The notes: generated by a model from the letters alone, not told the origin. Shown: positions 1-64,000, numbered from the stretch's first letter. The stretch is 64,000 bases of DNA from Paracoccaceae bacterium (GCA_047638395.1 JBLIMV010000006.1:58683-122682); one strand, 5' to 3'. Translations and numbers: made by a program.

Positions 1-262
1 CGGCGAAGGACTTGCCGTTCCCGCGAAAAATGTTTCGCGGCACCTGGTCCAGCAGAACGATCAGGGCCACCCAGCCACGCGCATCCGATTTCCAGTCTTC
101 AAGGTCGCCCGCGGCCGCGCGGTGATATTGATCGAGAAAACGCTCTTTTAGCTCACGGTCGATATCCGGCGTACTGGCGAACCAGAATTCCCGCACATCG
201 CCATGGCCCTCGCTCCCGGGTGCCCCAAACCAAAAATCATAAATCTCACGCCACTCGGCCAT
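1..262 (-). CDS. DUF924 family protein (runs off window start)
   Basis: Manual translation from ATG at 262: MAEWREIYDFWFG...EFWFASTPDIDRELKERF...ALIVLLDQVPRNIFRG; FWF and LDQxPRNxFRG motifs typical of DUF924. Confidence 0.85.
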   Translation of the reverse strand, partial: MAEWREIYDFWFGAPGSEGHGDVREFWFASTPDIDRELKERFLDQYHRAAAGDLEDWKSDARGWVALIVLLDQVPRNIFRGNGKSFA

Positions 263-292
263 TGCTTCTTCCTATTACAATTCGCGTTGGTT

Positions 293-1186
293 TTAAGGCC
301 TTACCGCCTTGTGCAACAAGCCGCCGATCACAATCATCCGGCAAATCGCCGGCGGGAAGATTTCAATCGTCTGCAATAATGTTTCGCGCGTCGCCGCATC
401 CGGCAGCACGGCACCGTGTTCCGGTCGATCCAGCTGCGCGAATATATCCTGTGCGATCTCATCCGCCAGAGCCGATATGCGGGCAACCTGTCCTTCGATC
501 ACGCCCTCTTTGGCCAGCGGTTCGAGCCAATCGGCGAGCGCCGTCAGCAATGCCGGCCATGCCGTAAAATGTCGGAACAGCGATGGGACAAGTCCGCGAT
601 CCTGACCAGTGGTGAGCCTGGCAAGCCGGTAGAGGCTATCCATCGTTGCCGGGGGCAAGCCATCAAGCGGCGCCATCGGAAGAAGTACCGAGAGTTCACC
701 CGGGGTCACCTCCCCCGTGATTTTAGTGCCTGTGGTTTTACTAACTGGGGCCCGCCACAATGCGGGCCGACCAGCCTCCAGCGCCATCGCGATAACACGA
801 AGACTAAGTGCATTCATCGGGTTCGCGCGATTATACGCGCTGAGCGTTTCGACAACCCGATTTCCCTCCTCTTCCGACAACCCGGCCTGATCGAAGGAAA
901 CACGGCTCGTTACCGACGTATCGCCGACCAACCCGAGGAGCCCAGATTGCTCGGCGAAAACCCCATTCTCAAAGGATGGACCAACCGTACTCCAGGCCCA
1001 TTCAAGAGCACCGGGGACGGTCGCCAGATGCCGGTACACCAGATTGACCAGCTTTACACCAAGGGCAGACTCGATCGCCGCGTAGACATTCTTAATATTG
1101 CCGGTCGCGTTCTCTGCCGCGATTTCATCGAGTACCGGTATGTTCTGAGGGGACGTAATGCGCGAATTCCTTCCAGTCCGAATCAA
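293..1186 (-). CDS. DehI/AhpD-like two-repeat helical protein (group I haloacid dehalogenase-like fold)
   Basis: 297-aa ORF with internal repeat: ATGNIKNVYAAIESALGVKLVNLVYRHLATVPGALEWAW and GLVPSLFRHFTAWPALL; start uncertain. Confidence 0.5.
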   Translation of the reverse strand: MIRTGRNSRITSPQNIPVLDEIAAENATGNIKNVYAAIESALGVKLVNLVYRHLATVPGALEWAWSTVGPSFENGVFAEQSGLLGLVGDTSVTSRVSFDQAGLSEEEGNRVVETLSAYNRANPMNALSLRVIAMALEAGRPALWRAPVSKTTGTKITGEVTPGELSVLLPMAPLDGLPPATMDSLYRLARLTTGQDRGLVPSLFRHFTAWPALLTALADWLEPLAKEGVIEGQVARISALADEIAQDIFAQLDRPEHGAVLPDAATRETLLQTIEIFPPAICRMIVIGGLLHKAVRP

Positions 1187-1206
1187 TGCCTTTTCAAGGC
1201 CGGTTT

Positions 1207-1232
1207 TTACATCTTCGTTAATAAAATCTTTA
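1207..1232. promoter_or_regulatory. Tandem degenerate CtrA-like boxes upstream of the FliL-domain gene
   Basis: TTAC-N7-TTAA-N7-TTTA (ttacatcttcgttaataaaatcttta); one mismatch per box. Confidence 0.4.
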
Positions 1233-1275
1233 AAGGCGACACGTTACTCTCCGCCGCAATTATTGGCTGTAACAG

Positions 1276-2040
1276 GTGTATACCGTCTTGGAGGGAAGTT
1301 TAACATTCGACGTGCTCGTCTTGTCAGGCAAATCGCAATGGACCAGCATTTCACGCTGGCCCAATGCAACGAGTGCCCAGAATGAGGCGCGCAAACTGGT
1401 CGCCACCAAAAAACACCTGGGCGTGAAAGTCTCGCAGGAAACCTTTGATCACGACGACAACCAGTTCAAGGAAAAGACGCTTTTCAAACACCTGAAAAGC
1501 GACAAGAAACCCAGCGCACAGGCATCAGAATCAGCAACAGGATCGGCGTCCGAATTCTCGGTCGCGGGGGATGACGAATTCGATGAATTCGATGAGTTCG
1601 ACGATTTTGATGATTACGACGACGGAACCGACTGGGTGGTCCCGGTCTTCGGGATATTCACCGCATTAGCTGTCATCGTCGGCATGGGGATTTTCTTTTT
1701 CGACGGTAAAATCGACGTCGGTAACAACGAAAAGTCGGAATACTTCGTCTTTGCCTTGCCCGCCGTCATAACCAACATATCAAGTGGCGGCGAGAATTTC
1801 TCAGTCAGAATCGATCTGCAACTGGAACTCGACGGGGCCCAGGATGCAAAAGCGGTCGAGTTGGCCCTCGCGCAGATTATGGAATCCGCAATTATTGAAA
1901 TTCAGGAGACCGACGCTGGCGACCTTCAAAGGAGTGAGAAACTGCAGTTACTCCGCGCCCAGCTCAAACAAAAAATACAGGACGCCATGGGGGAAACGAA
2001 CCTCAATGGCGTCCTGTTTAATAGTATTCAGGTGTTCTAG
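1276..2040 (+). CDS. FliL-domain membrane protein with extra N-terminal domain and acidic linker
   Basis: Single TM (WVVPVFGIFTALAVIVGMGIFFF) followed by FliL-like domain (LPAVITNI...VRIDLQLEL...LRAQLKQKI...GVLFNSIQVF). Confidence 0.7.
   Translation: MYTVLEGSLTFDVLVLSGKSQWTSISRWPNATSAQNEARKLVATKKHLGVKVSQETFDHDDNQFKEKTLFKHLKSDKKPSAQASESATGSASEFSVAGDDEFDEFDEFDDFDDYDDGTDWVVPVFGIFTALAVIVGMGIFFFDGKIDVGNNEKSEYFVFALPAVITNISSGGENFSVRIDLQLELDGAQDAKAVELALAQIMESAIIEIQETDAGDLQRSEKLQLLRAQLKQKIQDAMGETNLNGVLFNSIQVF
1570..1623 (+). repeat. Imperfect 9-bp coding tandem repeat (DEF/DDF/DDY)
   Basis: gacgaattc gatgaattc gatgagttc gacgatttt gatgattac encoding DDEFDEFDEFDDFDDYDD. Confidence 0.75.
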
Positions 2041-2049
2041 CGAAAAACC

Positions 2050-3048
2050 TTATTTCGCCGGGAACTTCACCGCCGAATTCAGGAACGTATTGCTGTACGC
2101 GCCTTTGATATCGAACGGCTTCTCCAGATTGAAATAGGTCTCGACCATCTTGTAGTCGCTGGCCATCCGGGTGTCGTCAAAATGCCCGAGCGCGACCGTG
2201 CGTGATGTCGCATCGTTCATCAGTTCGGTAACGAGGTTCCAGTTTTTCATCGAAGATGCCGTCTTCAGGCCGGAGTTCGCGGCAACCAGTGCATCAATGC
2301 ACGGCACCGGCGTTCTGACACAATCGGCATAGGCCTGCTGCGTGATCTTCACGAACTTGCCGACCGTTTCCCCGTTTGCCGCCAGGTATTTGCCGTTGGC
2401 GATAATCGAGTTGCCATAGGGATTGATGCCGTGATCGCGCCACGGCAGGAAGCCCATATCGTCACCCAGCACCTTCTGGAAGATGAAGTGGATGTTGTAG
2501 AACGAAGTGGTGACATCGATATTCTTCGATTTCAGCGCCGCGATCTTGGCATTCGGCGCAATATTGACCCAGCGAACCGATTTCGGATCGACACCGGTTG
2601 CAGCCGCGAGGGCCGGCCACATCTTCCGCGCCGCATCCCATGCCGGGTTGCCGATTTTCCTGCCGGCAAAATCCTTGATGCTTTTGATACCCGAGCTTTT
2701 CAGCCAGTACATGCCATAGGGTGAATTGGCGTAGATATTCATGACCCCGACCAGGTCGGCGCCCTTACCTTTCGTCACAAGCGCTGTGCCGAGATCGGCG
2801 ATACCAAGCTGATTTTTGCCGATACCAACGCGCTGGGATGAAAGAGTGGAGCCCTTGCCCTGCTCGATCGTCAGATCGATGCCGGCCTTTTCGTATAGGC
2901 CACGCGCTTTTGCCCAGTAGACCGGCGCATGGTCGCCGCCGGCGACCCAGTTGAGAATAAAGTTTATCTTTTCCGCGCTCTGGGCGGGTACCGCTGCAAA
3001 TGCAACTGACGCCGCCGCAACGGACGCGAGCAGGTGTTTCCTAATCAT
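2050..3048 (-). CDS. ABC transporter substrate-binding protein, NMT1/THI5/SsuA family
   Basis: Signal peptide; LNWVAGGDHAPVYWAKARGLYEKAGIDLTIEQGKGS motif; divergent from its permease and ATPase. Confidence 0.9.
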   Translation of the reverse strand: MIRKHLLASVAAASVAFAAVPAQSAEKINFILNWVAGGDHAPVYWAKARGLYEKAGIDLTIEQGKGSTLSSQRVGIGKNQLGIADLGTALVTKGKGADLVGVMNIYANSPYGMYWLKSSGIKSIKDFAGRKIGNPAWDAARKMWPALAAATGVDPKSVRWVNIAPNAKIAALKSKNIDVTTSFYNIHFIFQKVLGDDMGFLPWRDHGINPYGNSIIANGKYLAANGETVGKFVKITQQAYADCVRTPVPCIDALVAANSGLKTASSMKNWNLVTELMNDATSRTVALGHFDDTRMASDYKMVETYFNLEKPFDIKGAYSNTFLNSAVKFPAK

Positions 3049-3157
3049 CGATGTTCTCCCCTATTCGATTGAATTTTTAACAATGGATTCTAATGCGGGA
3101 GCTCGGCTCTCAGCCGTTTCTATTGGTTTTATGCCTCTTGCCGCCGCGCCACGCCTA

Positions 3158-3211
3158 GCGTAAGTAACTATACAGTTATTTCAGGCTAGGACTCGGCATC
3201 CGGCCTGTCAA
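3158..3211 (-). promoter_or_regulatory. Sigma70-type promoter with downstream palindromic operator (copy 1)
   Basis: Minus strand TTGACA (3211-3206), 17 bp, TAGCCT (3188-3183); palindrome TAACT-ATAC-AGTTA at 3165-3178; near-identical to 5944-5997. Confidence 0.8.
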
Positions 3212-3278
3212 TAAATCTTCTCGCGGCGCACGGCCTGTCGGCCTCGCTCGGCGAGGCGGAACACCCGATGGGGGTCAG

Positions 3279-4040
3279 ATGGCGATACTGAATTTCTTCC
3301 GGCGATACTGGATTGCTGCGGCCGCGCATCTCGCGGTAATCGTCGCCTGGCAGTTATTCGTGCAGCTGGGCGAAATTGAGTCCTACATTATGCCATCGCC
3401 GCTCGCGACGATTATGACGCTGCGCGACGACAACGCCTGGGTCCACAATACGCTTTTTACCGCCGGAGAAATTTTCGGTGGGTATTTCTGCGCCGTGGTT
3501 TTCGGCGTCGGCATGGCACTTCTTTTCTCCTGGTCGAAGCTATTGGACTCGGCCCTGATGCCGCTTCTGATCAGCCTGAACATGATTCCAAAAGTAGCAC
3601 TCGGCCCAATCTTCATCGTCTGGTTCTCCTATGGCATGGGCTCGAACATTCTGATGGCCTTCGCGATCAGCTTTCTGCCGATCCTGATCACAACCTCGCG
3701 CGGCCTGCAGGAAGTCGAGCCGGACCTGATCGACCTCGTGCGCGTGCTCCGGGCCTCGCGCTGGCAGGTATTCACCAAGATCCAGCTGCCCGGTTCCCTG
3801 CCTTTCATATTTTCGGGCATGAAAGTCGCTGTCGTTCTCGCCGTTGCAGGCGCGATCGTCGGCGAGTTCATCGCATCCGAAGAAGGGCTCGGGTATCTGA
3901 TGATGCAGCGCCAGGTCGAACTCGACACCGCGTCCATGTTCATGGCCGTTCTGCTAATTACAATGATCGGGTCTATCCTGTACGGGCTTGTCATATCGCT
4001 GGAGAAAATAATGGTGCCCCGGGACGCGCGGCTCGGATGA
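3279..4040 (+). CDS. ABC transporter permease (SsuC/TauC type)
   Basis: Hydrophobic; EAA-like loop DLVRVLRASRWQVFTKIQLPGSLP; GAIVGEF..GLGY. Confidence 0.93.
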   Translation: MAILNFFRRYWIAAAAHLAVIVAWQLFVQLGEIESYIMPSPLATIMTLRDDNAWVHNTLFTAGEIFGGYFCAVVFGVGMALLFSWSKLLDSALMPLLISLNMIPKVALGPIFIVWFSYGMGSNILMAFAISFLPILITTSRGLQEVEPDLIDLVRVLRASRWQVFTKIQLPGSLPFIFSGMKVAVVLAVAGAIVGEFIASEEGLGYLMMQRQVELDTASMFMAVLLITMIGSILYGLVISLEKIMVPRDARLG

Positions 4041-4050
4041 GGTACGACCG

Positions 4051-4818
4051 ATGAACGACCCATTTATCCGCCTCTCCGGCGTCCGCAAGGAATTCGAGAC
4101 CCGCGGCGAAACGTTTCTCGCGGTCTCCGACGTCACCTTCGATGTGACGGAAGGAGAGCTCGTCGCCCTCGTCGGGCCGTCAGGCTGCGGCAAGACCACC
4201 GTCCTGAAAATGATCGCCGGCCTGCACGACCATTCCGGCGGCGAGATGCTGATCGGCGGCACGGACGGTGCGGGCTTTAGCGCCGACAAGGATATCGGCA
4301 TGGTGTTTCAGCAACCCCTGCTGTTGAAATGGCGCAAGGTGCTGGAGAACGTTTTGTTGCCGGCCGAAATTCTCGGCCTCCCCATGCGCGAAGCACGCGA
4401 CCGGGCCAAGGATCTGCTGGCACTAGTGGGACTAACCGGTTTCGAGGGCAGCTATCCGTATGAGCTATCCGGCGGGATGCAGCAGCGCGCCGCCATCGCC
4501 CGGTCACTGGTACATGACCCGAAGGTCGTGCTGATGGACGAGCCCTTCGGCGCGCTCGACGCGCTGACGCGCGAAAGCATGAATATCGAATTGCTGCGCA
4601 TCTGGTCGGAGAGCAAAAAGACAATCCTGTTCGTCACCCACGGCATTCAGGAAGCCGTGTTTCTCGGCAGCCGGGTGATCGTTCTGACGTCGAGCCCGGC
4701 GCGTATGGCCGGTGATATCTCTGTCGAGCTACCTTATCCGCGGAAGCTGGAGATCAAAACACACGAGGATTTTGGCGCCTATACGCGCCAGATTTATGGC
4801 CTCCTCGGCATGGCCTGA
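4051..4818 (+). CDS. ABC transporter ATP-binding protein (SsuB/TauB type)
   Basis: Walker A GPSGCGKT, signature LSGGMQQR, Walker B LMDEPFGALD, H-loop VTH. Confidence 0.95.
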   Translation: MNDPFIRLSGVRKEFETRGETFLAVSDVTFDVTEGELVALVGPSGCGKTTVLKMIAGLHDHSGGEMLIGGTDGAGFSADKDIGMVFQQPLLLKWRKVLENVLLPAEILGLPMREARDRAKDLLALVGLTGFEGSYPYELSGGMQQRAAIARSLVHDPKVVLMDEPFGALDALTRESMNIELLRIWSESKKTILFVTHGIQEAVFLGSRVIVLTSSPARMAGDISVELPYPRKLEIKTHEDFGAYTRQIYGLLGMA

Positions 4819-4820
4819 CA

Positions 4821-4866
<46 letters not shown>

Positions 4867-4886
4867 AACCCCACAGCCGGCCGGTC

Positions 4887-5912
4887 TTACGCGACGGCAG
4901 CGCTTTCCCGACCCAGATACAGATCCCGCCCTGCGTTCAGCACGCCGATCTTGCGGTCCGCGATATAGCGTTTGTGATTCCACAAACCGCAATCGGGATG
5001 GATATAGGTCACGCGGCCTTCGCCCATGATGCTTTCGGCCCGCTCGATCAGGCGGGCAATATCGTCGGGCGATTCCGTCATCGTGCGTTTTACATCGACC
5101 ACGCCGAGCCCCATGCCGATTTCCGGGCGAAGTTCCTTAAACGCGACCAGATCCTCGGCCGGGCGATGCGCACATTCCATCACAATATGATCGACATGCA
5201 GCGCGTTCAGATAGTCCATCAGGCGCCCCCAGGAGCCATCCTGCGGCTGCTGGCCGGCATAGTTGCCAAAGCACAGATGCACGGCCGGAATACCCGGCAC
5301 GGCATCAAGCACCTTGTTCATGGCAGACGCCGCCCATTCCCATTCCTCGGGATTGCCCGGCAGGTTCGCTTCATCGATCTGTACGATATCCGCATCCAGA
5401 CGTGCGACCTGTTCGGCAAGCACATCCGCAATAGCATCGGTCACCGCTTCGATATTGCCGTAATGATGATCGACCAGCGTTTTCGCCAGCATGTGCGGAC
5501 CGGTCAGCGCGAACTTGAACGGTTTCTGCGCCAGTGCCTTTGCGCGGCGGCAGGGAAACGCAAGGTTCATGGTGCCGCTGCTGATTGCGCTTTCAACGAC
5601 GCCGGCCGGCAAACGACGCCACCCCATGTTCATGTCCGATTCGAACTGGCGGATGAGATCGAAGGTCAGCGCTGAGCGGATGCCCTCCATCGGTCCCGTG
5701 AAATATTCGATCATGCCGTTGGTTTCGGGATGGCTGAGATCGTAGCGATAGACCTCTCCATCGCAGACGACATCGAGCCCAGCGGTTTCCTGCGTGTGCA
5801 GGATCACGCGGGTGGCATCGGTGATGTCCTGCTCCGACGGGCTGTTGCCGAGCCAGGCCGGCACCGGGTAGGAGCCAACAGTGGTGGTCTTGATGCGGGG
5901 CGCTGTATCCAT
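4887..5912 (-). CDS. Cobalamin-independent methionine synthase II-like (core MetE C-terminal domain only) Zn thiol-methyl/alkyltransferase
   Basis: TTTVGSYP, DGE, TGPHMLA, QIDE, Zn ligands HLC...E...HPDCGL; ~340 aa, no N-terminal folate-binding barrel. Confidence 0.85.
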   Translation of the reverse strand: MDTAPRIKTTTVGSYPVPAWLGNSPSEQDITDATRVILHTQETAGLDVVCDGEVYRYDLSHPETNGMIEYFTGPMEGIRSALTFDLIRQFESDMNMGWRRLPAGVVESAISSGTMNLAFPCRRAKALAQKPFKFALTGPHMLAKTLVDHHYGNIEAVTDAIADVLAEQVARLDADIVQIDEANLPGNPEEWEWAASAMNKVLDAVPGIPAVHLCFGNYAGQQPQDGSWGRLMDYLNALHVDHIVMECAHRPAEDLVAFKELRPEIGMGLGVVDVKRTMTESPDDIARLIERAESIMGEGRVTYIHPDCGLWNHKRYIADRKIGVLNAGRDLYLGRESAAVA

Positions 5913-5943
5913 GATCATAATCCTTGCCGAAATGCCGATCCGG

Positions 5944-5997
5944 GCGTAAGTAACTAAATAGTTATTTCAGGCTAGGGGTCAGGCAATCGCCTGTCAA
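5944..5997 (-). promoter_or_regulatory. Sigma70-type promoter with palindromic operator (copy 2), likely TetR site
   Basis: Minus strand TTGACA (5997-5992), 17 bp, TAGCCT (5974-5969); palindrome TAACTA-AA-TAGTTA at 5951-5964, in the divergent region next to tetR. Confidence 0.8.
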
Positions 5998-6042
5998 CCA
6001 GAAGCCGGTCTCGCATTCGCGCGACCAGGAGAAACACGAAAA

Positions 6043-6741
6043 ATGCCGACGAAGATCGACAGCACACCGACAAAAGAACCGACGCGCCGCGATCCTGACG
6101 CATCGCGTCAGCGGATACTTGCCGCCGCGACCGAAGTGTTCTCGGAACAGGGGCTGGACGGTGCCAGGGTCGATGAAATCGCCGATCGTTCCGGCATCAA
6201 CAAAAGGATGCTGTATCATTATTTCGGCAACAAGGACGAGTTGTTCGGCGCCGTTCTGGAAGAATTATATGAAACCATCTGCCGGGAAAGCGCCACGCTG
6301 GACCTCGACGCCGGTTCGCCGCCGGAGGCGATACACCGACTGGTGGATTTCGCGCTGAATTTCTATCTCGACAACCCGCATGCGATGACGCTGCTGAACA
6401 ACGAGAACCTTCACAAAGCACGACACCTCAAATCATCGGGGCGCGTGCGGGCAATTCATGTACCGTTTGAAAACATGATCAGCGCCCTGCTCGACCGCGG
6501 CGTCGCCAGCGGCGATTTTCAAAGCGGGCTCAATGCCGCGCGGCTCTACATCACGATTGTCGGCCTCACCTACTACTACCTGTCCAACGGGCACACCCTG
6601 TCGCTCGTCTACGACCGCAATCTATACGACCGAGAAGAATTGCGTGCCTGGCGGGAGCATATGCACGACGTGATCATTCGTTTCGTCTCCGCTGATAAAC
6701 CGGCGGAAAACAACAAAATAGGGAATCTTTCACATGACTGA
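6043..6741 (+). CDS. TetR/AcrR family transcriptional regulator
   Basis: RQRILAAATEVFSEQGLDGARVDEIADRSGINKRMLYHYFGNKDELF HTH. Confidence 0.95.
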   Translation: MPTKIDSTPTKEPTRRDPDASRQRILAAATEVFSEQGLDGARVDEIADRSGINKRMLYHYFGNKDELFGAVLEELYETICRESATLDLDAGSPPEAIHRLVDFALNFYLDNPHAMTLLNNENLHKARHLKSSGRVRAIHVPFENMISALLDRGVASGDFQSGLNAARLYITIVGLTYYYLSNGHTLSLVYDRNLYDREELRAWREHMHDVIIRFVSADKPAENNKIGNLSHD

Positions 6742-7885
6742 ACATCGCCTCGGAATCATCATGAACGGTGTGACAGGCCGCATGGGAACCAATCAGCATC
6801 TGATCCGTTCGGTTCTCGCTATTATGAAAGAAGGCGGGGTAAAGCTGCAGAACGGCGACACCGTCATGCCCGACCCAATCCTGGTCGGGCGCAACGCCGC
6901 AAAGGTCGAAGCGCTTGCGAAGGAACATGACGTCGAACGCTGGACAACCGACCTGGATGCAGCGATTGCCGACCCCAAAGACACCCTGTTTTTCGATGCG
7001 GCCAGCACCAACCTGCGCGCCGGCCTTCTGCGCCAGGCAATCGACGCCGGCAAAGACATCTATTGTGAAAAGCCGTCGGCGGCGACCCTCGATGACGCGA
7101 TAGAGCTGTACCATCGCGCCGAGAAGGCCGGCATCAAGCATGGCGTGGTCCAGGACAAGATTTTCCTGCCCGGTCTGCAGAAAATGAAGAAACTTATGGA
7201 TGACGGCTTCTTCGGCCGGCTTCTGTCGGTCAAGATCGATTTCGGCTACTGGGTGTTCGAAGGCGACTGGAAAGAAGCCCAGCGACCGAGCTGGAATTAC
7301 CGCAAGGAAGACGGTGGCGGGATCATCCTCGATATGATGCCGCACTGGCGCTATGTCCTCGACAACACGTTCGGCAACGTCAAAAGCGTGACCTGTATGG
7401 GTCGGGTCAATATCGACAAGCGTTGGGACGAAAACAACGAACCGTATGACGCTGACGCGGACGATGCATCATACGCACTGGTAGAACTCGAAGGCGGGGC
7501 GGTCGTCAATATTTTTGCGTCGTGGTGCACACGTGTTCGCAAGGACGACCTCGTCACATTCCATGCCGACGGCACCCATGGTGCAGCCGTTGCAGGTCTG
7601 ACGAAATGTCATATTCAAGACCGTCCCGGCACGCCGTCGCCCGTCTGGAATCCGGACGAGCCGCAGAAGACGGATTTCTTCGACACGTGGACCGAATACG
7701 GCGCAGATATGGAATTCGACAACGGCTTCAAGGCCGAATGGGAAATGTTTATCCGGCATCTCCACGAAGACGCGCCGTTTTCCTGGAACCTGCGCGAAGG
7801 CGCAAAGGGTCTGCAGCTTGCCGAAGCCGCCATGCAGAGCTGGCAGGAACGCCGCTGGATCGATATCGACGAAATCGCGGAGTAA
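6734..7885 (+). CDS. Gfo/Idh/MocA family oxidoreductase
   Basis: Rossmann start IIMNGVTGRMG, IYCEKP, GGGIILDMMPH. Confidence 0.92.
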   Translation: MTEHRLGIIMNGVTGRMGTNQHLIRSVLAIMKEGGVKLQNGDTVMPDPILVGRNAAKVEALAKEHDVERWTTDLDAAIADPKDTLFFDAASTNLRAGLLRQAIDAGKDIYCEKPSAATLDDAIELYHRAEKAGIKHGVVQDKIFLPGLQKMKKLMDDGFFGRLLSVKIDFGYWVFEGDWKEAQRPSWNYRKEDGGGIILDMMPHWRYVLDNTFGNVKSVTCMGRVNIDKRWDENNEPYDADADDASYALVELEGGAVVNIFASWCTRVRKDDLVTFHADGTHGAAVAGLTKCHIQDRPGTPSPVWNPDEPQKTDFFDTWTEYGADMEFDNGFKAEWEMFIRHLHEDAPFSWNLREGAKGLQLAEAAMQSWQERRWIDIDEIAE

Positions 7886-7890
7886 GCACG

Positions 7891-9057
7891 ATGGCGACAC
7901 TTACCCTGCCGCGCGCCGATGGCGGGCTGGAAAACTTTACAACCGGCGCACCACGCGACTTTCCGGAAACCGCAGACCGCCCGTTCAACCGGGTCGCCTA
8001 CGCAGCGGCCCATGTTGTACCTAACGCGTCGGCTGACAACGACCCTTGGATCGATACCGATGTCGACTGGGACCGCACGATCGCGTTCCGCACACATTTG
8101 TGGAAACTCGGCCTCGGCGTTGCGGAAGCGATGGACACGGCACAGCGCGGCATGGGCATGGACTGGCCGACATCGCTGGAGCTGATCCGCCGCAGCGTGG
8201 ACGCATCGCAGGATGTGCCCGGCGCGGTTGTCGCCTCGGGCGCCGGGACCGACCACCTTGCCGCATCGCCCGATTTGTCGATCGACGACGTCATTGCGGC
8301 ATATGAAGAACAATGCGCCGCGGTCGAAGCCTGTGGCGGGCGTATTATCCTGATGGCGAGCCGCGCGCTTGCCGCCTGTGCCAAATCGCCGGACGATTAC
8401 GGCAAGGTCTATGACCGCATCCTCGGCAATGTGAAAGAACCGGTGGTCGTGCACTGGTTGGGCGAGATGTTCGATCCTGCGCTCGAAGGGTATTGGGGCC
8501 ACGCTGATCATTACGAAGCAATGGATGTGTGTCTCGATGTGTTGAAGCGGAACGCCGACAAGGTTGACGGCATAAAGATTTCCCTGCTCGACAAGGACAA
8601 GGAAATCCGGCTGCGGCGCGGCCTGCCCGACGGCATACGCATGTATACCGGCGACGATTTCAATTATGCGGAGCTGATCGCCGGCGACGACGAAGGCTAT
8701 TCTGACGCCCTGCTGGGCATTTTCGACGCCATCGCCCCCGCCGCGTCGGCGGCGCTCGCCGCGCTTGCCGGAAACCGGCCGCAGGAATTCCACGATATCT
8801 TCGCGCCGACCGTTCCACTGTCCCGTCACATCTTCAAAGCGCCGACCCGGTTCTACAAAACCGGCGTCGTCTTTATGGCCTACCTCAACGCCCATCAGGA
8901 CCATTTTGTGATGGTCGGGGGACAACAGAGCACACGGTCGATCGTCCACCTCGCCGAGATATTCAGATTGGCGGACGCGGCAGGCCTGCTCAAAAACCCC
9001 GAAGATGCAGCCGCCCGGATGCGCCGGATGATGGCCGTCCACGGCATAGGAATCTGA
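7891..9057 (+). CDS. DUF993 / DHDPS-like TIM-barrel protein
   Basis: Start MATLTLP at 7891; RVAYAAAHVV, LGVAEAMDTAQRGMG, HWLGEMFDP, GIKISLLD, YTGDDFNY. Confidence 0.88.
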   Translation: MATLTLPRADGGLENFTTGAPRDFPETADRPFNRVAYAAAHVVPNASADNDPWIDTDVDWDRTIAFRTHLWKLGLGVAEAMDTAQRGMGMDWPTSLELIRRSVDASQDVPGAVVASGAGTDHLAASPDLSIDDVIAAYEEQCAAVEACGGRIILMASRALAACAKSPDDYGKVYDRILGNVKEPVVVHWLGEMFDPALEGYWGHADHYEAMDVCLDVLKRNADKVDGIKISLLDKDKEIRLRRGLPDGIRMYTGDDFNYAELIAGDDEGYSDALLGIFDAIAPAASAALAALAGNRPQEFHDIFAPTVPLSRHIFKAPTRFYKTGVVFMAYLNAHQDHFVMVGGQQSTRSIVHLAEIFRLADAAGLLKNPEDAAARMRRMMAVHGIGI

Positions 9058-9060
9058 CAG

Positions 9061-9888
9061 ATGGCGGCTCCCGATCTCAAAAAACTCGCCGTCAATCAGG
9101 CGACCACAATGAAGCAATGGACCCTTCGCGAAGCGATAGAGGGCTATGCCGCAAAAGATATCCGCGGCATTTCGGTGTGGCGCGACAAACTTGCCGAATG
9201 CGGGGTCGATGAAGCGGCAAGAATTCTGAAAGACAACGGCATGACCGTCACCGGCGTGTGCCGGGGCGGTATGTTTCCCGCCAATGACGATGCAGGACGC
9301 CAGGCAGCCCTGGACGACAACCGCCGCGCCGCCGACGAAGCCGCCGCCATCGGTGCGCAATGCCTTGTCATGGTCTGTGGCGGGCTGCCAGACGGATCGA
9401 AAGACATGATCGACGCCCGCAAGCAGGTTGCCGACGGTCTGGCCGCCATGCTGCCCCACGCCCGCGACGCTGGCGTGCCTGTGGCCATCGAGCCCCTGCA
9501 CCCCATGACCGCGGCCGACCGCGCCTGCGTAAACACCCTGGAACACGCGCTCGACCTCTGTGACGCGCTGGGCGACGGCATGGGGGTCGCAGTCGATTGT
9601 TATCACGTCTGGTGGGATCCCAAGCTCGAAGAACAGATCACCCGCGCCGGCAGCCGAATTCTCGGGTTTCACGTGTGCGACTGGCTGGTCCCGACCGTCG
9701 ACCTGGTCTGGGATCGCGGCATGATGGGTGACGGCGTGATCGATATTCCCCGCATTCGTGGCTGGGTTGAAGATGCGGGGTATCGCGGCTTCAACGAAGT
9801 TGAGATATTCTCCGAACGGAACTGGTGGCGGCGCGACCCGGTCGAGGTCGTCGACACCTGCATCGAACGTTATCAACACTTCGTATAG
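9061..9888 (+). CDS. Sugar phosphate isomerase/epimerase (xylose isomerase-like TIM barrel)
   Basis: AIEPLHPM, VAVDCYH, FHVCDW, RGMMGDGVID, EVEIFS metal motifs. Confidence 0.9.
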   Translation: MAAPDLKKLAVNQATTMKQWTLREAIEGYAAKDIRGISVWRDKLAECGVDEAARILKDNGMTVTGVCRGGMFPANDDAGRQAALDDNRRAADEAAAIGAQCLVMVCGGLPDGSKDMIDARKQVADGLAAMLPHARDAGVPVAIEPLHPMTAADRACVNTLEHALDLCDALGDGMGVAVDCYHVWWDPKLEEQITRAGSRILGFHVCDWLVPTVDLVWDRGMMGDGVIDIPRIRGWVEDAGYRGFNEVEIFSERNWWRRDPVEVVDTCIERYQHFV

Positions 9889-9899
9889 GGGAGCTATCA

Positions 9900-11021
9900 A
9901 TGGCGAGTGCAAAGGGTCTTAAAGAGGTCGGTTATTTCGATTGCGCCGGGGGCGGACAGATCCGTGTCGACGGCACGACCGCCTATATCGGTCACATGGC
10001 CAACCCTTTCGGGACCAGTATCGTTGACGTCGCCGACCCGAAAAATCCAAAGCTGCTGTCCCACATTGAAATGCCGGAAGGCACGCATTCGCACAAAGTG
10101 CATGCGCAGGGCGACCTCATGGTGCGCAATCATGAACTCATCGGTCCCGGCAAGCCCGACGATTTCCACACCGGTGTCGGTGTCTATGATGTATCGGACA
10201 AGACAAACCCGAAACTGTTATCCACGTGGGATACGGTAGGACGCGGCGTACACCGGTTCGATTTCGATGGCCGCTACATGTATTTCTCGTCAACGGTTGA
10301 AGGCTTTCGCGGGCCGATCATGGTCGTCCTCGACCTGAAAGACCCGTCAAACCCGGTAGAAGTCTGCAAATGGTGGATTCCGGGTCAGTGGGAAGCCGGC
10401 GGAGAGGAATACCCATGGGGCGACGGGCCCGAGCCGCGCTGCCATCATCCACTCCGCATGGGTAACCGGCTCTATATGAGCTACTGGCATCATGGGTTGT
10501 TCATTCTCGATATTGAGGTCCTTGCGAACCCGAAACTGATTTCGTCGTTCAACACGGGGCCGACCTTCCCGCATCCGACGCATACCGCCCTGCCGATGCC
10601 CTTTGATATCGACGGACACCGGCACATGATCGTCGCCGATGAGGATGTCGCAAAGCTGCGCCCGCACGCGCCGGCGTTTATGTGGATATTCGACATCACG
10701 GACGAGACCAACCCGATCCCGATCTCGTCCTGGCAGGTCAACGGCCTCGACCTTATCGGCGAGCCGCAAGGCCAGTTCACCGGGTGTCACCAGCCCAGCG
10801 AAATCGTCACCAGCACGGTCATCCCGTTCGCCTGGTTCGCCCGCGGCATCCGTCTGATCGATATCGCCAATCCACACGCGCCGGAGGAAGTTGGGCATTT
10901 CGAGCCCGATCCTCAACCCGGTTGTGACCGCATCTGCGCGAATGACATTACCGTCGATGATCGTGGACTGATCTACGTGATAGACCGCCTGCGCGGCTTT
11001 CATATCGTCGAAAAGGCCTAA
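9900..11021 (+). CDS. LVIVD-repeat beta-propeller protein, His-rich
   Basis: Repeated SIVDVADPKNP / VYDVSDKTNP / VLDLKDPSNP / IFDITDETNP / LIDIANPHAP blades; ATG at 9900 after GGGGAG. Confidence 0.85.
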   Translation: MASAKGLKEVGYFDCAGGGQIRVDGTTAYIGHMANPFGTSIVDVADPKNPKLLSHIEMPEGTHSHKVHAQGDLMVRNHELIGPGKPDDFHTGVGVYDVSDKTNPKLLSTWDTVGRGVHRFDFDGRYMYFSSTVEGFRGPIMVVLDLKDPSNPVEVCKWWIPGQWEAGGEEYPWGDGPEPRCHHPLRMGNRLYMSYWHHGLFILDIEVLANPKLISSFNTGPTFPHPTHTALPMPFDIDGHRHMIVADEDVAKLRPHAPAFMWIFDITDETNPIPISSWQVNGLDLIGEPQGQFTGCHQPSEIVTSTVIPFAWFARGIRLIDIANPHAPEEVGHFEPDPQPGCDRICANDITVDDRGLIYVIDRLRGFHIVEKA

Positions 11022-11228
11022 CCCAAGAGATATTTCGTTCTGAATAGCGTCTGGAAAGGCATCGCCACCGCAGACGTGGCGATAATGTGAAGTCATGCGC
11101 GGCGTTCAGCTGCGACATCCTGTCGCCCGCATACCTTCGCATGTCAGTTATGCGCATTCCCGATGTTCCGGAGGCGTAATTGAATGCTAGGCTATCTATT
11201 GAAATCTTCACATTGAGGGAGCGGAACC

Positions 11229-12386
11229 ATGGCGACATCAACCGATGACACGATGAAACGTGGCGCAAACCGCGAAGCACTTCTCGACGCGGTTTACGAC
11301 AAGCTCGATACGCTCGACATGGCGCCTTACTGGGCGGTAAATCCAGACGAAAGCCAGAACGACGAGGACGGCCAGGTCCTGAAGGGCAAAAAGGCCGTGC
11401 CCTTTATGTGGAAATATTCAGATATTGAGCCGCTGCTCTACGAGGCTGCCGAACTGGTCACGATGGAGGATTCAGAACGCCGGTCTATTGTCCTCGTAAA
11501 CCCGGGACTAGCCCCGGTACGCGCGACAGTCTCGACGCTGTATACGGCGTTCCGCCTCAACGATCCGCGCGAAATAATGCCGCCGCACAGCCATTCGATT
11601 AACGCCGTGCGTATCGGCCTGACCGGCGACCAGAACTTTACCGGTGTTGAAGGCGAAGCGATCACATTCGGGCCGGGAGACGTCGTGCTGACCCCGGCGG
11701 GAGCCTGGCACAATCACGGCAACCATGGCGACGATTACGCCGTCAATGTCAGTATTCTGGACCTGCCTTTGACCGAGGTACTGAACGCCGCCTCCTTCGA
11801 ACACGATTACAAGGAAGAGGTAGACGGCCAGATGGTTTCGCGCCGCGAACAGACCGCACGCTATTCCGACGACCATTCCCATAAAACATACGGGTTTGGC
11901 GGGCTACGGCCGCGCTTTCTCGACCATCGCCGCGGCACCGGCGTGCATTCACCGATGTATGTTTACCGATGGAACAAAACCCGCGAACTGCTGGAGAACT
12001 TCCGCGACCATGAGGGCAGCCCGTGGGATGCGATCCTGGTCGAATACACGGATCCGATCAACGGCCGAACTGCCTACCCCACGATGACATTTTTCGGCCA
12101 GATGCTGCGCCCGGGGGAACGCACCCTGCCCCAGCAGCAGAATGCGAGCCAGGTGGTGATTCCTTTTCACGGCAACGGGCACAGTATCGTTGGCGGCAAG
12201 CGTTTCGACTGGTCACCGTTCGATGCGATCGCGATCCCGGGTGGAGAATGGTATGAGCATGTAAACGGCTCAGACAGCGAGGAAGCGACGCTGTTCTCGG
12301 CCAGCGATGAGCCGGTCCTGAAAGCTCTTGGCTTCTACAAACGCCATGGCAAAACCGAAAGCGGCGAGATCATTCTGCTCGATTAG
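11229..12386 (+). CDS. Gentisate 1,2-dioxygenase-like bicupin
   Basis: ERRSIVLVNPGL, PPHSHS, GDVVLTPAGAWHNHGN, second cupin domain. Confidence 0.8.
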   Translation: MATSTDDTMKRGANREALLDAVYDKLDTLDMAPYWAVNPDESQNDEDGQVLKGKKAVPFMWKYSDIEPLLYEAAELVTMEDSERRSIVLVNPGLAPVRATVSTLYTAFRLNDPREIMPPHSHSINAVRIGLTGDQNFTGVEGEAITFGPGDVVLTPAGAWHNHGNHGDDYAVNVSILDLPLTEVLNAASFEHDYKEEVDGQMVSRREQTARYSDDHSHKTYGFGGLRPRFLDHRRGTGVHSPMYVYRWNKTRELLENFRDHEGSPWDAILVEYTDPINGRTAYPTMTFFGQMLRPGERTLPQQQNASQVVIPFHGNGHSIVGGKRFDWSPFDAIAIPGGEWYEHVNGSDSEEATLFSASDEPVLKALGFYKRHGKTESGEIILLD

Positions 12387-12410
12387 AGAATTCGTCCGGT
12401 CTTCCCTGAA

Positions 12411-12436
12411 CCGGTCATCCCCGCGGGGGTGACCGG
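12411..12436. terminator. GC-rich hairpin between convergent genes
   Basis: ccggtcatcccc-gc-gggggtgaccgg inverted repeat; no clear U-tract. Confidence 0.5.
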
Positions 12437-12461
12437 CGAGGATCGGCCCATCTGCGGCCCG

Positions 12462-13040
12462 TCAGCCAGCTTCGGGACGGTTCATGCCGGCCGTCAACGG
12501 TTCCGGGATGTCGATATCTTCGTCATCCGGGCGCACCGTGGAGAGCGGGTTTTCAAAATCATCATTCAGCGGATCGACAGCGGTGTCGTCAGCAACTTCT
12601 GAACGATGCCCAACTTCCGGTGCCTGCTGAATAGTCGCACCGGGTTCTTCAGCCGCATCAACTTCCCGCGGATAATTGTCGGTGGCAGGTTCTGCAGCAG
12701 CAACAGGCGCCGACACCACCACAGGAGCAGGAACAACCGGATTACCGGACGGTTCGAATTGGGCGACTTTCGGTTCTGAATCACGCCACGTCGTCGTGCG
12801 CGCGACATATAAATCATAGTCCGCCTGCAGCCGCAGCCAGAGTTCCGCCGTCGTGCCGAAATACTTTGCAAACCGCAACGCCGTATCCGGCGTCACGCCA
12901 CGCTTGCCGGCGACGATATCACTGATCCGGCCGACGGGTACGTCGATATCACGGGCAAGTTTGTTCCGGCTTACGCCAAGCGGCGTCATCACCTGGTCGA
13001 ACAGGATTTTTCCGGGGTGTTTCGGTGTTGTATCAGTCAT
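12462..13040 (-). CDS. higA: HigA family antitoxin/HTH regulator with long acidic C-terminal extension
   Basis: PKHPGKIL...LGVSRNKLARDIDVPVGRISDIVAGKRGVTPDTALRFAKYFGTTAELWLRLQADYDL; ~100 aa Pro/Asp/Glu-rich tail. Confidence 0.85.
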   Translation of the reverse strand: MTDTTPKHPGKILFDQVMTPLGVSRNKLARDIDVPVGRISDIVAGKRGVTPDTALRFAKYFGTTAELWLRLQADYDLYVARTTTWRDSEPKVAQFEPSGNPVVPAPVVVSAPVAAAEPATDNYPREVDAAEEPGATIQQAPEVGHRSEVADDTAVDPLNDDFENPLSTVRPDDEDIDIPEPLTAGMNRPEAG

Positions 13041-13171
13041 CAATGGCAACCGTATTCCGCAAAACGGTATAGATCACGGGCTTTGCAACGTGGAAAGTAT
13101 AGGGAAAATGGGACACAAAGGGAAGCACCAAGCATTTCAGACTCTTCTGGCTGTTCTTATACCGTTTTCCG

Positions 13172-13567
13172 TCATGCTGCTTTGCGGAATGGCCAGACAC
13201 CCTTACGGCTGCCGTCGGGGCCGCAAAGCCCGAGGTCTGCCCGCAGATCCACGGCGAGACGTGACTCGATTGAGCTCAGGAAGAACCGGATCGATTCTTC
13301 GCGTTTAATGTTCTCATGACGCTGTGCTTCGAACAGGTCCGCCATATCCGCCAGCACCTGTTTATAGGCGTCGACGAGCAACCCGCCTTTTCTCTCACGC
13401 GCGACAAACATCTCGCGCATCTCGTGAAATTCGTGGCGCATTTCCTGCAGCGCGGTCTCAACAGAGGACAACCCGTCAGCAACCGGATCTCCATCCGGAG
13501 TCCTTAAGGTGCCCGGAAGTTTGCTTTCGACCAGTTCACGCGGATCGAACCGTTTTGCTGCAGCCAT
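13172..13567 (-). CDS. Hypothetical coiled-coil protein
   Basis: Helical heptad-like segment (VETALQEMRHEFHEMREMF); C-terminal RKGVWPFRKAA. Confidence 0.6.
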   Translation of the reverse strand: MAAAKRFDPRELVESKLPGTLRTPDGDPVADGLSSVETALQEMRHEFHEMREMFVARERKGGLLVDAYKQVLADMADLFEAQRHENIKREESIRFFLSSIESRLAVDLRADLGLCGPDGSRKGVWPFRKAA

Positions 13568-13742
13568 TTTACTATCACCCAATCTGGTTTTCGTGCCCGA
13601 GATCGGTTCCCCCCGACCCGGCTAGAGGCCAATCATTTACCAATAGTAGTAAACGAGGAGTAAACGCCGGTAATTTTTTGGCGCCGCAAACCCTCCCGAA
13701 CCGGCACCTGATAGGCGACAGAGCACATCGCCTGTTCCGCGC

Positions 13743-13757
13743 TTAACCCAAACTTAA
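13743..13757. promoter_or_regulatory. CtrA box (perfect TTAA-N7-TTAA)
   Basis: ttaa-cccaaac-ttaa upstream of the first gene of the glycan cluster. Confidence 0.7.
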
Positions 13758-13816
13758 TCTTAATTCGAGACGCTACCGCTCAGATAATTTGTTTAGGCCC
13801 AACGGGGGGAAATGCG

Positions 13817-14878
13817 TTGCGCGGTAATTGGCACGGCAAAACTGTTATGATTACGGGTGTGTGCGGCACGGTTGGGGGCGAACTGCTCAGGCAGATTTCA
13901 GCTCTTTCACCCGCCGAGATCGTTGGTATTGATAACAACGAAAGCGATCTTTTCTTCCTCCGGGAGGAATATGCGGCACATCATTCGGTGCAGCTCACTA
14001 TCGGCGATATCCGGGACCGGGAAACCCTGACCGAAAAGATGCGTGGAATCGATATTGTGCTCCATGCCGCCGCCCTGAAACACGTTTTCCTGTGCGAGCA
14101 ATCGCCGCGTGATGCGGTACAGACCAACATCCACGGCACACAGAACGTGATCGATGCGGCCATCGCCAACGGCGTACAGCGCGTCCTGTTCACGTCTTCG
14201 GACAAGGCCGTTAACCCGACCAATGTTATGGGCACATCCAAGCTGATGGCCGAACGCCTGATGTCGGCCGCCAACGCGGAACGCCGCTCGGACGGCCCGA
14301 TCTTTGCATCGACCCGGTTCGGCAACGTGCTCGGATCGCGCGGATCCGTGATCCCGCTCTTCGAACGCCAGATCACAGCCGGCGGCCCGATCACGATCAC
14401 GGATGACGAGATGTCACGATTTATCATGACGCTGGAAGAAGCCGTCCGCCTGGTGATCGGCTCGACCTTCCTCGCACGTGGCGGCGAAGTGTTCGTGACC
14501 AAGATGCCCGTCCTTCGTATCGCCGATCTCGCCTGGTCGATGGTTCAGGACCTCGCACCGGTTCACGGCTTCAAACCTGACGATATCGGCATAGACATCG
14601 TCGGCAGCAGGCCGGGTGAAAAGCTTTACGAAGAACTTCTGAACGACGAGGAAACCCGCCGGACCGTGGAGACCGACGAGTATTTCATCATCCTGCCGGC
14701 GCTGAAGCCGCATTACGAGATCGTGCAATACGCCTATGTCGGGATGCGCGATAGCAAAGTGGACGAGCCATACAATTCCGCGCTCGCCCCGACGATGACG
14801 CGCGAGGAGGTCCGCGATTACCTCCGTCGCAATGAACTAATCCGTTTCTTGAAAGAGGACGAACTGCAATGCGCATAA
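13817..14878 (+). CDS. Short CapD/PseB/FnlA-type UDP-sugar 4,6-dehydratase
   Basis: ITGVCGTVG, HAAALKHV, SSDKAVNPTNVMGTSK, TRFGNVLGSRGSVIP, RPGEKLYEEL. Confidence 0.92.
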   Translation: MRGNWHGKTVMITGVCGTVGGELLRQISALSPAEIVGIDNNESDLFFLREEYAAHHSVQLTIGDIRDRETLTEKMRGIDIVLHAAALKHVFLCEQSPRDAVQTNIHGTQNVIDAAIANGVQRVLFTSSDKAVNPTNVMGTSKLMAERLMSAANAERRSDGPIFASTRFGNVLGSRGSVIPLFERQITAGGPITITDDEMSRFIMTLEEAVRLVIGSTFLARGGEVFVTKMPVLRIADLAWSMVQDLAPVHGFKPDDIGIDIVGSRPGEKLYEELLNDEETRRTVETDEYFIILPALKPHYEIVQYAYVGMRDSKVDEPYNSALAPTMTREEVRDYLRRNELIRFLKEDELQCA

Positions 14879-16023
14879 TTATACTTGGCGGCGACGGCTA
14901 TCTCGGCTGGCCCACTTCAATGGATATGGCTGCCGCTGGTCACGAGGTATGGGCGGTCGATAATTACATGCGCCGTAATATCGCGCAGGAAACGCAGTCC
15001 GAAGCGCTGCTGCCGACACCAAACCTGCACGAGCGCGCGGATATCTTCGAAGCCGCCACGGGTAAGAAGATCAATGTGGTCATCGGTGACTGCACCGATT
15101 TCCGCATGATGTCGGATCTGTTTGAAAAAGTGCAGCCGGAAGCCGTCATCCACTACGCCGAACAGCCATCCGCTCCCTATTCGATGATGGGGTATGAACA
15201 GGCGCGACGCACGCTGGACAACAACCTTCAGGCCACCTTCAACACTGTCTGGGCCGTGCTTGAGCATGCGCCGGACTGCCATATCATAAAGCTCGGTACG
15301 ATGGGCGAATATGGCACCCCGAATATCGATATCGAAGAAGGCTGGATCGACATCGAGCATAAGGGCCGAAAAGACAAATTCCTGTATCCCCGTGCCGCCG
15401 GATCGCTCTATCACACCACCAAAGTGCTCGATACCGACCTGTTGTGGTTCTATGTCCGGACTTACGGCATTCGCGCGACCGATCTGATGCAGGGGCCGGT
15501 ATACGGTCTGCACACAGATCAGACCGCCATCGACGAGCGGCTGATGCCGAACTTCCATTATGACGACATCTTCGGCACCGTTCTGAACCGGTTCCTCGTC
15601 CAGGCCGTCGCGGGCGTGCCGCTGACAGTCTATGGCAAGGGTGGCCAAACCCGTGGCTACCTGAACCTCAAAGACACGCTGCAATGCGTCGAACTGGCGA
15701 TGAACAGCCCGGTCGAGCAAGGCGATTTGCGTATCCTCAACCAGTTCACAGAACAGTTCTCGGTAAACGAACTTGCGGAGAAAATCACCCGCGTCGGCAA
15801 TGCTAACGGACTGAACGTCGAGATGAAGAACATCGAAAACCCCCGCAAGGAACGCGAGGAACACTATTACAATCCAGCCCATTCGGGCCTGACGGAGCTG
15901 GGGCTGAAACCTCACCACCTGACAGACGACGTCGTCGTCGACATGCTGGAGACCGTCAAACGCTATAGCAACCGGATCGATACGCGCAAAGTTATGCCCC
16001 GCGTCAATTGGAAGGCTGCCTGA
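14869..16023 (+). CDS. sqdB: UDP-sulfoquinovose synthase (SqdB/SQD1/Agl3 family)
   Basis: GGDGYLGWPT, HYAEQPSAPYSM, KLGTMGEYGTPNIDIEEG, YHTTKV, ATDLMQGPVYG, FGTVLNRF, PLTVYGKGGQTRG, ENPRKEREEHYY match SQD1-family signatures. Confidence 0.9.
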   Translation: MRIIILGGDGYLGWPTSMDMAAAGHEVWAVDNYMRRNIAQETQSEALLPTPNLHERADIFEAATGKKINVVIGDCTDFRMMSDLFEKVQPEAVIHYAEQPSAPYSMMGYEQARRTLDNNLQATFNTVWAVLEHAPDCHIIKLGTMGEYGTPNIDIEEGWIDIEHKGRKDKFLYPRAAGSLYHTTKVLDTDLLWFYVRTYGIRATDLMQGPVYGLHTDQTAIDERLMPNFHYDDIFGTVLNRFLVQAVAGVPLTVYGKGGQTRGYLNLKDTLQCVELAMNSPVEQGDLRILNQFTEQFSVNELAEKITRVGNANGLNVEMKNIENPRKEREEHYYNPAHSGLTELGLKPHHLTDDVVVDMLETVKRYSNRIDTRKVMPRVNWKAA

Positions 16024-17036
16024 TGCGCTGGCTCGTCACAGGTGGTTGTGGGTTTATCGGCACCAGCCTGATCCGCGAACTCGTTGCTGAAGGCGGACAC
16101 ACGATCCGGGTTCTCGACAATCTGACGGTCGGCACGCGTGCAGATCTGTCCGAAATCACCGGCTACCGCGAAACACCGCCGGGCGATGCACGGGCGATGA
16201 CGGATACTTTCGCGTCGGGAACTGTGGAGCTTATCGAAGGCGACATTCGGGACTCGGCAATGTGCCTGCGGGTGGCCGAAGGCGCAGAAGCGATCATTCA
16301 CCTCGCAGCGTCGACAGGCGTTGAGCCATCGGTGCTGGAACCCCGCTTCGACTGCGAATCAAATATCATCGGCACCCTTAACATGCTCGAAGCGGCCCGC
16401 CATGGCGGTGCAGACAGGTTTGTGTTTGCGTCATCCGGCGCACCGATCGGCGAATGCGAACCACCGATCCACGAAGAAATGGCGGCACATCCCGTCTCGC
16501 CCTACGGCGCCAGCAAACTTGCAGGCGAAGGATATTGCTCAGCCTATTTCCGGAGTTTTTCAGTGGAAACCGTCGCACTTCGGTTCGGCAATGTTTACGG
16601 GCCAGGATCGGGTCATAAATCGAGCGTGGTTGCCAAGTTCATTCAGAATGCGATGAAGGGACATAAGCTCGAAATTTATGGTAACGGCCGACAAACGCGC
16701 GATTTTATATACATCGGCGACCTCGTTCGCGCTGTGCGCAATGCTGCGACGAAGCCCAATATCGGCGGCGAGATCTTTCAGGTCGCGACAAATGCCGAGA
16801 CTACTGTCGGCGAGCTGGTCGATATCCTGGTCCCGGTGATGAAGCATGCTGGTATCGGCAATGCCGAGGTCATCCACGGCGAGGCGCGCACAGGCGATGT
16901 CATGCGCAATTTCTCCGACACGTCAAAGGCCGCGCGCGACCTCGACTGGAAAGCCGAAATCGATCTGCCGACCGGGCTTGGCCGAACCGTTCGCTGGTTC
17001 GTCGAGCGGGCAGAAAAGCAGTCGGCAGCAGCATGA
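16023..17036 (+). CDS. NAD-dependent epimerase/dehydratase (GalE-like)
   Basis: TGGCGFIG, SPYGASKLAGE (YxxxK), LRFGNVYGP, QTRDFIY; ATG overlaps the upstream TGA. Confidence 0.92.
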   Translation: MRWLVTGGCGFIGTSLIRELVAEGGHTIRVLDNLTVGTRADLSEITGYRETPPGDARAMTDTFASGTVELIEGDIRDSAMCLRVAEGAEAIIHLAASTGVEPSVLEPRFDCESNIIGTLNMLEAARHGGADRFVFASSGAPIGECEPPIHEEMAAHPVSPYGASKLAGEGYCSAYFRSFSVETVALRFGNVYGPGSGHKSSVVAKFIQNAMKGHKLEIYGNGRQTRDFIYIGDLVRAVRNAATKPNIGGEIFQVATNAETTVGELVDILVPVMKHAGIGNAEVIHGEARTGDVMRNFSDTSKAARDLDWKAEIDLPTGLGRTVRWFVERAEKQSAAA

Positions 17037-17129
17037 CCTTGAAACTTAACCCGATACAGGCCGGCGGCGCTTTTTCCGCGGGCACACCCGCATTTCGCGG
17101 CGTGAAGGCATAGTCGGAGACCCGGTCGA

Positions 17130-18623
17130 ATGACATCGATTCCGGCAATTGTATCGATCGACACCAAGGGCGAGCAGCAGGCTTCCTGGATTATCCTTTT
17201 TCTTGGGATTCTGTGTAGTACGGCGCTTGTCGTGTTCTCATCTGACGACATCGGCCTCAAGATCGCGGCGATGTTCGTCCTGTGCGGTGCAGCAAGTGCC
17301 GCGGTCAAGTTCGACATCGCCCACCCGTTCGTCTGGTTTGCCGGCGCCTTCACCTTGTACTCAATAAGTGGTCCGCTGCTCTTTCACATGGGCGTTCATC
17401 CTTATACCACGTGGGGCGGCTACCGGATCGAAGAGCTCAATTTTGCGTCGGCAATGGACTATCAGTTCTTCGCGCTACTTATCGCCCTCCTGGTTATCGG
17501 GCCCCGACGGGTGACCTTCGCCCATGCCATGACGACCCATGCATCGAGCGCGCTTTTTCGCGGCTCATTGCCTATTCTTGTTGCAGCAAGCGTCATCGGA
17601 CTCGTTAATATCTTTCAGATCCTGTCGCAGGATTTTTCGAGCAAAGGCGACGTCGTGCTGTCCGGTGACTGGACGACCCGCCTGAGCTTCGCGTTCAACA
17701 TTGCAGCCACCGCGCTTGGCGTGTTTCTCGCCAAACTGTTTTCCGAAGGCCGGCCGATGGCCGCCTATACCACGCTGATCATCGTGATCATGGTTGGCAT
17801 TGCGATGGTTCTGCTTATCGGCCAGCGGCATTTTCTGTTTCGCGCCGGGCTTGTCAGTATACTGGTCTTTCATGTTTTCCATCAGCGGATATCTATCCGC
17901 TCGCTGCTTCTCCTGGCTGGATTCGCGCTGACGCTTTCGTCAATTCTCGGCGGGTACAAGATGAGCCTGGTGGTGCAGGATCTCGCACCCGCCGGTAACG
18001 CCTCCCTGTGGGAGCAGACGCGCCTTGCGATTTCACTCAAGAATCCCGAATTCCTGAACAACTCGGAATTCCTGCAATACGTGAAAGTCGCTCTTGCCGC
18101 CGCCCTGGGCAGCGAAGCGATGACCCCGGGCAACAATATGGCAATGCTGCTCGCGCGGGTTCCACAGGACCTTCCCTACTTCTTCGGCGCCACGCTTCCG
18201 GGCGATTTACTTAGGTCAATTCTGCCGGGGTTTATTATTCAGCCCTATGTCGAAACAACCAGTGTCGTATATAATCGCCTGGTTTTTCCCAGCACGGTTG
18301 CGGCCGGCGGCGGCGTCGGGTTTACGATCGCCGGGTATGGTTATCTGCATTTCGGGAAACTCGGCCTTATCGCGATAATGCTCCTGATCGGCGCAACTCT
18401 GCGGCAAATTTACCACTGGGCTTCACGATCTTCGACCGGATTGATGTTCTATATCGGGTTCTTTCCGGTCGCCGTCTACGTCGCACGAAACGACATCACC
18501 GGGCCGCTTTCGCAAGGCCTCAAACATGTATTGCTGCCACTCGTCGCGATGACGGTCGTCGCCCATTTCATGGGTGGTCGCCCAATCCAAAAACCCCCGG
18601 AAATTGGCGGGACCACACGATGA
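17130..18623 (+). CDS. wzy: Wzy-type polysaccharide polymerase (multi-TM)
   Basis: About 11-12 hydrophobic segments, large loop, GGGVGFTIAGYGYLHFGKLG motif, cluster context. Confidence 0.7.
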   Translation: MTSIPAIVSIDTKGEQQASWIILFLGILCSTALVVFSSDDIGLKIAAMFVLCGAASAAVKFDIAHPFVWFAGAFTLYSISGPLLFHMGVHPYTTWGGYRIEELNFASAMDYQFFALLIALLVIGPRRVTFAHAMTTHASSALFRGSLPILVAASVIGLVNIFQILSQDFSSKGDVVLSGDWTTRLSFAFNIAATALGVFLAKLFSEGRPMAAYTTLIIVIMVGIAMVLLIGQRHFLFRAGLVSILVFHVFHQRISIRSLLLLAGFALTLSSILGGYKMSLVVQDLAPAGNASLWEQTRLAISLKNPEFLNNSEFLQYVKVALAAALGSEAMTPGNNMAMLLARVPQDLPYFFGATLPGDLLRSILPGFIIQPYVETTSVVYNRLVFPSTVAAGGGVGFTIAGYGYLHFGKLGLIAIMLLIGATLRQIYHWASRSSTGLMFYIGFFPVAVYVARNDITGPLSQGLKHVLLPLVAMTVVAHFMGGRPIQKPPEIGGTTR

Positions 18624-18672
18624 AAGTGCACTCGCAGAAAAATGCAGCACCGCTTACCGGCCACCGAAAAAC

Positions 18673-19356
18673 ATGGAAACTGCTATGACACCGACCTCTA
18701 TACTCCGCCAGATCTATGCTACATATGATTCTGGATATCAGCGCCGTAATGCGCTCTTCGCGATTCACCGGAAGATCATACAATCGCCACGCGTCACCCG
18801 GATGCTTTTTGGCATCGACGTCGACCGGACATTCGTCAAAAACGGCTTTTTCGATCTGACCACGCTGCTGCTTAAGTCCGAAATGCGGGCACGTCTGCGC
18901 GGTTTTTCCGATCCGAAACTGCTCGAAATTGGCGTTGGGCGTTTCGCCGTCCTGTCAGGATGTCTGTCAAACCACGTCAAACAGCGGATTGTCGCTTGCG
19001 ATTTTGATCCTATCGCGTACGAATCCGCGAAAGTTCACGTACACCGCAACGAGCTTGATATCGACGTTTTCCAGTCGGACGTATTCAGCGCAGTACCGGC
19101 CGGCAAGTACGATCTGATCTACTGGAATCTTCCCTACTACGACGACCCGGAACCCCTTCTGTCACGTCTGTTTGAAGCAGCTCCCGATCACCTGTCCGAA
19201 CGGGGGTCCATGACGCTTGGTTTTAATGGCAGGCCCCTGCCGGTCGCCACCGTGATCGATATTCTCGGACGATACCCCGGTCTCGAGGTCGAGAATGTGC
19301 GGAGCTACTGGTGGAACCTCCATGCGCTCGTTTCGATCAAACGCGCGTCGATCTGA
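18673..19356 (+). CDS. Class I SAM-dependent methyltransferase
   Basis: LLEIGVGRFA, VACDFD, SDVFS, YDLIYWNLPY; start uncertain (18673 or 18685). Confidence 0.75.
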   Translation: METAMTPTSILRQIYATYDSGYQRRNALFAIHRKIIQSPRVTRMLFGIDVDRTFVKNGFFDLTTLLLKSEMRARLRGFSDPKLLEIGVGRFAVLSGCLSNHVKQRIVACDFDPIAYESAKVHVHRNELDIDVFQSDVFSAVPAGKYDLIYWNLPYYDDPEPLLSRLFEAAPDHLSERGSMTLGFNGRPLPVATVIDILGRYPGLEVENVRSYWWNLHALVSIKRASI

Positions 19357-19375
19357 CGTGACACGGCAATGTTAC

Positions 19376-19390
19376 TTAACGCAAATTTAA
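19376..19390. promoter_or_regulatory. CtrA box (perfect)
   Basis: ttaa-cgcaaat-ttaa in AT-rich intergenic region. Confidence 0.7.
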
Positions 19391-19510
19391 ACCAATTGAT
19401 GAACTATTCGTTTCCACATCATGCACCTTTACCACCGCAAAATTGTCGCCAAATTGGCGAAAACCATCGACGACAATCTTTAGCCGGAAATTGAACAGGA
19501 CTTACCGGAC

Positions 19511-20461
19511 ATGAACTTCGCAGCAAAAATTTCGGAATCGGAATTCGTTACGCAGCCTCCATCCGATGACGCACTCATGGCCTGTCCCGTATGTCATCAT
19601 GAGACCCTGAACCATGGCGCTGACGAACTGGTTTGTGCGGGCTGTGAAACAGCGTTCAGAATCGATCGCGGCATCGTAGATTTTCGCCATGTCGATGAAA
19701 AATATCGGGCCGGCGAACACCGTGTCGACGACGAATTTGAAGCGCCCGACCCGACTGGGCTCGTCGAGAAAAAAGGCGCCGCCGATGTAATGGTCCAGCG
19801 TCTTTCAGACAGGGTCCGGCGCTTGAAGAATGAATTCGGCCACCTGAACCTTCTGGACGTCGGATTGTTCATGGGGGAAGGCGGCGGCCTGAAGCCGTTT
19901 TTCAAACCAATCGAAAAAGACATCGATCTGTATGTCGGCATCGATCCGTCTCCCCATGAATTGTTTTCAGACGCGGACCGCCCGGACCATATCCGGCTGA
20001 TGCGGTCGTACGGAGAATACCTGCCGCTACGCGGAGATCAGTTCAATTTTGTCGTGAGCATCGCATCAATGGACCATCTGTTCGATGCAGATCGGTGTCT
20101 TCGCGAAATACGCCGGGTGATGACGCCTGGAGGTGTCTTTTACACCCAGTTGAATAACGACGGCGCCTGGTTCAAACGCATATTTCCGGCAGCCGCCGAC
20201 CGCCGCCGCGAGGCGGCCAGCGAGTGGCATAATTATTTCTGGACCCTGTCTCAATATCAGACGCTGCTGAAAGACCATGGCTTCGAAATACTGGATAAGA
20301 GCTGCTATCGCTACAATCCGATGTTCGATAATTCGAAGATTGCCGCATCTCTCCCGGTGGCTCTCCAGAGCGGTATATCACGGATTATAGACCAGGTAGG
20401 TGACGTTGCCTTGCCGAGTATGGGTGGCAACTTCGCCGTTGCCTGCCGGCTACCCGGCTAG
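19511..20461 (+). CDS. Class I SAM methyltransferase with N-terminal Trm112-like Zn ribbon
   Basis: CPVC...CAGC ribbon; LLDVG, VGIDPS, EYLPL, EIRRVMTPGG. Confidence 0.85.
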   Translation: MNFAAKISESEFVTQPPSDDALMACPVCHHETLNHGADELVCAGCETAFRIDRGIVDFRHVDEKYRAGEHRVDDEFEAPDPTGLVEKKGAADVMVQRLSDRVRRLKNEFGHLNLLDVGLFMGEGGGLKPFFKPIEKDIDLYVGIDPSPHELFSDADRPDHIRLMRSYGEYLPLRGDQFNFVVSIASMDHLFDADRCLREIRRVMTPGGVFYTQLNNDGAWFKRIFPAAADRRREAASEWHNYFWTLSQYQTLLKDHGFEILDKSCYRYNPMFDNSKIAASLPVALQSGISRIIDQVGDVALPSMGGNFAVACRLPG

Positions 20462-20490
20462 GTGCGGACCCGGACACCCGGAAAATTCAT

Positions 20491-21858
20491 ATGGGTCGAT
20501 TGACCACTTTCACCTCCAGCCTGTCCGGACGCTACCTCAAACCCGAAGATATTGTTACCGCCGTCGCCCGCCAGGGCGCTGGCGCGCTCGTCGTCAGAGT
20601 ATCCAGCCTTCTCATCCTGTTTGGCGTGCAGGCTCTTCTCGCACGGCTTTTGGGCGCCGATCAGTTTGGTGTCTACACGGTGGCACTTGCAGTCATGGGG
20701 GTATTGCAGCTTTTCGCCCGCCAGGGTTTCGAAATCGCTGCATCACGGTTTGTCGGCGCCTATTCAGGCGTCGATAACTGGGCGCTGCTGAGCGGATTCG
20801 TCAGAGCCAGCAGGATACTTGTTCTCGGCGGCGCGATCCTATTTTCGGCTGCGTTGCTGGTTGTTGCAAACCTCGTTGCCAACACACTCGGCGACGGCAT
20901 GCTCCACAGCCTTTGGCTGATTGCAGCGATTCTGCCGCTTTTTACTGTCCTGCAACTCGAAGCGGCGATTGTCCGAGGCATGGGACGGGCGAGCATCGCC
21001 GATATCCCGACATGGATTTTGCAGCCCCTGCTCCTTGCTGCGGGTGTCAGCACCGCCGTATTCCTCGCGGACGCTCCCGCACGCGCGCCGACAGTTTTGT
21101 CGGTATTCCTCGGGACGGCAGTATGTGTGGTGATCGTGCAACACATCATCATGATACGCGTACTGCCCCAAACGGTGCTTGATGCCACCCCGGAGTACCG
21201 CTGGGGCGAATGGATGAAAGCCGCTCCAGCCATGATGCTGTTCGCCGGCTCAGCGGTTTTGATCAGCCAGGCCAACACGGTTCTTCTGGGCGCGATGTCG
21301 AGCGCAGCAGAGGCCGGAATTTACAACATTTCGGGACGTATCGCTGGCATCCTGCAATTGGTGACATTCTGCTTTATCGGAGCGATCGGGCCAGTCGCAG
21401 CCCGGCTTCATGCCAAGGGCGACATGATCGAACTGGCCCGCGTCACCTCGATCGGTGTCCGCGTTGTTTTCGCCGTCGCGCTGATAGCCTCGATCATCCT
21501 TGTTATCGGTGGTGAACACATCCTCGCCATCTTCGGGGAAGAGTTCAGACAGGGGTATCACACGTTGCTCGTGCTCCTGATCGGGCAACTGTTCTGGGCG
21601 GCAACGGTGCCGGCGGGGGTCTTGCTCAACATGACCGGTCACCATAATGAATCGGGCAAAATTCTCATTGTCGCAGCTGCGGTCAACTTCGGGCTCTGCG
21701 CTCTGCTGATCCCGATCTACGGCAGCATGGGCGCAGCGATCGCAACATCTGTCGCCATCGTTTTGTGGAACGGGATCATGGCCTGGTCCGCCGAGCGCCG
21801 CGTCGGCATACGCGCATACCTGACATTCACCCGGACGACGACAGCTCGAAGTCTTTGA
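20491..21858 (+). CDS. wzx: Wzx flippase
   Basis: LLARLLGADQFGVY, about 12-14 TMs, LLIPIYGSMGAAIATS. Confidence 0.9.
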   Translation: MGRLTTFTSSLSGRYLKPEDIVTAVARQGAGALVVRVSSLLILFGVQALLARLLGADQFGVYTVALAVMGVLQLFARQGFEIAASRFVGAYSGVDNWALLSGFVRASRILVLGGAILFSAALLVVANLVANTLGDGMLHSLWLIAAILPLFTVLQLEAAIVRGMGRASIADIPTWILQPLLLAAGVSTAVFLADAPARAPTVLSVFLGTAVCVVIVQHIIMIRVLPQTVLDATPEYRWGEWMKAAPAMMLFAGSAVLISQANTVLLGAMSSAAEAGIYNISGRIAGILQLVTFCFIGAIGPVAARLHAKGDMIELARVTSIGVRVVFAVALIASIILVIGGEHILAIFGEEFRQGYHTLLVLLIGQLFWAATVPAGVLLNMTGHHNESGKILIVAAAVNFGLCALLIPIYGSMGAAIATSVAIVLWNGIMAWSAERRVGIRAYLTFTRTTTARSL

Positions 21859-21873
21859 AACGCTTCATTAACT

Positions 21874-21888
21874 TTAACGTCGGGTTAA
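21874..21888. promoter_or_regulatory. CtrA box (perfect)
   Basis: ttaa-cgtcggg-ttaa just after wzx, upstream of the deacetylase operon. Confidence 0.7.
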
Positions 21889-22104
21889 GCCCTTTGTGGG
21901 ACTCTCACCTCTGAAATAGTGCGGATAGACCGGTCGCCGGGGGAACGGTTGCCTGTCGCCGCCAGTTGGGGGATTCCAAGTGACACGAACGTGTCGTCCA
22001 TATGCGATCGAACCTTCGGGCAGCCAGATCGGCCGACCGAGTGGGCACCTGAGTGCCTGCCGACCGCCGCGAACGTGCGGCTTCGGCGCGGGGGCGATCG
22101 TACG

Positions 22105-23004
22105 ATGACAACGCCTGGCTGTTACCTGACCATCGACCTCGAAGACTACAAGCAAACCACAACGCTTGAGATGGGCGTGCCGCAGAAGACCGAACCGGCA
22201 CGTACCGTTCATGGCGTCGCGCGCATTCTGGCCGCACTTTCGGAGACCCCCGGAAATCAGGCCGCGACATTTTTTACCACGGGGCAGATCGCACGCGACC
22301 AGGCAGACCTCGTGTCCGAGCTCTCGTCCGACGGTCACGAAATCGGCTGCCACGCGGATCTCCATGAAGATATATATGACCTGGATGCGGCAGCGTTCGC
22401 TACCGTCCTCATGCGGGCGCGGGCGAGCATTGTCGACGCCTGCGGCATCGCGCCGACGGGCTTTCGGGCGCCCAATTTTTCAATCGACGACAGGTGTCCT
22501 TGGGCGCTCGAAGTTCTGGCCAGCGCCGGTTTCACCTATGATTCCAGCCTCGTTTCGACCGAACCCCGGGATAGCGCAAAGCCGTATGACACCTTCCGCT
22601 TTCACGGCGATACCATTCGGGAATTCCCGGTCTACCGGCACATGCTACCCGGTGGCATCGGTGTCCGCGTCATCGGCGGAACCTACCTTCGGCTTCTGCC
22701 GCTACCGATCATCCTCCGCCTCATGAAGGACGTCTCGGCGAAGGGATACCCCGTGATCGTCTACGTTCACCCGTCGGACCTCGACGATGACTTCGACCCC
22801 GTCCACATCGACGAAATGGAAGGCCTAGACCGAATGACGCGCCTGAAATGGGCGTTACGTCAGAAACAGTGGGCCGCCGGGACCGAAGGCGCCTTCTGGA
22901 AGCTACGGGAAATTCTCAAAGTGCATCCGAACATCGGCCCGATGGGCCACGAATATCTTAATGCCGCCGCTGCCGATCCGCAGCCGGTACGGCATACAGG
23001 CTGA
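22105..23004 (+). CDS. Polysaccharide deacetylase (CE4, DUF3473-type)
   Basis: LTIDLED, ATFFTTG, HEIGCHADLH, GFRAPNFSI, YDSS, GGTYLRLLP, YVHP; start taken at ATG 22105. Confidence 0.85.
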   Translation: MTTPGCYLTIDLEDYKQTTTLEMGVPQKTEPARTVHGVARILAALSETPGNQAATFFTTGQIARDQADLVSELSSDGHEIGCHADLHEDIYDLDAAAFATVLMRARASIVDACGIAPTGFRAPNFSIDDRCPWALEVLASAGFTYDSSLVSTEPRDSAKPYDTFRFHGDTIREFPVYRHMLPGGIGVRVIGGTYLRLLPLPIILRLMKDVSAKGYPVIVYVHPSDLDDDFDPVHIDEMEGLDRMTRLKWALRQKQWAAGTEGAFWKLREILKVHPNIGPMGHEYLNAAAADPQPVRHTG

Positions 23005-23026
23005 AACAGGAAACCGGAAAACATCC

Positions 23027-24781
23027 ATGTACATACTCGGGCTTGCGACCATGGGCGAAAGCGGCGCCGCACTGATCAAAGACGGCGTCCTTGTTGCCGC
23101 GGTCGAAGAAGAGCGCTTTACACGCAACAAGCACGAAGGCTGCTTTCCTCTTCGTTCGATCAGGTATTGCCTCGAATCCGAAGGTATCTCGCTCGATGAT
23201 GTCGAGCATGTTGCGGTTTACTGGCAGCCCTGGCGCATGGGTCACCGCATCGCGGGTGTCATTAAAACGGCGCTCACCAGACCGGATGCATTCAGCCGCA
23301 AGATTGGACGCGCGTTCGCCGAAATGAGTCCAGGTGGCGGCGGCGACGCGAACACCGAAGGCAGCTGGTTCGAACTGTTCCGCATCGGCGCTATTCTGTC
23401 TAAGGAATTCGGCGCATTTGGCGGCAAGATCCACTACCTCGATCATCATGATTGTCATATTGCCAGCGCCTATAATGTCTCACCCTATGAGGATGCGACG
23501 ATCCTCGTGTTTGACGGCGCCGGCGAAAAAGCATCTACCACGCTCGCGGTCGGCGAAGGCAATTCGTTCAGGGTTCTGCGCCAGATGGACTGGCCCCACT
23601 CGCTTGGACATTTCTATGCCGGCATCACGGGCTTCCTCGGTTTCAAAATGCTCGACGGCGAATACAAGATGATGGGGCTCGCCCCCTATAACACGCCGGA
23701 TTACGCAGACTGGATGCGCAAGAATGTCCTGATCACTGACAAGCCCGGCTCATACCGCGTGAATACATCGGTGCTGGATTATCACGATGCGTTCGACGGC
23801 AAGTTCAGCAAGCAGATGATCGAAGCGCTCGGCGAACCGCGACGGTCGGACGATGAGCCCTTTACCGACCGGCACGAAAAAATCGCGGCGTCGGCCCAGG
23901 CTGCCTATGAAGACGTCGTCCTTGACCTCGCCATGTGGGCCTATGAGGCAGGCGGTCAGAAGAAAAACCTGATCATCTCGGGTGGCTGCGGCCTGAACTG
24001 CACGGCAAACGGCAAGCTGCTCAATGACGGTCCGTTCGAAAATGTGTTCATCCCGCCTGCACCGCACGATCCTGGCTGTTCTGTCGGAGCGGCTTTCCAT
24101 TTGTGGAATGAAAAGCTCGGCAACCCGCGTAAATTTGTGATGGAACACGGCTATTACGGACCGGAGTTCTCGGATCAGCAGATGTCGGCTGCCCTCCAGG
24201 CGCGGGGCATCAATGCGCAACGCCTGCCAGCAGAAGCAATCGTTATCGACCGTACCGCGGATGCCATCGAACAGGGGAATGTGATCTGCTGGTTCCAGGG
24301 CCGGACCGAATTCGGCCCTCGTGCACTCGGTAACCGCTCGTTCCTCGCCGACCCGCGGCGCGATTCAATCCGCGATGAGATCAACGCAAAGATCAAGAAA
24401 CGAGAAATGTTCCGGCCCTTCGCGCCGTCGGTCAAAGCCGAATGCGCGAATGACTATTTCGAACTTACGGGTCCCAGCCCATTCATGAATGTCATCGCAC
24501 CGGTACGTGCCGAAAAACGCGACCTGATCCCTGCCGTCACCCATGTGGACGGCACGGCGCGCATCCAGACGGTGACCAAGACAGCGAACCCCCGCTACTG
24601 GGCGTTGCTGGACAAATTTGAGGAGAAAACGGGCGTTCCGGTGCTGTTAAACACCTCGTTCAATATTCAGGAACCGATCGTCAACACACCGGAGGAAGCC
24701 GTCGACTGTTTCCTGCGCAGTAAGGCCGACGTTCTTGTCATGGGCGACTATTTCATCAGCCGCGACATGATCGCGGCCTGA
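23027..24781 (+). CDS. O-carbamoyltransferase (NodU/CmcH/TobZ family)
   Basis: AAVEEERFTRNKH, HHDCH, DGAGE, SLGHFY, GEYKMMGLA, EFGPRALGNRS, FRPFAP, LLNTSFN. Confidence 0.95.
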   Translation: MYILGLATMGESGAALIKDGVLVAAVEEERFTRNKHEGCFPLRSIRYCLESEGISLDDVEHVAVYWQPWRMGHRIAGVIKTALTRPDAFSRKIGRAFAEMSPGGGGDANTEGSWFELFRIGAILSKEFGAFGGKIHYLDHHDCHIASAYNVSPYEDATILVFDGAGEKASTTLAVGEGNSFRVLRQMDWPHSLGHFYAGITGFLGFKMLDGEYKMMGLAPYNTPDYADWMRKNVLITDKPGSYRVNTSVLDYHDAFDGKFSKQMIEALGEPRRSDDEPFTDRHEKIAASAQAAYEDVVLDLAMWAYEAGGQKKNLIISGGCGLNCTANGKLLNDGPFENVFIPPAPHDPGCSVGAAFHLWNEKLGNPRKFVMEHGYYGPEFSDQQMSAALQARGINAQRLPAEAIVIDRTADAIEQGNVICWFQGRTEFGPRALGNRSFLADPRRDSIRDEINAKIKKREMFRPFAPSVKAECANDYFELTGPSPFMNVIAPVRAEKRDLIPAVTHVDGTARIQTVTKTANPRYWALLDKFEEKTGVPVLLNTSFNIQEPIVNTPEEAVDCFLRSKADVLVMGDYFISRDMIAA

Positions 24782-24808
24782 CGGACAGCCGGGCCGCACG
24801 GAATATTC

Positions 24809-25999
24809 ATGACCCAGAAACGCTTCCTCATCTTCGATGCGTATTACGGCACAGCGGGCGGTAATCAACGCTATATCCGCATGCTGTTCCAGCATGCGCG
24901 ACGAGATGGCTGGCAACCGACCCTGCTCTGCCCGGGAGACGGCAGGCTTGCAGACTCGGTGCGTGAAGCGGGCGGCGACGTTACCGTGGTGCCGCAATCC
25001 GCCCGGCTCGACCGGTATGGCGGCTCTGTGCTGAAGTCCGGTATATTCAGCCGTTTCGCAAGCCTGCTGGCGCTTCTGCTATACAATTTCCGGGTTCTCG
25101 CGACGTTGCGCGAAATACGGCCACAGGTCATCCAGTGCCATAATACACGCAGCCTGCTGATGGTCGTTCTCGCTGCAAAGATCGCACGGATACCGACCGT
25201 GCTGTTTATCAAATCGGAAATATCCAACCCGTTTCTTGACCGGGTCGGTATGAAACTCGCGAGCCGCGTCCTGTTTATCGCCGACGTGCTGATGCCGAAA
25301 AAACGGAAAGCCAAATACCGGAAGCTGCCGATCGGAATCGATTTCACAGACGTGGACGCAACGATTTCCCGGCGCGAGATCGACGGAGATCCGGAAGATC
25401 ACAAGGAACACCTGACCTTCGCATTTGCCGGCTGGCTTGTCCCCGCAAAGGGCATACATATCTTGCTTGATGCATTCGAGCGCGCCACGCACCAGATTTC
25501 CGACATCCGGCTTGAAATCATCGGCGATTCCGACGACGAGGAATACAAGGCGGAACTTAAGAATGTCGTGGCCTGGCAGAAACTGGAAAACCGGGTAACG
25601 TTCCATGGCTGGCGAGAAGACGTGCTTGACGCCCTCGACATCGCCGACATCTATGTATTGCCGTCCTTCACCGAAGGCATCCCCCGCTCCATCGTCGAAG
25701 CGATGGCGCTCGGCAAACCGGTTATTTCGACCACGGTTGGCGGCGTCCCTGAGTTGCTCGAAGGTGGCGAGCTCGGGATGATCGTGCCACCTAACGATTC
25801 CACGGCGCTCTCAAATGCCATGTATGACATGGCCGCCGACAAACCTCGGCGGGACGTATTTTCGCAGCGCGGCATAGCCCACGCGCGCGAGACCTATTCT
25901 TTCCAGAACCACCACGAAGCGCTGGAGCGCTTACTGGACGAAATCTCCAGAGACACCGCTCCGGCTAAACAACCGGTCGGTCAGGAGGCATCCGCCTGA
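24809..25999 (+). CDS. Glycosyltransferase family 4
   Basis: GWLVPAKG, VLPSFTEGIPRSIVEAMALGKPVI. Confidence 0.93.
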   Translation: MTQKRFLIFDAYYGTAGGNQRYIRMLFQHARRDGWQPTLLCPGDGRLADSVREAGGDVTVVPQSARLDRYGGSVLKSGIFSRFASLLALLLYNFRVLATLREIRPQVIQCHNTRSLLMVVLAAKIARIPTVLFIKSEISNPFLDRVGMKLASRVLFIADVLMPKKRKAKYRKLPIGIDFTDVDATISRREIDGDPEDHKEHLTFAFAGWLVPAKGIHILLDAFERATHQISDIRLEIIGDSDDEEYKAELKNVVAWQKLENRVTFHGWREDVLDALDIADIYVLPSFTEGIPRSIVEAMALGKPVISTTVGGVPELLEGGELGMIVPPNDSTALSNAMYDMAADKPRRDVFSQRGIAHARETYSFQNHHEALERLLDEISRDTAPAKQPVGQEASA

Positions 26000-26880
26000 T
26001 GGATCGCGCGATGCGGAACTATCTTATTCGACGGTATGCGCTTGGACCGGCTCTGACTGTGTCAACGCATCTTGCAGCGCTCGGCGGGATCGTATTCCCA
26101 ATACTTCGCCGGACCGTGAAACACCCGGTGTTTATCGTTGGCTGTTCGCGGTCAGGGACGACGCTATTCGCCGAAATTTTCGGCGAGCGACCTGATGCCT
26201 GCAACGTCATGGATGCCTCGCAGGTTTGGGATTTGCGATACTACGACAAATCAGCCGATGACCACCGCGACGAAAACGACGCGACCTTCTGGGAAGTATC
26301 CCGGATACGGTCCAGCCTCGCCATACGGCTTCTCTTTTCCGGGCACGAACGTCTCATCAACAAAAACAATCAGAATTCCCTGCGGCTGCGCTATCTGAAG
26401 AGTGCGTTTCCGGATGCCCTTATTATTCATGTCGTTCGCGATGCCCGGCCCGTGGTCCTGTCGAACATGTCGCGTGTCGAAAAAGACCGCTATCGCCGCG
26501 GGTTCCCCTTCGGCCGTTTCCCGAAACCCGTCGCCTGGCGCTCGTATATGGACAAACCCGTCATCGAACAATTTGCCCATCAGTGGAGCGACATTACCGC
26601 CGAAATCCGGAAAGACGGCCCGGCGGTGTTTGGACCCGATCAGTACGCCGAGGTAAAGTTCGAGGAATTCTGCGCCGATCCGACAGCCTGCATCAGCCGA
26701 CTTGACCGGTTTTGTGGCCTACCGGAAACTGATCGCGCTGCCGCGGCGATAGCCTCTATCGGCTCCGGCGACAGCGACTCCTGGACAACCAGGCTCCCGG
26801 CCACGGACATCAAGCGCATAGACGAGATCACTGGCGAGCAGATGGCAGTGTTCGGCTACAGCACGGGCGTTGCACAATGA
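25999..26880 (+). CDS. PAPS-dependent sulfotransferase
   Basis: 5'-PSB VFIVGCSRSGTT and 3'-PB IIHVVRDARPVVLS motifs. Confidence 0.88.
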   Translation: MDRAMRNYLIRRYALGPALTVSTHLAALGGIVFPILRRTVKHPVFIVGCSRSGTTLFAEIFGERPDACNVMDASQVWDLRYYDKSADDHRDENDATFWEVSRIRSSLAIRLLFSGHERLINKNNQNSLRLRYLKSAFPDALIIHVVRDARPVVLSNMSRVEKDRYRRGFPFGRFPKPVAWRSYMDKPVIEQFAHQWSDITAEIRKDGPAVFGPDQYAEVKFEEFCADPTACISRLDRFCGLPETDRAAAAIASIGSGDSDSWTTRLPATDIKRIDEITGEQMAVFGYSTGVAQ

Positions 26881-27845
26881 GCGGCGCTTTCGTTCTGTCA
26901 CTCGACACCGAGGTCGCTTGGGGAACGTTCACCTGGGGTGGCACAAAATATTATCGCCGGCATTTCGATTCCTATCGCGAGAACGTCAGCCGGTTTATCG
27001 ACCTGATGGATACCTACGCGATCCCGTCGACCTGGGCCTTTGTCGGCCATCTGATGCTCGACAGCTGCGATGGAAATCACCCCGAAGCACCCGCGCCGAC
27101 CTTCCCCTGGTATGGCCGTCCCTGGTACGACATCGACCCCGGCACCAACGCCAAAGAAGACCCGTGGTGGTACGCCCCGGATATTCTGGACCGGGTCCTG
27201 GCGATGAAAACGCCTCAGGAAATCGGCACCCACACATTCAGCCACGTTTTTCTCAACGACCCTGCGGTCACGCCGGAAATGGCGCATGCCCAGATCAAGG
27301 CGAGTGTCGACGTCGCACAGGCACGTGGCCTGACAATCGAATCCCTGGTGTTCCCCCGGGACGGTGTCGCGCATCTCGACCAGTACGCGGCCCTTGGGAT
27401 CACCAATTACCGGGGCGCCGAGAAAATCGGCTACAACGCCCTCGCGCGCCCGCTGCGTCGTGCGGCCGGCCTCTGCGACCACCTCGCCGGCGGCACGCCA
27501 CCGGTCTACGGATGGCACGATCTCGAAACACAGCACGGTTTGCTCAACATTCCGGGTTCAACTTTCGCGCTCGCCTATGATCGCTATCACCGGTTCGTTT
27601 CCACCTCCGCGCGGATCGCGAAATTCCGGCGCGGTCTTGAAGCGGCGGAAAAGCAGGACGCGATCTTCCATCTCGCATTTCATCCGTTTCATCTTGGTAG
27701 TTCGGAACAGATGTTTGTCCTGTTCGATCGTTATTTCCGCCTCGCCGCAGAAGCGCGCGATGCCGGCCGGATCGAAATCCTCACAATGCGCGATGTACAG
27801 CGCACACACGCCAAGCTGGGCGTCCCTGCGGCGCAAGCGGCGTGA
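26877..27845 (+). CDS. Polysaccharide deacetylase family protein
   Basis: FVLSLDTEVAWG, STWAFVG, QEIGTHTFSH, SLVFPR, FHLAFHP. Confidence 0.85.
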   Translation: MSGAFVLSLDTEVAWGTFTWGGTKYYRRHFDSYRENVSRFIDLMDTYAIPSTWAFVGHLMLDSCDGNHPEAPAPTFPWYGRPWYDIDPGTNAKEDPWWYAPDILDRVLAMKTPQEIGTHTFSHVFLNDPAVTPEMAHAQIKASVDVAQARGLTIESLVFPRDGVAHLDQYAALGITNYRGAEKIGYNALARPLRRAAGLCDHLAGGTPPVYGWHDLETQHGLLNIPGSTFALAYDRYHRFVSTSARIAKFRRGLEAAEKQDAIFHLAFHPFHLGSSEQMFVLFDRYFRLAAEARDAGRIEILTMRDVQRTHAKLGVPAAQAA

Positions 27846-27855
27846 AGGAAAACTG

Positions 27856-29061
27856 ATGCGTATCGCCATTGTGAACCACGACGATTTCTCCATCTGGAAT
27901 TTTCGCCGCGCCCTGATCGCCCAACTGGTTGCCGACGGACACAATGTCGATGTGCTTTGCGCGAACGGCCCCTACATCGATCGCATCCTCGGGCTCGGTG
28001 TCCGCTGGGTGCCGATGGAAATGCCGCGCTTTATCACGCCGGTCGAAGATATCAAATGGATCTGGCGGCTCTGGCGCCTCTTTGCCGGCGGAAAATACGA
28101 TCTGGTGCATCTATTCCAGAACAAGGTCATCGTCTATGGCGCCGTGACCGCCAAACTGGCAGGGGTGCGCCGTGTCTGCGCCTCGTCCACCGGCATCGGA
28201 TACATCACCAATGACATACCGGGTTTGAAAAACCGCATCGTCGCGATGATCACCAAGGCGCTCTACCGGATCTCGATGCCACGCATCGACAAAGTGCTGT
28301 TTCAGAACGAATACGACCGCGACCATCTGGTTAACGCCAAATTCGTCGACCGTGACCGCACCGTCCTGATACGCGGCTCCGGGGTTAATCTCACCGAATT
28401 TTCGGATCGCGCGATAGACCCGCTCGCCGCATCGCGCGTACAAGAACGTCTCGGCGACACCGAAGGGCGGGTGGTCGTTGCGATGGTTGCCCGCGCTGTC
28501 CTGACGAAGGGTGTTGCCGAATTTATCGACGCATCGAAGCAGGTTGAGGAACGCCATCCGGGACGCGCCCTGTTTGTCCTGTGGGGCGACGTCGAGGAAG
28601 ACAACCCGGAAACGCTGACCCCGGCCGCATTGCGGACATCCGAACATCCCGGCTTTCGCTGGATGGGCTGGTGCGACACGGTTCGTGAAGCGCTTCATGC
28701 TGCCGATATTGCCGCCCTGCCGTCCTATCGCGAAGGAACACCCAGGTCCATGCTCGAAGGCATGGCGATGGCCAAACCCATTGTCACAACCAATGCGCCG
28801 GGCTGTGAAGCATTGGTCGACGAAGGCGAAAACGGCTTTCTTGTCCCGGTGCAGGACGCAGATGCGCTTGCCGTAGCCGTCGAAAAACTGGTTATTGATG
28901 CCGATCTGCGACAGCAGTTCGGCGCCGCTTCCCGTGAAAAATGCCGTGCGGAGTTTTCGGACGAGATCGTTGTGCGCCGCATTCTGTCCGACCTGTACGA
29001 GATTGGGGCCGCGCCTGAGAGTACAGACGCCCCCTCGCTCACCGCCGCGGCGAGGGCCTGA
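27856..29061 (+). CDS. Glycosyltransferase family 4 (CapM/PglA-like)
   Basis: WNFRRALI, LIRGSGVN, LPSYREGTPRSMLEGMAMAKPIVTT. Confidence 0.92.
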   Translation: MRIAIVNHDDFSIWNFRRALIAQLVADGHNVDVLCANGPYIDRILGLGVRWVPMEMPRFITPVEDIKWIWRLWRLFAGGKYDLVHLFQNKVIVYGAVTAKLAGVRRVCASSTGIGYITNDIPGLKNRIVAMITKALYRISMPRIDKVLFQNEYDRDHLVNAKFVDRDRTVLIRGSGVNLTEFSDRAIDPLAASRVQERLGDTEGRVVVAMVARAVLTKGVAEFIDASKQVEERHPGRALFVLWGDVEEDNPETLTPAALRTSEHPGFRWMGWCDTVREALHAADIAALPSYREGTPRSMLEGMAMAKPIVTTNAPGCEALVDEGENGFLVPVQDADALAVAVEKLVIDADLRQQFGAASREKCRAEFSDEIVVRRILSDLYEIGAAPESTDAPSLTAAARA

Positions 29062-29064
29062 CGC

Positions 29065-30975
29065 ATGTGCGGTATCGCAGGCTTCATTCACCCGGAGGCA
29101 GGCCGGTTCAGGCCACAGCTTGAGGCCATGCTGGGCCGGACCCGCCACCGCGGCCGCGACGACAGCGGCATATGGCATGGCAGCTCGTGCCTCCTGGGCC
29201 ATAACCGTCTGTCCATCATCGATCTGTCAGACGCCGGCCATCAGCCAATGGGGAACGAGGACGGCTCCATTCAGGTCATCCTGAATGGCGAGATATACAA
29301 TTACCGTGAGCTTCGCACCGAATTGCAGGCGAAGGGACACCGGTTCCGCAGCGATTCCGACACCGAAGTCCTGCCGCATCTATACGAGGAATACGGACCC
29401 GGGTTCGTTTCCCATCTACGCGGCATGTTTGCCATTGCCCTGTGGGACATGCCGAACAGAAAGCTCATCCTGGCGCGCGACCGCGCCGGCAAGAAGCCGC
29501 TTTTCTACGCCCGCATCAAGGGCGGGCTCGTATTCGCCTCGGAAATGAAAGCATTCTTCGGATTGCCGGAGGTCGATTTTTCGGTAAACGAACAGGCTGT
29601 CCACGATTACCTCACCTTTGGTGTCGTCCCGGGCGAAACCACCGTGTATCAGGGTATCTCTCGCGTCCCACCGGCCAATGTCATGACAATCGGCGAAACC
29701 GGGGCAATTTCCACAGAGACATATTGGACACCCGATTTCGCCGAGAAAAGAGATATCGGATTTGACGATGCCGTAGACCTGGTCGAGGAAACGCTCCGCG
29801 AAGCCGTCAAAATTCGGCTGCGCAGCGACGTGCCACTGGGGTGCTTCCTGTCGGGTGGGATAGATTCCGGGCTGATCTGTGCGCTGGCCGCCAAGGAACT
29901 CGACCGTCCTCTAAAAACATTCTCTATCGGTTTCGCTGATCAGGGATTCGATGAGCGCCCCTTGGCAAAACTTGTCGCCGATCAATACGAAACCGATCAC
30001 CGCGACTTCGTGCTGGAATCCAACATCGCGGACGTGGAGCGGATTATCTCGCATTATGACGAGCCCTATTCCGACGCCTCGGCCCTGCCCTCCTTCGCCG
30101 TCACGCAAATGGCCGCAGAAGATGTCAGCGTTGTGCTGAATGGCGATGGTGGCGACGAGATATTTGCCGGCTATCGCCATTTTATTGCGGCGCGATCAGC
30201 AGATCGGCTGGACCAGGCGCTGACCCCCGGCCTGAAGCGCCTCATGGCCCAGATCACGGAACGGCTGCCGGCACCCCGCAGGGGGCGCACGCCATACCAG
30301 TTTCTCCATCGTTTCCTCCGCGTTGCCGCCCAGGAACCGGCGGAACGATTTGTTGCCCTGACAAGCGACCGGCTGAGCGAAGCGGACAAGGCGTCGCTTT
30401 ATGGCGATGACACAGCGTTCGCACCGTCGGTGCGTTGGGCGGGAGACGTGGACACCGACGGGCTCGGCCCCGTCGACGCGATGCTCAAGCGCGATTTCCA
30501 CCGGCTGCTCGGCGATGATCACCTGGTAAAAATGGATATGGCCTCCATGGCCTGGACGCTCGAAGCGCGATCGCCGTTTCTCGACCATGGACTGATCGAT
30601 CTCGCGGCATCCCTGCCCGAAGACATCAAGCTCGGTGGCAACAAAACCAAGCCATTATTGCGCGCGCTCGCCGCGCGACATCTGCCGGATGCCGTCGTTA
30701 ATGCGCCGAAACGCGGCTTCGAAATTCCGCTTCTGCGGTGGATGAGCCAGGACCTGAACGCCATGTTGCGCGAGCGCGTACTCGATCCGTCTTCGTACTG
30801 CATGACCCGGTTTAACGGCCGGGCAGTGGAGGCGCTTCTGAATGGCGACGGCTGGGACCGCAAGCGCTGGGCCGCGTGTGTCTGGGGGCTTCTCTGCCTT
30901 GAAATATGGTGGGAAAATTACCGCAATTCGGTTGTGCCGGCGGCCATCCAGGCAACGTCTTCGCAGGCCGCCTAG
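29065..30975 (+). CDS. asnB: Asparagine synthetase-like glutamine amidotransferase (glycan amidation)
   Basis: MCGIAG, HRGRD, RLSIID, NGEIYN, LSGGIDS, GDGGDE, EARSPFLD, KRGF. Confidence 0.93.
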   Translation: MCGIAGFIHPEAGRFRPQLEAMLGRTRHRGRDDSGIWHGSSCLLGHNRLSIIDLSDAGHQPMGNEDGSIQVILNGEIYNYRELRTELQAKGHRFRSDSDTEVLPHLYEEYGPGFVSHLRGMFAIALWDMPNRKLILARDRAGKKPLFYARIKGGLVFASEMKAFFGLPEVDFSVNEQAVHDYLTFGVVPGETTVYQGISRVPPANVMTIGETGAISTETYWTPDFAEKRDIGFDDAVDLVEETLREAVKIRLRSDVPLGCFLSGGIDSGLICALAAKELDRPLKTFSIGFADQGFDERPLAKLVADQYETDHRDFVLESNIADVERIISHYDEPYSDASALPSFAVTQMAAEDVSVVLNGDGGDEIFAGYRHFIAARSADRLDQALTPGLKRLMAQITERLPAPRRGRTPYQFLHRFLRVAAQEPAERFVALTSDRLSEADKASLYGDDTAFAPSVRWAGDVDTDGLGPVDAMLKRDFHRLLGDDHLVKMDMASMAWTLEARSPFLDHGLIDLAASLPEDIKLGGNKTKPLLRALAARHLPDAVVNAPKRGFEIPLLRWMSQDLNAMLRERVLDPSSYCMTRFNGRAVEALLNGDGWDRKRWAACVWGLLCLEIWWENYRNSVVPAAIQATSSQAA

Positions 30976-30992
30976 CCACAAAGCGTTCTGTT

Positions 30993-31007
30993 TCAAGGGT
31001 TTATTAA
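30993..31007. promoter_or_regulatory. CtrA-like box (1 mismatch)
   Basis: tcaa-gggttta-ttaa(c) upstream of degT; additional GTTAAC half-site nearby. Confidence 0.45.
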
Positions 31008-31057
31008 CCGCGCCGGGTTAACCTAAATGAACCTGAAAAAACAGCGAATTAATAGCG

Positions 31058-32179
31058 ATGACCACCGCCCAGTCGATCCCGTTTTTTAACTATCCCGCCC
31101 TTTTCAAAAAAGACGAAAGCAAGATGATGGAACTGCTCCGGGACGTATTGTCCCGCGGCGCCTTCATCCTGCAGAGAGACCTCACCGAGTTCGAGGATGC
31201 GCTGAAGGAATACCTCGGCGTCAAATATGTCTATGGCGTCGCCGACGGCACCAACGCGATGATCCTGGGCTTGCGGGCAATGGGCATCGGCGAAGGCGAC
31301 GAGGTTATCGTGCCATCGCACACATACATCGCGACCGCTGCTGCCGTACATTTCGTCGGCGCCACGCCTGTTCTGGCCGATATGAGCCCCGATCACATGA
31401 TCGATCCGGCATCGATCGAGCGGAAAATTACCGAGCGCACGGCTGCCATCATGCCGGTTCAGCTGAACGGGCGAACCTGTGACATGGATGCGATTCAGGC
31501 AATCGTCGACAAACATAATTTGCGCCTGTGCGAAGATGCGGCCCAGGCACTTGGATCGAGCTTCAAGGGCAAATGTGCCGGCACGTTCGGCGAGTTTGGC
31601 AGTTTCTCGTTTTATCCCGCGAAGGTTCTCGGCAGCTTCGGAGACGGCGGTGCCGTGGTATCCGACGACGACGAGATCGGCCGCAAGCTTGGCCTGTTGC
31701 GCGATCACGGCCGGGACGAAGACGGCAATGTTGTTGACTGGGGCACGAACTCGCGCCTCGACAACGTGCAGGCCGCCGTTCTGAACTACAAGTTCGGCAC
31801 CTACGATCAGGACATCGAACGCCGCCGCGATATCGCGCGCATGTATCACGAACGGCTGAGTGGCCTCAACGACATTACGTTGCCGCCGTCACCCGATGCA
31901 GACCCACGTCATTTCGATGTCTATCAGAACTACGAAATCGAATCCGGCAGCCGCGAGGCTCTGCGCGCTTACATGTCCGACAGCGATATCGGCACGCTGA
32001 TCCAGTGGGGCGGTACACCGGTCCATACCTTTAGTGAACTCGGTTTCAACGAAAGCCTGCCCGCCACCGAAAAATTCTTCGAACGCTGCTTCATGCTGCC
32101 GATGCATACCGCCCTTTCCGACGAGGATGTCGAGCGGATCTGTAGCGTCATCCACGAATTTTACCGCACGCAGGTCTAA
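31058..32179 (+). CDS. DegT/DnrJ/EryC1/StrS PLP aminotransferase
   Basis: IGEGDEVIVP, EDAAQALG, FSFYPAKVLG...DGGA, NSRLD. Confidence 0.95.
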   Translation: MTTAQSIPFFNYPALFKKDESKMMELLRDVLSRGAFILQRDLTEFEDALKEYLGVKYVYGVADGTNAMILGLRAMGIGEGDEVIVPSHTYIATAAAVHFVGATPVLADMSPDHMIDPASIERKITERTAAIMPVQLNGRTCDMDAIQAIVDKHNLRLCEDAAQALGSSFKGKCAGTFGEFGSFSFYPAKVLGSFGDGGAVVSDDDEIGRKLGLLRDHGRDEDGNVVDWGTNSRLDNVQAAVLNYKFGTYDQDIERRRDIARMYHERLSGLNDITLPPSPDADPRHFDVYQNYEIESGSREALRAYMSDSDIGTLIQWGGTPVHTFSELGFNESLPATEKFFERCFMLPMHTALSDEDVERICSVIHEFYRTQV

Positions 32180-32182
32180 CTC

Positions 32183-33424
32183 ATGAGCTCGGACAACACC
32201 GCCCGCCGCAAGGATTCCCCGGCTTCTCGCCGGACAGGACCGCTGGACACCTCTGTGCCAGCCATGGACCCGGACCTACAGCATGAGATAGGCGATGTCC
32301 GCGATATTATCGGTCGGCTGCAGAACGTCGCAGAGTCGGGATTTTTTGGCCCCGATGAAGCGGTAAAAGCGTCGCCGGCAACCCCGACAACGCTGGACAA
32401 TCTTGCCGACCCGCGACAGTACACGGACGCGCTTGATCTTGGCATCTGGTCGGCAGAAGACACCCGCAAGTTCCTGCGCATGCAAATTCTGATCCGCAGT
32501 GTTGAAGACCGCCTCGGCAAAATGGTCGAGGCCGGCGATATTGTCTGCCCCGTCCACCTCGCGATCGGACAGGAGGCACCACCGACCGGCATTGCGCACT
32601 GGCTTACCGCAGATGACCGCGTCTTCGGCGCGCATCGCAGCCATGGCCATTATTTGTCTCTGGGCGGTAACGTGTATCAGCTTTTTGCAGAGGTTCTGGG
32701 CCGCGCCGACGGGTGTTCCCGCGGTATGGGCGGCTCCATGCATCTGTATGCCCCCGAGGTCGGCTTCCAGGGTTCAGTCCCGATTGTCGCCGCGACGGTT
32801 CCGGTAGCGGTTGGCGCCGCCATGGCGGCGAAAATGTCTGGCAGCCCGCATGTCGCCGTTGCCTATTTCGGCGATGGTGCCGTCGAAGAAGGCGGCGTGC
32901 ATGAATCCCTGAACCTTGCCGCGCAGATGAAACTGCCGGTGCTGTTTGTCTGCGAAAACAATCTTTACGCCAGCCATATGGATATCGCGCAACGACAGCC
33001 GAACGATCGCACTGCGCGCATCGCAGAAGCCCATTCGGTCGCCACGTCGGTTATCGACGGCAATGATGTTATCGCGGTTGCCGAAGCGGCGGGAGATCTT
33101 ATTCATAACGCGCGCTGCGGCAACGGCCCCGGTTATCTTGAAGCCGTGACCTATCGCTGGCGCGGTCATGTCGGCCCGGACGAGAATATCGATGTCGGCC
33201 TGCGACGGTCGCCTGAGGAACTGGCAGCCTGGAAACAGCGCGACCCGGTCAGGCGTCTGCAAACCGCAATGACGGATCGCGGCGACATTGCCGCCGACGA
33301 AGCCGAGGCGATCACCGCCGAAATCGACGCGGTCGTCGATGAAGCGGCCACACGCGCATACGATGCGCCCTGGCCGGAGCAGGACGCCCTGCTCGAATAC
33401 GTCTACGTGAACAATCAGGACTAA
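32183..33424 (+). CDS. ThDP-dependent dehydrogenase E1 alpha subunit (PDH/acetoin type)
   Basis: HLAIGQEA, HRSHGH, GMGGSMH, YFGDGA..EG..HESLN, CENN, TYRWRGHVG. Confidence 0.92.
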   Translation: MSSDNTARRKDSPASRRTGPLDTSVPAMDPDLQHEIGDVRDIIGRLQNVAESGFFGPDEAVKASPATPTTLDNLADPRQYTDALDLGIWSAEDTRKFLRMQILIRSVEDRLGKMVEAGDIVCPVHLAIGQEAPPTGIAHWLTADDRVFGAHRSHGHYLSLGGNVYQLFAEVLGRADGCSRGMGGSMHLYAPEVGFQGSVPIVAATVPVAVGAAMAAKMSGSPHVAVAYFGDGAVEEGGVHESLNLAAQMKLPVLFVCENNLYASHMDIAQRQPNDRTARIAEAHSVATSVIDGNDVIAVAEAAGDLIHNARCGNGPGYLEAVTYRWRGHVGPDENIDVGLRRSPEELAAWKQRDPVRRLQTAMTDRGDIAADEAEAITAEIDAVVDEAATRAYDAPWPEQDALLEYVYVNNQD

Positions 33425-33427
33425 CCA

Positions 33428-34444
33428 ATGGATGGGTCGATCCTCGCGGCACAGGCCGCGAACCGCACATGGAACTACGGCGATGCCGTACGCGAAGGTT
33501 TTCGCCACCTGCTTGCCGAGCATGCAGAGGTCTTTGCCATCGGCCAGGGGCTCTGGAGCCCGTGGTATGTCGGCAGTTCGATGACCGATCTAGACCACGA
33601 GTTCGGAACCGAGCGGATCATCGACACACCGGTCTCGGAGAACGCCTGCACCGGTGCCGCCGTCGGCGCATCGCTGTTCGGATACCGGCCGATCGTCATC
33701 CACCCGCGCATGGATTTCATGCTGCTTGCGACCGATCAGATCGTGAACCAGGCATCTAAATGGGCGCATATGCTGGGCGGACAGACGAGTCCAGCTGTCA
33801 CTTTTCGGGCCATCATCAACCGCGGCGGCGAACAGGGTGCCCAGCATTCGCAGGCGCTTCATTCCTGGTATGCCCATATTCCCGGACTTCGTGTTGTCAT
33901 GCCCGCGACCCCTGCCGATGCACGCGACCTGCTGATTGCGAGCGTGCTGTGCGATCAACCGGTTCTGTATATCGACAATCGCTGGCTCTACGACCGCGAG
34001 GCCGAATTACCACCGTCCAGGGATATAGACCTGGCAGGCCAAGGGCCGCAAATTCTGCGTGCCGGCGGCGACGTGACGCTGGTGGGATCAGGCTACGCGA
34101 CCTGGCTGTGCGAACAGGCCGCCGAAGCACTCGGCAAAGAGGATATCCAATGCGAGGTGATCGATCTTCGCGTGCTGAACCCGTTCGACGGCGAGATGAT
34201 CGCCGAGTCTGTCGAGCGCACCGGTCGCCTGATCGCCGTTGACGACGGCTGGAGCACCTGTGGGCTGGCTGCAGAAATCATCGCGTCAGCCAGCGAGCGC
34301 GTGCGTCCGGCATCGATGAAGGCTCGCCCCGTGCGCATCACCCTGCCGGATGCCCCGGCACCGACCAGCCGCGTGCTCGAAGACAGCTATTACCCGACGA
34401 CGGAGACAGTCATTTCCGCCATCAGGGGCGCGCTGAGCGACTAA
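33428..34444 (+). CDS. ThDP-dependent dehydrogenase E1 beta subunit
   Basis: FGTERIIDTPVSE, DQIVNQA, GAQHSQ, IPGLRVVMP, EVIDLR. Confidence 0.92.
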   Translation: MDGSILAAQAANRTWNYGDAVREGFRHLLAEHAEVFAIGQGLWSPWYVGSSMTDLDHEFGTERIIDTPVSENACTGAAVGASLFGYRPIVIHPRMDFMLLATDQIVNQASKWAHMLGGQTSPAVTFRAIINRGGEQGAQHSQALHSWYAHIPGLRVVMPATPADARDLLIASVLCDQPVLYIDNRWLYDREAELPPSRDIDLAGQGPQILRAGGDVTLVGSGYATWLCEQAAEALGKEDIQCEVIDLRVLNPFDGEMIAESVERTGRLIAVDDGWSTCGLAAEIIASASERVRPASMKARPVRITLPDAPAPTSRVLEDSYYPTTETVISAIRGALSD

Positions 34445-34637
34445 AGGGACCGCATCCCGGCAACCCTTGCCCTGTAAAGTCCCTCGGTTTCCGCCAAGCG
34501 GCAGAACCTGCCGGGAACACCGATCCGCTCCCAAACCACCCATAATTTTCTCAATAAATACAACGACTTAGAAACAGATAAACTGGCCCGATTCTTGCAA
34601 ATGATTCCGACGAACTTCCTTGGCGGATTGTCAGAAT

Positions 34638-35381
34638 ATGGTCAAACGTTTTATCGATTTCTTCTCTTCGGCGCTGGGGCTTATCGCGGTGTCGCCCATC
34701 ATGCTGCCGGTCATGCTGCTTGTCTGGCTACAGGATCGGCATTCGCCGTTTTACGTCGCCGACCGGGTCGGCTATCGCGGGAAGAACTTCCGCATGGTCA
34801 AGCTGCGCTCGATGGTGATCAACGCTGATAAATCGGGGGTCGATTCAACCTCGGCAAACGACATGCGGATCACCGCAATTGGCCATTTCATTAGACGCTT
34901 CAAACTCGACGAACTGAGCCAGCTTTGGAATGTGATGATCGGCGATATGAGCCTTGTCGGCCCGCGCCCCAACGTGGCCAGCGAGGTCGACCGTTATACC
35001 GACGAAGAGCGTGGACTGCTCGAAGCGAAGCCGGGCGTTACCGATATCTCGTCGATCATCTTTTCAGATGAAGGCGACATCCTGCGCGACAGCGAGGATC
35101 CGGATCTTGATTACAACCGCCTTATCCGCCCGTGGAAAAGCCGGACCGGATTGTTCTATATCGAAAAGCAGGGCCTCGCCCTCGATCTCGCGCTGATCGG
35201 CCTGACGATTGTCGCCATTATCTCAAAACGGCGGGCGTTGTCGATTCTGTCGGCAATCCTGGAGCGGCTCGATGCGCCCGACGAACTCATCGCCGTGGCG
35301 GCAAGAGAACAGGACCTCACGCCGCATGCACCGCCTGGCGCCGACCGCCCTGTGGTCGCCGCCGACCTCGGCCACGGCTAA
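34638..35381 (+). CDS. Small monotopic phosphoglycosyltransferase (initiating sugar transferase)
   Basis: KRFIDF, KLRSM, RITAIGHFIRRFKLDELSQLWNV..GDMSLVGPRP, KPGVT. Confidence 0.92.
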   Translation: MVKRFIDFFSSALGLIAVSPIMLPVMLLVWLQDRHSPFYVADRVGYRGKNFRMVKLRSMVINADKSGVDSTSANDMRITAIGHFIRRFKLDELSQLWNVMIGDMSLVGPRPNVASEVDRYTDEERGLLEAKPGVTDISSIIFSDEGDILRDSEDPDLDYNRLIRPWKSRTGLFYIEKQGLALDLALIGLTIVAIISKRRALSILSAILERLDAPDELIAVAAREQDLTPHAPPGADRPVVAADLGHG

Positions 35382-35481
35382 AAATATACCAACGTACTGC
35401 TATTGAAGGTTGGCTCCCCCCGCGGCCTTCATGCAGTTCGACGCGCCGGCCACGCATATGCGTGTGCCGGCGCTCTTTATT

Positions 35482-36543
35482 TCAGGCAATCGGCTGAACA
35501 ATGCCGCGCCTGCGCGCGATGGTGATGATGACCGTCGCATAGACAATCTGAAACCCGAGGAAAGGCAGGAAGACCAGCATCCGGCTGTCAGGACCGTAGC
35601 CAATCAGCACCAGCGCACCGATACCCTGCGCAACCGTAACGCAGATATGGAAAAGGCTGACCTGGACATGGCTCCACCCGATCTGATTGAGCAATTGATA
35701 GAGATGCGTCCGGTGGGCCTGGGTCACGTCTTCGCCCCGCATCGCGCGCCGGCAGAACGTGAATATCGTGTCGAAGATAAAATTGAAGAACAGCAGCGGA
35801 ACCACAAGGAAAGATGTCCTGGACGCGTCGATCTCCGCCGCAATTACAGCAAGGGCAGCGAAACTGAACCCGATAAACTGGCTTCCGACATCCCCCATGA
35901 ACAAGCGCGCACGGGGAAAATTGAACACCAGAAACCCAGCTGCACCGGCGGCCATGATGTAGCAAAATATGTATACGAAGAACGATCCCTCGATGAACGT
36001 CACCGCACACAGGAAAGTGGCGACCGTTACCGCCGTACCGCCGGCAAGCCCGTTCAGTCCGTCCATGAAATTGAACATGTTGGTCAGGGCGACGACCCAC
36101 AGCACGGTCAGCGGATAGCCGAGCCAGCCAAGATCAATCGCACCGATTCCCGGTAACGAGACTCTGCTGAAGACGATCCCGAATGCGAGAAGCACCAGCG
36201 ATGCGGCAATCTGAGCCCCGAGCTTGATCTTAAAAGTCTTCAGGCGTTTCAGGTCATCGAGAAACCCGACAAGCGCTATCCCCAGAGCGGAAATTGCAAA
36301 CCCGAAAAGGTGCAAAGTTGATAGTCGCGCCTGATCGCTCACAGCCCATACAATGGCAAACCCGATCGCGAACGTCGCGACGATCGCGATCCCGCCGGTT
36401 GAGGGCGTTGGCCGGGCATGGCTGGACCGGTGATTTGGTTCATCAAGGATACCAAGCCGGACAACCAGATAGGTCGCAGCAACGGACGCGCAGAATAACG
36501 CGATCGCAAACAGAATATGACTGGCAAGAACCGGGATTGTCAT
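35482..36543 (-). CDS. WecA/MraY-family undecaprenyl-P HexNAc-1-P transferase
   Basis: DEPNHRSSHARPTPSTGG, GFLDD, NMFNFMDGLNGL, FNFPRARLFMGDVGS, AHRTHLYQ. Confidence 0.92.
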   Translation of the reverse strand: MTIPVLASHILFAIALFCASVAATYLVVRLGILDEPNHRSSHARPTPSTGGIAIVATFAIGFAIVWAVSDQARLSTLHLFGFAISALGIALVGFLDDLKRLKTFKIKLGAQIAASLVLLAFGIVFSRVSLPGIGAIDLGWLGYPLTVLWVVALTNMFNFMDGLNGLAGGTAVTVATFLCAVTFIEGSFFVYIFCYIMAAGAAGFLVFNFPRARLFMGDVGSQFIGFSFAALAVIAAEIDASRTSFLVVPLLFFNFIFDTIFTFCRRAMRGEDVTQAHRTHLYQLLNQIGWSHVQVSLFHICVTVAQGIGALVLIGYGPDSRMLVFLPFLGFQIVYATVIITIARRRGIVQPIA

Positions 36544-36657
36544 GGCGCCGGCATCATAGTCGAAGAACGCGGCGAATCGCGCAGATCCGCCCCGGATGGG
36601 TGAAATTTCGCGACGTGTGAGACAAACAACACGAAACACCTTCACGGTTCATTTACG

Positions 36658-36710
36658 TTAACGAATTATAAACCGTCAGACGTCTTAATGAGTTGTCAGT
36701 AATTAAGACG
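36658..36710. promoter_or_regulatory. CtrA-like box plus 9-bp inverted repeat in divergent promoter region
   Basis: ttaa-cgaatta-taaa (36658-36672); cgtcttaat...attaagacg (36681-36710). Confidence 0.45.
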
Positions 36711-36723
36711 AGATGGGTCGATC

Positions 36724-37563
36724 ATGCGTGATTTGGGTGTCCTTAAAGAACGAATTGAGTATGCCGAAAGGCATTTATCCGCGTCGCATAGTGCCAGAGA
36801 GCGCGAAAGTCAGGCGCTTATGGCGATGTGGCGTCAGATTCGCGACCGATTTGAGGCACAGGAGCAGGAAATCACGCGTTACAGGGCCCAGCTCGCCGAA
36901 ATGACCAATCTTAACGATGAGCTTTCGTCACTCGTTGACCGGCTCATCCAATCGGTCGAAGGCGGCGTTGCGGATAGCGAAAACGAAACTGTCCCGGAGA
37001 TCGCCCGACTGGCCGATGATCTGCTGCAATCGCAGCCTGCTTCCAGGCCGACTTCAGGCCAGAACGCAGGCCCGGCTGCAAGTCTGACCCCACCCCGCGC
37101 GCCCATGCCGCCGCCCGCAAGCAAGCCCGCCGTTGCGCGTGAGCCAGCGGTACGCATCCCGGAACCCGAAGAAATTCTGGAGCTGGACACCCCGGCCGAT
37201 CCGCCATTTGCCACAGCAACCGACACTGCTGAAAACGCCCCCGACACCAGCTTCGGCGCGAGCCTGGAAGCAGCACTCGCCGAGAGTATTGATGACGATG
37301 ACGACCTGTCGATCCCTCAGTCGACACCCGTTGCAGAAGCATCCGCCAGCGAAGGAATTCGTGACCTGATCTCGCGGATTGAGAATGCGGTAGCGACCCC
37401 AGCGGACGAGTTGGCAGCATCGGATCCGGCACAGGCGGACCGGGCAAGCGCGGACACGGCTCCTGATGAAGAAGACGAAGATCTCGCCCGTGAATTGCTG
37501 GAAATCGAAGCACTGCGCAATGAACTGAACGGTCTGCGGAACAAAATCTCGGCAGGCAATTAA
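36724..37563 (+). CDS. Hypothetical protein: coiled coil, Pro/acidic disordered region, C-terminal helix
   Basis: N-terminal heptads, PPRAPMPPP and DDDDD segments, C-terminal LARELLEIEALRNELNGLRNKI. Confidence 0.75.
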   Translation: MRDLGVLKERIEYAERHLSASHSARERESQALMAMWRQIRDRFEAQEQEITRYRAQLAEMTNLNDELSSLVDRLIQSVEGGVADSENETVPEIARLADDLLQSQPASRPTSGQNAGPAASLTPPRAPMPPPASKPAVAREPAVRIPEPEEILELDTPADPPFATATDTAENAPDTSFGASLEAALAESIDDDDDLSIPQSTPVAEASASEGIRDLISRIENAVATPADELAASDPAQADRASADTAPDEEDEDLARELLEIEALRNELNGLRNKISAGN

Positions 37564-37625
37564 CCTCCGGCGCGAGATAGCCCGGCGCCTTCTTATGCCG
37601 GGACCCTACGGATCGGGATAGGCCG

Positions 37626-39038
37626 GTGAAGAGCCCAGACATCCACCAAAGACCGGTTTTCGCTGCTCTGGCGATCGGTCTGACGATAATGCCGCTCGCG
37701 TTCGGCGGGACGACGGCCTGGTTCACAAACCTGTTCGCCGTATATATCGGCATTATTGCAGCGATCTGGTCGATAGCAGAGACGACCGGACCCACGCCTC
37801 TTCCCTCAGATACACGCCCCATACTGGTCCCAACGGCACTGGTGAGCATCGCAGTATTGTGGTGCTTCGCCCAGGCATGGCTCTCGGCACCTCCCGGCAT
37901 CGCCCATAGCGCATGGTCCGAAGCAACGAGCCTGCTCGGCACGCCAGCCCTTCACCCAGCGATATCCGTCAATCCGGAAGCATCGGTCGCCGGTGCAGTC
38001 CGCCTGACCGGCTACGGTCTTGTGTTTATGCTGTGCTATCAATTTGCCGCTGTTGAACGCCGCGCAGCCCGGCTGCTTGCGCTGATTACCGCGGCCGGCT
38101 CGGCATTCGCCCTGTACGGTATCGGCCTCGAGCTCAGTGGAAGCGGCTACGTGCTGTGGTACGAACGCGACTTCGAACCCGGGAACCTGTCATCGACCTT
38201 CCCCAACCGAAATGCCTTCGCCGACTATGCCGCGCTATGCCTGATATGCGGTTGCGCCCTTTTATATCGTCGAACACTGAGGCATGAAGATCTGTCGCGC
38301 GGATGGCAGCGCGCAACCGTCGCGGTGTCTCTGTTTTATCTGCGTCGCAATGGCTGGCTGATATATGCCTCGGCCATCCTGTTTGCGGCTATCCTGATGA
38401 CCCATTCCCGAGGCGGTCTGATCGTCGCCGTCGTGGCGTTGATCGCGTTTGCCGCCTGTGCGGCAGGCAGTGCGCTAAACCGGCGACCCTCCCTGATCGG
38501 CGCGATTGGGATTGCCGTCAGCGCCGGCACCCTCTTTGGCATTGCCGGCGGCGACACATCGGACCGCTTCGCCAAGATTGAAGCCGCTTCGTTCGAACGC
38601 ATCGAAATATTCCGGCTCACGGTCGACGCGATCGGAGACCGCCCCGTGCTGGGCACAGGCCTTGGCACGTTCTCCGATATCTTTGCGGCGTACCGGACAG
38701 AGGCACTGCTTCCTCAAATCGATTTCGCCCATAACAGCTATCTGGAAAACGCCATGGAGATGGGCGTGCCTGCCGCCACTACGTTTTATGCGGGCCTGAT
38801 GGTTCTGTTCATCTTCTTCGCCCGTAGCCTCAGGCATAATCGCCACGCGCACCCGTACCCGGCGCTTGGTATCGCTGCGATGACGGTTGCGTTCTTCCAC
38901 TCGCTCTTCGACTACGCGGATCAATTTCCAGCGGTGGCGATTACGCTCGCAGCGATCCTGGGGATTGCCGCGGCGCAGTCTTTCAAGGTGCAACCGGCAG
39001 GTCCGGCCTTTAGCGGAGATGACAGGCGTCAGGTTTAA
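37626..39038 (+). CDS. O-antigen ligase (WaaL/Wzy_C) family protein
   Basis: STFPNRNAFA, THSRGG, RPVLGTGLGTF, AHNSYLE...EMG, HSLFD. Confidence 0.9.
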   Translation: MKSPDIHQRPVFAALAIGLTIMPLAFGGTTAWFTNLFAVYIGIIAAIWSIAETTGPTPLPSDTRPILVPTALVSIAVLWCFAQAWLSAPPGIAHSAWSEATSLLGTPALHPAISVNPEASVAGAVRLTGYGLVFMLCYQFAAVERRAARLLALITAAGSAFALYGIGLELSGSGYVLWYERDFEPGNLSSTFPNRNAFADYAALCLICGCALLYRRTLRHEDLSRGWQRATVAVSLFYLRRNGWLIYASAILFAAILMTHSRGGLIVAVVALIAFAACAAGSALNRRPSLIGAIGIAVSAGTLFGIAGGDTSDRFAKIEAASFERIEIFRLTVDAIGDRPVLGTGLGTFSDIFAAYRTEALLPQIDFAHNSYLENAMEMGVPAATTFYAGLMVLFIFFARSLRHNRHAHPYPALGIAAMTVAFFHSLFDYADQFPAVAITLAAILGIAAAQSFKVQPAGPAFSGDDRRQV

Positions 39039-39123
39039 AGGCGCCCAAGCAACCACCAGCACCATCGTTGCTGCTCCGACAAACAGGATCCGAGCCAACA
39101 AAAGTCCAGGGTGTGGTTGGATA

Positions 39124-39180
39124 CCAGCCTGGCAACTGGCGTTTTTTGCCAGCCTGGCAACAGCCGTTTTTTGTCAGCCT
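39124..39180. repeat. 25-bp tandem repeat, about 2.3 copies
   Basis: ccagcctggcaactggcgttttttg / ccagcctggcaacagccgttttttg / tcagcct. Confidence 0.75.
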
Positions 39181-39363
39181 ATCAGCAGGCGGTGGTTATC
39201 AGCCATGGGCAGGCTGCCGGCGCACCGGGATGAATTCAGACGATTGATGTATTCAGGCCGTTTGACTGGGCGGCAAGACTCTATGCCTGAGACGCAAGCT
39301 GCGCGTGGGATCCACGCGCTGGTATTATCAGGTCTGCTAAATGCATCCGCAGCCCGGTCTCGC

Positions 39364-41559
39364 TCAGGCGAGCGCTTCGCGATATCCGTAACTGGCTGAT
39401 TTCTTGACATTCACCTGCTGAAGGACGACGCCGGAAACGCGGGCACCGGCTGTGGTCAGCTGCTTCATCGCGTCGATAGCCGCATGCTGCTTTGTGCCTT
39501 CCCAGCGGACCACGAACACAGTCGTATCTGCGTAATGCGCCAGGACGCGCGCATCCGAGACAGCCTCAAGAGCAGGTGAATCGATGATGATCATTTCGTA
39601 AGACGAGCGGAGCTTTGCGAGCAGATCGCGCATATGCGTGGAATTCAGCAATTCGGGCGGGTTTGGCGTTCCGACATTGGCCGGCAGGACATGGAGTCCG
39701 CTCTTGCTGTCCGTCAGGATAACCTCGTCGAGGGTTGCCTGACCGGAGAACAGGTCCAGCAGCCCCTTGTCAGGCGAAACACCAATGCGCGGTCCGACGG
39801 ACGGTTTTCGAAGATCACCGTCAATCAGCAAGACCCGGCCCTCCATTGCCGCAATCGCCGACAATCTGGCCAGGGAGATCGCGAGACTCGTCTTGCCATC
39901 GCCCGACTGAGAAGAAGCGACAAGCACTACTTTTGGCGGCGCGTCCGGGTTGGAAACGAGCAAAGAGGTGCGTAGCGATCTGATCGCCTCGACATAGGGA
40001 GAATGCCCATCAGTAAATACGATATCGTGCACGTTCTTGCGCGCTTCGGCACCGCGAATTCGCGGCACAATTCCGAGCGTCGGCTCGCGCATCACGCGCT
40101 CGACCTGAGTGACCGAACGGAATCCACCATCGAGCCGCTCAAGGGTCAAGACAAGAACCAGCCCGAAGCCTATGGATACAAAGAAACCGAATGCGATAAT
40201 AATGGGCTTACGCGGCGCAGACGGATGGGTCGGCGCTTTCGCGGGCGAGATCAGTTCAACCGGGTTGCGTTTGAGTGAAGACGTCTGTTCAACTTCTTTC
40301 GCACGGGCGACAAAGAGATCGTAGAGCTTTCGGTTCGACAGCGCTTCGCGTCTCATCTGCAGGAACTGAACACGATCCTCATTGGTCGATGCACGTTCGA
40401 CATCCACGGCGTCCAGTTGCTCACGGACAGAGCGGACAGCGGCTTCCGCGACCCGCACTTCATTAGCAAGAGCACCGATAATGCGTTGTTGCTCCTGGGC
40501 AATCTCACTGCGCGTGTTTTTGATCTCGGCGCGCAGATTTATCATCGTCGGATGTTTTTCGCCGAAGCGTGTATCTAGCTCAGCTGCACGGCGGACAAGC
40601 GCGGTTTCCTGAACGCGCAACCGCTGGATGGCATTGGAATTCTGAACTTCGGACGTCGAATCGAGCCCTTTGCCGGACGCACTGATCCTTTTCAACTGCC
40701 GCAGGCGGACCTGTTTTTCGGCTAGTTGGGATTTCACAGCGCCCAGACGTTGGCCAAGCTCCGATACGCGCCTGTCGATAATCGGTGACGTACCGTTATC
40801 GGCCAGGCGGCGGGCCGCCACAAATTCGGCAACTTTGCGTTCGGAGACACGGAGTTTCCCCTCCATTTCCGCGATACGCGAATCCAGCCACAGGCTTGTC
40901 GTCGCTGCCTGGTCTGCAGCGCGCGAAAGACGGTCCTCGCTATAGATATCAACAAAGGCGTTCGCCATAAGAGCCGATTTGGCGGCGGCCTTTGTCTCGA
41001 ACTGGATCACAACGACATTCGCCAGCCCGGGAGGTCGAATGACCATCCGCAGCCTGACACTATCGACAATCCGCTTCATCTCTCTCTGTGAGCGCTCTTC
41101 GTCGCTGATACTCGTATTCAGCGGTGACAATGTTTCAATCAGCCATTTTACGGGCGACAAATCGCGCATCGACGAAAACATACCGGGCTGAAGAGCCGGG
41201 TTGAATTCTGAATCCTCAACGAGGTTCAGGGCGCTAACGACTTTCTCGATCAGCCGGTCGGACCTCATGACCTCGATTTCGCTATAGATCGAAACGCGTC
41301 CGCCCGAAGCTCCTGAAAGGAGTGAACGTGTATTGCCAATGTTGAGCGATTCAGTGTTGGGGCGAGTCTCGGCGTTAATCAGGATGCGTGCAGACGAGGT
41401 GTAGCGCGGCGGAATCTGATAGGCCGCAAATATCGTAAGCCCTGTGATCACAGCGACGATCGTTACAAGAAGATACTTGTGACGCCAGAATGCCCGCAGC
41501 GTTTCAGCTACCGGCGGCTGCCCAGCCGCGCGCTCACCGCTAAACTCGATCGAACTCAT
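39364..41559 (-). CDS. wzc: Wzc/ExoP/GumC polysaccharide co-polymerase tyrosine kinase
   Basis: N-terminal TM with PPRYTSSARILI, coiled-coil periplasmic domain, PSAPRK TM, EAIRSLRT, GDGKT, LLIDGDLRKP, IIIDSP; start uncertain (41559-41607). Confidence 0.92.
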   Translation of the reverse strand: MSSIEFSGERAAGQPPVAETLRAFWRHKYLLVTIVAVITGLTIFAAYQIPPRYTSSARILINAETRPNTESLNIGNTRSLLSGASGGRVSIYSEIEVMRSDRLIEKVVSALNLVEDSEFNPALQPGMFSSMRDLSPVKWLIETLSPLNTSISDEERSQREMKRIVDSVRLRMVIRPPGLANVVVIQFETKAAAKSALMANAFVDIYSEDRLSRAADQAATTSLWLDSRIAEMEGKLRVSERKVAEFVAARRLADNGTSPIIDRRVSELGQRLGAVKSQLAEKQVRLRQLKRISASGKGLDSTSEVQNSNAIQRLRVQETALVRRAAELDTRFGEKHPTMINLRAEIKNTRSEIAQEQQRIIGALANEVRVAEAAVRSVREQLDAVDVERASTNEDRVQFLQMRREALSNRKLYDLFVARAKEVEQTSSLKRNPVELISPAKAPTHPSAPRKPIIIAFGFFVSIGFGLVLVLTLERLDGGFRSVTQVERVMREPTLGIVPRIRGAEARKNVHDIVFTDGHSPYVEAIRSLRTSLLVSNPDAPPKVVLVASSQSGDGKTSLAISLARLSAIAAMEGRVLLIDGDLRKPSVGPRIGVSPDKGLLDLFSGQATLDEVILTDSKSGLHVLPANVGTPNPPELLNSTHMRDLLAKLRSSYEMIIIDSPALEAVSDARVLAHYADTTVFVVRWEGTKQHAAIDAMKQLTTAGARVSGVVLQQVNVKKSASYGYREALA

Positions 41560-41622
41560 CTTGGCCGTTCCATCCATTGGGACTGGCATCCAAATCATTG
41601 CATACATTGAGGCTCGTCGTGG

Positions 41623-41680
41623 TTACCCACGCGTTAACCTCGGCGGACATGATTACCAAATAACGTTAACGCATCGTTGA
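41623..41680. promoter_or_regulatory. Two CtrA-like boxes (1 mismatch each) upstream of wzc
   Basis: ttac-ccacgcg-ttaa (41623-41637); ttaa-cgcatcg-ttga (41666-41680). Confidence 0.5.
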
Positions 41681-41716
41681 CAGCGAAACGGTGGAACGTC
41701 TTTTTTTGGCGAAACC

Positions 41717-43807
41717 TCAGGCAAGGCCCAGCTGGGCGCCGTCCTGCTCGGGATTTTTGGCGATCGAACGATGCTCGACCGGAATATAGGAATTAACCAA
41801 CGCGCCATCTTTGTTAGCAGTGGGTGTGTACTCGGGCACAACAGTTCGTATGAGCTTCAGGGCTTCATCGACCTTCGATATTTCGGCGACGTCGATGAGC
41901 TTGGTGATCAGCCGCTCCAGCATGACGAAATCAGCGGTGCGCGGTGAGGCCAGCAGAATGCCCTCGACCTCAGTCGGCAACAGTTCTTCAGATTGATGCA
42001 AGGGCTCCTCGTACAGCTTCTCACCCGGACGTAAACCCGTGTAGACGATATCTATATCCTCGCCCGGCCGCAGCCCCGCGAGCCTGATCATCTGGCGTGC
42101 CAGGTCCTGGATCCGGACGGCCGACCCCATTTCCAGCGTATAAATGCTGCCTCGGTGTTCCTGCGATCGGGTTCCGAGCGCAGATGCCTGAAGAACCAGC
42201 GCAACGGCCTCACGCGTCGTCATGAAATAACGCGTTACCGCGGGATGGGTAACTGTCAGCGGACCGCCCACAGCAAGTTGTTTCTGAAACAACGGCACCA
42301 CCGACCCGGTGGACCCCAGAACGTTGCCGAACCGCACGGTCAGAAAACGGGTACCGTTCTCCGGCGCCGTGTCGATATCCATTGCCTGGCAGTAACATTC
42401 CGCAACCCGCTTGGTCGCGCCCATGACGCTAGTCGGATTCACAGCCTTATCCGTCGAAATAAGAACCATTGCGGAGACCCCGGCCGCGCGAGCCGCATCC
42501 GCGATGTTCCGGGTGCCACGGATATTGGTGAGCACACCCTCTGACGGGTGCATCTCGACCATGGGAACGTGTTTCATCGCGGCTGCATGAAATACCAGGG
42601 CCGGTTGGTGTTTTTCAAACACACTAAAAACACGTGACCGGTCACGAACGTCGGCCATTACCACGCTCCGCTTCACGTCGGGGAAACGCTCTGCGACTTC
42701 CATGTCGATCCCGTAAAGATGAAATTCGGAGTTATCGACAAGGATGATCTCTTCGGGGGAGAACGCGCTGATCTGGCGCACCAGTTCGCTGCCGATTGTA
42801 CCACCGGCACCGGTGACCAATACTCTGGCGCCATGGCACAGATCACGCATACTGCCGCGGTCCAAAAGGGTTTGCGGGCGTCCAAGAAGGTCTTCAATCG
42901 CAATCGGTTTGACCTCGATCCGCTGATCAATACCTGCACGCAGTTCGGTAAGTCGGGGAATCCGGCTGAGTGTGAGGCCCAGCCGCTCCGCCTCCTCGAG
43001 CATGGATTTCAGGCTGGCAGGGGATAAATGTTCCTCGGTAATCACCAGCCGGCTTGGACGGTTCCCTTTTCTATCAAGCTTCCGGACGACCGTTTCAAGA
43101 TTTCCAGGTGACCCCAGAACCTCTACTCCGTGAATCGAACGACGAAAATTCGCCCCCATTTCATCGACAATGCCAACGACCCGAAATCGCGATTCAGGGT
43201 CCCGGCCGAGCGCCCGCAGGAACAGTTCGGTTGCATCCCCCGCACCCAGAAGCAGCAGCGATATATGATCGTCCCGACCGCTCGGCTTTGTGCGAATATT
43301 GGGCTCGGCCGCGAGACGCGCACCGACCCGGGGTCCGCTCATCAGGACAACCATAAACAGCCAGGCATTTATATAAGTGCCCCACTCCGCCACCGACAGG
43401 GACCCCACAGTGCGATCTATCGTCAGGTAGGAAAGTACGACGATCGTCGAAACCGTCAGAATCGATACGAGATCCGGCAACGAGGTGTAGCGCCAAAGAC
43501 TGCGATAGGGCCGGAATATGACAAACGCGACGGTCGCAAGAAGCGTGAACACCAGAATATCGGCTTCAAATCCCACGCCAACACCGCCATCGATGAGGTT
43601 ACCGGGTACGATCAGCAGGGCTACCGTTATCGAAATCGACGCCATGCAGATATCGTGCAGGCAGGCAAAATGGGCAAAGCCGGGACCGTTGCGGTGCAGA
43701 TCGAGAAAGCCGTCGCGCAGGCGCCCAAAAGCCAGGACTCCCTGAAAGCCGTTATCGTCCGTCGTGGTGTCCTCTGACGGCCTGTGATGATCAGGATGGT
43801 CTTTCAC
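41717..43807 (-). CDS. Membrane-bound CapD/WbpM/PglF UDP-GlcNAc 4,6-dehydratase
   Basis: N-terminal TMs, LLGAGDA, IEDLLGR, VTGAGGTIGSEL, HAAAMKHVP, STDKAVNPTSVMGATKR; GTG 43807 with GGGGGA RBS (ORF extends to 43855). Confidence 0.93.
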   Translation of the reverse strand: MKDHPDHHRPSEDTTTDDNGFQGVLAFGRLRDGFLDLHRNGPGFAHFACLHDICMASISITVALLIVPGNLIDGGVGVGFEADILVFTLLATVAFVIFRPYRSLWRYTSLPDLVSILTVSTIVVLSYLTIDRTVGSLSVAEWGTYINAWLFMVVLMSGPRVGARLAAEPNIRTKPSGRDDHISLLLLGAGDATELFLRALGRDPESRFRVVGIVDEMGANFRRSIHGVEVLGSPGNLETVVRKLDRKGNRPSRLVITEEHLSPASLKSMLEEAERLGLTLSRIPRLTELRAGIDQRIEVKPIAIEDLLGRPQTLLDRGSMRDLCHGARVLVTGAGGTIGSELVRQISAFSPEEIILVDNSEFHLYGIDMEVAERFPDVKRSVVMADVRDRSRVFSVFEKHQPALVFHAAAMKHVPMVEMHPSEGVLTNIRGTRNIADAARAAGVSAMVLISTDKAVNPTSVMGATKRVAECYCQAMDIDTAPENGTRFLTVRFGNVLGSTGSVVPLFQKQLAVGGPLTVTHPAVTRYFMTTREAVALVLQASALGTRSQEHRGSIYTLEMGSAVRIQDLARQMIRLAGLRPGEDIDIVYTGLRPGEKLYEEPLHQSEELLPTEVEGILLASPRTADFVMLERLITKLIDVAEISKVDEALKLIRTVVPEYTPTANKDGALVNSYIPVEHRSIAKNPEQDGAQLGLA

Positions 43808-44079
43808 GTCGTCCCCCGAATAAAGATACGCATCGATGCGTTGCGCTCTTTTCAAAGCAATATTCGGACCAGACTGGTTAACGACCGGAGCCTGTTGAAA
43901 TAATTGACCTTTTCGGAAACACCTCCGTCTTCAGCACTGCACCGAGGCGCTTGAACGGGACCTTCCCGGTCACTACAGGCGGCAATTTTTGCCGGGGGAT
44001 GGCCGGGGATGGAAGGTTGCGCCCGTCAGCCGCGTGGATATCATGGGCGAAAGCGGCGACGCCGTAACGGGAGGAACGA

Positions 44080-44937
44080 ATGATAGAACTGGTCGATCTT
44101 CGATATGTGCATCTCGGTGCATCAAGCGCCACCGATGCCTCAAAATGGGCACAGGAGATCTACGGTCTTGAAGAGGTCGCGCGGGAAAACGGGCGCATTT
44201 ATTTGCGCGGCGACGATCGCGACCACAACATCTGTTATTTCGACGGGGACCCCAAGGACAACACCGTCGGCGTAGAAGTCGCCGATTACGACGCGCTGGA
44301 CCAGGCTGCAAGCCATCTTGAAGCCAATGGCGTGCAGGTCACCTGGGGTGACGATCAGGGCGCCGCCCTGCGCCGGTGTATGAAATACCTCACGTTCAGC
44401 GATCCGACGGGCAACAAGTTCGATCTCCTCGTTCGACCCTTTGCGTCGGGCCGGCGCTATTTCCCGAGCCGTGACGCCGGCGTGCACTGGTTCAACCATA
44501 TCGGGCTCAAGACCACGGACGCGCCGCGGGATGAGAAATTCTGGTGCACCCTGTTCAATTTTACCGCCAATGACTGGATCGGCGACGCCCCGCTGATGTC
44601 CTTCGATAAGGTACACCACCGCTTTGCGTTGTTTCCGACGCATGAAGCAGGCGTCCAGCACATCAATTTCCAGGTAAAGGAAACCGACGACCTGATGCGG
44701 TCGTCCTATTTCTTCAATGACCGACAGATCCGTATCGTTTTCGGACCCGGTCGGCATGCGACATCGGGAGCCCGATTCCTCTATTTCGAAGGCCCGGACG
44801 GCATGATCTACGAGTATTCCTGCGGCGTGCGGATGATCGAACCTGAAGAAGAATGGAAACCGCGCCAGTTCCCGTTTACGCCGGAATCGTTCTGCGTCTG
44901 GGGGTCGAAGCCCGACATCCCCGAGTTCAAAGACTAG
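44080..44937 (+). CDS. VOC-family extradiol dioxygenase, CmtC/DhbA-like (2,3-dihydroxybenzoate/-cumate type)
   Basis: LRYVHLG, FNHIGL, HHRFALF, QHINFQV, FGPGRH, FLYFEGPDG..YEY; adjacent to class II aldolase-like gene. Confidence 0.7.
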   Translation: MIELVDLRYVHLGASSATDASKWAQEIYGLEEVARENGRIYLRGDDRDHNICYFDGDPKDNTVGVEVADYDALDQAASHLEANGVQVTWGDDQGAALRRCMKYLTFSDPTGNKFDLLVRPFASGRRYFPSRDAGVHWFNHIGLKTTDAPRDEKFWCTLFNFTANDWIGDAPLMSFDKVHHRFALFPTHEAGVQHINFQVKETDDLMRSSYFFNDRQIRIVFGPGRHATSGARFLYFEGPDGMIYEYSCGVRMIEPEEEWKPRQFPFTPESFCVWGSKPDIPEFKD

Positions 44938-44940
44938 ATC

Positions 44941-45645
44941 ATGAGTGATACGGAATTCGGCGCCCTCGGCGAACCGCTGGATCACACCCAGGTGCGTGTC
45001 CGCATGGCGGCGCGCGCCCTTGGCAATAACGATCTCGGCCATGCATTCGGTCATGTCAGCGCGCGCATCGACGCCGACAGTTTCCTGGTCTGCGCACCGA
45101 AACCGATGGGGCTGATAACGCCGGATGATTCCGGAACTGTCGTGCCGATCAACGGCGCGTTACCCGATGGCGTCCTTGGCGAGGTGCGCTGCCATCAGCA
45201 GATTTACAAACGCCGCCCCGACGTGAATGGCATCGCACGGACGTTCCTGCGCGATGTAATGACGCTATCGACATTCCAGCGCACACCTAAGCCGCGTATC
45301 GGGTTCGCCACCTATTTCGCGCCCTGCCCGCCGCTTTGGGACGACCCTTTGCTGTTGCGGGATGACGCGGCTGCAGAGAAATTCGCAGACACCCTGGGCG
45401 ATGCCCGCGCCATCGTTATGCGTGGCAATGGATGCGTTCTGACCGGGGCCACCGTCGAAGAAGCAATCGTGATGGCATTTTTTCTCGAAGAAGCAGCCAA
45501 GACCGAGCTCGCCGTGATGGCAAGCGGCCAGGAAGCGGCGTCGGTTGTCTATTCGCCTGAACAGGCGAAAGCGCGCGCTGTCTCGTCAGGGCGCATCTTC
45601 GAGCGCATGTGGGATTATCTGACCGACGGCGACCCGGAAGCGTAA
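44941..45645 (+). CDS. Class II aldolase/adducin family protein, CmtD-like decarboxylase
   Basis: FGHVSAR, GEVRCHQQIYKRRPDV, VMRGNG. Confidence 0.75.
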   Translation: MSDTEFGALGEPLDHTQVRVRMAARALGNNDLGHAFGHVSARIDADSFLVCAPKPMGLITPDDSGTVVPINGALPDGVLGEVRCHQQIYKRRPDVNGIARTFLRDVMTLSTFQRTPKPRIGFATYFAPCPPLWDDPLLLRDDAAAEKFADTLGDARAIVMRGNGCVLTGATVEEAIVMAFFLEEAAKTELAVMASGQEAASVVYSPEQAKARAVSSGRIFERMWDYLTDGDPEA

Positions 45646-45771
45646 TTTCTCTTCTCCGAATTCGAATGCCCGCTTGCGCCACTGTGGTCTTCGCGGGATA
45701 GTAGAAAAAAAATAAATCGATATTTGGAATCGGATTTTGAAAAAATCGAAATCCTTACTTGGGAGAGAGAC

Positions 45772-46731
45772 ATGAGAAATGTAACGAAAATCGCGATTGC
45801 AGCAGTGCCGCTCGTCATGATGGCGAGTGCGGCCAATGCAGAAACCTTTGTGCGGATGATTTCCGGCCCCGCAGGCGGCGCATGGTATCCGTTCGGCGCG
45901 AAAATCATGGAAGTCGCGCAGAAGGAAGTCAAAGGCATCCGGACATCAAACGGCCCCGGCGGCGGCGTCGGCAATGTGCGCAAGGTCGACAAGGGCTCGG
46001 CCGAGCTGGGCTGGACGTTCGGTTTCACAGCTTATGAAGGCTATGCCGGCAAGGGAAAATTCAAGAAGAAGCACGAAAACATCCGCTATTTCGCGACCCT
46101 TTACCCGGGAATTCTGCAGACCGCCGTGCCGAAAAACTCGCCGATCAAGTCCTACGCGGACCTGAAGGGCAAGAACTTCAGCCCAGGCAAACTGACGTTT
46201 TCCGGCAATGTCACGGTCGAAAAACTGCTCGGCCATTACGGCATCACCTATAACGATATCAAATCCGGCGGCGGCACGATCCATCGTGTCGGCTACAAGG
46301 ATTCGGTTGCTCTGATGAAAGACGGCCATGTCGATGCATTCGTGGCGCTGACCAATGTGCCGAATTCGTCCTTTATCGCCCTCGACTTCCAGCCCGGTAT
46401 CCGGTTCCTGTCGGTCGACAAGAAAATCGCCGACAAGTTCGTCGCAGCGACCCCCGGCTTTTTCAACTACACGGTCAAAGGCGGTTCCTACAAGGGCATC
46501 ACCGAGGACATACCGACCCTGGCGACTGCAACTGTGATTATCACCAACAAGAACGTTGATAACGAGCTTGCGTACAATCTCGCTGCCGCGTTCTGGAAGA
46601 GCCATGCGGAATTCGTGAAGGTCAACAAGACCTGGAATAACGTGAAGCTCGCCACCGCGCTGCAGGGTGCCGCCATTCCGGTCCACCCCGGCGTGATGAA
46701 GTTCTACAAAGAAAAAGGCATCGCGAAGTAA
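45772..46731 (+). CDS. TAXI family TRAP solute-binding protein
   Basis: Signal peptide, SGPAGGAWYPFG, GGGVGN, IPVHPG..KFYKE. Confidence 0.92.
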   Translation: MRNVTKIAIAAVPLVMMASAANAETFVRMISGPAGGAWYPFGAKIMEVAQKEVKGIRTSNGPGGGVGNVRKVDKGSAELGWTFGFTAYEGYAGKGKFKKKHENIRYFATLYPGILQTAVPKNSPIKSYADLKGKNFSPGKLTFSGNVTVEKLLGHYGITYNDIKSGGGTIHRVGYKDSVALMKDGHVDAFVALTNVPNSSFIALDFQPGIRFLSVDKKIADKFVAATPGFFNYTVKGGSYKGITEDIPTLATATVIITNKNVDNELAYNLAAAFWKSHAEFVKVNKTWNNVKLATALQGAAIPVHPGVMKFYKEKGIAK

Positions 46732-46755
46732 GCGGGCCTGATCACGGGTAACCGG

Positions 46756-46785
46756 GCCGCCCTCTTCCCTGCGGGAGAGGGCGGC
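46756..46785 (+). other. Intercistronic hairpin after the SBP gene (mRNA-stabilising or attenuating)
   Basis: gccgccctcttccc-tgc-gggagagggcggc. Confidence 0.5.
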
Positions 46786-46802
46786 TCATCCGTGACCGCC
46801 GC

Positions 46803-48809
46803 ATGAGCGACACCCCTACCCTTCAATACGAAGAGCGGCGCGAATATTCGCTGCTCGAAGATGTCCTGCGCGCAAAGCGCATGGACCTGCCGTCCATACT
46901 GGCACTGATCGCATCGTCGCTCGCCATAGCCCTGGCGATTTATCACATCTTCGTCGCCGGGTTCGGCACCCCGGAATCACTTTCCTTCCGCTCGACCCAT
47001 CTGAGCGCGATGCTGTTGCTCGCATTTTTGATTTACCCGATGTTCCGCAGCGGACTTTCCGAACCCGTCTGGCAGGCCGGGCAGACGGGCAATGCGAAAC
47101 GGGTCTTCGGATTTGCCGTCGATCTGACGATGATCGTCCTGGTGCTGGCCGTGCAGATATACCTGCTGGCGGATATCGAGGAACTTCAGGCACGCGAGGG
47201 AGCGCCCGAAGAAAACGACATCATCCATGGCTGGATATTGATCGGCCTCGTCATCGAAGCGACACGGCGCGCCGTTGGCTGGGCAATGGTGATCATCACC
47301 GGTTTCTTTGTCTTTCAGACGCTAAAAGCCGACTGGTTTATCGGCATGTTTTACGGCCCGCCGGTCGACGTCGAGACGTTTATCGATGCGCAGTTCATCC
47401 AGACGATCGGCATCTTCGGGATCCCGTTACTCGTCGCATCGACCTATATCGTTCTGTTCATCATTTTTGGCGCGATCCTGATCCGATCCGGCGCGGGCCG
47501 CTTCTTTATCGATCTCGCCGTATCATTGACTGGCCACCGCCTTGGCGGTCCGGCCAAAGCATCCGTTGTTGCAAGCGCGTTCCTCGGCACGGTCTCCGGA
47601 TCTGCAACCGCGAACGTTGTCACGACAGGATCGTTCACCATCCCGATGATGAAGAATCTCGGCTACCGGCCGCGTTTCGCCGCTGCGGTCGAAGCCTGTG
47701 CATCGTCCGGCGGCCAGATCACTCCACCGATCATGGGGGCAGCCGCGTTCATCATCGCCGAATTCATGCGGGTGCCGTATATCCACGTGGTCGTCGCGGC
47801 AATCATCCCGACGTTCCTCTATTTCTCCACCATGTATTTCATGGTTCATCTCGAAGCCGACAAATGCGGCATCAAACGCGTACCGAAGGACCAGTTACCG
47901 AACCTCAAAGAGGTCCTCCGCGAAGGCTGGCATCTGATGCTGGCACTCCTCGTCCTGGTCGTATTGCTGATCATGGGACGCACCGTCACGCTGGCCGCAT
48001 TCTGGGCAATCTTTGCGCTTTTCGCGCTTTCCTTCATCAATTCAACGACGCGCATGAGCCCGGTCGATCTGCTGGCCGCGCTGGAAACCGGCGTGCGTTC
48101 CAGCATCCCCGTGACAATCGCCTGTGCCTGTGCCGGCATCATCATCGGCAGCACGTTTACATCCGGCCTCGGGCTGAAATTTACGAACTCGGTCATCGAG
48201 ATGTCCGGCGGCTATCTGATGATCCTGCTGATCCTGACGGCGGTGGCCGCGATCGTGCTCGGCATGGGGATCACCACAACGGCAGTCTATATTACCGTCG
48301 CCGCACTGATCGTCCCCGCCCTGATCGAGATCGGCGTCAATCCGATGTCGGCGCATCTGTTCGCCTTCTATTTCGGCGTTGTCTCGACGATCACGCCACC
48401 GGTGGCACTTGCATCATTCGCGGCGGCGGCGATAGCCGGGACGAATCCGATGATGACGGCTGTAGAATCGGCCCGCGTCGGGATTGCCAAATACCTGGTA
48501 CCGTTCGTCTTCGTTTACAATCCGGCGCTGCTGTTCGAGGGCCCGTTCTGGCTGACGGCCTATTCGACGGTGGCCGCCTTTATCGGCGTCTGGATGCTGT
48601 CGGTCTCTCTTGAAGCGTGGTACCGGGTCGCCCTTGGTCCCGTGGTCCGTCTGGCCGCAGCCATCGGTGCGCTCGCCATGATGTACCCGCCCATGATCCC
48701 GCTGCTCGGCGTGTCGGGCTTCGTGATCAACGGTGTCGGGATTGCTATCGCCTTGTGGGTTTTGTTTGGCCAGCGGCATTCCGGCGTGTCTGCAGAGGCC
48801 CGACCATGA
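46803..48809 (+). CDS. TRAP transporter 4TM/12TM fused permease
   Basis: EATRRAVG, GGPAKASV, GSATANV.TTGSFTIPMM, ASSGGQITPPIMGAAAF, ITPPVALASF. Confidence 0.95.
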   Translation: MSDTPTLQYEERREYSLLEDVLRAKRMDLPSILALIASSLAIALAIYHIFVAGFGTPESLSFRSTHLSAMLLLAFLIYPMFRSGLSEPVWQAGQTGNAKRVFGFAVDLTMIVLVLAVQIYLLADIEELQAREGAPEENDIIHGWILIGLVIEATRRAVGWAMVIITGFFVFQTLKADWFIGMFYGPPVDVETFIDAQFIQTIGIFGIPLLVASTYIVLFIIFGAILIRSGAGRFFIDLAVSLTGHRLGGPAKASVVASAFLGTVSGSATANVVTTGSFTIPMMKNLGYRPRFAAAVEACASSGGQITPPIMGAAAFIIAEFMRVPYIHVVVAAIIPTFLYFSTMYFMVHLEADKCGIKRVPKDQLPNLKEVLREGWHLMLALLVLVVLLIMGRTVTLAAFWAIFALFALSFINSTTRMSPVDLLAALETGVRSSIPVTIACACAGIIIGSTFTSGLGLKFTNSVIEMSGGYLMILLILTAVAAIVLGMGITTTAVYITVAALIVPALIEIGVNPMSAHLFAFYFGVVSTITPPVALASFAAAAIAGTNPMMTAVESARVGIAKYLVPFVFVYNPALLFEGPFWLTAYSTVAAFIGVWMLSVSLEAWYRVALGPVVRLAAAIGALAMMYPPMIPLLGVSGFVINGVGIAIALWVLFGQRHSGVSAEARP

Positions 48810-48819
48810 GAAACCGGCC

Positions 48820-49056
48820 ATGAGGAAACTGTTTATCGGCAAGCCCCTGCACTGGCTGATGATCGCGGCGGCCACAGGCGCGATGTACCTGCTCGGCACC
48901 GGACAATTTCACCGGGTGAACTACACTGGGTTTCTTTTCATCGTCCTTGGTATCGCCGTGGCTTGTGTCGCGCTTGTCCTGATCACTTACCGTCGTGGCG
49001 ACCGCATTACCCGTGATTCCCTGGACGAGGAGTCGGCTGAGAAAATCAGCGACTGA
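48820..49056 (+). CDS. Small 2-TM membrane protein
   Basis: MRKLFIGKPLHWLMIAAATGAMYLLG...FLFIVLGIAVACVALVLITYRRGDRITR; operonic after permease. Confidence 0.65.
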   Translation: MRKLFIGKPLHWLMIAAATGAMYLLGTGQFHRVNYTGFLFIVLGIAVACVALVLITYRRGDRITRDSLDEESAEKISD

Positions 49057-49137
49057 CCCCTTAATCCGCGACCGAATTTGGATATACTGACGGAACAAAG
49101 CAGCCAGAAAATCGCAGTAGAATATCAGGGAGCAACT

Positions 49138-50736
49138 ATGGCCGATCGTCCGAATTTCCTCTTCATCATCACCGACCAGCATCGTGGCGATCATCTTGGC
49201 TGCGCCGGCCATCCGGTCCTGAAAACCCCGCATATCGATTCCATCGCCGCCAAGGGCACGAAGTTCGACCGCTTCTATGTCGCAACACCCGTATGCCAGC
49301 CTAACCGGTCAACCCTCGTGACCGGCCGTATGCCCTCGCTGCACGGTGTCCGGTCCAACGGTATTCCCCTGGATATGCGGGCCAGCACATTTGTCGAGGG
49401 CATGCGCGTCAACGGCTATTCCACAGCACTGGTCGGCAAGAGCCATATCCAGAACATGACCGGTCTGCCGGCCATGCATACGCGGCCCGATACCAAGGAC
49501 GGATATACCTCGCTGCGCGACAAAATGCCGGAAGCATTCGAGGCCGATACCGAAGGCAATTACGATCAGGAACATCCCGATCGCTGGAAATCGGGCGAGC
49601 CCTACGATCTCGACCTGCCATTCTACGGGTTTGAGCACGTCGATCTGTGCACCGAGCACTCGGATCACGTGGGCGGTCAGTACTACACCTGGTTCAAGGA
49701 GAAGCGCGCGGATGCCGACGAGCTCCGCGACCGCGACAACCAGTTCCCCCACGACTATGTCGCGCCCCAGGCCTACCGCACATCGATCCCCGAGGAATTT
49801 TATCCGACGAGCTACATCAAAGAGAAGACGCTCGAATACATCGATGGACATGTGGCAAAGGACGACGATCAGCCGTTTTTCCTGATGGCATCGTTCCCCG
49901 ATCCGCATCATCCTTTCACCCCGCCGGGCAAATACTGGGACATGTACAAGCCCGAGGACATGGAACTGCCGGCAAGCTTCGACTACGGCAATGTCGAGCC
50001 GCCACCCCACGTGAAATGGGCGCAGAAGATGCGGGAATCAGGCGACGCCGAGATCAATTCCCAAAGCGCGTACGCCGTCTACAAGCAGGAAGTGCTGGAA
50101 AGCCGGGCGCTGACCTGCGGCATGATTGCCATGATCGACGATGCCGTCGGCGAGATACTCGCCAAGCTCGATGAAGCGGGTCTTGCCGATAACACCATCG
50201 TTGTCTTCACTGCAGATCACGGCGACTTCCTCGGCGATCACGGGCTGATGCTCAAAGGCCCTGCCCATTTCGAGGGCGTGACACGTGTGCCGTTTATCTG
50301 GTCCGAACCGGGCGCCGAAGCGAAATCCACAGAGACGCTCGCCAGCACGGTCGATATCGCCCAGACGATCCTCGATCGCGCCAGGATCGAGCCCTATAAC
50401 GGTATTCAGGGCCGCAGCCTGGTCAATGCGATCAGGGGTAACGCCGATCCCGACGCCGTCGATTCCGTCATCGTCGAAGATGATCAGCAACGGGTCTATT
50501 TCGGCTACACGATGCCGCCGCGCATCCGCTCGCTCATCACCGATACGCATCGTTTGACAGTGGCCCGTGGGGAAAGCTGGGGCGAGCTTTACGACTTGAA
50601 GGCCGATCCGGACGAAATGAACAACCTGTTCGACGACCCGGCACATGCCGCGACCCGGGCCGAGCTGTTCGAACGGCTGACACACCGCCAGATGGAACTG
50701 GTCGATACCAGCCCGATGCCGACGATGCGGGCTTAA
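49138..50736 (+). CDS. Cys-type formylglycine sulfatase-like hydrolase
   Basis: RPNFLFIITDQHR, CQPNR (CxPxR), GKSH, PDPHHP, ADHGD, ELYDLKADPDE. Confidence 0.93.
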   Translation: MADRPNFLFIITDQHRGDHLGCAGHPVLKTPHIDSIAAKGTKFDRFYVATPVCQPNRSTLVTGRMPSLHGVRSNGIPLDMRASTFVEGMRVNGYSTALVGKSHIQNMTGLPAMHTRPDTKDGYTSLRDKMPEAFEADTEGNYDQEHPDRWKSGEPYDLDLPFYGFEHVDLCTEHSDHVGGQYYTWFKEKRADADELRDRDNQFPHDYVAPQAYRTSIPEEFYPTSYIKEKTLEYIDGHVAKDDDQPFFLMASFPDPHHPFTPPGKYWDMYKPEDMELPASFDYGNVEPPPHVKWAQKMRESGDAEINSQSAYAVYKQEVLESRALTCGMIAMIDDAVGEILAKLDEAGLADNTIVVFTADHGDFLGDHGLMLKGPAHFEGVTRVPFIWSEPGAEAKSTETLASTVDIAQTILDRARIEPYNGIQGRSLVNAIRGNADPDAVDSVIVEDDQQRVYFGYTMPPRIRSLITDTHRLTVARGESWGELYDLKADPDEMNNLFDDPAHAATRAELFERLTHRQMELVDTSPMPTMRA

Positions 50737-50918
50737 CTCTCCGAGAGCAGCCCGACATTGCTGGAAAGCATCGCTTCGCCTTCCGGGCCGATCGCGCGGA
50801 TATCGTCGACAAAATTTTTGATGCCTTCGGGCTTATGCAACTCCTGTCGACAGACGGATGCGAAGACAATCCGTTCCGTCAGCGCCTCGACGACGATCGA
50901 TTTGACCAGCCGGGTCAC
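50733..50918 (-). CDS. Small hypothetical ORF coupled to the holin stop
   Basis: GTG at 50918 overlaps holin TGA; 61 aa VTRLVKSIVVEALTERIVF... Confidence 0.3.
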   Translation of the reverse strand: MTRLVKSIVVEALTERIVFASVCRQELHKPEGIKNFVDDIRAIGPEGEAMLSSNVGLLSES

Positions 50919-51113
50919 CGCCCGACCCCACGCCACTTATCCATGCTGCGTGCACCTGTGTAGCCAAGATACCCGGCCCCAAACAGCCACCAAAGGCTTT
51001 CGGGGATAGCCATCAGCAGATTGGTCAGGTTGCTTGCCGCCGTCGCCACATGATCGGGCCACCAGATACCGATAATAGCCCCGGCAACGCACATCAGGAT
51101 CACGAGATAGATA
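50915..51113 (-). pseudogene. 5'-truncated 3TM holin (GTA_holin_3TM/DUF3154-like)
   Basis: IYLVILMCVAGAIIGIWWP...LLMAIPESLWWLFGAGYLGYTGARSMDKW C-terminal motif; the usual upstream RARP-containing part is absent. Confidence 0.7.
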
Positions 51114-51710
51114 AGGTTTTGGCGTAAACGCCGCCGCATGACCCTGGAGCAACTCGCTTCACGGCTTGGCACGTCCGCAGGGCATTTGCATAAATGGGAA
51201 ACCGGCAAAGTTTCCGTGAACCTGAAACGGATGGGCGAAATCGCGGATATCCTCGGGATCGGGATCGTCGACCTGGTCGAGGATTTGCCGCGGGTGCCGA
51301 TCGTCGGCAAGGTCGGCGCAGGCGCCGTTGTCGAATCGATCGACGACTTCCCGTTGGGCGAAGCCCAGAAATATGCCCGCTGCCCAACCGGGCTGGATCC
51401 CCAATACACGGTTGCGGTGGAAGTTGTCGGCGATTCGATGCTGCCGATCGATGAGGGTTGGCTTTTGTTCTACACGCGCAGCTATGACGGCATACCCACC
51501 GAATGCCTTGGGAAGCTGTGCGTTGTGCAGTTATCAGATAACGGCCCGCGTTACGTCAAACGCCTCAAACAGGGTAAAAACCCATCCCTTTTCAACCTTT
51601 ACAGCACGAACGCCCGCGAAATTGACGATGTTGAGCTTGCCTGGGCCGCCCCCGTTCTGGATGCACGACCGTCAGAGCCCGGCGAACTTATCGAAGAACC
51701 GGGCGACTGA
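51111..51710 (+). CDS. CI/LexA-like XRE-HTH + S24 peptidase repressor, apparently N-terminally clipped
   Basis: IRFWRKRRR-MTLEQLA...HKWETGK HTH; VGAG cleavage site, GDSM Ser, VKRL Lys; helix 1 lies upstream of first ATG (51138), preceded by in-frame TAG. Confidence 0.85.
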   Translation: MRFWRKRRRMTLEQLASRLGTSAGHLHKWETGKVSVNLKRMGEIADILGIGIVDLVEDLPRVPIVGKVGAGAVVESIDDFPLGEAQKYARCPTGLDPQYTVAVEVVGDSMLPIDEGWLLFYTRSYDGIPTECLGKLCVVQLSDNGPRYVKRLKQGKNPSLFNLYSTNAREIDDVELAWAAPVLDARPSEPGELIEEPGD

Positions 51711-51815
51711 CGGGGCGGCTGACGGGGCGGTCAGCCTTCGTTGAATGCTGGTCTTTAAGGATATTTAGGAAATTTCTGCCGTAATACACGCCTCCAGTTA
51801 ACCTGTCCTGAGGCC

Positions 51816-54146
51816 GTGCCCGGCATGCCCGATCCGCTCAACAAACATAATGCCACCCTTGTGGCGCGTCTGGCTGACCGCGTCTCCGGCGCGGGCGCGG
51901 ATGTCGGCAATTCCGATGCCGGTTTGCCTTCCACCGATCAGGTCAACCCGATAGATCGGCCACCGCTGGTGCTTAATGAGGCAGAAGCGCGGCTCGACAA
52001 CATTCCCGCCATGGTCTTTCAGCGGAAGCTTCACGCAGACGGAACGATTTCGTTCCCCTATGCGAATAACGCCGTATTGGAAACTGCAGGCCTCGACCCC
52101 GCGATCGTAACGACCAATCCTGCCGCCGTCAGCGATCGCATCCATCCGGACGATCTCGCACCCCTCCAGAACGCCGTAAAGCGCTCCTTTGCCGATATGG
52201 AGGCGCATTCAGAGGAATTCCGCTATCACCACCCGACACTGGGGTGGCGCTGGTTTCAGACCATATCGAAGCCAAGGAAGAACAGTGACGGCACCATTGT
52301 GGCCGACACTCTGGCGCTCGACATCACCGACCGGAAAGAGACCGAGCAGGAGCTCGAGCGCAACAGGATGCGCCTTAACGAGCATCTGATCGAGCTCCAG
52401 GATACCAAGGAACGGCTCGAACAGCGGACCAACGAACTCATCAGAACGGTGAGCGACCTGGCAGAAGCGCGGGATGAAGCCGAAACCGCAAATCGCGCGA
52501 AATCCGATTTTCTGGCCACCATGAGTCATGAAATCAGGACGCCCATGAACGGCGTTCTCGGCATGGCAAGCCTGTTGATGCAGACGCCCCTGGATGAAAC
52601 GCAGCGCGAGTTCACCGAAACGATCGAACAATCGGGCGAGGCGCTGCTGCAAATCATCAATGACGTTCTCGATTATTCAAAGATGGAAGCCGGACAACTC
52701 GAGCTTGACCCCACCACGTTCTCAGTGCTCGATATTATCGACAGTGCCGTACAGCTTGTTCGCCCGAAATGTCACGAAAAGTCGATTACGATACGAACAT
52801 TCGCGGCGCCGGAAACACCCGACCAAATCATCGGCGATGCCGGGCGGTTGAGACAGATACTGCTGAACCTCCTGGGAAATGCCACGAAATTCACAGCGTC
52901 GGGCATGATTACGCTCGAATGCTTCGAGCCCAGCGTCGTTGGACGCGACATCGAGCTCAGTTTCGCGATATCGGATACCGGCATCGGTATTCCCGAAGCC
53001 GCGCAGAATTCACTATTCGAAGTGTTCTCACAGGCCGATGCGTCGACCACCCGCAGATTTGGCGGCACTGGCCTTGGCCTCTCGATCTGTAAACGCCTGT
53101 GCCATTTGATGGGGGGAGACATCACTGTCGAGAGTACGCCGGAAGTGGGGAGCACATTTCGTTTTACCTTGCGATGCAAACAAACAGACGAAGCCGCCGC
53201 CGAAACATCGGTGCCGCGCCACCCGAATTTGCCCCAATGCGCTTTCCTCACAGCTGCCGCGCTGGAGCCAGACACCGGACTAAACCGTCAATTGCACGCC
53301 TATGGCATCGCCACAGAAATTTTCGACGATACCGAAACACTTCTCGATCACCTCAAATCCTCTCGCATCGATGATGCGTTGGTCGTACTCGAATCGGATT
53401 CGCTGACCGGACACAACGATTTACCCAACCGACTGAGAAAACAGCAGGCCGAAAAACCGTTCACCCTGTGGGTCGTTGGTTCGACGCATCCAGATCTATC
53501 GGATATCGGTCGTTTCCTGGATGTTCCGTTACGTCAGTCCCGTTTGCGGCAATACGTCCGGAATCTTGAGAAGGGCGAAATCGGAGGCGCTCGCCAGCCA
53601 GCCACCAGCGAGGCCGGGTATACCGAAGCCCCCTCCCAGTCTGGACCGAAATCCGATGCAGAGCCGACACTCACGGTCCTTCTGGTAGAAGACAACAAGG
53701 TAAATCAGCGCGTGGCGATCGCCATGCTCGAAGCGGCCGGAATGGATGTCGCACTTGCCGAAAACGGTCTTGAGGCGCTCGACCTTCTCCATCAGCATGA
53801 TTTCGGTGTCATCCTGATGGATATCCACATGCCGGAAATGGACGGCGTCACCGCAGCGCGGAAAATTCGCGCCCTGCCGCCACCGCATTGTGACATTCCC
53901 ATCATCGCCCTGACCGCAAATGCGATGAAAGGAGACCGTGAAACCTATCTCGATGCCGGCATGAACGACTACGTCTCAAAGCCGGTTGACCCGAATGCAC
54001 TTTCAGATGCAATTAGGCGTCAGGCGGGAATCTCAACAATCATCACCTCTCCTGCCCGGCGGCCGGGACCACCAAAAAATGTGCCCACGATTACCGAGGC
54101 CGAGGTTTCCGAACTTTTCGCGGGACTGGACGACATTCTGGACTGA
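51816..54146 (+). CDS. Cytoplasmic hybrid sensor histidine kinase (PAS-HisKA-HATPase-pseudoREC-REC)
   Basis: [51 protein letters not shown]...[11 protein letters not shown]...SKP. Confidence 0.95.
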
Positions 54147-54241
54147 ACGCCTGTTTTAACTCCGCAATATTTCTCGCCATTTGCACAACCTGGCGATAAT
54201 CTTCCTGGTAATAAAGAAATTTCATCCCAGGGAGATCAATC

Positions 54242-55255
54242 ATGCAGAATATCAAACTTCTCGCCGGTGCGATTGGCGTTTGCGCGTTGTCCGTATCAAC
54301 CGTTCAGGCAGAAACGATCCTTCGTATCAGTTCATGGGCGCCGCCGACGCATTTCGTCAATTCCAAGATCTGGCCCGAATGGGGCGCGATGATCGAAAAG
54401 GCGACCGAAGGCCGCGTCAAAACAAAGATCGAATACAAACTCGCCTCACCGCCGAAACAGTTTGGCGTGGTGCGCGACGGCATCGCTGATGCAGCGTGGA
54501 TCTTCCACGGCTACAACACCCGCTACGTCGCAACCCAGGCTGTTGAAATGCCAGGCCTGGCGACCAGCGGTGAAGCGGCCGCAGTTGCCTATTGGCAGGT
54601 TCATCAGAAGTATCTGAAAAAGGCCAATGAGCATCGTGGTGTGGTCCTGGTCGGCCTGCATTCGCATGGCCCCGCCGTCATTCACACAAAAAAGCCGATA
54701 AGAAGCCTGGACGACCTTAAAGGCCTGAAGATTCGTGTACCCGGCGGCGTCGGCAGCCTCGTTGGTCGCGCGCTCGGCGTCACGGCGGTCAAACTGCCGG
54801 CACCGAAGGTATATGAAGCCCTGTCATCCGGCGTTGCGGACGGCGTGTTTATGCCGATGGAGGTCCAAAAGAGTTTCCGCCTCAAGGAAGTCGTCCCGAA
54901 TGTGACGATTATGCCGGGTGGGCTGTATTACGGCAGCTTCGGTTTCATCCTCAATCCGCGGCTTCTCGCCAAACTGTCCAAGAAAGATCAGGCGGCAGTG
55001 ATGAGCGTTTCCGGCGCGAACTTCGCAAAACTGGGTCGTCACTGGGATACGGCCGACACGATCGGACGCGAAGATGCGATGAAATCAGGCACCAAGATCG
55101 CGGTCGCATCGGACGCGATGAAAGCCGATTACTTTGCCCGCATGAAGCCAGTCGAAGATGCCTGGGTGAAGAAAGTCTCCAAATGGTTTGACGGCAAGGC
55201 GGCACTCGCCGAACTGCGTGCCGCAGCCCGGGCTTACGAGAAAACCAAGAAGTAG
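54242..55255 (+). CDS. dctP: TRAP substrate-binding protein DctP
   Basis: Signal peptide, IEKATEGRVK, DLKGLKIRV, YEALSSGVADG. Confidence 0.92.
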   Translation: MQNIKLLAGAIGVCALSVSTVQAETILRISSWAPPTHFVNSKIWPEWGAMIEKATEGRVKTKIEYKLASPPKQFGVVRDGIADAAWIFHGYNTRYVATQAVEMPGLATSGEAAAVAYWQVHQKYLKKANEHRGVVLVGLHSHGPAVIHTKKPIRSLDDLKGLKIRVPGGVGSLVGRALGVTAVKLPAPKVYEALSSGVADGVFMPMEVQKSFRLKEVVPNVTIMPGGLYYGSFGFILNPRLLAKLSKKDQAAVMSVSGANFAKLGRHWDTADTIGREDAMKSGTKIAVASDAMKADYFARMKPVEDAWVKKVSKWFDGKAALAELRAAARAYEKTKK

Positions 55256-55256
55256 C

Positions 55257-55814
55257 ATGACAGATGATGGGGCGGGCGACGCCCCGCCCACGAACACGCT
55301 CAAATCGGAAAGCCAGTCGGACAATATGTTCGGCTGGCTGACCGACGGGCTATCGGCATTGGTGCTGTTTGCGCTGATGGTGATGACCTGCATCGACGTG
55401 TTCGGGCGGGAATTGCTGAATACGCCGCTGAACGGTGCGACTGAACTGACCCAGCTGATGATGGGGGCCATCGTTTTTGCGGTACTGCCGATCGTGAGCT
55501 TTCGCGAGGAACACATTACGGTCGACCTTCTCGACAAATGGTTCCCCCGCCGGTTTGCGCCATCGCGCCAGGTAATTCTCAACCTGGCCGCCGGCATCAT
55601 GATGGCTGTCGTATGCTGGCGGGTATGGATCATCGGGGAATTCCAGATGGAATATGGCGACGGCACCGAATTCCTGCGAATCCCCTTGGGGCCGGTCAGT
55701 TACTTCATCTCGATCCTGAGCGGAATCACATCGGTCGCCCTGTTCATCAAAATGTATCGCCACATCACGGGCCGGGCCGAGATCCGCTCGCAGGACCCGC
55801 GCCTTAATCAATGA
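55257..55814 (+). CDS. dctQ: TRAP small permease DctQ
   Basis: DVFGRELLNTPLNGATEL, EHITVDLL, 4 TMs. Confidence 0.9.
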   Translation: MTDDGAGDAPPTNTLKSESQSDNMFGWLTDGLSALVLFALMVMTCIDVFGRELLNTPLNGATELTQLMMGAIVFAVLPIVSFREEHITVDLLDKWFPRRFAPSRQVILNLAAGIMMAVVCWRVWIIGEFQMEYGDGTEFLRIPLGPVSYFISILSGITSVALFIKMYRHITGRAEIRSQDPRLNQ

Positions 55815-55831
55815 AGGCCGTATAGCAACAG

Positions 55832-57148
55832 ATGGAAGCTGCCCTTATCGGATTTGCCGTGCTGCTCGCACTGGTGTTTTTGCGAATGCCGATTGCGTTT
55901 GCCATGGGTTTGGTCGGGTTTGCCGGCTTCGGCTTCCTGTCGGGGTTCGACCCGTCGCTTGCCATGGTCGGCACCCTGGTCTCCGATACCGCGCTGAGCT
56001 ACGGATTGTCGGTGATCCCAATGTTTATCCTGATGGGAAATTTCGTTGCCCGTGCGGGCCTGTCGTCGGAATTGTACGATGCGTCGCACGCCTTTCTCGG
56101 GCATCGCCGCGGGGGTCTTTCCATGGCGACCATCGTTGCCTGCGGTGGCTTCAGCGCCATCTGCGGATCCTCTCTGGCCACAGCGGCAACAATGTCCAAG
56201 GTCGCGATGCCGCCGATGCGCAAATACGGCTACGCCGACACGTTGGCGACAGCCTCGATCGCCGCCGGCGGCACATTGGGCATTCTGATCCCGCCAAGTG
56301 TCATCCTGGTGATCTATGGGCTGATGACAGAAACCTCGATCCGGGAGCTCTTCGCGGCCGGGTTCCTGCCCGGCCTGCTGGGCATCATTCTGTATATGGC
56401 CGCCGTCAAATACGTCGTCTGGCGCGATCCGTCCGCCGGACCGGCCGCACCCAAACGCAACTGGGCGGAGCGCATGGTGGCGCTCAGAGGCGTCTGGGGG
56501 ACGTTGATGTTGTTCGCCGTCGTCATGGGCGGCATCTATGGCGGTGCGTTCACGCCGACCGAAGCTGCCGGTATCGGTGCCGGCGGAGCGTTTCTGATCG
56601 CGCTGTTCCGGGGGGCACTGACATGGCGGATATTCTTCGACGTGCTCGCCGACAGCGCGCGCACAACCGCCATCCTGTTCGCCGTGCTGATCGGCGCGCT
56701 GATTTTTTCCAACTTCGTCAACCGCGCAGGCCTGCCGGACGGTCTTCTGTCTCTGGTCACCGGCAACGATCTGTCACCGCTGATGGTGATCGCCATCATC
56801 ATCGCGATCTACATCGTGCTCGGCTGCGTGTTCGAGAGCCTGTCGATGCTATTGCTGACGATTCCGGTCTTCTTTCCGGTCGTGCAAGGCCTGAACTATG
56901 CCGGGCTCGGCAGCGAACAGATACTTGTCTGGTTTGGTATTGTCGCCGTGGTGGTCACGGAAATAAGCCTGATAACACCACCCGTGGGACTGAATGTCTT
57001 CGTCCTGTCGGGGGTTGTTAAAGACGTTTCGACCGGCACCATCTTCAAGGGCGTCACCCCGTTCTGGTGCGCCGACATCCTGCGGCTTGCCGTGATCGTC
57101 GCGATCCCGGCAATTTCGCTCTATCTGCCACAGCTATTCTACCACTAA
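55832..57148 (+). CDS. dctM: TRAP large permease DctM
   Basis: IPMFILMG, CGSSLATAA, GGTLGILIPPS, FTPTEA, ITPPVGLN. Confidence 0.95.
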   Translation: MEAALIGFAVLLALVFLRMPIAFAMGLVGFAGFGFLSGFDPSLAMVGTLVSDTALSYGLSVIPMFILMGNFVARAGLSSELYDASHAFLGHRRGGLSMATIVACGGFSAICGSSLATAATMSKVAMPPMRKYGYADTLATASIAAGGTLGILIPPSVILVIYGLMTETSIRELFAAGFLPGLLGIILYMAAVKYVVWRDPSAGPAAPKRNWAERMVALRGVWGTLMLFAVVMGGIYGGAFTPTEAAGIGAGGAFLIALFRGALTWRIFFDVLADSARTTAILFAVLIGALIFSNFVNRAGLPDGLLSLVTGNDLSPLMVIAIIIAIYIVLGCVFESLSMLLLTIPVFFPVVQGLNYAGLGSEQILVWFGIVAVVVTEISLITPPVGLNVFVLSGVVKDVSTGTIFKGVTPFWCADILRLAVIVAIPAISLYLPQLFYH

Positions 57149-57546
57149 CCCATCGCGGCGCGTTTTTTCTCGAGGCGGGCTTTCTGGCGGTCACGGTCGA
57201 TCACAAAGCGGATATGCTTCGCCTTTCCGACAAGATCCATCCCGTCATGGACTTCGACCTCCAGCGTGACACGCTGGCCCTCCACATCTGTGATTTTCGC
57301 CGTAACCGTCGAGGTCATCCCCAGCAGGGAGGCACCGAGGTGGTCGACCGACACATGCGCGCCGACGGTTTCCTCTCCCTCATCCAGATGCTCTTGCACC
57401 AGCAGACGGGACGTTTCCTCGATGTCACGGACCATGTAGGGCGTCCCGTAGACACGAAGTTCGTCGCCCATAAACGCAATCGTTCTGCCGGTATCGATCT
57501 CAAATTTCTGAGTACGTTCCAGGCCGGCGGTCAGGCTGTCTTTCAT
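57145..57546 (-). CDS. FlK-like hotdog thioesterase
   Basis: VYGTPYMVRDIE, TVGAHVSVDHLGAS..G, KHIRFVI. Confidence 0.85.
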   Translation of the reverse strand: MKDSLTAGLERTQKFEIDTGRTIAFMGDELRVYGTPYMVRDIEETSRLLVQEHLDEGEETVGAHVSVDHLGASLLGMTSTVTAKITDVEGQRVTLEVEVHDGMDLVGKAKHIRFVIDRDRQKARLEKKRAAMG

Positions 57547-59093
57547 AAGGTCTTTTCTCCGTAGGTTTTGCGAATTTCGGTTTTAAGAATTTTACCCATG
57601 GCACTTTTCGGCAATTCTTCGACGAACGCCATCCGGCGCGGAATTTTGTAACCCCCGATCAAACCACGGCAATGATCAACGACCTCGCTGTCAGTCAGGC
57701 TGGTGCCGGGGCGGGGGACGATCGCGGCAAAAAGAGCTTCACCATATTTTTCATCCGGCACGCCGACGACCGCGCATTCATGAACATTTTCATGCTGGTA
57801 AAGAGCCGCTTCGACCTCCGACGAATACACGTTTTCGCCGCCGGTAACGATCATGTCCTTTTTGCGGTCCAGCAGGAACATGAAACCATTCTCATCCATC
57901 TTGCCGATATCGCCGGTATGGAACCAGCCATCCCGAAAGGCGGCGGTGTTTTCTTCCGGCCGGTTGAGATAACCGACTGTTACATTGGGCCCGCGAACAA
58001 CCACCTCGCCATCCTCGCCAAGCGGCACCTCATTGCCGTCGGCATCGACGATCCGCATGTCGATACCGACAAGGGGTCGTCCCGCAGCTTTGAGAATTTC
58101 GTATTCGCCACTTTGCATTGCGGCAACATGCACGTCTTCATCCAGCGTCGTCAGAATCGGCGACGTTTCCGTCAGCCCGTACCCCTGCTGAACATTGGCC
58201 GTGGGGAAAGCATCCATCGTCCGCCGGATCCATTCCACCGCCATTGGTGAAGAGCCGTAATAAACGCGGTCCAGCGATGACAAATCATACTTGGCAAAAT
58301 CCGGCACCTGCAGCGTGAGAATAATCATCGTCGGCGCCATCATCGCCGATGTAACGCCGTAATCCTGAAAAGCCGTCAGCAAATTTTCAGGACTGAATAC
58401 CGGCAGATACGCATGGGCGGCACCGGCCTGCGTATATCCTGTCCCGAGCAGGTCTGCCGAGTGAAACATCGGCGCCACATGCAAGTAAACATCGGCTGAA
58501 TTTATCTTCATCGGAGCGGTGCATTGCTGGCCGTTCGCGAAGACATTTTTGTGTGTCAGACGGACACCCTTCGAGCGGCCGGTCGTACCGCCGGTATACA
58601 GGAGGATCGCATCTTCATCCTCACCGCTGTCATGGCCATCGGATGGTAGCGCGGCGGCGATCAGGTCGTCAGATGTGCGGAGGCTCGTTTCCATCGCCGC
58701 ACCACCGGGAATACAGATTGCAGAATCGCGCCAGGGCGAAAATTCCTCCGCGTCCAGAAGCGTCTGGAACGTGTCTTCGACAAAAAGCTGGATGATTTCC
58801 GCGTCATCGAGGATGTAGCGGATCTCAGGCGGTGCGAGCCGGTAATTTACCGGCACCGGAATTGAGCCATTCCAATACCCGGCATGCAGTAATTCGCAAT
58901 GACGCCAGGTATTGCGGCAGATGACCCCGAACCGGTCTCCCTTGCCGATACCGTTATCCTGCAACACGCCCGCGAGTCGCATCACGCGGTCCATATGTTC
59001 AGACCACGTAAAACGGCATTCCGCGTCGATTATGGCTGTATTTGCGCCGTACAGGCGTTGCGCCCGTTCCAGCGCCGACCGCATGGTCAGCAT
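57543..59093 (-). CDS. Acyl-CoA synthetase (AMP-forming)
   Basis: YTGGTTGRSKG, GYGLTE, WFHTGD, DRKKDMIVTGGENV, PKSAMGK. Confidence 0.95.
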   Translation of the reverse strand: MLTMRSALERAQRLYGANTAIIDAECRFTWSEHMDRVMRLAGVLQDNGIGKGDRFGVICRNTWRHCELLHAGYWNGSIPVPVNYRLAPPEIRYILDDAEIIQLFVEDTFQTLLDAEEFSPWRDSAICIPGGAAMETSLRTSDDLIAAALPSDGHDSGEDEDAILLYTGGTTGRSKGVRLTHKNVFANGQQCTAPMKINSADVYLHVAPMFHSADLLGTGYTQAGAAHAYLPVFSPENLLTAFQDYGVTSAMMAPTMIILTLQVPDFAKYDLSSLDRVYYGSSPMAVEWIRRTMDAFPTANVQQGYGLTETSPILTTLDEDVHVAAMQSGEYEILKAAGRPLVGIDMRIVDADGNEVPLGEDGEVVVRGPNVTVGYLNRPEENTAAFRDGWFHTGDIGKMDENGFMFLLDRKKDMIVTGGENVYSSEVEAALYQHENVHECAVVGVPDEKYGEALFAAIVPRPGTSLTDSEVVDHCRGLIGGYKIPRRMAFVEELPKSAMGKILKTEIRKTYGEKTL

Positions 59094-59158
59094 TGCCGTC
59101 GCTCCGTTTCGCTCCCGTTTTTTCTTACCTTAACGCGGCAAACAACGATGAAACAGCG

Positions 59159-59560
59159 TCAATCGCCGCCTGCGCCGAGGATGCCGACGGCCTCGATTTC
59201 AACCAGCATATCGGGATGCACCAGTTTCGAGATTTCCAGCAGGGTCGAGACCGGAAAATCGCCCTCGAAATACTCGCGCCGCGCTTCCCACACCTGCTGG
59301 CGATCATTCACCTCGGTGAGGAAGATATTGACCTTCACGATGTCCGCCATGGTCCCGCCCGCAGCCTCGATCAGGGCTTTGATCTTGTCGAAAATAACCT
59401 TCGACTGATCATAGGCGTTGTCGCCGACGATGGTGTCGAACGCGTCACTGCGCGACGTCATGCCGGCGATATAGACATGTCGGTCGATCACCAGGCAGTT
59501 GGACCACGTGCCCTCCGGTGGCTCGCCGACCGCGGCGTCGCGAATGCGCTGCTTCTTCAT
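59159..59560 (-). CDS. RidA/Rid family protein
   Basis: VYIAG, GGTMADIVKVNIFL, RREYF..FPVSTLL, LVEIEA. Confidence 0.9.
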   Translation of the reverse strand: MKKQRIRDAAVGEPPEGTWSNCLVIDRHVYIAGMTSRSDAFDTIVGDNAYDQSKVIFDKIKALIEAAGGTMADIVKVNIFLTEVNDRQQVWEARREYFEGDFPVSTLLEISKLVHPDMLVEIEAVGILGAGGD

Positions 59561-60492
59561 CTCGTTTTCTCCCTCTTGCTTTTGAACATTGTCGTCAGAA
59601 ATATGCCGATGGCAATAAGGCCGATGCCGATCGCGTGAAACAGATATGGCTGCTCACCCAGCAGCCACATCGCCAAAATCACGGTGTAAACCGGGATCAG
59701 GTGAACAAAGAGCCCTGCCCTGCCCGGCCCAAGCTGCTCCACCGTATGATTCCACAGGAACAGTGCCAAGATTAACACGAATACCGCATTGAACCCGACC
59801 GTCCACACGGTCGCCCAGATCAGCGGTGTCGCCTGGTAAAAAATACTCTCGAGAATCCAGAACGGGAACACCGCAATTGCCCCGGCGACCAGAATGCCAA
59901 ATACCAGGTTCAACCGGTCCAGTTCCCGCGGCACGCGTCGCATCAGCACGGCATAGAATGCCCATGAAATGGCCGACATCAGGACAAACACATCACCGAT
60001 ATTCAGATCAAAACTCAGAAATACCGCTCCATCACCGCGCCCGATCAGGTACAGCACCCCGATCACCGAGACGATCACCCCGATCCACTGAATCGCCGTC
60101 AGGCGGTCGCGAAACATCGCCCAGGCGACCGCCACGGTCACCACCGGTTCAGCCGAATTGATCAACGCGCCATTAATCGCCGTGGTGAACTGCAACCCGA
60201 CAAACAGCATGCCGTTGCCGCCGATAAACAACAGCACGCCCTCCAGGCCGATAATCTTCCAATGCTTGCGCATCAACGGCCACTGAGCGCGGAGGCTCCG
60301 CCGGCAAATCGGGTAGAGGATCATAAGCGCCAGCGCGCATTGCAGAAACGACATGGCCGCAGGCGGCACGGTGCCGGCGACGTCGCGAACGACGACGATA
60401 CTCCCCGCCCAGCACAGCATCGCCAGCGCACCTGCAATGGCGGCCGGCGGTGCATAGCGCGTCAGCGTGTTGACCGTCGGCGGCCCGCTCAC
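59557..60492 (-). CDS. DMT/EamA transporter (tandem copy A)
   Basis: 10 TM, GLQFTTAINGALI, LNIGD, LGPGRAGLFVHLIP. Confidence 0.92.
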   Translation of the reverse strand: MSGPPTVNTLTRYAPPAAIAGALAMLCWAGSIVVVRDVAGTVPPAAMSFLQCALALMILYPICRRSLRAQWPLMRKHWKIIGLEGVLLFIGGNGMLFVGLQFTTAINGALINSAEPVVTVAVAWAMFRDRLTAIQWIGVIVSVIGVLYLIGRGDGAVFLSFDLNIGDVFVLMSAISWAFYAVLMRRVPRELDRLNLVFGILVAGAIAVFPFWILESIFYQATPLIWATVWTVGFNAVFVLILALFLWNHTVEQLGPGRAGLFVHLIPVYTVILAMWLLGEQPYLFHAIGIGLIAIGIFLTTMFKSKREKTR

Positions 60493-60565
60493 TCAGCGCC
60501 TCGCTCACGCATTTCGGTATTCAGGGCATAATCCGTCATTGCCGCATCTCGAATAGGACGCTTTC

Positions 60566-61501
60566 TCAACCAGATAATTCCCGTTTTCTTTTGAGCAGTG
60601 TCGTCAAAACGATACCGATGGCGATCAGACCGATGCCGATCGCATGGAAAAAGAATGGCTCTTCGCCCAGCAACCACATAGCAAGGATCACCGTGTAAAC
60701 CGGGATCAGATGTACGAAAAGCCCAGCCCTGCCAGGACCAAGTTGCTCCACGGTATGGTTCCACCAGAAAAGCGCCAGGATCGAGGCAAACACCGCGTTA
60801 AATCCTGTGGTCCAAAGCGTTTCCCAGATCAGAGGCGTCGGCTTGTAGAAGATGTTTTCGAGAATCCAGAACGGAAATACGGCGATCGCGCCGGCAACAA
60901 TTATACCGAAAACCAGGTTTAACCGGTCCAGATCGCGCGGCACCTTGCGCATCAATACAGCGTAGAACGCCCAGGAAACGATGGAAATCAGCACGAATAC
61001 GTCGCCGATATTCAGATCAAAGCTGAGGAACACGGACACGTCGCCACGCCCGATCAAATACAGCACGCCGACCATGGAGATGATCACACCGAGCCACTGG
61101 ATCGTCGTCAGGCGGTCGCGAAACATCACCCAGGCGACCGCAACGATGACGACAGGCTCAGCCGAATTGATCAGGGCACCATTGATGGCGGTGGTGAACT
61201 GCAGTCCGACGAACAGCATGCCATTTCCGCCAATGAACAGCAGAATCCCCAGAAGCGCGATAAGCTTCCAGTGCATACGCATCAGTGGCAGCTGAGCATG
61301 CAGGCTGCGGCGACAAATCGGATAGAGGATCATGAGCGCAAGCACACATCGCAGGAACGACATCGCCGCAGGCGGCACAGTACCCGCCACGTCACGGACG
61401 ATGACGATACTTCCGGCCCAGCACAGCATCGCCAGCGCGCCTGCAATGGCGGCGGGCGGTGCATAGCGGGTCAGAATGTTAGGAGTCGGTGTTGGACTCA
61501 C
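60566..61501 (-). CDS. DMT/EamA transporter (tandem copy B)
   Basis: Same length (311 aa) and near-identical sequence to copy A. Confidence 0.92.
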   Translation of the reverse strand: MSPTPTPNILTRYAPPAAIAGALAMLCWAGSIVIVRDVAGTVPPAAMSFLRCVLALMILYPICRRSLHAQLPLMRMHWKLIALLGILLFIGGNGMLFVGLQFTTAINGALINSAEPVVIVAVAWVMFRDRLTTIQWLGVIISMVGVLYLIGRGDVSVFLSFDLNIGDVFVLISIVSWAFYAVLMRKVPRDLDRLNLVFGIIVAGAIAVFPFWILENIFYKPTPLIWETLWTTGFNAVFASILALFWWNHTVEQLGPGRAGLFVHLIPVYTVILAMWLLGEEPFFFHAIGIGLIAIGIVLTTLLKRKRELSG

Positions 61502-62582
61502 CCAGCGCCTCGTTTACGCGTGGCATGACCTCGGTCGCCATCAGTTCCATGGACCGCTTGTCCAGTGCCGGTTCAATCCAGTCATGCCCGGTATAAAGCA
61601 GTGTGCCAAATTCACCGGTCTCTTCGCGGAAAGCCAGTATCTGGTCGACCACGGAATTAACCGTCCCGGCAATGACCTGCGTGTCGAGCGATTGTTCGAG
61701 CGTCACCTGATCGTCCGGCTGATCGGGATACGCCCGAAAAAGCTCCGGTCGCCCGTTGCCGACGAGCTTGGTCATGATGTTGCGGAAATAGAAACCATAG
61801 GGGCCGTCAGGAGATTTCGCATAGTCCCGCGCCTTTGCCGCGTCGTCTGCAACGAAAATAGACTTTGCGACACGCCAGCCCGACCCGTTGACCGGGCGTC
61901 CCGCCTGTTCGAGCCCTTCGAGGTATTTGGGCAGATGCGTCGCAACCCAATGCGCCTGCACATAGTTGGACGTGATCGGATCCCAGCCCCGCGCGGCAGC
62001 AGCGGTAATACCCCGCGAATAGGGTGTGATCGACGTCACGACAATCGGCGGGTGCGGCGTCTGCAAAGGTGTGGAGACGATCCCCTGGCCGATTTCCGCA
62101 TTCAAGGTGCGCTCGGTTGTCGCCGTCCAGTAATCGTTTTTCAGATTGTACGGCGGATCACCGGCCCATATCGCCAGGATCATATCGATCGATTGCAGCA
62201 TCTTTGCGTTGCGGTCGACATCCAGGCTCTCGAACATCTCGGCGTCGGACAGCAACCCGCCCGGGCCGATCCCGAAGATGAACCGCCCATCGGTCATATG
62301 ATCGATCATCGCCACATGCCCCGCCACCATTGCCGGGTGGTAGGATGGCAGTGTTACCGCAGCGGTCCCGAAGGTTATTTTTGTCGCATCATGCGCGAGC
62401 GACGCGATAAACATCAGGTTCGACGTAATCGGTTCCGCGCGATCCGTTATGTGTTCGCCGAAAAACGCCTCGACATAATCGAGATCGTCGGCGAGCAGAA
62501 CCGCCGCCCGGTTCTCGTTCAGAACCTGGCGATAGTCTTTTGCGGGAGGGTGAACCGGCTGAGTAAAATATCCTAAACGCAT
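61479..62582 (-). CDS. LLM-class flavin-dependent oxidoreductase
   Basis: MRLGYF, FFGEH, YHPAMVA...DHMTDGRFIFGIGPGGL.SD, IAGT. Confidence 0.92.
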   Translation of the reverse strand: MRLGYFTQPVHPPAKDYRQVLNENRAAVLLADDLDYVEAFFGEHITDRAEPITSNLMFIASLAHDATKITFGTAAVTLPSYHPAMVAGHVAMIDHMTDGRFIFGIGPGGLLSDAEMFESLDVDRNAKMLQSIDMILAIWAGDPPYNLKNDYWTATTERTLNAEIGQGIVSTPLQTPHPPIVVTSITPYSRGITAAAARGWDPITSNYVQAHWVATHLPKYLEGLEQAGRPVNGSGWRVAKSIFVADDAAKARDYAKSPDGPYGFYFRNIMTKLVGNGRPELFRAYPDQPDDQVTLEQSLDTQVIAGTVNSVVDQILAFREETGEFGTLLYTGHDWIEPALDKRSMELMATEVMPRVNEALGESNTDS

Positions 62583-62646
62583 GGCCGGACTATAGCAGTG
62601 CGTCGGGCTTCGCGATAGAAATCAGACCGCACAGGGAGATTCCGCC

Positions 62647-63009
62647 ATGTATGCCGACCATTCCATCCCGCACGCCGCCGGACAGATCATTATCGCCGTC
62701 TATTTCATCTGGATGGGGCTCAAGAACATCAAGCTGTGGGATATGAACGTGAATCGGATCAAAGCGCAGGGGCTTCCGGCAGCGCCCTGTCTGCTTCTGG
62801 GGTTCGCAATCCAGTTCACCGGCGCATTTATGGTTCTTGCCGACTGGCACACATCCGTCGGTGCGGTTCTACTGATGATCTTCACAGTGTTGGCCAGCGG
62901 GTTACATCACCGGTTCTGGCAAATGGATGATCCGATGATCCGCACATATCATTTTCTGTTGCTGACGAACAATATGTGCATCTTCGCCGGGTTGCTGCTC
63001 CTGGTGTGA
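62647..63009 (+). CDS. DoxX family membrane protein
   Basis: 4 TM, FTVLASGLHHRFW...FLLLTNNMCIFAGLLLL. Confidence 0.85.
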   Translation: MYADHSIPHAAGQIIIAVYFIWMGLKNIKLWDMNVNRIKAQGLPAAPCLLLGFAIQFTGAFMVLADWHTSVGAVLLMIFTVLASGLHHRFWQMDDPMIRTYHFLLLTNNMCIFAGLLLLV

Positions 63010-63012
63010 CCC

Positions 63013-64000
63013 CTACTTTGTCGGCACCACCGGCAGAAGCAGTCGCGAGACATTCTTCGCGTTGTGCCAGAACGTATCGGTGCCAACCTTGTAGTAGAGA
63101 TACTGATGGGTAAATATCGCATCCGTCAGCGGTGAATCGCCGTTGACGATTTCCAGCCGGATCCGGTGCCCCGCCCTGAAGCGGTGCGCACAGGGCATGA
63201 CTTCAATCTCATAGGTGTAAATTTCGCCCGGTTCGATCGGTTGCGGATTACTATGGGTGTAGAACGGGCGTTGTTTCGTGCTGTTTTTCTCGTCCTTCTC
63301 GCGGTGCGAGGCGCGCAGCCATCCCTTTGAGACCACGTTGAATGCCGGCTGCAGACCCTTTGCCCGGTCTTCCTGTGACTGCGGTTGCTGATCAGACAGC
63401 TTGATCACGAAATCCGTATCCGTGCAGGTCGACGACGCCTGTATTTCGAGGACAATCGGGCCGGCAATTTCGAGGTCCTTTTTGAGCGGCGCGGTCGCAA
63501 ACGTCACCACCCCCCGCGCCGGGTCGGGGCCAAAGGGGCCAAAACCAACCGTGCCCAGCTTCCAGCCGGGGTCGGGATAATCGTAGCTGGTCGAACCGCC
63601 ATTTGCTTTCGGCGCTTCGGTTGTCAGCGTCCCGTCATTGATCGAATTGACACTGCCCGATGTTTTCTTACTCAGATAAAATGGCTTGTACTTCGCATTT
63701 TTTGGCGGCCAGACGGCATCTTCACGCCATTCATTGCGGCCGCCAACGTGCAGACGCACATTCGGGCGCTTTTCGTAGCCGTTCTTCTTCCCCTTCAGGT
63801 AGTGGTCGTAGAACGGCAACAGCTCCTGTTCATGATACGAGATGTGATCGAACTGGTCGTGCGCTTCGAATACGTCCTTGGCACCGGTCACCACCAGTTT
63901 CTTCGGCGATTTGACCTTCTCGTAGCCGAGAATATTGCCGCGCAGATGCAGGCCCATCTTGCCCCAATGCCCGATCGACAGAACCGGCACCTTTATCTCG
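63013..64000 (-). CDS. CocE/NonD family hydrolase (C-terminal part; runs off window end)
   Basis: LEIAGPI, TDTDFVIKLSD, GWLRASHR, AHRFRAGHRIRLEI (PepX_C-like domain). Confidence 0.88.
   Translation of the reverse strand, partial: EIKVPVLSIGHWGKMGLHLRGNILGYEKVKSPKKLVVTGAKDVFEAHDQFDHISYHEQELLPFYDHYLKGKKNGYEKRPNVRLHVGGRNEWREDAVWPPKNAKYKPFYLSKKTSGSVNSINDGTLTTEAPKANGGSTSYDYPDPGWKLGTVGFGPFGPDPARGVVTFATAPLKKDLEIAGPIVLEIQASSTCTDTDFVIKLSDQQPQSQEDRAKGLQPAFNVVSKGWLRASHREKDEKNSTKQRPFYTHSNPQPIEPGEIYTYEIEVMPCAHRFRAGHRIRLEIVNGDSPLTDAIFTHQYLYYKVGTDTFWHNAKNVSRLLLPVVPTK

What the first reader, a model, noticed from the sequence alone, without database searches (positions are those of the whole stretch)
13817..18623. 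UDP-sulfoquinovose synthase embedded in a Wzx/Wzy surface-polysaccharide operon, not a sulfolipid operon
Seen: 14869-16023 carries the SQD1/SqdB motif set. It overlaps a 4,6-dehydratase upstream and a GalE-like epimerase downstream, followed by wzy. No sqdX/sqdD/sqdC-like gene is recognisable next to it. Established: bacterial SqdB normally feeds sulfolipid SQDG, while the archaeal homolog Agl3 puts sulfoquinovose into Sulfolobus N-glycans. From memory, KLGTMGEYGTPNIDIEEG resembles the plant/cyanobacterial/archaeal type rather than the Rhodobacter/Sinorhizobium type. Inference: this bacterium polymerises a C6-sulfonated sugar (sulfoquinovose, or via the epimerase a sulfofucose-like or N-acetylated analogue) into capsule, EPS or O-antigen, a poorly described organosulfonate sink.
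Basis: partly seen in the sequence, partly recalled or inferred. Interest (0 to 1): 0.82.

Follow-up and report, generated by a model that had tools for sequence, protein, structure and literature searches.

The report
Sulfosugar synthase module in polysaccharide operon
A marine bacterium carries a close relative of the plant sulfolipid enzyme SQD1 locked together with two dedicated sugar-modifying enzymes at the head of a surface-polysaccharide operon, which points to a sulfonated sugar in bacterial surface glycans, a use of this chemistry that we did not find described for bacteria.

Summary
ORF 14869-16023 is a full-length SQD1/SqdB homologue (442 bits to Arabidopsis SQD1, gapless; TMG, GEYG and YHxxK motifs kept). 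It overlaps a CapE/PglF/Pen-like dehydratase upstream and a GalE/WbpP-like 4-epimerase downstream. The three genes head a roughly 30 kb Wzx/Wzy/Wzz cluster.

New here:
- The protein belongs to a well-separated clade, sister to the SQD1-like sulfolipid enzymes.
- The dehydratase gene lies next to sqdB in 61 of the 76 related loci where sqdB could be called.
- In an even sample of 300 Pseudomonadota genomes, that dehydratase subfamily occurs in 12 genomes. All 12 are among the 13 that carry this SqdB clade.
- The epimerase subfamily occurs in 6 genomes, 5 of them carrying this SqdB clade.
- 0 of 26 SQD1-like Chloroflexota loci have the dehydratase.
- Neighbours are mostly flippases, glycosyltransferases and sulfotransferases. 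In 10 of 80 loci there is a CysH (sulfite-forming) gene.
- No SqdD/GT8 was found in the genome.

Caveats:
- The Arg whose Ala mutant inactivates Agl3 is Pro in all 78 clade members.
- The genome shows no CysH.
- Nothing is shown biochemically.

Verdict: a dedicated nucleotide-sulfosugar module feeding a surface glycan, and probably not plain sulfolipid synthesis. The exact sugar is open.

The parts
13817..14878 (+). DEH: soluble Polysacc_synt_2 dehydratase homologue (CapE/FnlA/PglF/Pen-like), with an SDK ... MxxxK motif
   Evidence: Pfam PF02719 326 bits. NCBIfam PseB 270 and FnlA 237 bits, both below cut-off. Best solved relatives: Pen 6bwc 262 bits, FnlA 211, CapE 206, FlaA1 188, PglF 177. 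The D and K of the SDK motif and the MxxxK lysine are invariant in 64 of 64 family members, the Met in 63 of 64.
14869..16023 (+). SqdB-like SQD1-family SDR, with Pro at the Arg101 position
   Evidence: NF041015 460 bits (cut-off 575). SQD1 442 bits, gapless. TMG, GEYG and YHxxK are invariant and Pro replaces Arg101 in 78 of 78 clade members.
16023..17036 (+). EPI: GalE/WbpP/PelX-like extended SDR, a putative C4-epimerase. The ORF list starts it at TTG 16008; ATG 16023 overlaps the sqdB stop.
   Evidence: Pfam Epimerase 185 bits. Best solved relatives are 6wjb/6wj9, T. maritima GalE 4zrm, WbgU and WbpP. The start context is seen.
17130..18623 (+). Wzy-like repeat-unit polymerase
   Evidence: TIGR04370 41.7 bits (cut-off 40). 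PF14296 18.8 bits, below cut-off.
18574..20461 (+). Two methyltransferases (18574-19356 MTS type; 19511-20461 Methyltransf_11)
20491..21858 (+). Wzx-type flippase
   Evidence: PF01943 62 bits
21919..24781 (+). Polysaccharide deacetylase (21919-23004) and NodU-like carbamoyltransferase (22961-24781)
24809..25999 (+). GT4 glycosyltransferase
   Evidence: PF00534 and PF13692
25999..26880 (+). Sulfotransferase (PAPS-dependent family)
   Evidence: PF13469 88 bits
26877..29061 (+). Weak deacetylase-like ORF (26877-27845) and a second GT4. The GT4 ORF is listed from 27364, but its GT domains begin at residue 182.
29065..34444 (+). AsnB-like amidotransferase, DegT aminotransferase, and E1 alpha and E1 beta thiamine-enzyme subunits
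34620..35381 (+). Initiating phosphoglycosyl transferase (Bac_transf)
   Evidence: PF02397 164 bits
37626..39038 (+). Wzy_C / O-antigen-ligase-family membrane protein
   Evidence: PF04932 64 bits
39364..41607 (-). Wzz/GNVR chain-length regulator fused to a P-loop (tyrosine-kinase-type) domain
41717..43855 (-). Membrane-bound WbpM/PglF-type Polysacc_synt_2 dehydratase (a second, generic one)
   Evidence: PF02719 360 bits at residues 345-636 of 712

Best explanation
Genes 13817-17036 form a dedicated three-enzyme nucleotide-sugar module: a CapE/PglF/Pen-like dehydratase homologue, an SQD1-family enzyme and a GalE-like 4-epimerase. The genes overlap and so are probably translationally coupled, and they stand at the head of a Wzx/Wzy-dependent surface-glycan operon.

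Inferred mechanism: the SQD1-family enzyme oxidises C4 of a UDP-hexose, forms the 4-keto-5,6-ene and adds sulfite at C6, as SQD1 and Agl3 do. This gives a UDP-6-deoxy-6-sulfo-hexose. The two dedicated partners act in the same pathway, either by preparing the substrate or by converting the product, for example by C4 epimerisation to a sulfofucose-type sugar. The cluster's glycosyltransferases then build the sugar into an undecaprenyl-linked repeat unit. That unit is flipped by Wzx, polymerised by Wzy and further sulfated, carbamoylated and methylated.

Shown here: homology, conserved catalytic motifs, gene order, clade structure, and co-occurrence of the three subfamilies.

Inferred, not shown: sulfite use, the identity of the sugar, the order of the steps, and the final acceptor (EPS, capsule, O-antigen or protein).
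For: SQD1 homology:
- Gapless alignment at 442 bits, with TMG, GEYG, YHxxK and the Agl3-His95 equivalent present.
- These motifs are invariant in 78 of 78 clade members.

Genomic context:
- The cluster holds Wzx, Wzy, Wzz, Bac_transf, two GT4 glycosyltransferases, a sulfotransferase and a carbamoyltransferase.

Synteny:
- Among the best 80 of 591 related loci, sqdB could be called in 76.
- The dehydratase gene is adjacent in 61 of those 76: 50 upstream on the same strand, 6 downstream on the same strand, 5 divergent.
- The epimerase gene lies within 3 genes in 23 of 76.

Neighbours:
- 129 of the 369 neighbours were scanned. They are led by Wzx (14), GT1 (10), GT2 (8), PAPS reductase (5), sulfotransferase (5) and Wzy_C (4).
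- CysH, above its curated cut-off, is present in 10 of 80 loci, mostly as CysH-SDR-DEH-SqdB.

Co-occurrence in 300 evenly drawn Pseudomonadota genomes:
- This SqdB clade is in 13 genomes.
- The dehydratase subfamily (at least 50% identical, 341-486 bits; the next hit scores 232 bits) is in 12 genomes, all among those 13.
- The epimerase subfamily is in 6 genomes, 5 of them among those 13 and on the same contig.

Contrast and phylogeny:
- 0 of 26 SQD1-like Chloroflexota loci have the dehydratase.
- The clade is separated from SQD1-like enzymes with support 98 and 97.
- SqdB and dehydratase distance matrices correlate: Mantel r 0.56, equalled in 0 of 999 permutations.

Distribution and missing lipid genes:
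- No SqdD or GT8 was found in the genome.
- Distribution among kin is patchy: 3 of 40 relatives have a homologue, and 2 of those are this clade.
Against: - The score is below NCBIfam's equivalog cut-off (460 against 575).
- Arg101 is Arg in SQD1, in Agl3 and in the S. meliloti and Marinovum SqdB. Its Ala mutant is inactive in Agl3. It is Pro here and in 78 of 78 clade members. This is softened by natural R/P/H variation within SQD1-like Chloroflexota genes: 18 R, 4 P and 4 H of 26.
- The genome's only PF01507 gene is CysD, so no CysH or sulfite source was identified. The assembly is 92.9% complete.
- Only 10 of 80 loci carry CysH.
- SQD1 and Agl3 need no helper enzyme, so the role of the dehydratase is unexplained.
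- A GT4 sulfolipid synthase of the SqdX type could not be tested for, because no reference sequence was available.
- No Wza/Poly_export gene lies in the cluster; three copies lie elsewhere in the genome.
- No sulfonated sugar has been demonstrated in any of these bacteria.
Confidence: 0.58

Rival explanations
1. Ordinary sulfolipid synthesis. The enzyme makes UDP-sulfoquinovose for SQDG, a transferase encoded elsewhere (an SqdX-like GT4) puts it on diacylglycerol, and the polysaccharide context is incidental.
For: The protein is close to SQD1. The genome has many GT4 genes that could not be classified. sqdB and sqdX are unlinked in some cyanobacteria, according to passages of the review PMC13436972.
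Against: - The genes overlap two dedicated sugar-modifying genes at the head of a Wzx/Wzy operon.
- The clade is distinct from SQD1-like enzymes, and polysaccharide genes flank it across phyla.
- No SqdD or GT8 was found.
- Only 2 of 40 relatives carry this clade, which is unlike a housekeeping lipid gene.
- A preprint reports SqdB hits in all its hypersaline samples but 0-1 SqdX hits (10.64898/2026.10.19.760023, passages).
Confidence: 0.1
2. Not a sulfonating enzyme. The Pro101 clade has been recruited, together with the dehydratase, to a sulfur-free step of 6-deoxy-hexosamine synthesis. Examples would be processing a 5,6-ene or a 4-keto intermediate, as Pal does after Pen.
For: - The Arg that is essential in Agl3 is lost in 78 of 78 clade members.
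- The partnership with a UDP-GlcNAc-dehydratase homologue is near-obligate: 12 of 13 genomes.
- The dehydratase's best solved relative is Pen, a 5,6-dehydratase whose product is handed to a second SDR.
- CysH is present in only 10 of 80 loci and was not found in this genome.
Against: - Residues particular to SQD1 and Agl3 are invariant in the clade: Met of TMG (M145A is inactive in Agl3), GEYG, and His of YHxxK.
- CysH inserted directly into the cassette in several phyla is hard to explain without sulfite.
- R/P/H vary naturally at position 101 among SQD1-like genes, some of which have an adjacent GT4.
Confidence: 0.2
3. The dehydratase and epimerase make a separate companion sugar, such as QuiNAc or FucNAc for the reducing end. 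They only travel with sqdB and do not act on the same molecule.
For: The dehydratase keeps the full D-K and MxxxK set of true 4,6-dehydratases (motif table in PMC8987622). DegT (14 loci) and small Bac_transf genes (9 loci) occur in the loci.
Against: - Generic dehydratases of this family are common: 102 of 301 genomes have one at E 1e-60 or better. This subfamily is found in 12, all with the SqdB clade.
- The window already has a WbpM/PglF-type dehydratase for that job.
- No glycosyltransferase is conserved with the pair.
Confidence: 0.12

Closest known systems
SQD1 (Arabidopsis thaliana UDP-sulfoquinovose synthase; PDB 1qrr, 1i24)
   Same: Same length and fold family. The alignment is gapless at 442 bits. 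The GxxGxxG, TMG, GEYG and YHxxK motifs are the same, and the 18-mer KLGTMGEYGTPNIDIEEG is identical.
   Different: - It lies in a separate clade, sister to SQD1-like enzymes. The SQD1-like representative P0005 scores 540 bits to SQD1.
- Arg101 is Pro.
- It is linked to a dehydratase, an epimerase and Wzx/Wzy genes instead of a sulfolipid transferase.
Agl3 (Sulfolobus acidocaldarius), which supplies sulfoquinovose to N-glycans
   Same: It is the precedent for this enzyme family feeding a glycan rather than a lipid. It shares the catalytic motifs. It makes a UDP-Glc-5,6-ene when sulfite is absent (PMC4388408, passages).
   Different: - The query scores below the NCBIfam NF041015 cut-off. That this model is built on the archaeal Agl3 type is my guess from the control tally.
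- Agl3 has Arg101, and its R101A mutant is inactive.
- Its neighbours are a pyrophosphorylase, a kinase and a GT, not a dehydratase.
SqdB of the alphaproteobacterial sqdBDC operon (S. meliloti, Marinovum)
   Same: Same enzyme family, and bacterial.
   Different: It is only 39-40% identical. It has GTMGVYG and Arg101. It is followed by the GT8 SqdD and the SDR SqdC. One relative of the window's organism carries this type instead.
Pen and Pal of Bacillus thuringiensis (a split UDP-GlcNAc dehydratase pathway)
   Same: Pen is the best solved relative of the upstream gene (262 bits). It is a precedent for one SDR releasing a 5,6-ene that a second SDR processes (PMC8987622, passages).
   Different: The window's enzyme has Met where Pen has the catalytic Tyr. 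This makes its motif set CapE/PglF-like. That CapE also has Met at this position is recalled; the review passages I read give it only for PglF/WbpM. No activity has been tested.
C4-epimerases PelX, WbpP, WbgU and GalE
   Same: These are the best solved relatives of the downstream gene, at 133-161 bits. That 6wjb/6wj9 is PelX is recalled; the PDB title gives only the family name.
   Different: The subfamily was found in 6 of 300 sampled genomes, 5 of them beside this SqdB clade. The residue aligned with the Ser of PelX's HSKAD stretch is Asn (read by eye).

Membership tests
UDP-sulfoquinovose synthase (SQD1/SqdB/Agl3) | Full-length extended-SDR architecture with an N-terminal GxxGxxG | tested here: met
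   GGDGYLGW is at residues 7-14. The alignment to SQD1 over residues 2-382 has no gaps.
UDP-sulfoquinovose synthase (SQD1/SqdB/Agl3) | The [ST]MG ... Yx3K signature with His after the Tyr (motif from PMC8987622 Table 1) | tested here: met
   GTMGEYG and YHTTK are present and invariant in 78 of 78 clade members.
UDP-sulfoquinovose synthase (SQD1/SqdB/Agl3) | Equivalents of Glu147, Tyr148 and His95 (Agl3 mutants are impaired or inactive) | tested here: met
   GEYG and HYAEQ are present.
UDP-sulfoquinovose synthase (SQD1/SqdB/Agl3) | The Arg of EQRSAP (Arg101; R101A is inactive in Agl3) | tested here: not met
   It is Pro in the query and in 78 of 78 clade members. It is Arg in SQD1, Agl3, S. meliloti and Marinovum. 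Among 26 SQD1-like Chloroflexota loci the residue is R in 18, P in 4 and H in 4.
UDP-sulfoquinovose synthase (SQD1/SqdB/Agl3) | Curated equivalog score (NF041015, 575 bits) | tested here: not met
   460 bits
UDP-sulfoquinovose synthase (SQD1/SqdB/Agl3) | Sulfite-dependent conversion of UDP-glucose to UDP-sulfoquinovose | not testable with these tools
   This needs an enzyme assay.
Sulfolipid (SQDG) pathway | A sulfoquinovosyl transferase: SqdD (GT8), with or without SqdC, or SqdX/SQD2 (GT4) | tested here: inconclusive
   SqdD gave no tblastn hit at E 1e-3 or better, and PF01501 gave 0 matches, in a 92.9% complete assembly. SqdX could not be tested because no reference sequence could be obtained.
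Wzx/Wzy-dependent polysaccharide locus | Flippase, polymerase, chain-length regulator and initiating phosphoglycosyl transferase together | tested here: met
   Wzx PF01943 62 bits; Wzy TIGR04370 41.7 bits (cut-off 40); Wzz/GNVR/AAA_31; Bac_transf 164 bits.
Wzx/Wzy-dependent polysaccharide locus | An outer-membrane export protein (Wza/Poly_export) in the locus, as in group 1 capsule or EPS systems | tested here: not met
   None lies in the window. Three copies lie on contigs C35, C32 and C5.

The most novel reading that the evidence does not exclude
The dehydratase and the Pro101 SqdB form a split, two-enzyme route to a sulfonated sugar that has not been described. By analogy with Pen and Pal, the dehydratase homologue would turn UDP-GlcNAc into a 5,6-ene or 4-keto-5,6-ene, and the SqdB-like enzyme would sulfonate it to UDP-6-sulfo-QuiNAc. 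The dedicated epimerase would then give the galacto (sulfofucose-type) form.

The module occurs in about 4% of sampled Pseudomonadota genomes and in many other phyla. It would therefore be a widespread, unrecognised bacterial source of C-sulfonated sugars in EPS or LPS. It would also be a candidate for the unknown biosynthesis of rare sulfosugars such as sulfofucose.
Probability: 0.3. Interest if true: 0.85.

Novelty: new variant of a known kind. Interest (0 to 1): 0.72.

Why it matters
Sulfoquinovose is treated as a product of phototroph sulfolipids, with the Sulfolobus N-glycan as the one glycan case. A 2026 review of bacterial SQ cycling does not use the words polysaccharide or capsule at all (PMC13436972, term search of the text). 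A 2025 paper states that no biosynthetic pathway for sulfofucose is known (PMC12421959, passages).

A dedicated three-gene module sits inside surface-glycan loci of Pseudomonadota, Chloroflexota, Actinomycetota, Bacteroidota, Myxococcota, Planctomycetota and other phyla. This would have three consequences:
- It adds a non-lipid, heterotroph-made pool of C-sulfonated sugar to the sulfur cycle.
- It explains environmental 'orphan' SqdB hits that have no SqdX.
- It warns against using sqdB as a sulfolipid marker.

It also gives enzymologists a natural Arg101-to-Pro variant and a partner enzyme with which to dissect the SQD1 mechanism.

Tried and rejected
- RNA evidence: no RNA holder was listed for 13817-18623.
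- Cyanobacterial SqdB and SqdX references could not be obtained. The genome-contig scan keeps only the best 80 loci, and none is cyanobacterial. The 50% representatives and cluster look-ups carry no organism names. The best 120 of the 90% clusters are all at least 73% identical to the query.
- A metagenome scan with P0049, meant to test another Pro-type clade, did not complete three times. The genome search samples were used instead. P0049's own clade was not met in them, so the context of the other Pro-type clades stays untested apart from 2 P0018-type loci, neither with the dehydratase.
- SqdB fusions of about 800 aa turned out not to be glycosyltransferase fusions. They are intein-bearing proteins or Aminotran_5 fusions.
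- The promoter and terminator scan of 12000-21000 gave counts at the level of the shuffles.
- The SQD1 structure paper (PMC23906) is not held, so the structural role of Arg101 is unknown to me. The idea that it binds NAD or sulfite is a guess.
- My first parse of tblastn hits picked cross-hits between SDR families. The counts given in this report come from the family clustering.
- My ORF caller missed sqdB in 4 of 80 loci.
- The IQ-TREE run with 15 representatives gave only 47 support at the clade's base, with 4 long-branch representatives inside it. The supported split (98 and 97) comes from FastTree after I dropped 11 long-branch representatives.
- Complex prediction and structure prediction were not used. 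A heterodimer of two SDRs could pass through the generic SDR interface, so a pass would not have changed my odds.
- Supplements of papers were not asked for.

Full report
**What is there.** The window (G000 contig C6, about 58% G+C) carries a run of same-strand genes from 13817 to about 39000.

The central ORF, 14869-16023 (384 aa), matches the NCBIfam UDP-sulfoquinovose synthase model over its whole length. The score is 460 bits against a curated cut-off of 575. It aligns without a gap to Arabidopsis SQD1 at 441.8 bits, E 2e-131.

It keeps the features listed for SQD1 and Agl3 in a 2022 review (PMC8987622, passages) and in the Agl3 mutagenesis paper (PMC4388408, passages). It is the only family member in the genome.

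The upstream ORF (13817-14878) overlaps it by 10 nt. The downstream ORF most likely starts at the ATG that overlaps the sqdB stop codon (TGATG).

**The neighbours in the window.**
- The upstream protein is a soluble Polysacc_synt_2 enzyme (326 bits). Its solved relatives score as follows: Pen 262 bits, FnlA 211, CapE 206, FlaA1 188, PglF 177. 6BWC is Pen, a UDP-GlcNAc 5,6-dehydratase that was crystallised as an active-site double mutant whose wild type has D-K (PMC8987622). The window protein has S-D-K and M-x3-K, that is, Met in place of the catalytic Tyr. The review lists this for PglF/WbpM; that CapE shares it is my recollection.
- The downstream protein is an extended SDR whose best solved relatives are C4-epimerases: 6wjb/6wj9, T. 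maritima GalE, WbgU and WbpP.
- Then follow a Wzy-like polymerase (TIGR04370 41.7 bits, just over the cut-off of 40), two methyltransferases, a Wzx flippase, a deacetylase, a NodU-like carbamoyltransferase, two GT4 glycosyltransferases, a sulfotransferase, an AsnB-like amidotransferase, a DegT aminotransferase, E1 alpha and beta subunits, a Bac_transf initiating transferase and a Wzy_C-family protein.
- On the other strand lie a Wzz-kinase and a membrane WbpM/PglF-type dehydratase.
- No Wza gene is in the cluster; three lie elsewhere in the genome.

**Is the context general?** A scan of one genome per species found 591 relatives. The best 80 loci (62-95% identical) come from many phyla. I called genes with a simple caller of my own and clustered them.
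- sqdB was called in 76 of 80 loci.
- The dehydratase family is adjacent in 61 of 76: 50 upstream on the same strand, 6 downstream on the same strand, 5 divergent.
- A window-like epimerase (at least 42% identical) is within three genes in 23 of 76.
- A second SDR type is within three genes in 10 of 76.
- Of the 12 loci with neither dehydratase nor epimerase, two (L020, L079) have a dehydratase hit by tblastn, and several are cut by contig ends.
- Other recurrent families are DegT (14 loci), a CysH family (10 loci), small Bac_transf (9 loci) and CysN/C (7 loci).
- The CysH family is above the curated cut-off for phosphoadenylyl-sulfate reductase: 275 and 235 bits against 154. It typically stands as CysH-SDR-DEH-SqdB.

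A Pfam scan covered 129 of the 369 neighbours lying within five genes in 58 loci. It is led by Wzx-type flippases (14), GT1 (10), GT2 (8), PAPS reductase (5), sulfotransferases (5) and Wzy_C (4).

**Are the partners dedicated?** I tested this in an evenly drawn sample of 300 Pseudomonadota genomes.
- SqdB-family hits occur in 13 genomes (14 loci). All are 55-76% identical to the query. Pro is at position 101 wherever my pattern could read it, which was 13 of 14 loci.
- Searching the same sample with the dehydratase gave 102 of 301 genomes at E 1e-60 or better, G000 included, but with a sharp gap. Thirteen loci in 12 genomes score 341-486 bits (50-65% identity). Everything else scores 232 bits or less.
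- Those 12 genomes are all among the 13 SqdB-positive ones. The exception, G194, is 78% complete.
- In two genomes the pair lies 2.5 and 5.4 kb apart on one contig.
- The epimerase subfamily (E 1e-70 or better) is in 6 genomes. Five are SqdB-positive, with the gene on the same contig. The sixth hit sits at a contig end.
- Distance matrices of SqdB and dehydratase over 60 loci correlate (Mantel r 0.56, equalled in 0 of 999 permutations). Shared ancestry of hosts contributes to this figure.

Kin are not independent, so I give no probability. Even so, the pattern argues that all three enzymes serve one pathway.

**Relation to known enzymes.**
- The S. meliloti and Marinovum SqdB proteins are 39-40% identical to the query. 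They are followed by a GT8 gene, and in Marinovum also by an SDR gene, which I read as sqdD and sqdC.
- The representative P0005 carries the SQD1 motifs. It scores 540 bits to SQD1, against 442 for the query.
- In a sample of 201 Chloroflexota genomes, 27 have a family member. One of these, G517, is unpublished and was left out of my analysis.
- classed 34 loci, 8 of them from the four named genomes. The 26 SQD1-like loci (56-64% identical to P0005) have the dehydratase in 0 of 26, and some have an adjacent GT4. All 4 query-clade loci in that set have it.
- A FastTree of 128 rows puts all 72 dehydratase-linked rows, the query and 18 unlinked rows in one clade (support 98, stem 0.20). Its sister clade of 33 rows holds the SQD1-like and P0018-type sequences (support 97) and contains no linked row.
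- For that tree I had dropped 11 long-branch 50% representatives. With 15 representatives kept, IQ-TREE gives the same grouping, but with four long-branch representatives inside the clade and only 47 support at its base.
- Sato (PMC6946739, passages) describes green-lineage SQD1 as grouping with 'green bacterial' enzymes, which fits.

**A difference in the active-site region.** The Arg of E-Q-R-S-A-P (Arg101) is present in SQD1, in Agl3 (read from the mutagenic primer) and in S. meliloti, Marinovum and Pseudonocardia. R101A makes Agl3 inactive (Table 1 of PMC4388408). The query and all 78 clade sequences have Pro.
- Among 83 full-length 50% representatives of the family, 16 have Arg, 62 have Pro and 5 have another residue.
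- This lowers the claim 'it is a UDP-sulfoquinovose synthase' but is not decisive. Within the SQD1-like Chloroflexota loci the residue varies naturally: R in 18, P in 4, H in 4.
- I could not inspect the structure, so the residue's role is unknown to me.

**Sulfite supply.** In this genome the only PF01507 gene is CysD, next to CysN/C. A sulfite/nitrite-reductase-type gene exists, and no Xsc scores above its cut-off. The sulfite source here is therefore open; the assembly is 92.9% complete.

**Distribution among kin.** Three of 40 relatives have a homologue. Two congeners (97% and 95% identical) keep the triad but differ just downstream: one has the Wzy gene, the other a Wzx-like gene. One other genus has the Arg-type, S. 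meliloti-like gene instead. This mosaic pattern is typical of surface-glycan loci.

**Literature.** Four full-text searches were run:
- sulfoquinovose, polysaccharide, sqdB, O-antigen;
- UDP-sulfoquinovose synthase, exopolysaccharide, gene cluster, capsule;
- sulfofucose, 6-C-sulfo, 6-deoxy-6-sulfo, sulfoquinovosamine, 6-sulfoquinovose;
- sulfosugar and related terms.

From the listings, and from the passages I read, none showed a paper describing a C-sulfonated sugar in a bacterial polysaccharide or the dehydratase-SqdB pairing. The library lacks most subscription journals, and supplements were not seen, so this is no proof of absence.

**Verdict.** The gene is not part of a recognisable sulfolipid operon. 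It heads a surface-glycan operon as one of three dedicated enzymes. My best explanation (0.58) is a sulfite-dependent route to a 6-sulfo-hexose built into the glycan. The roles of the partner enzymes, the exact sugar and even sulfite use remain inferences.

Noticed in passing
proteins P0006, P0016, P0078, P0125 (50% representatives): Some SqdB-family proteins of 750-1108 aa carry inteins with LAGLIDADG or Hint domains inserted in the enzyme.
   Followed up: partly
proteins P0106, P0126, P0130, P0135: SqdB-family domains are fused to a class-V aminotransferase (cysteine-desulfurase-like) domain. These have Cys or Ser at the Arg101 position. This may hint that the position relates to the sulfur donor.
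   Followed up: partly
L010 8926-11149 and 19327-20541 (Rubrobacteraceae MAG); also G342, G343 and G129: Some genomes hold two or three SqdB-family genes. In L010 a dehydratase-linked copy and a second copy of another clade lie about 8 kb apart in one cluster. G129 has two dehydratase-linked copies.
   Followed up: partly
L057, L065, L068, L072 (Rhizobiaceae MAGs): A subclade without the dehydratase has sqdB followed by a GT4, one or two ADH_zinc_N/GFO_IDH_MocA fusion proteins of about 730 aa, and another GT4.
   Followed up: no
window 32183-34444: Thiamine-dependent E1 alpha and E1 beta subunits, with no E2 or E3, sit inside the glycan operon next to DegT and AsnB-like genes. This suggests an unusual acyl or keto-acid decoration of an amino sugar.
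   Followed up: no
window 6043-9888: A TetR regulator, a GFO/IDH/MocA oxidoreductase, DUF993 (607 bits) and a xylose-isomerase-like TIM-barrel protein form a small putative sugar-catabolic cluster.
   Followed up: no
window 35410-36156 and 36724-37563; also 12853-13746: These ORFs inside or at the edge of the glycan operon have no Pfam family match above threshold.
   Followed up: no
G000 contig C52 4834-7520 (L088): CysD and a CysN/C fusion lie together. This gives PAPS for the cluster's sulfotransferase, but no CysH was found in the assembly.
   Followed up: yes
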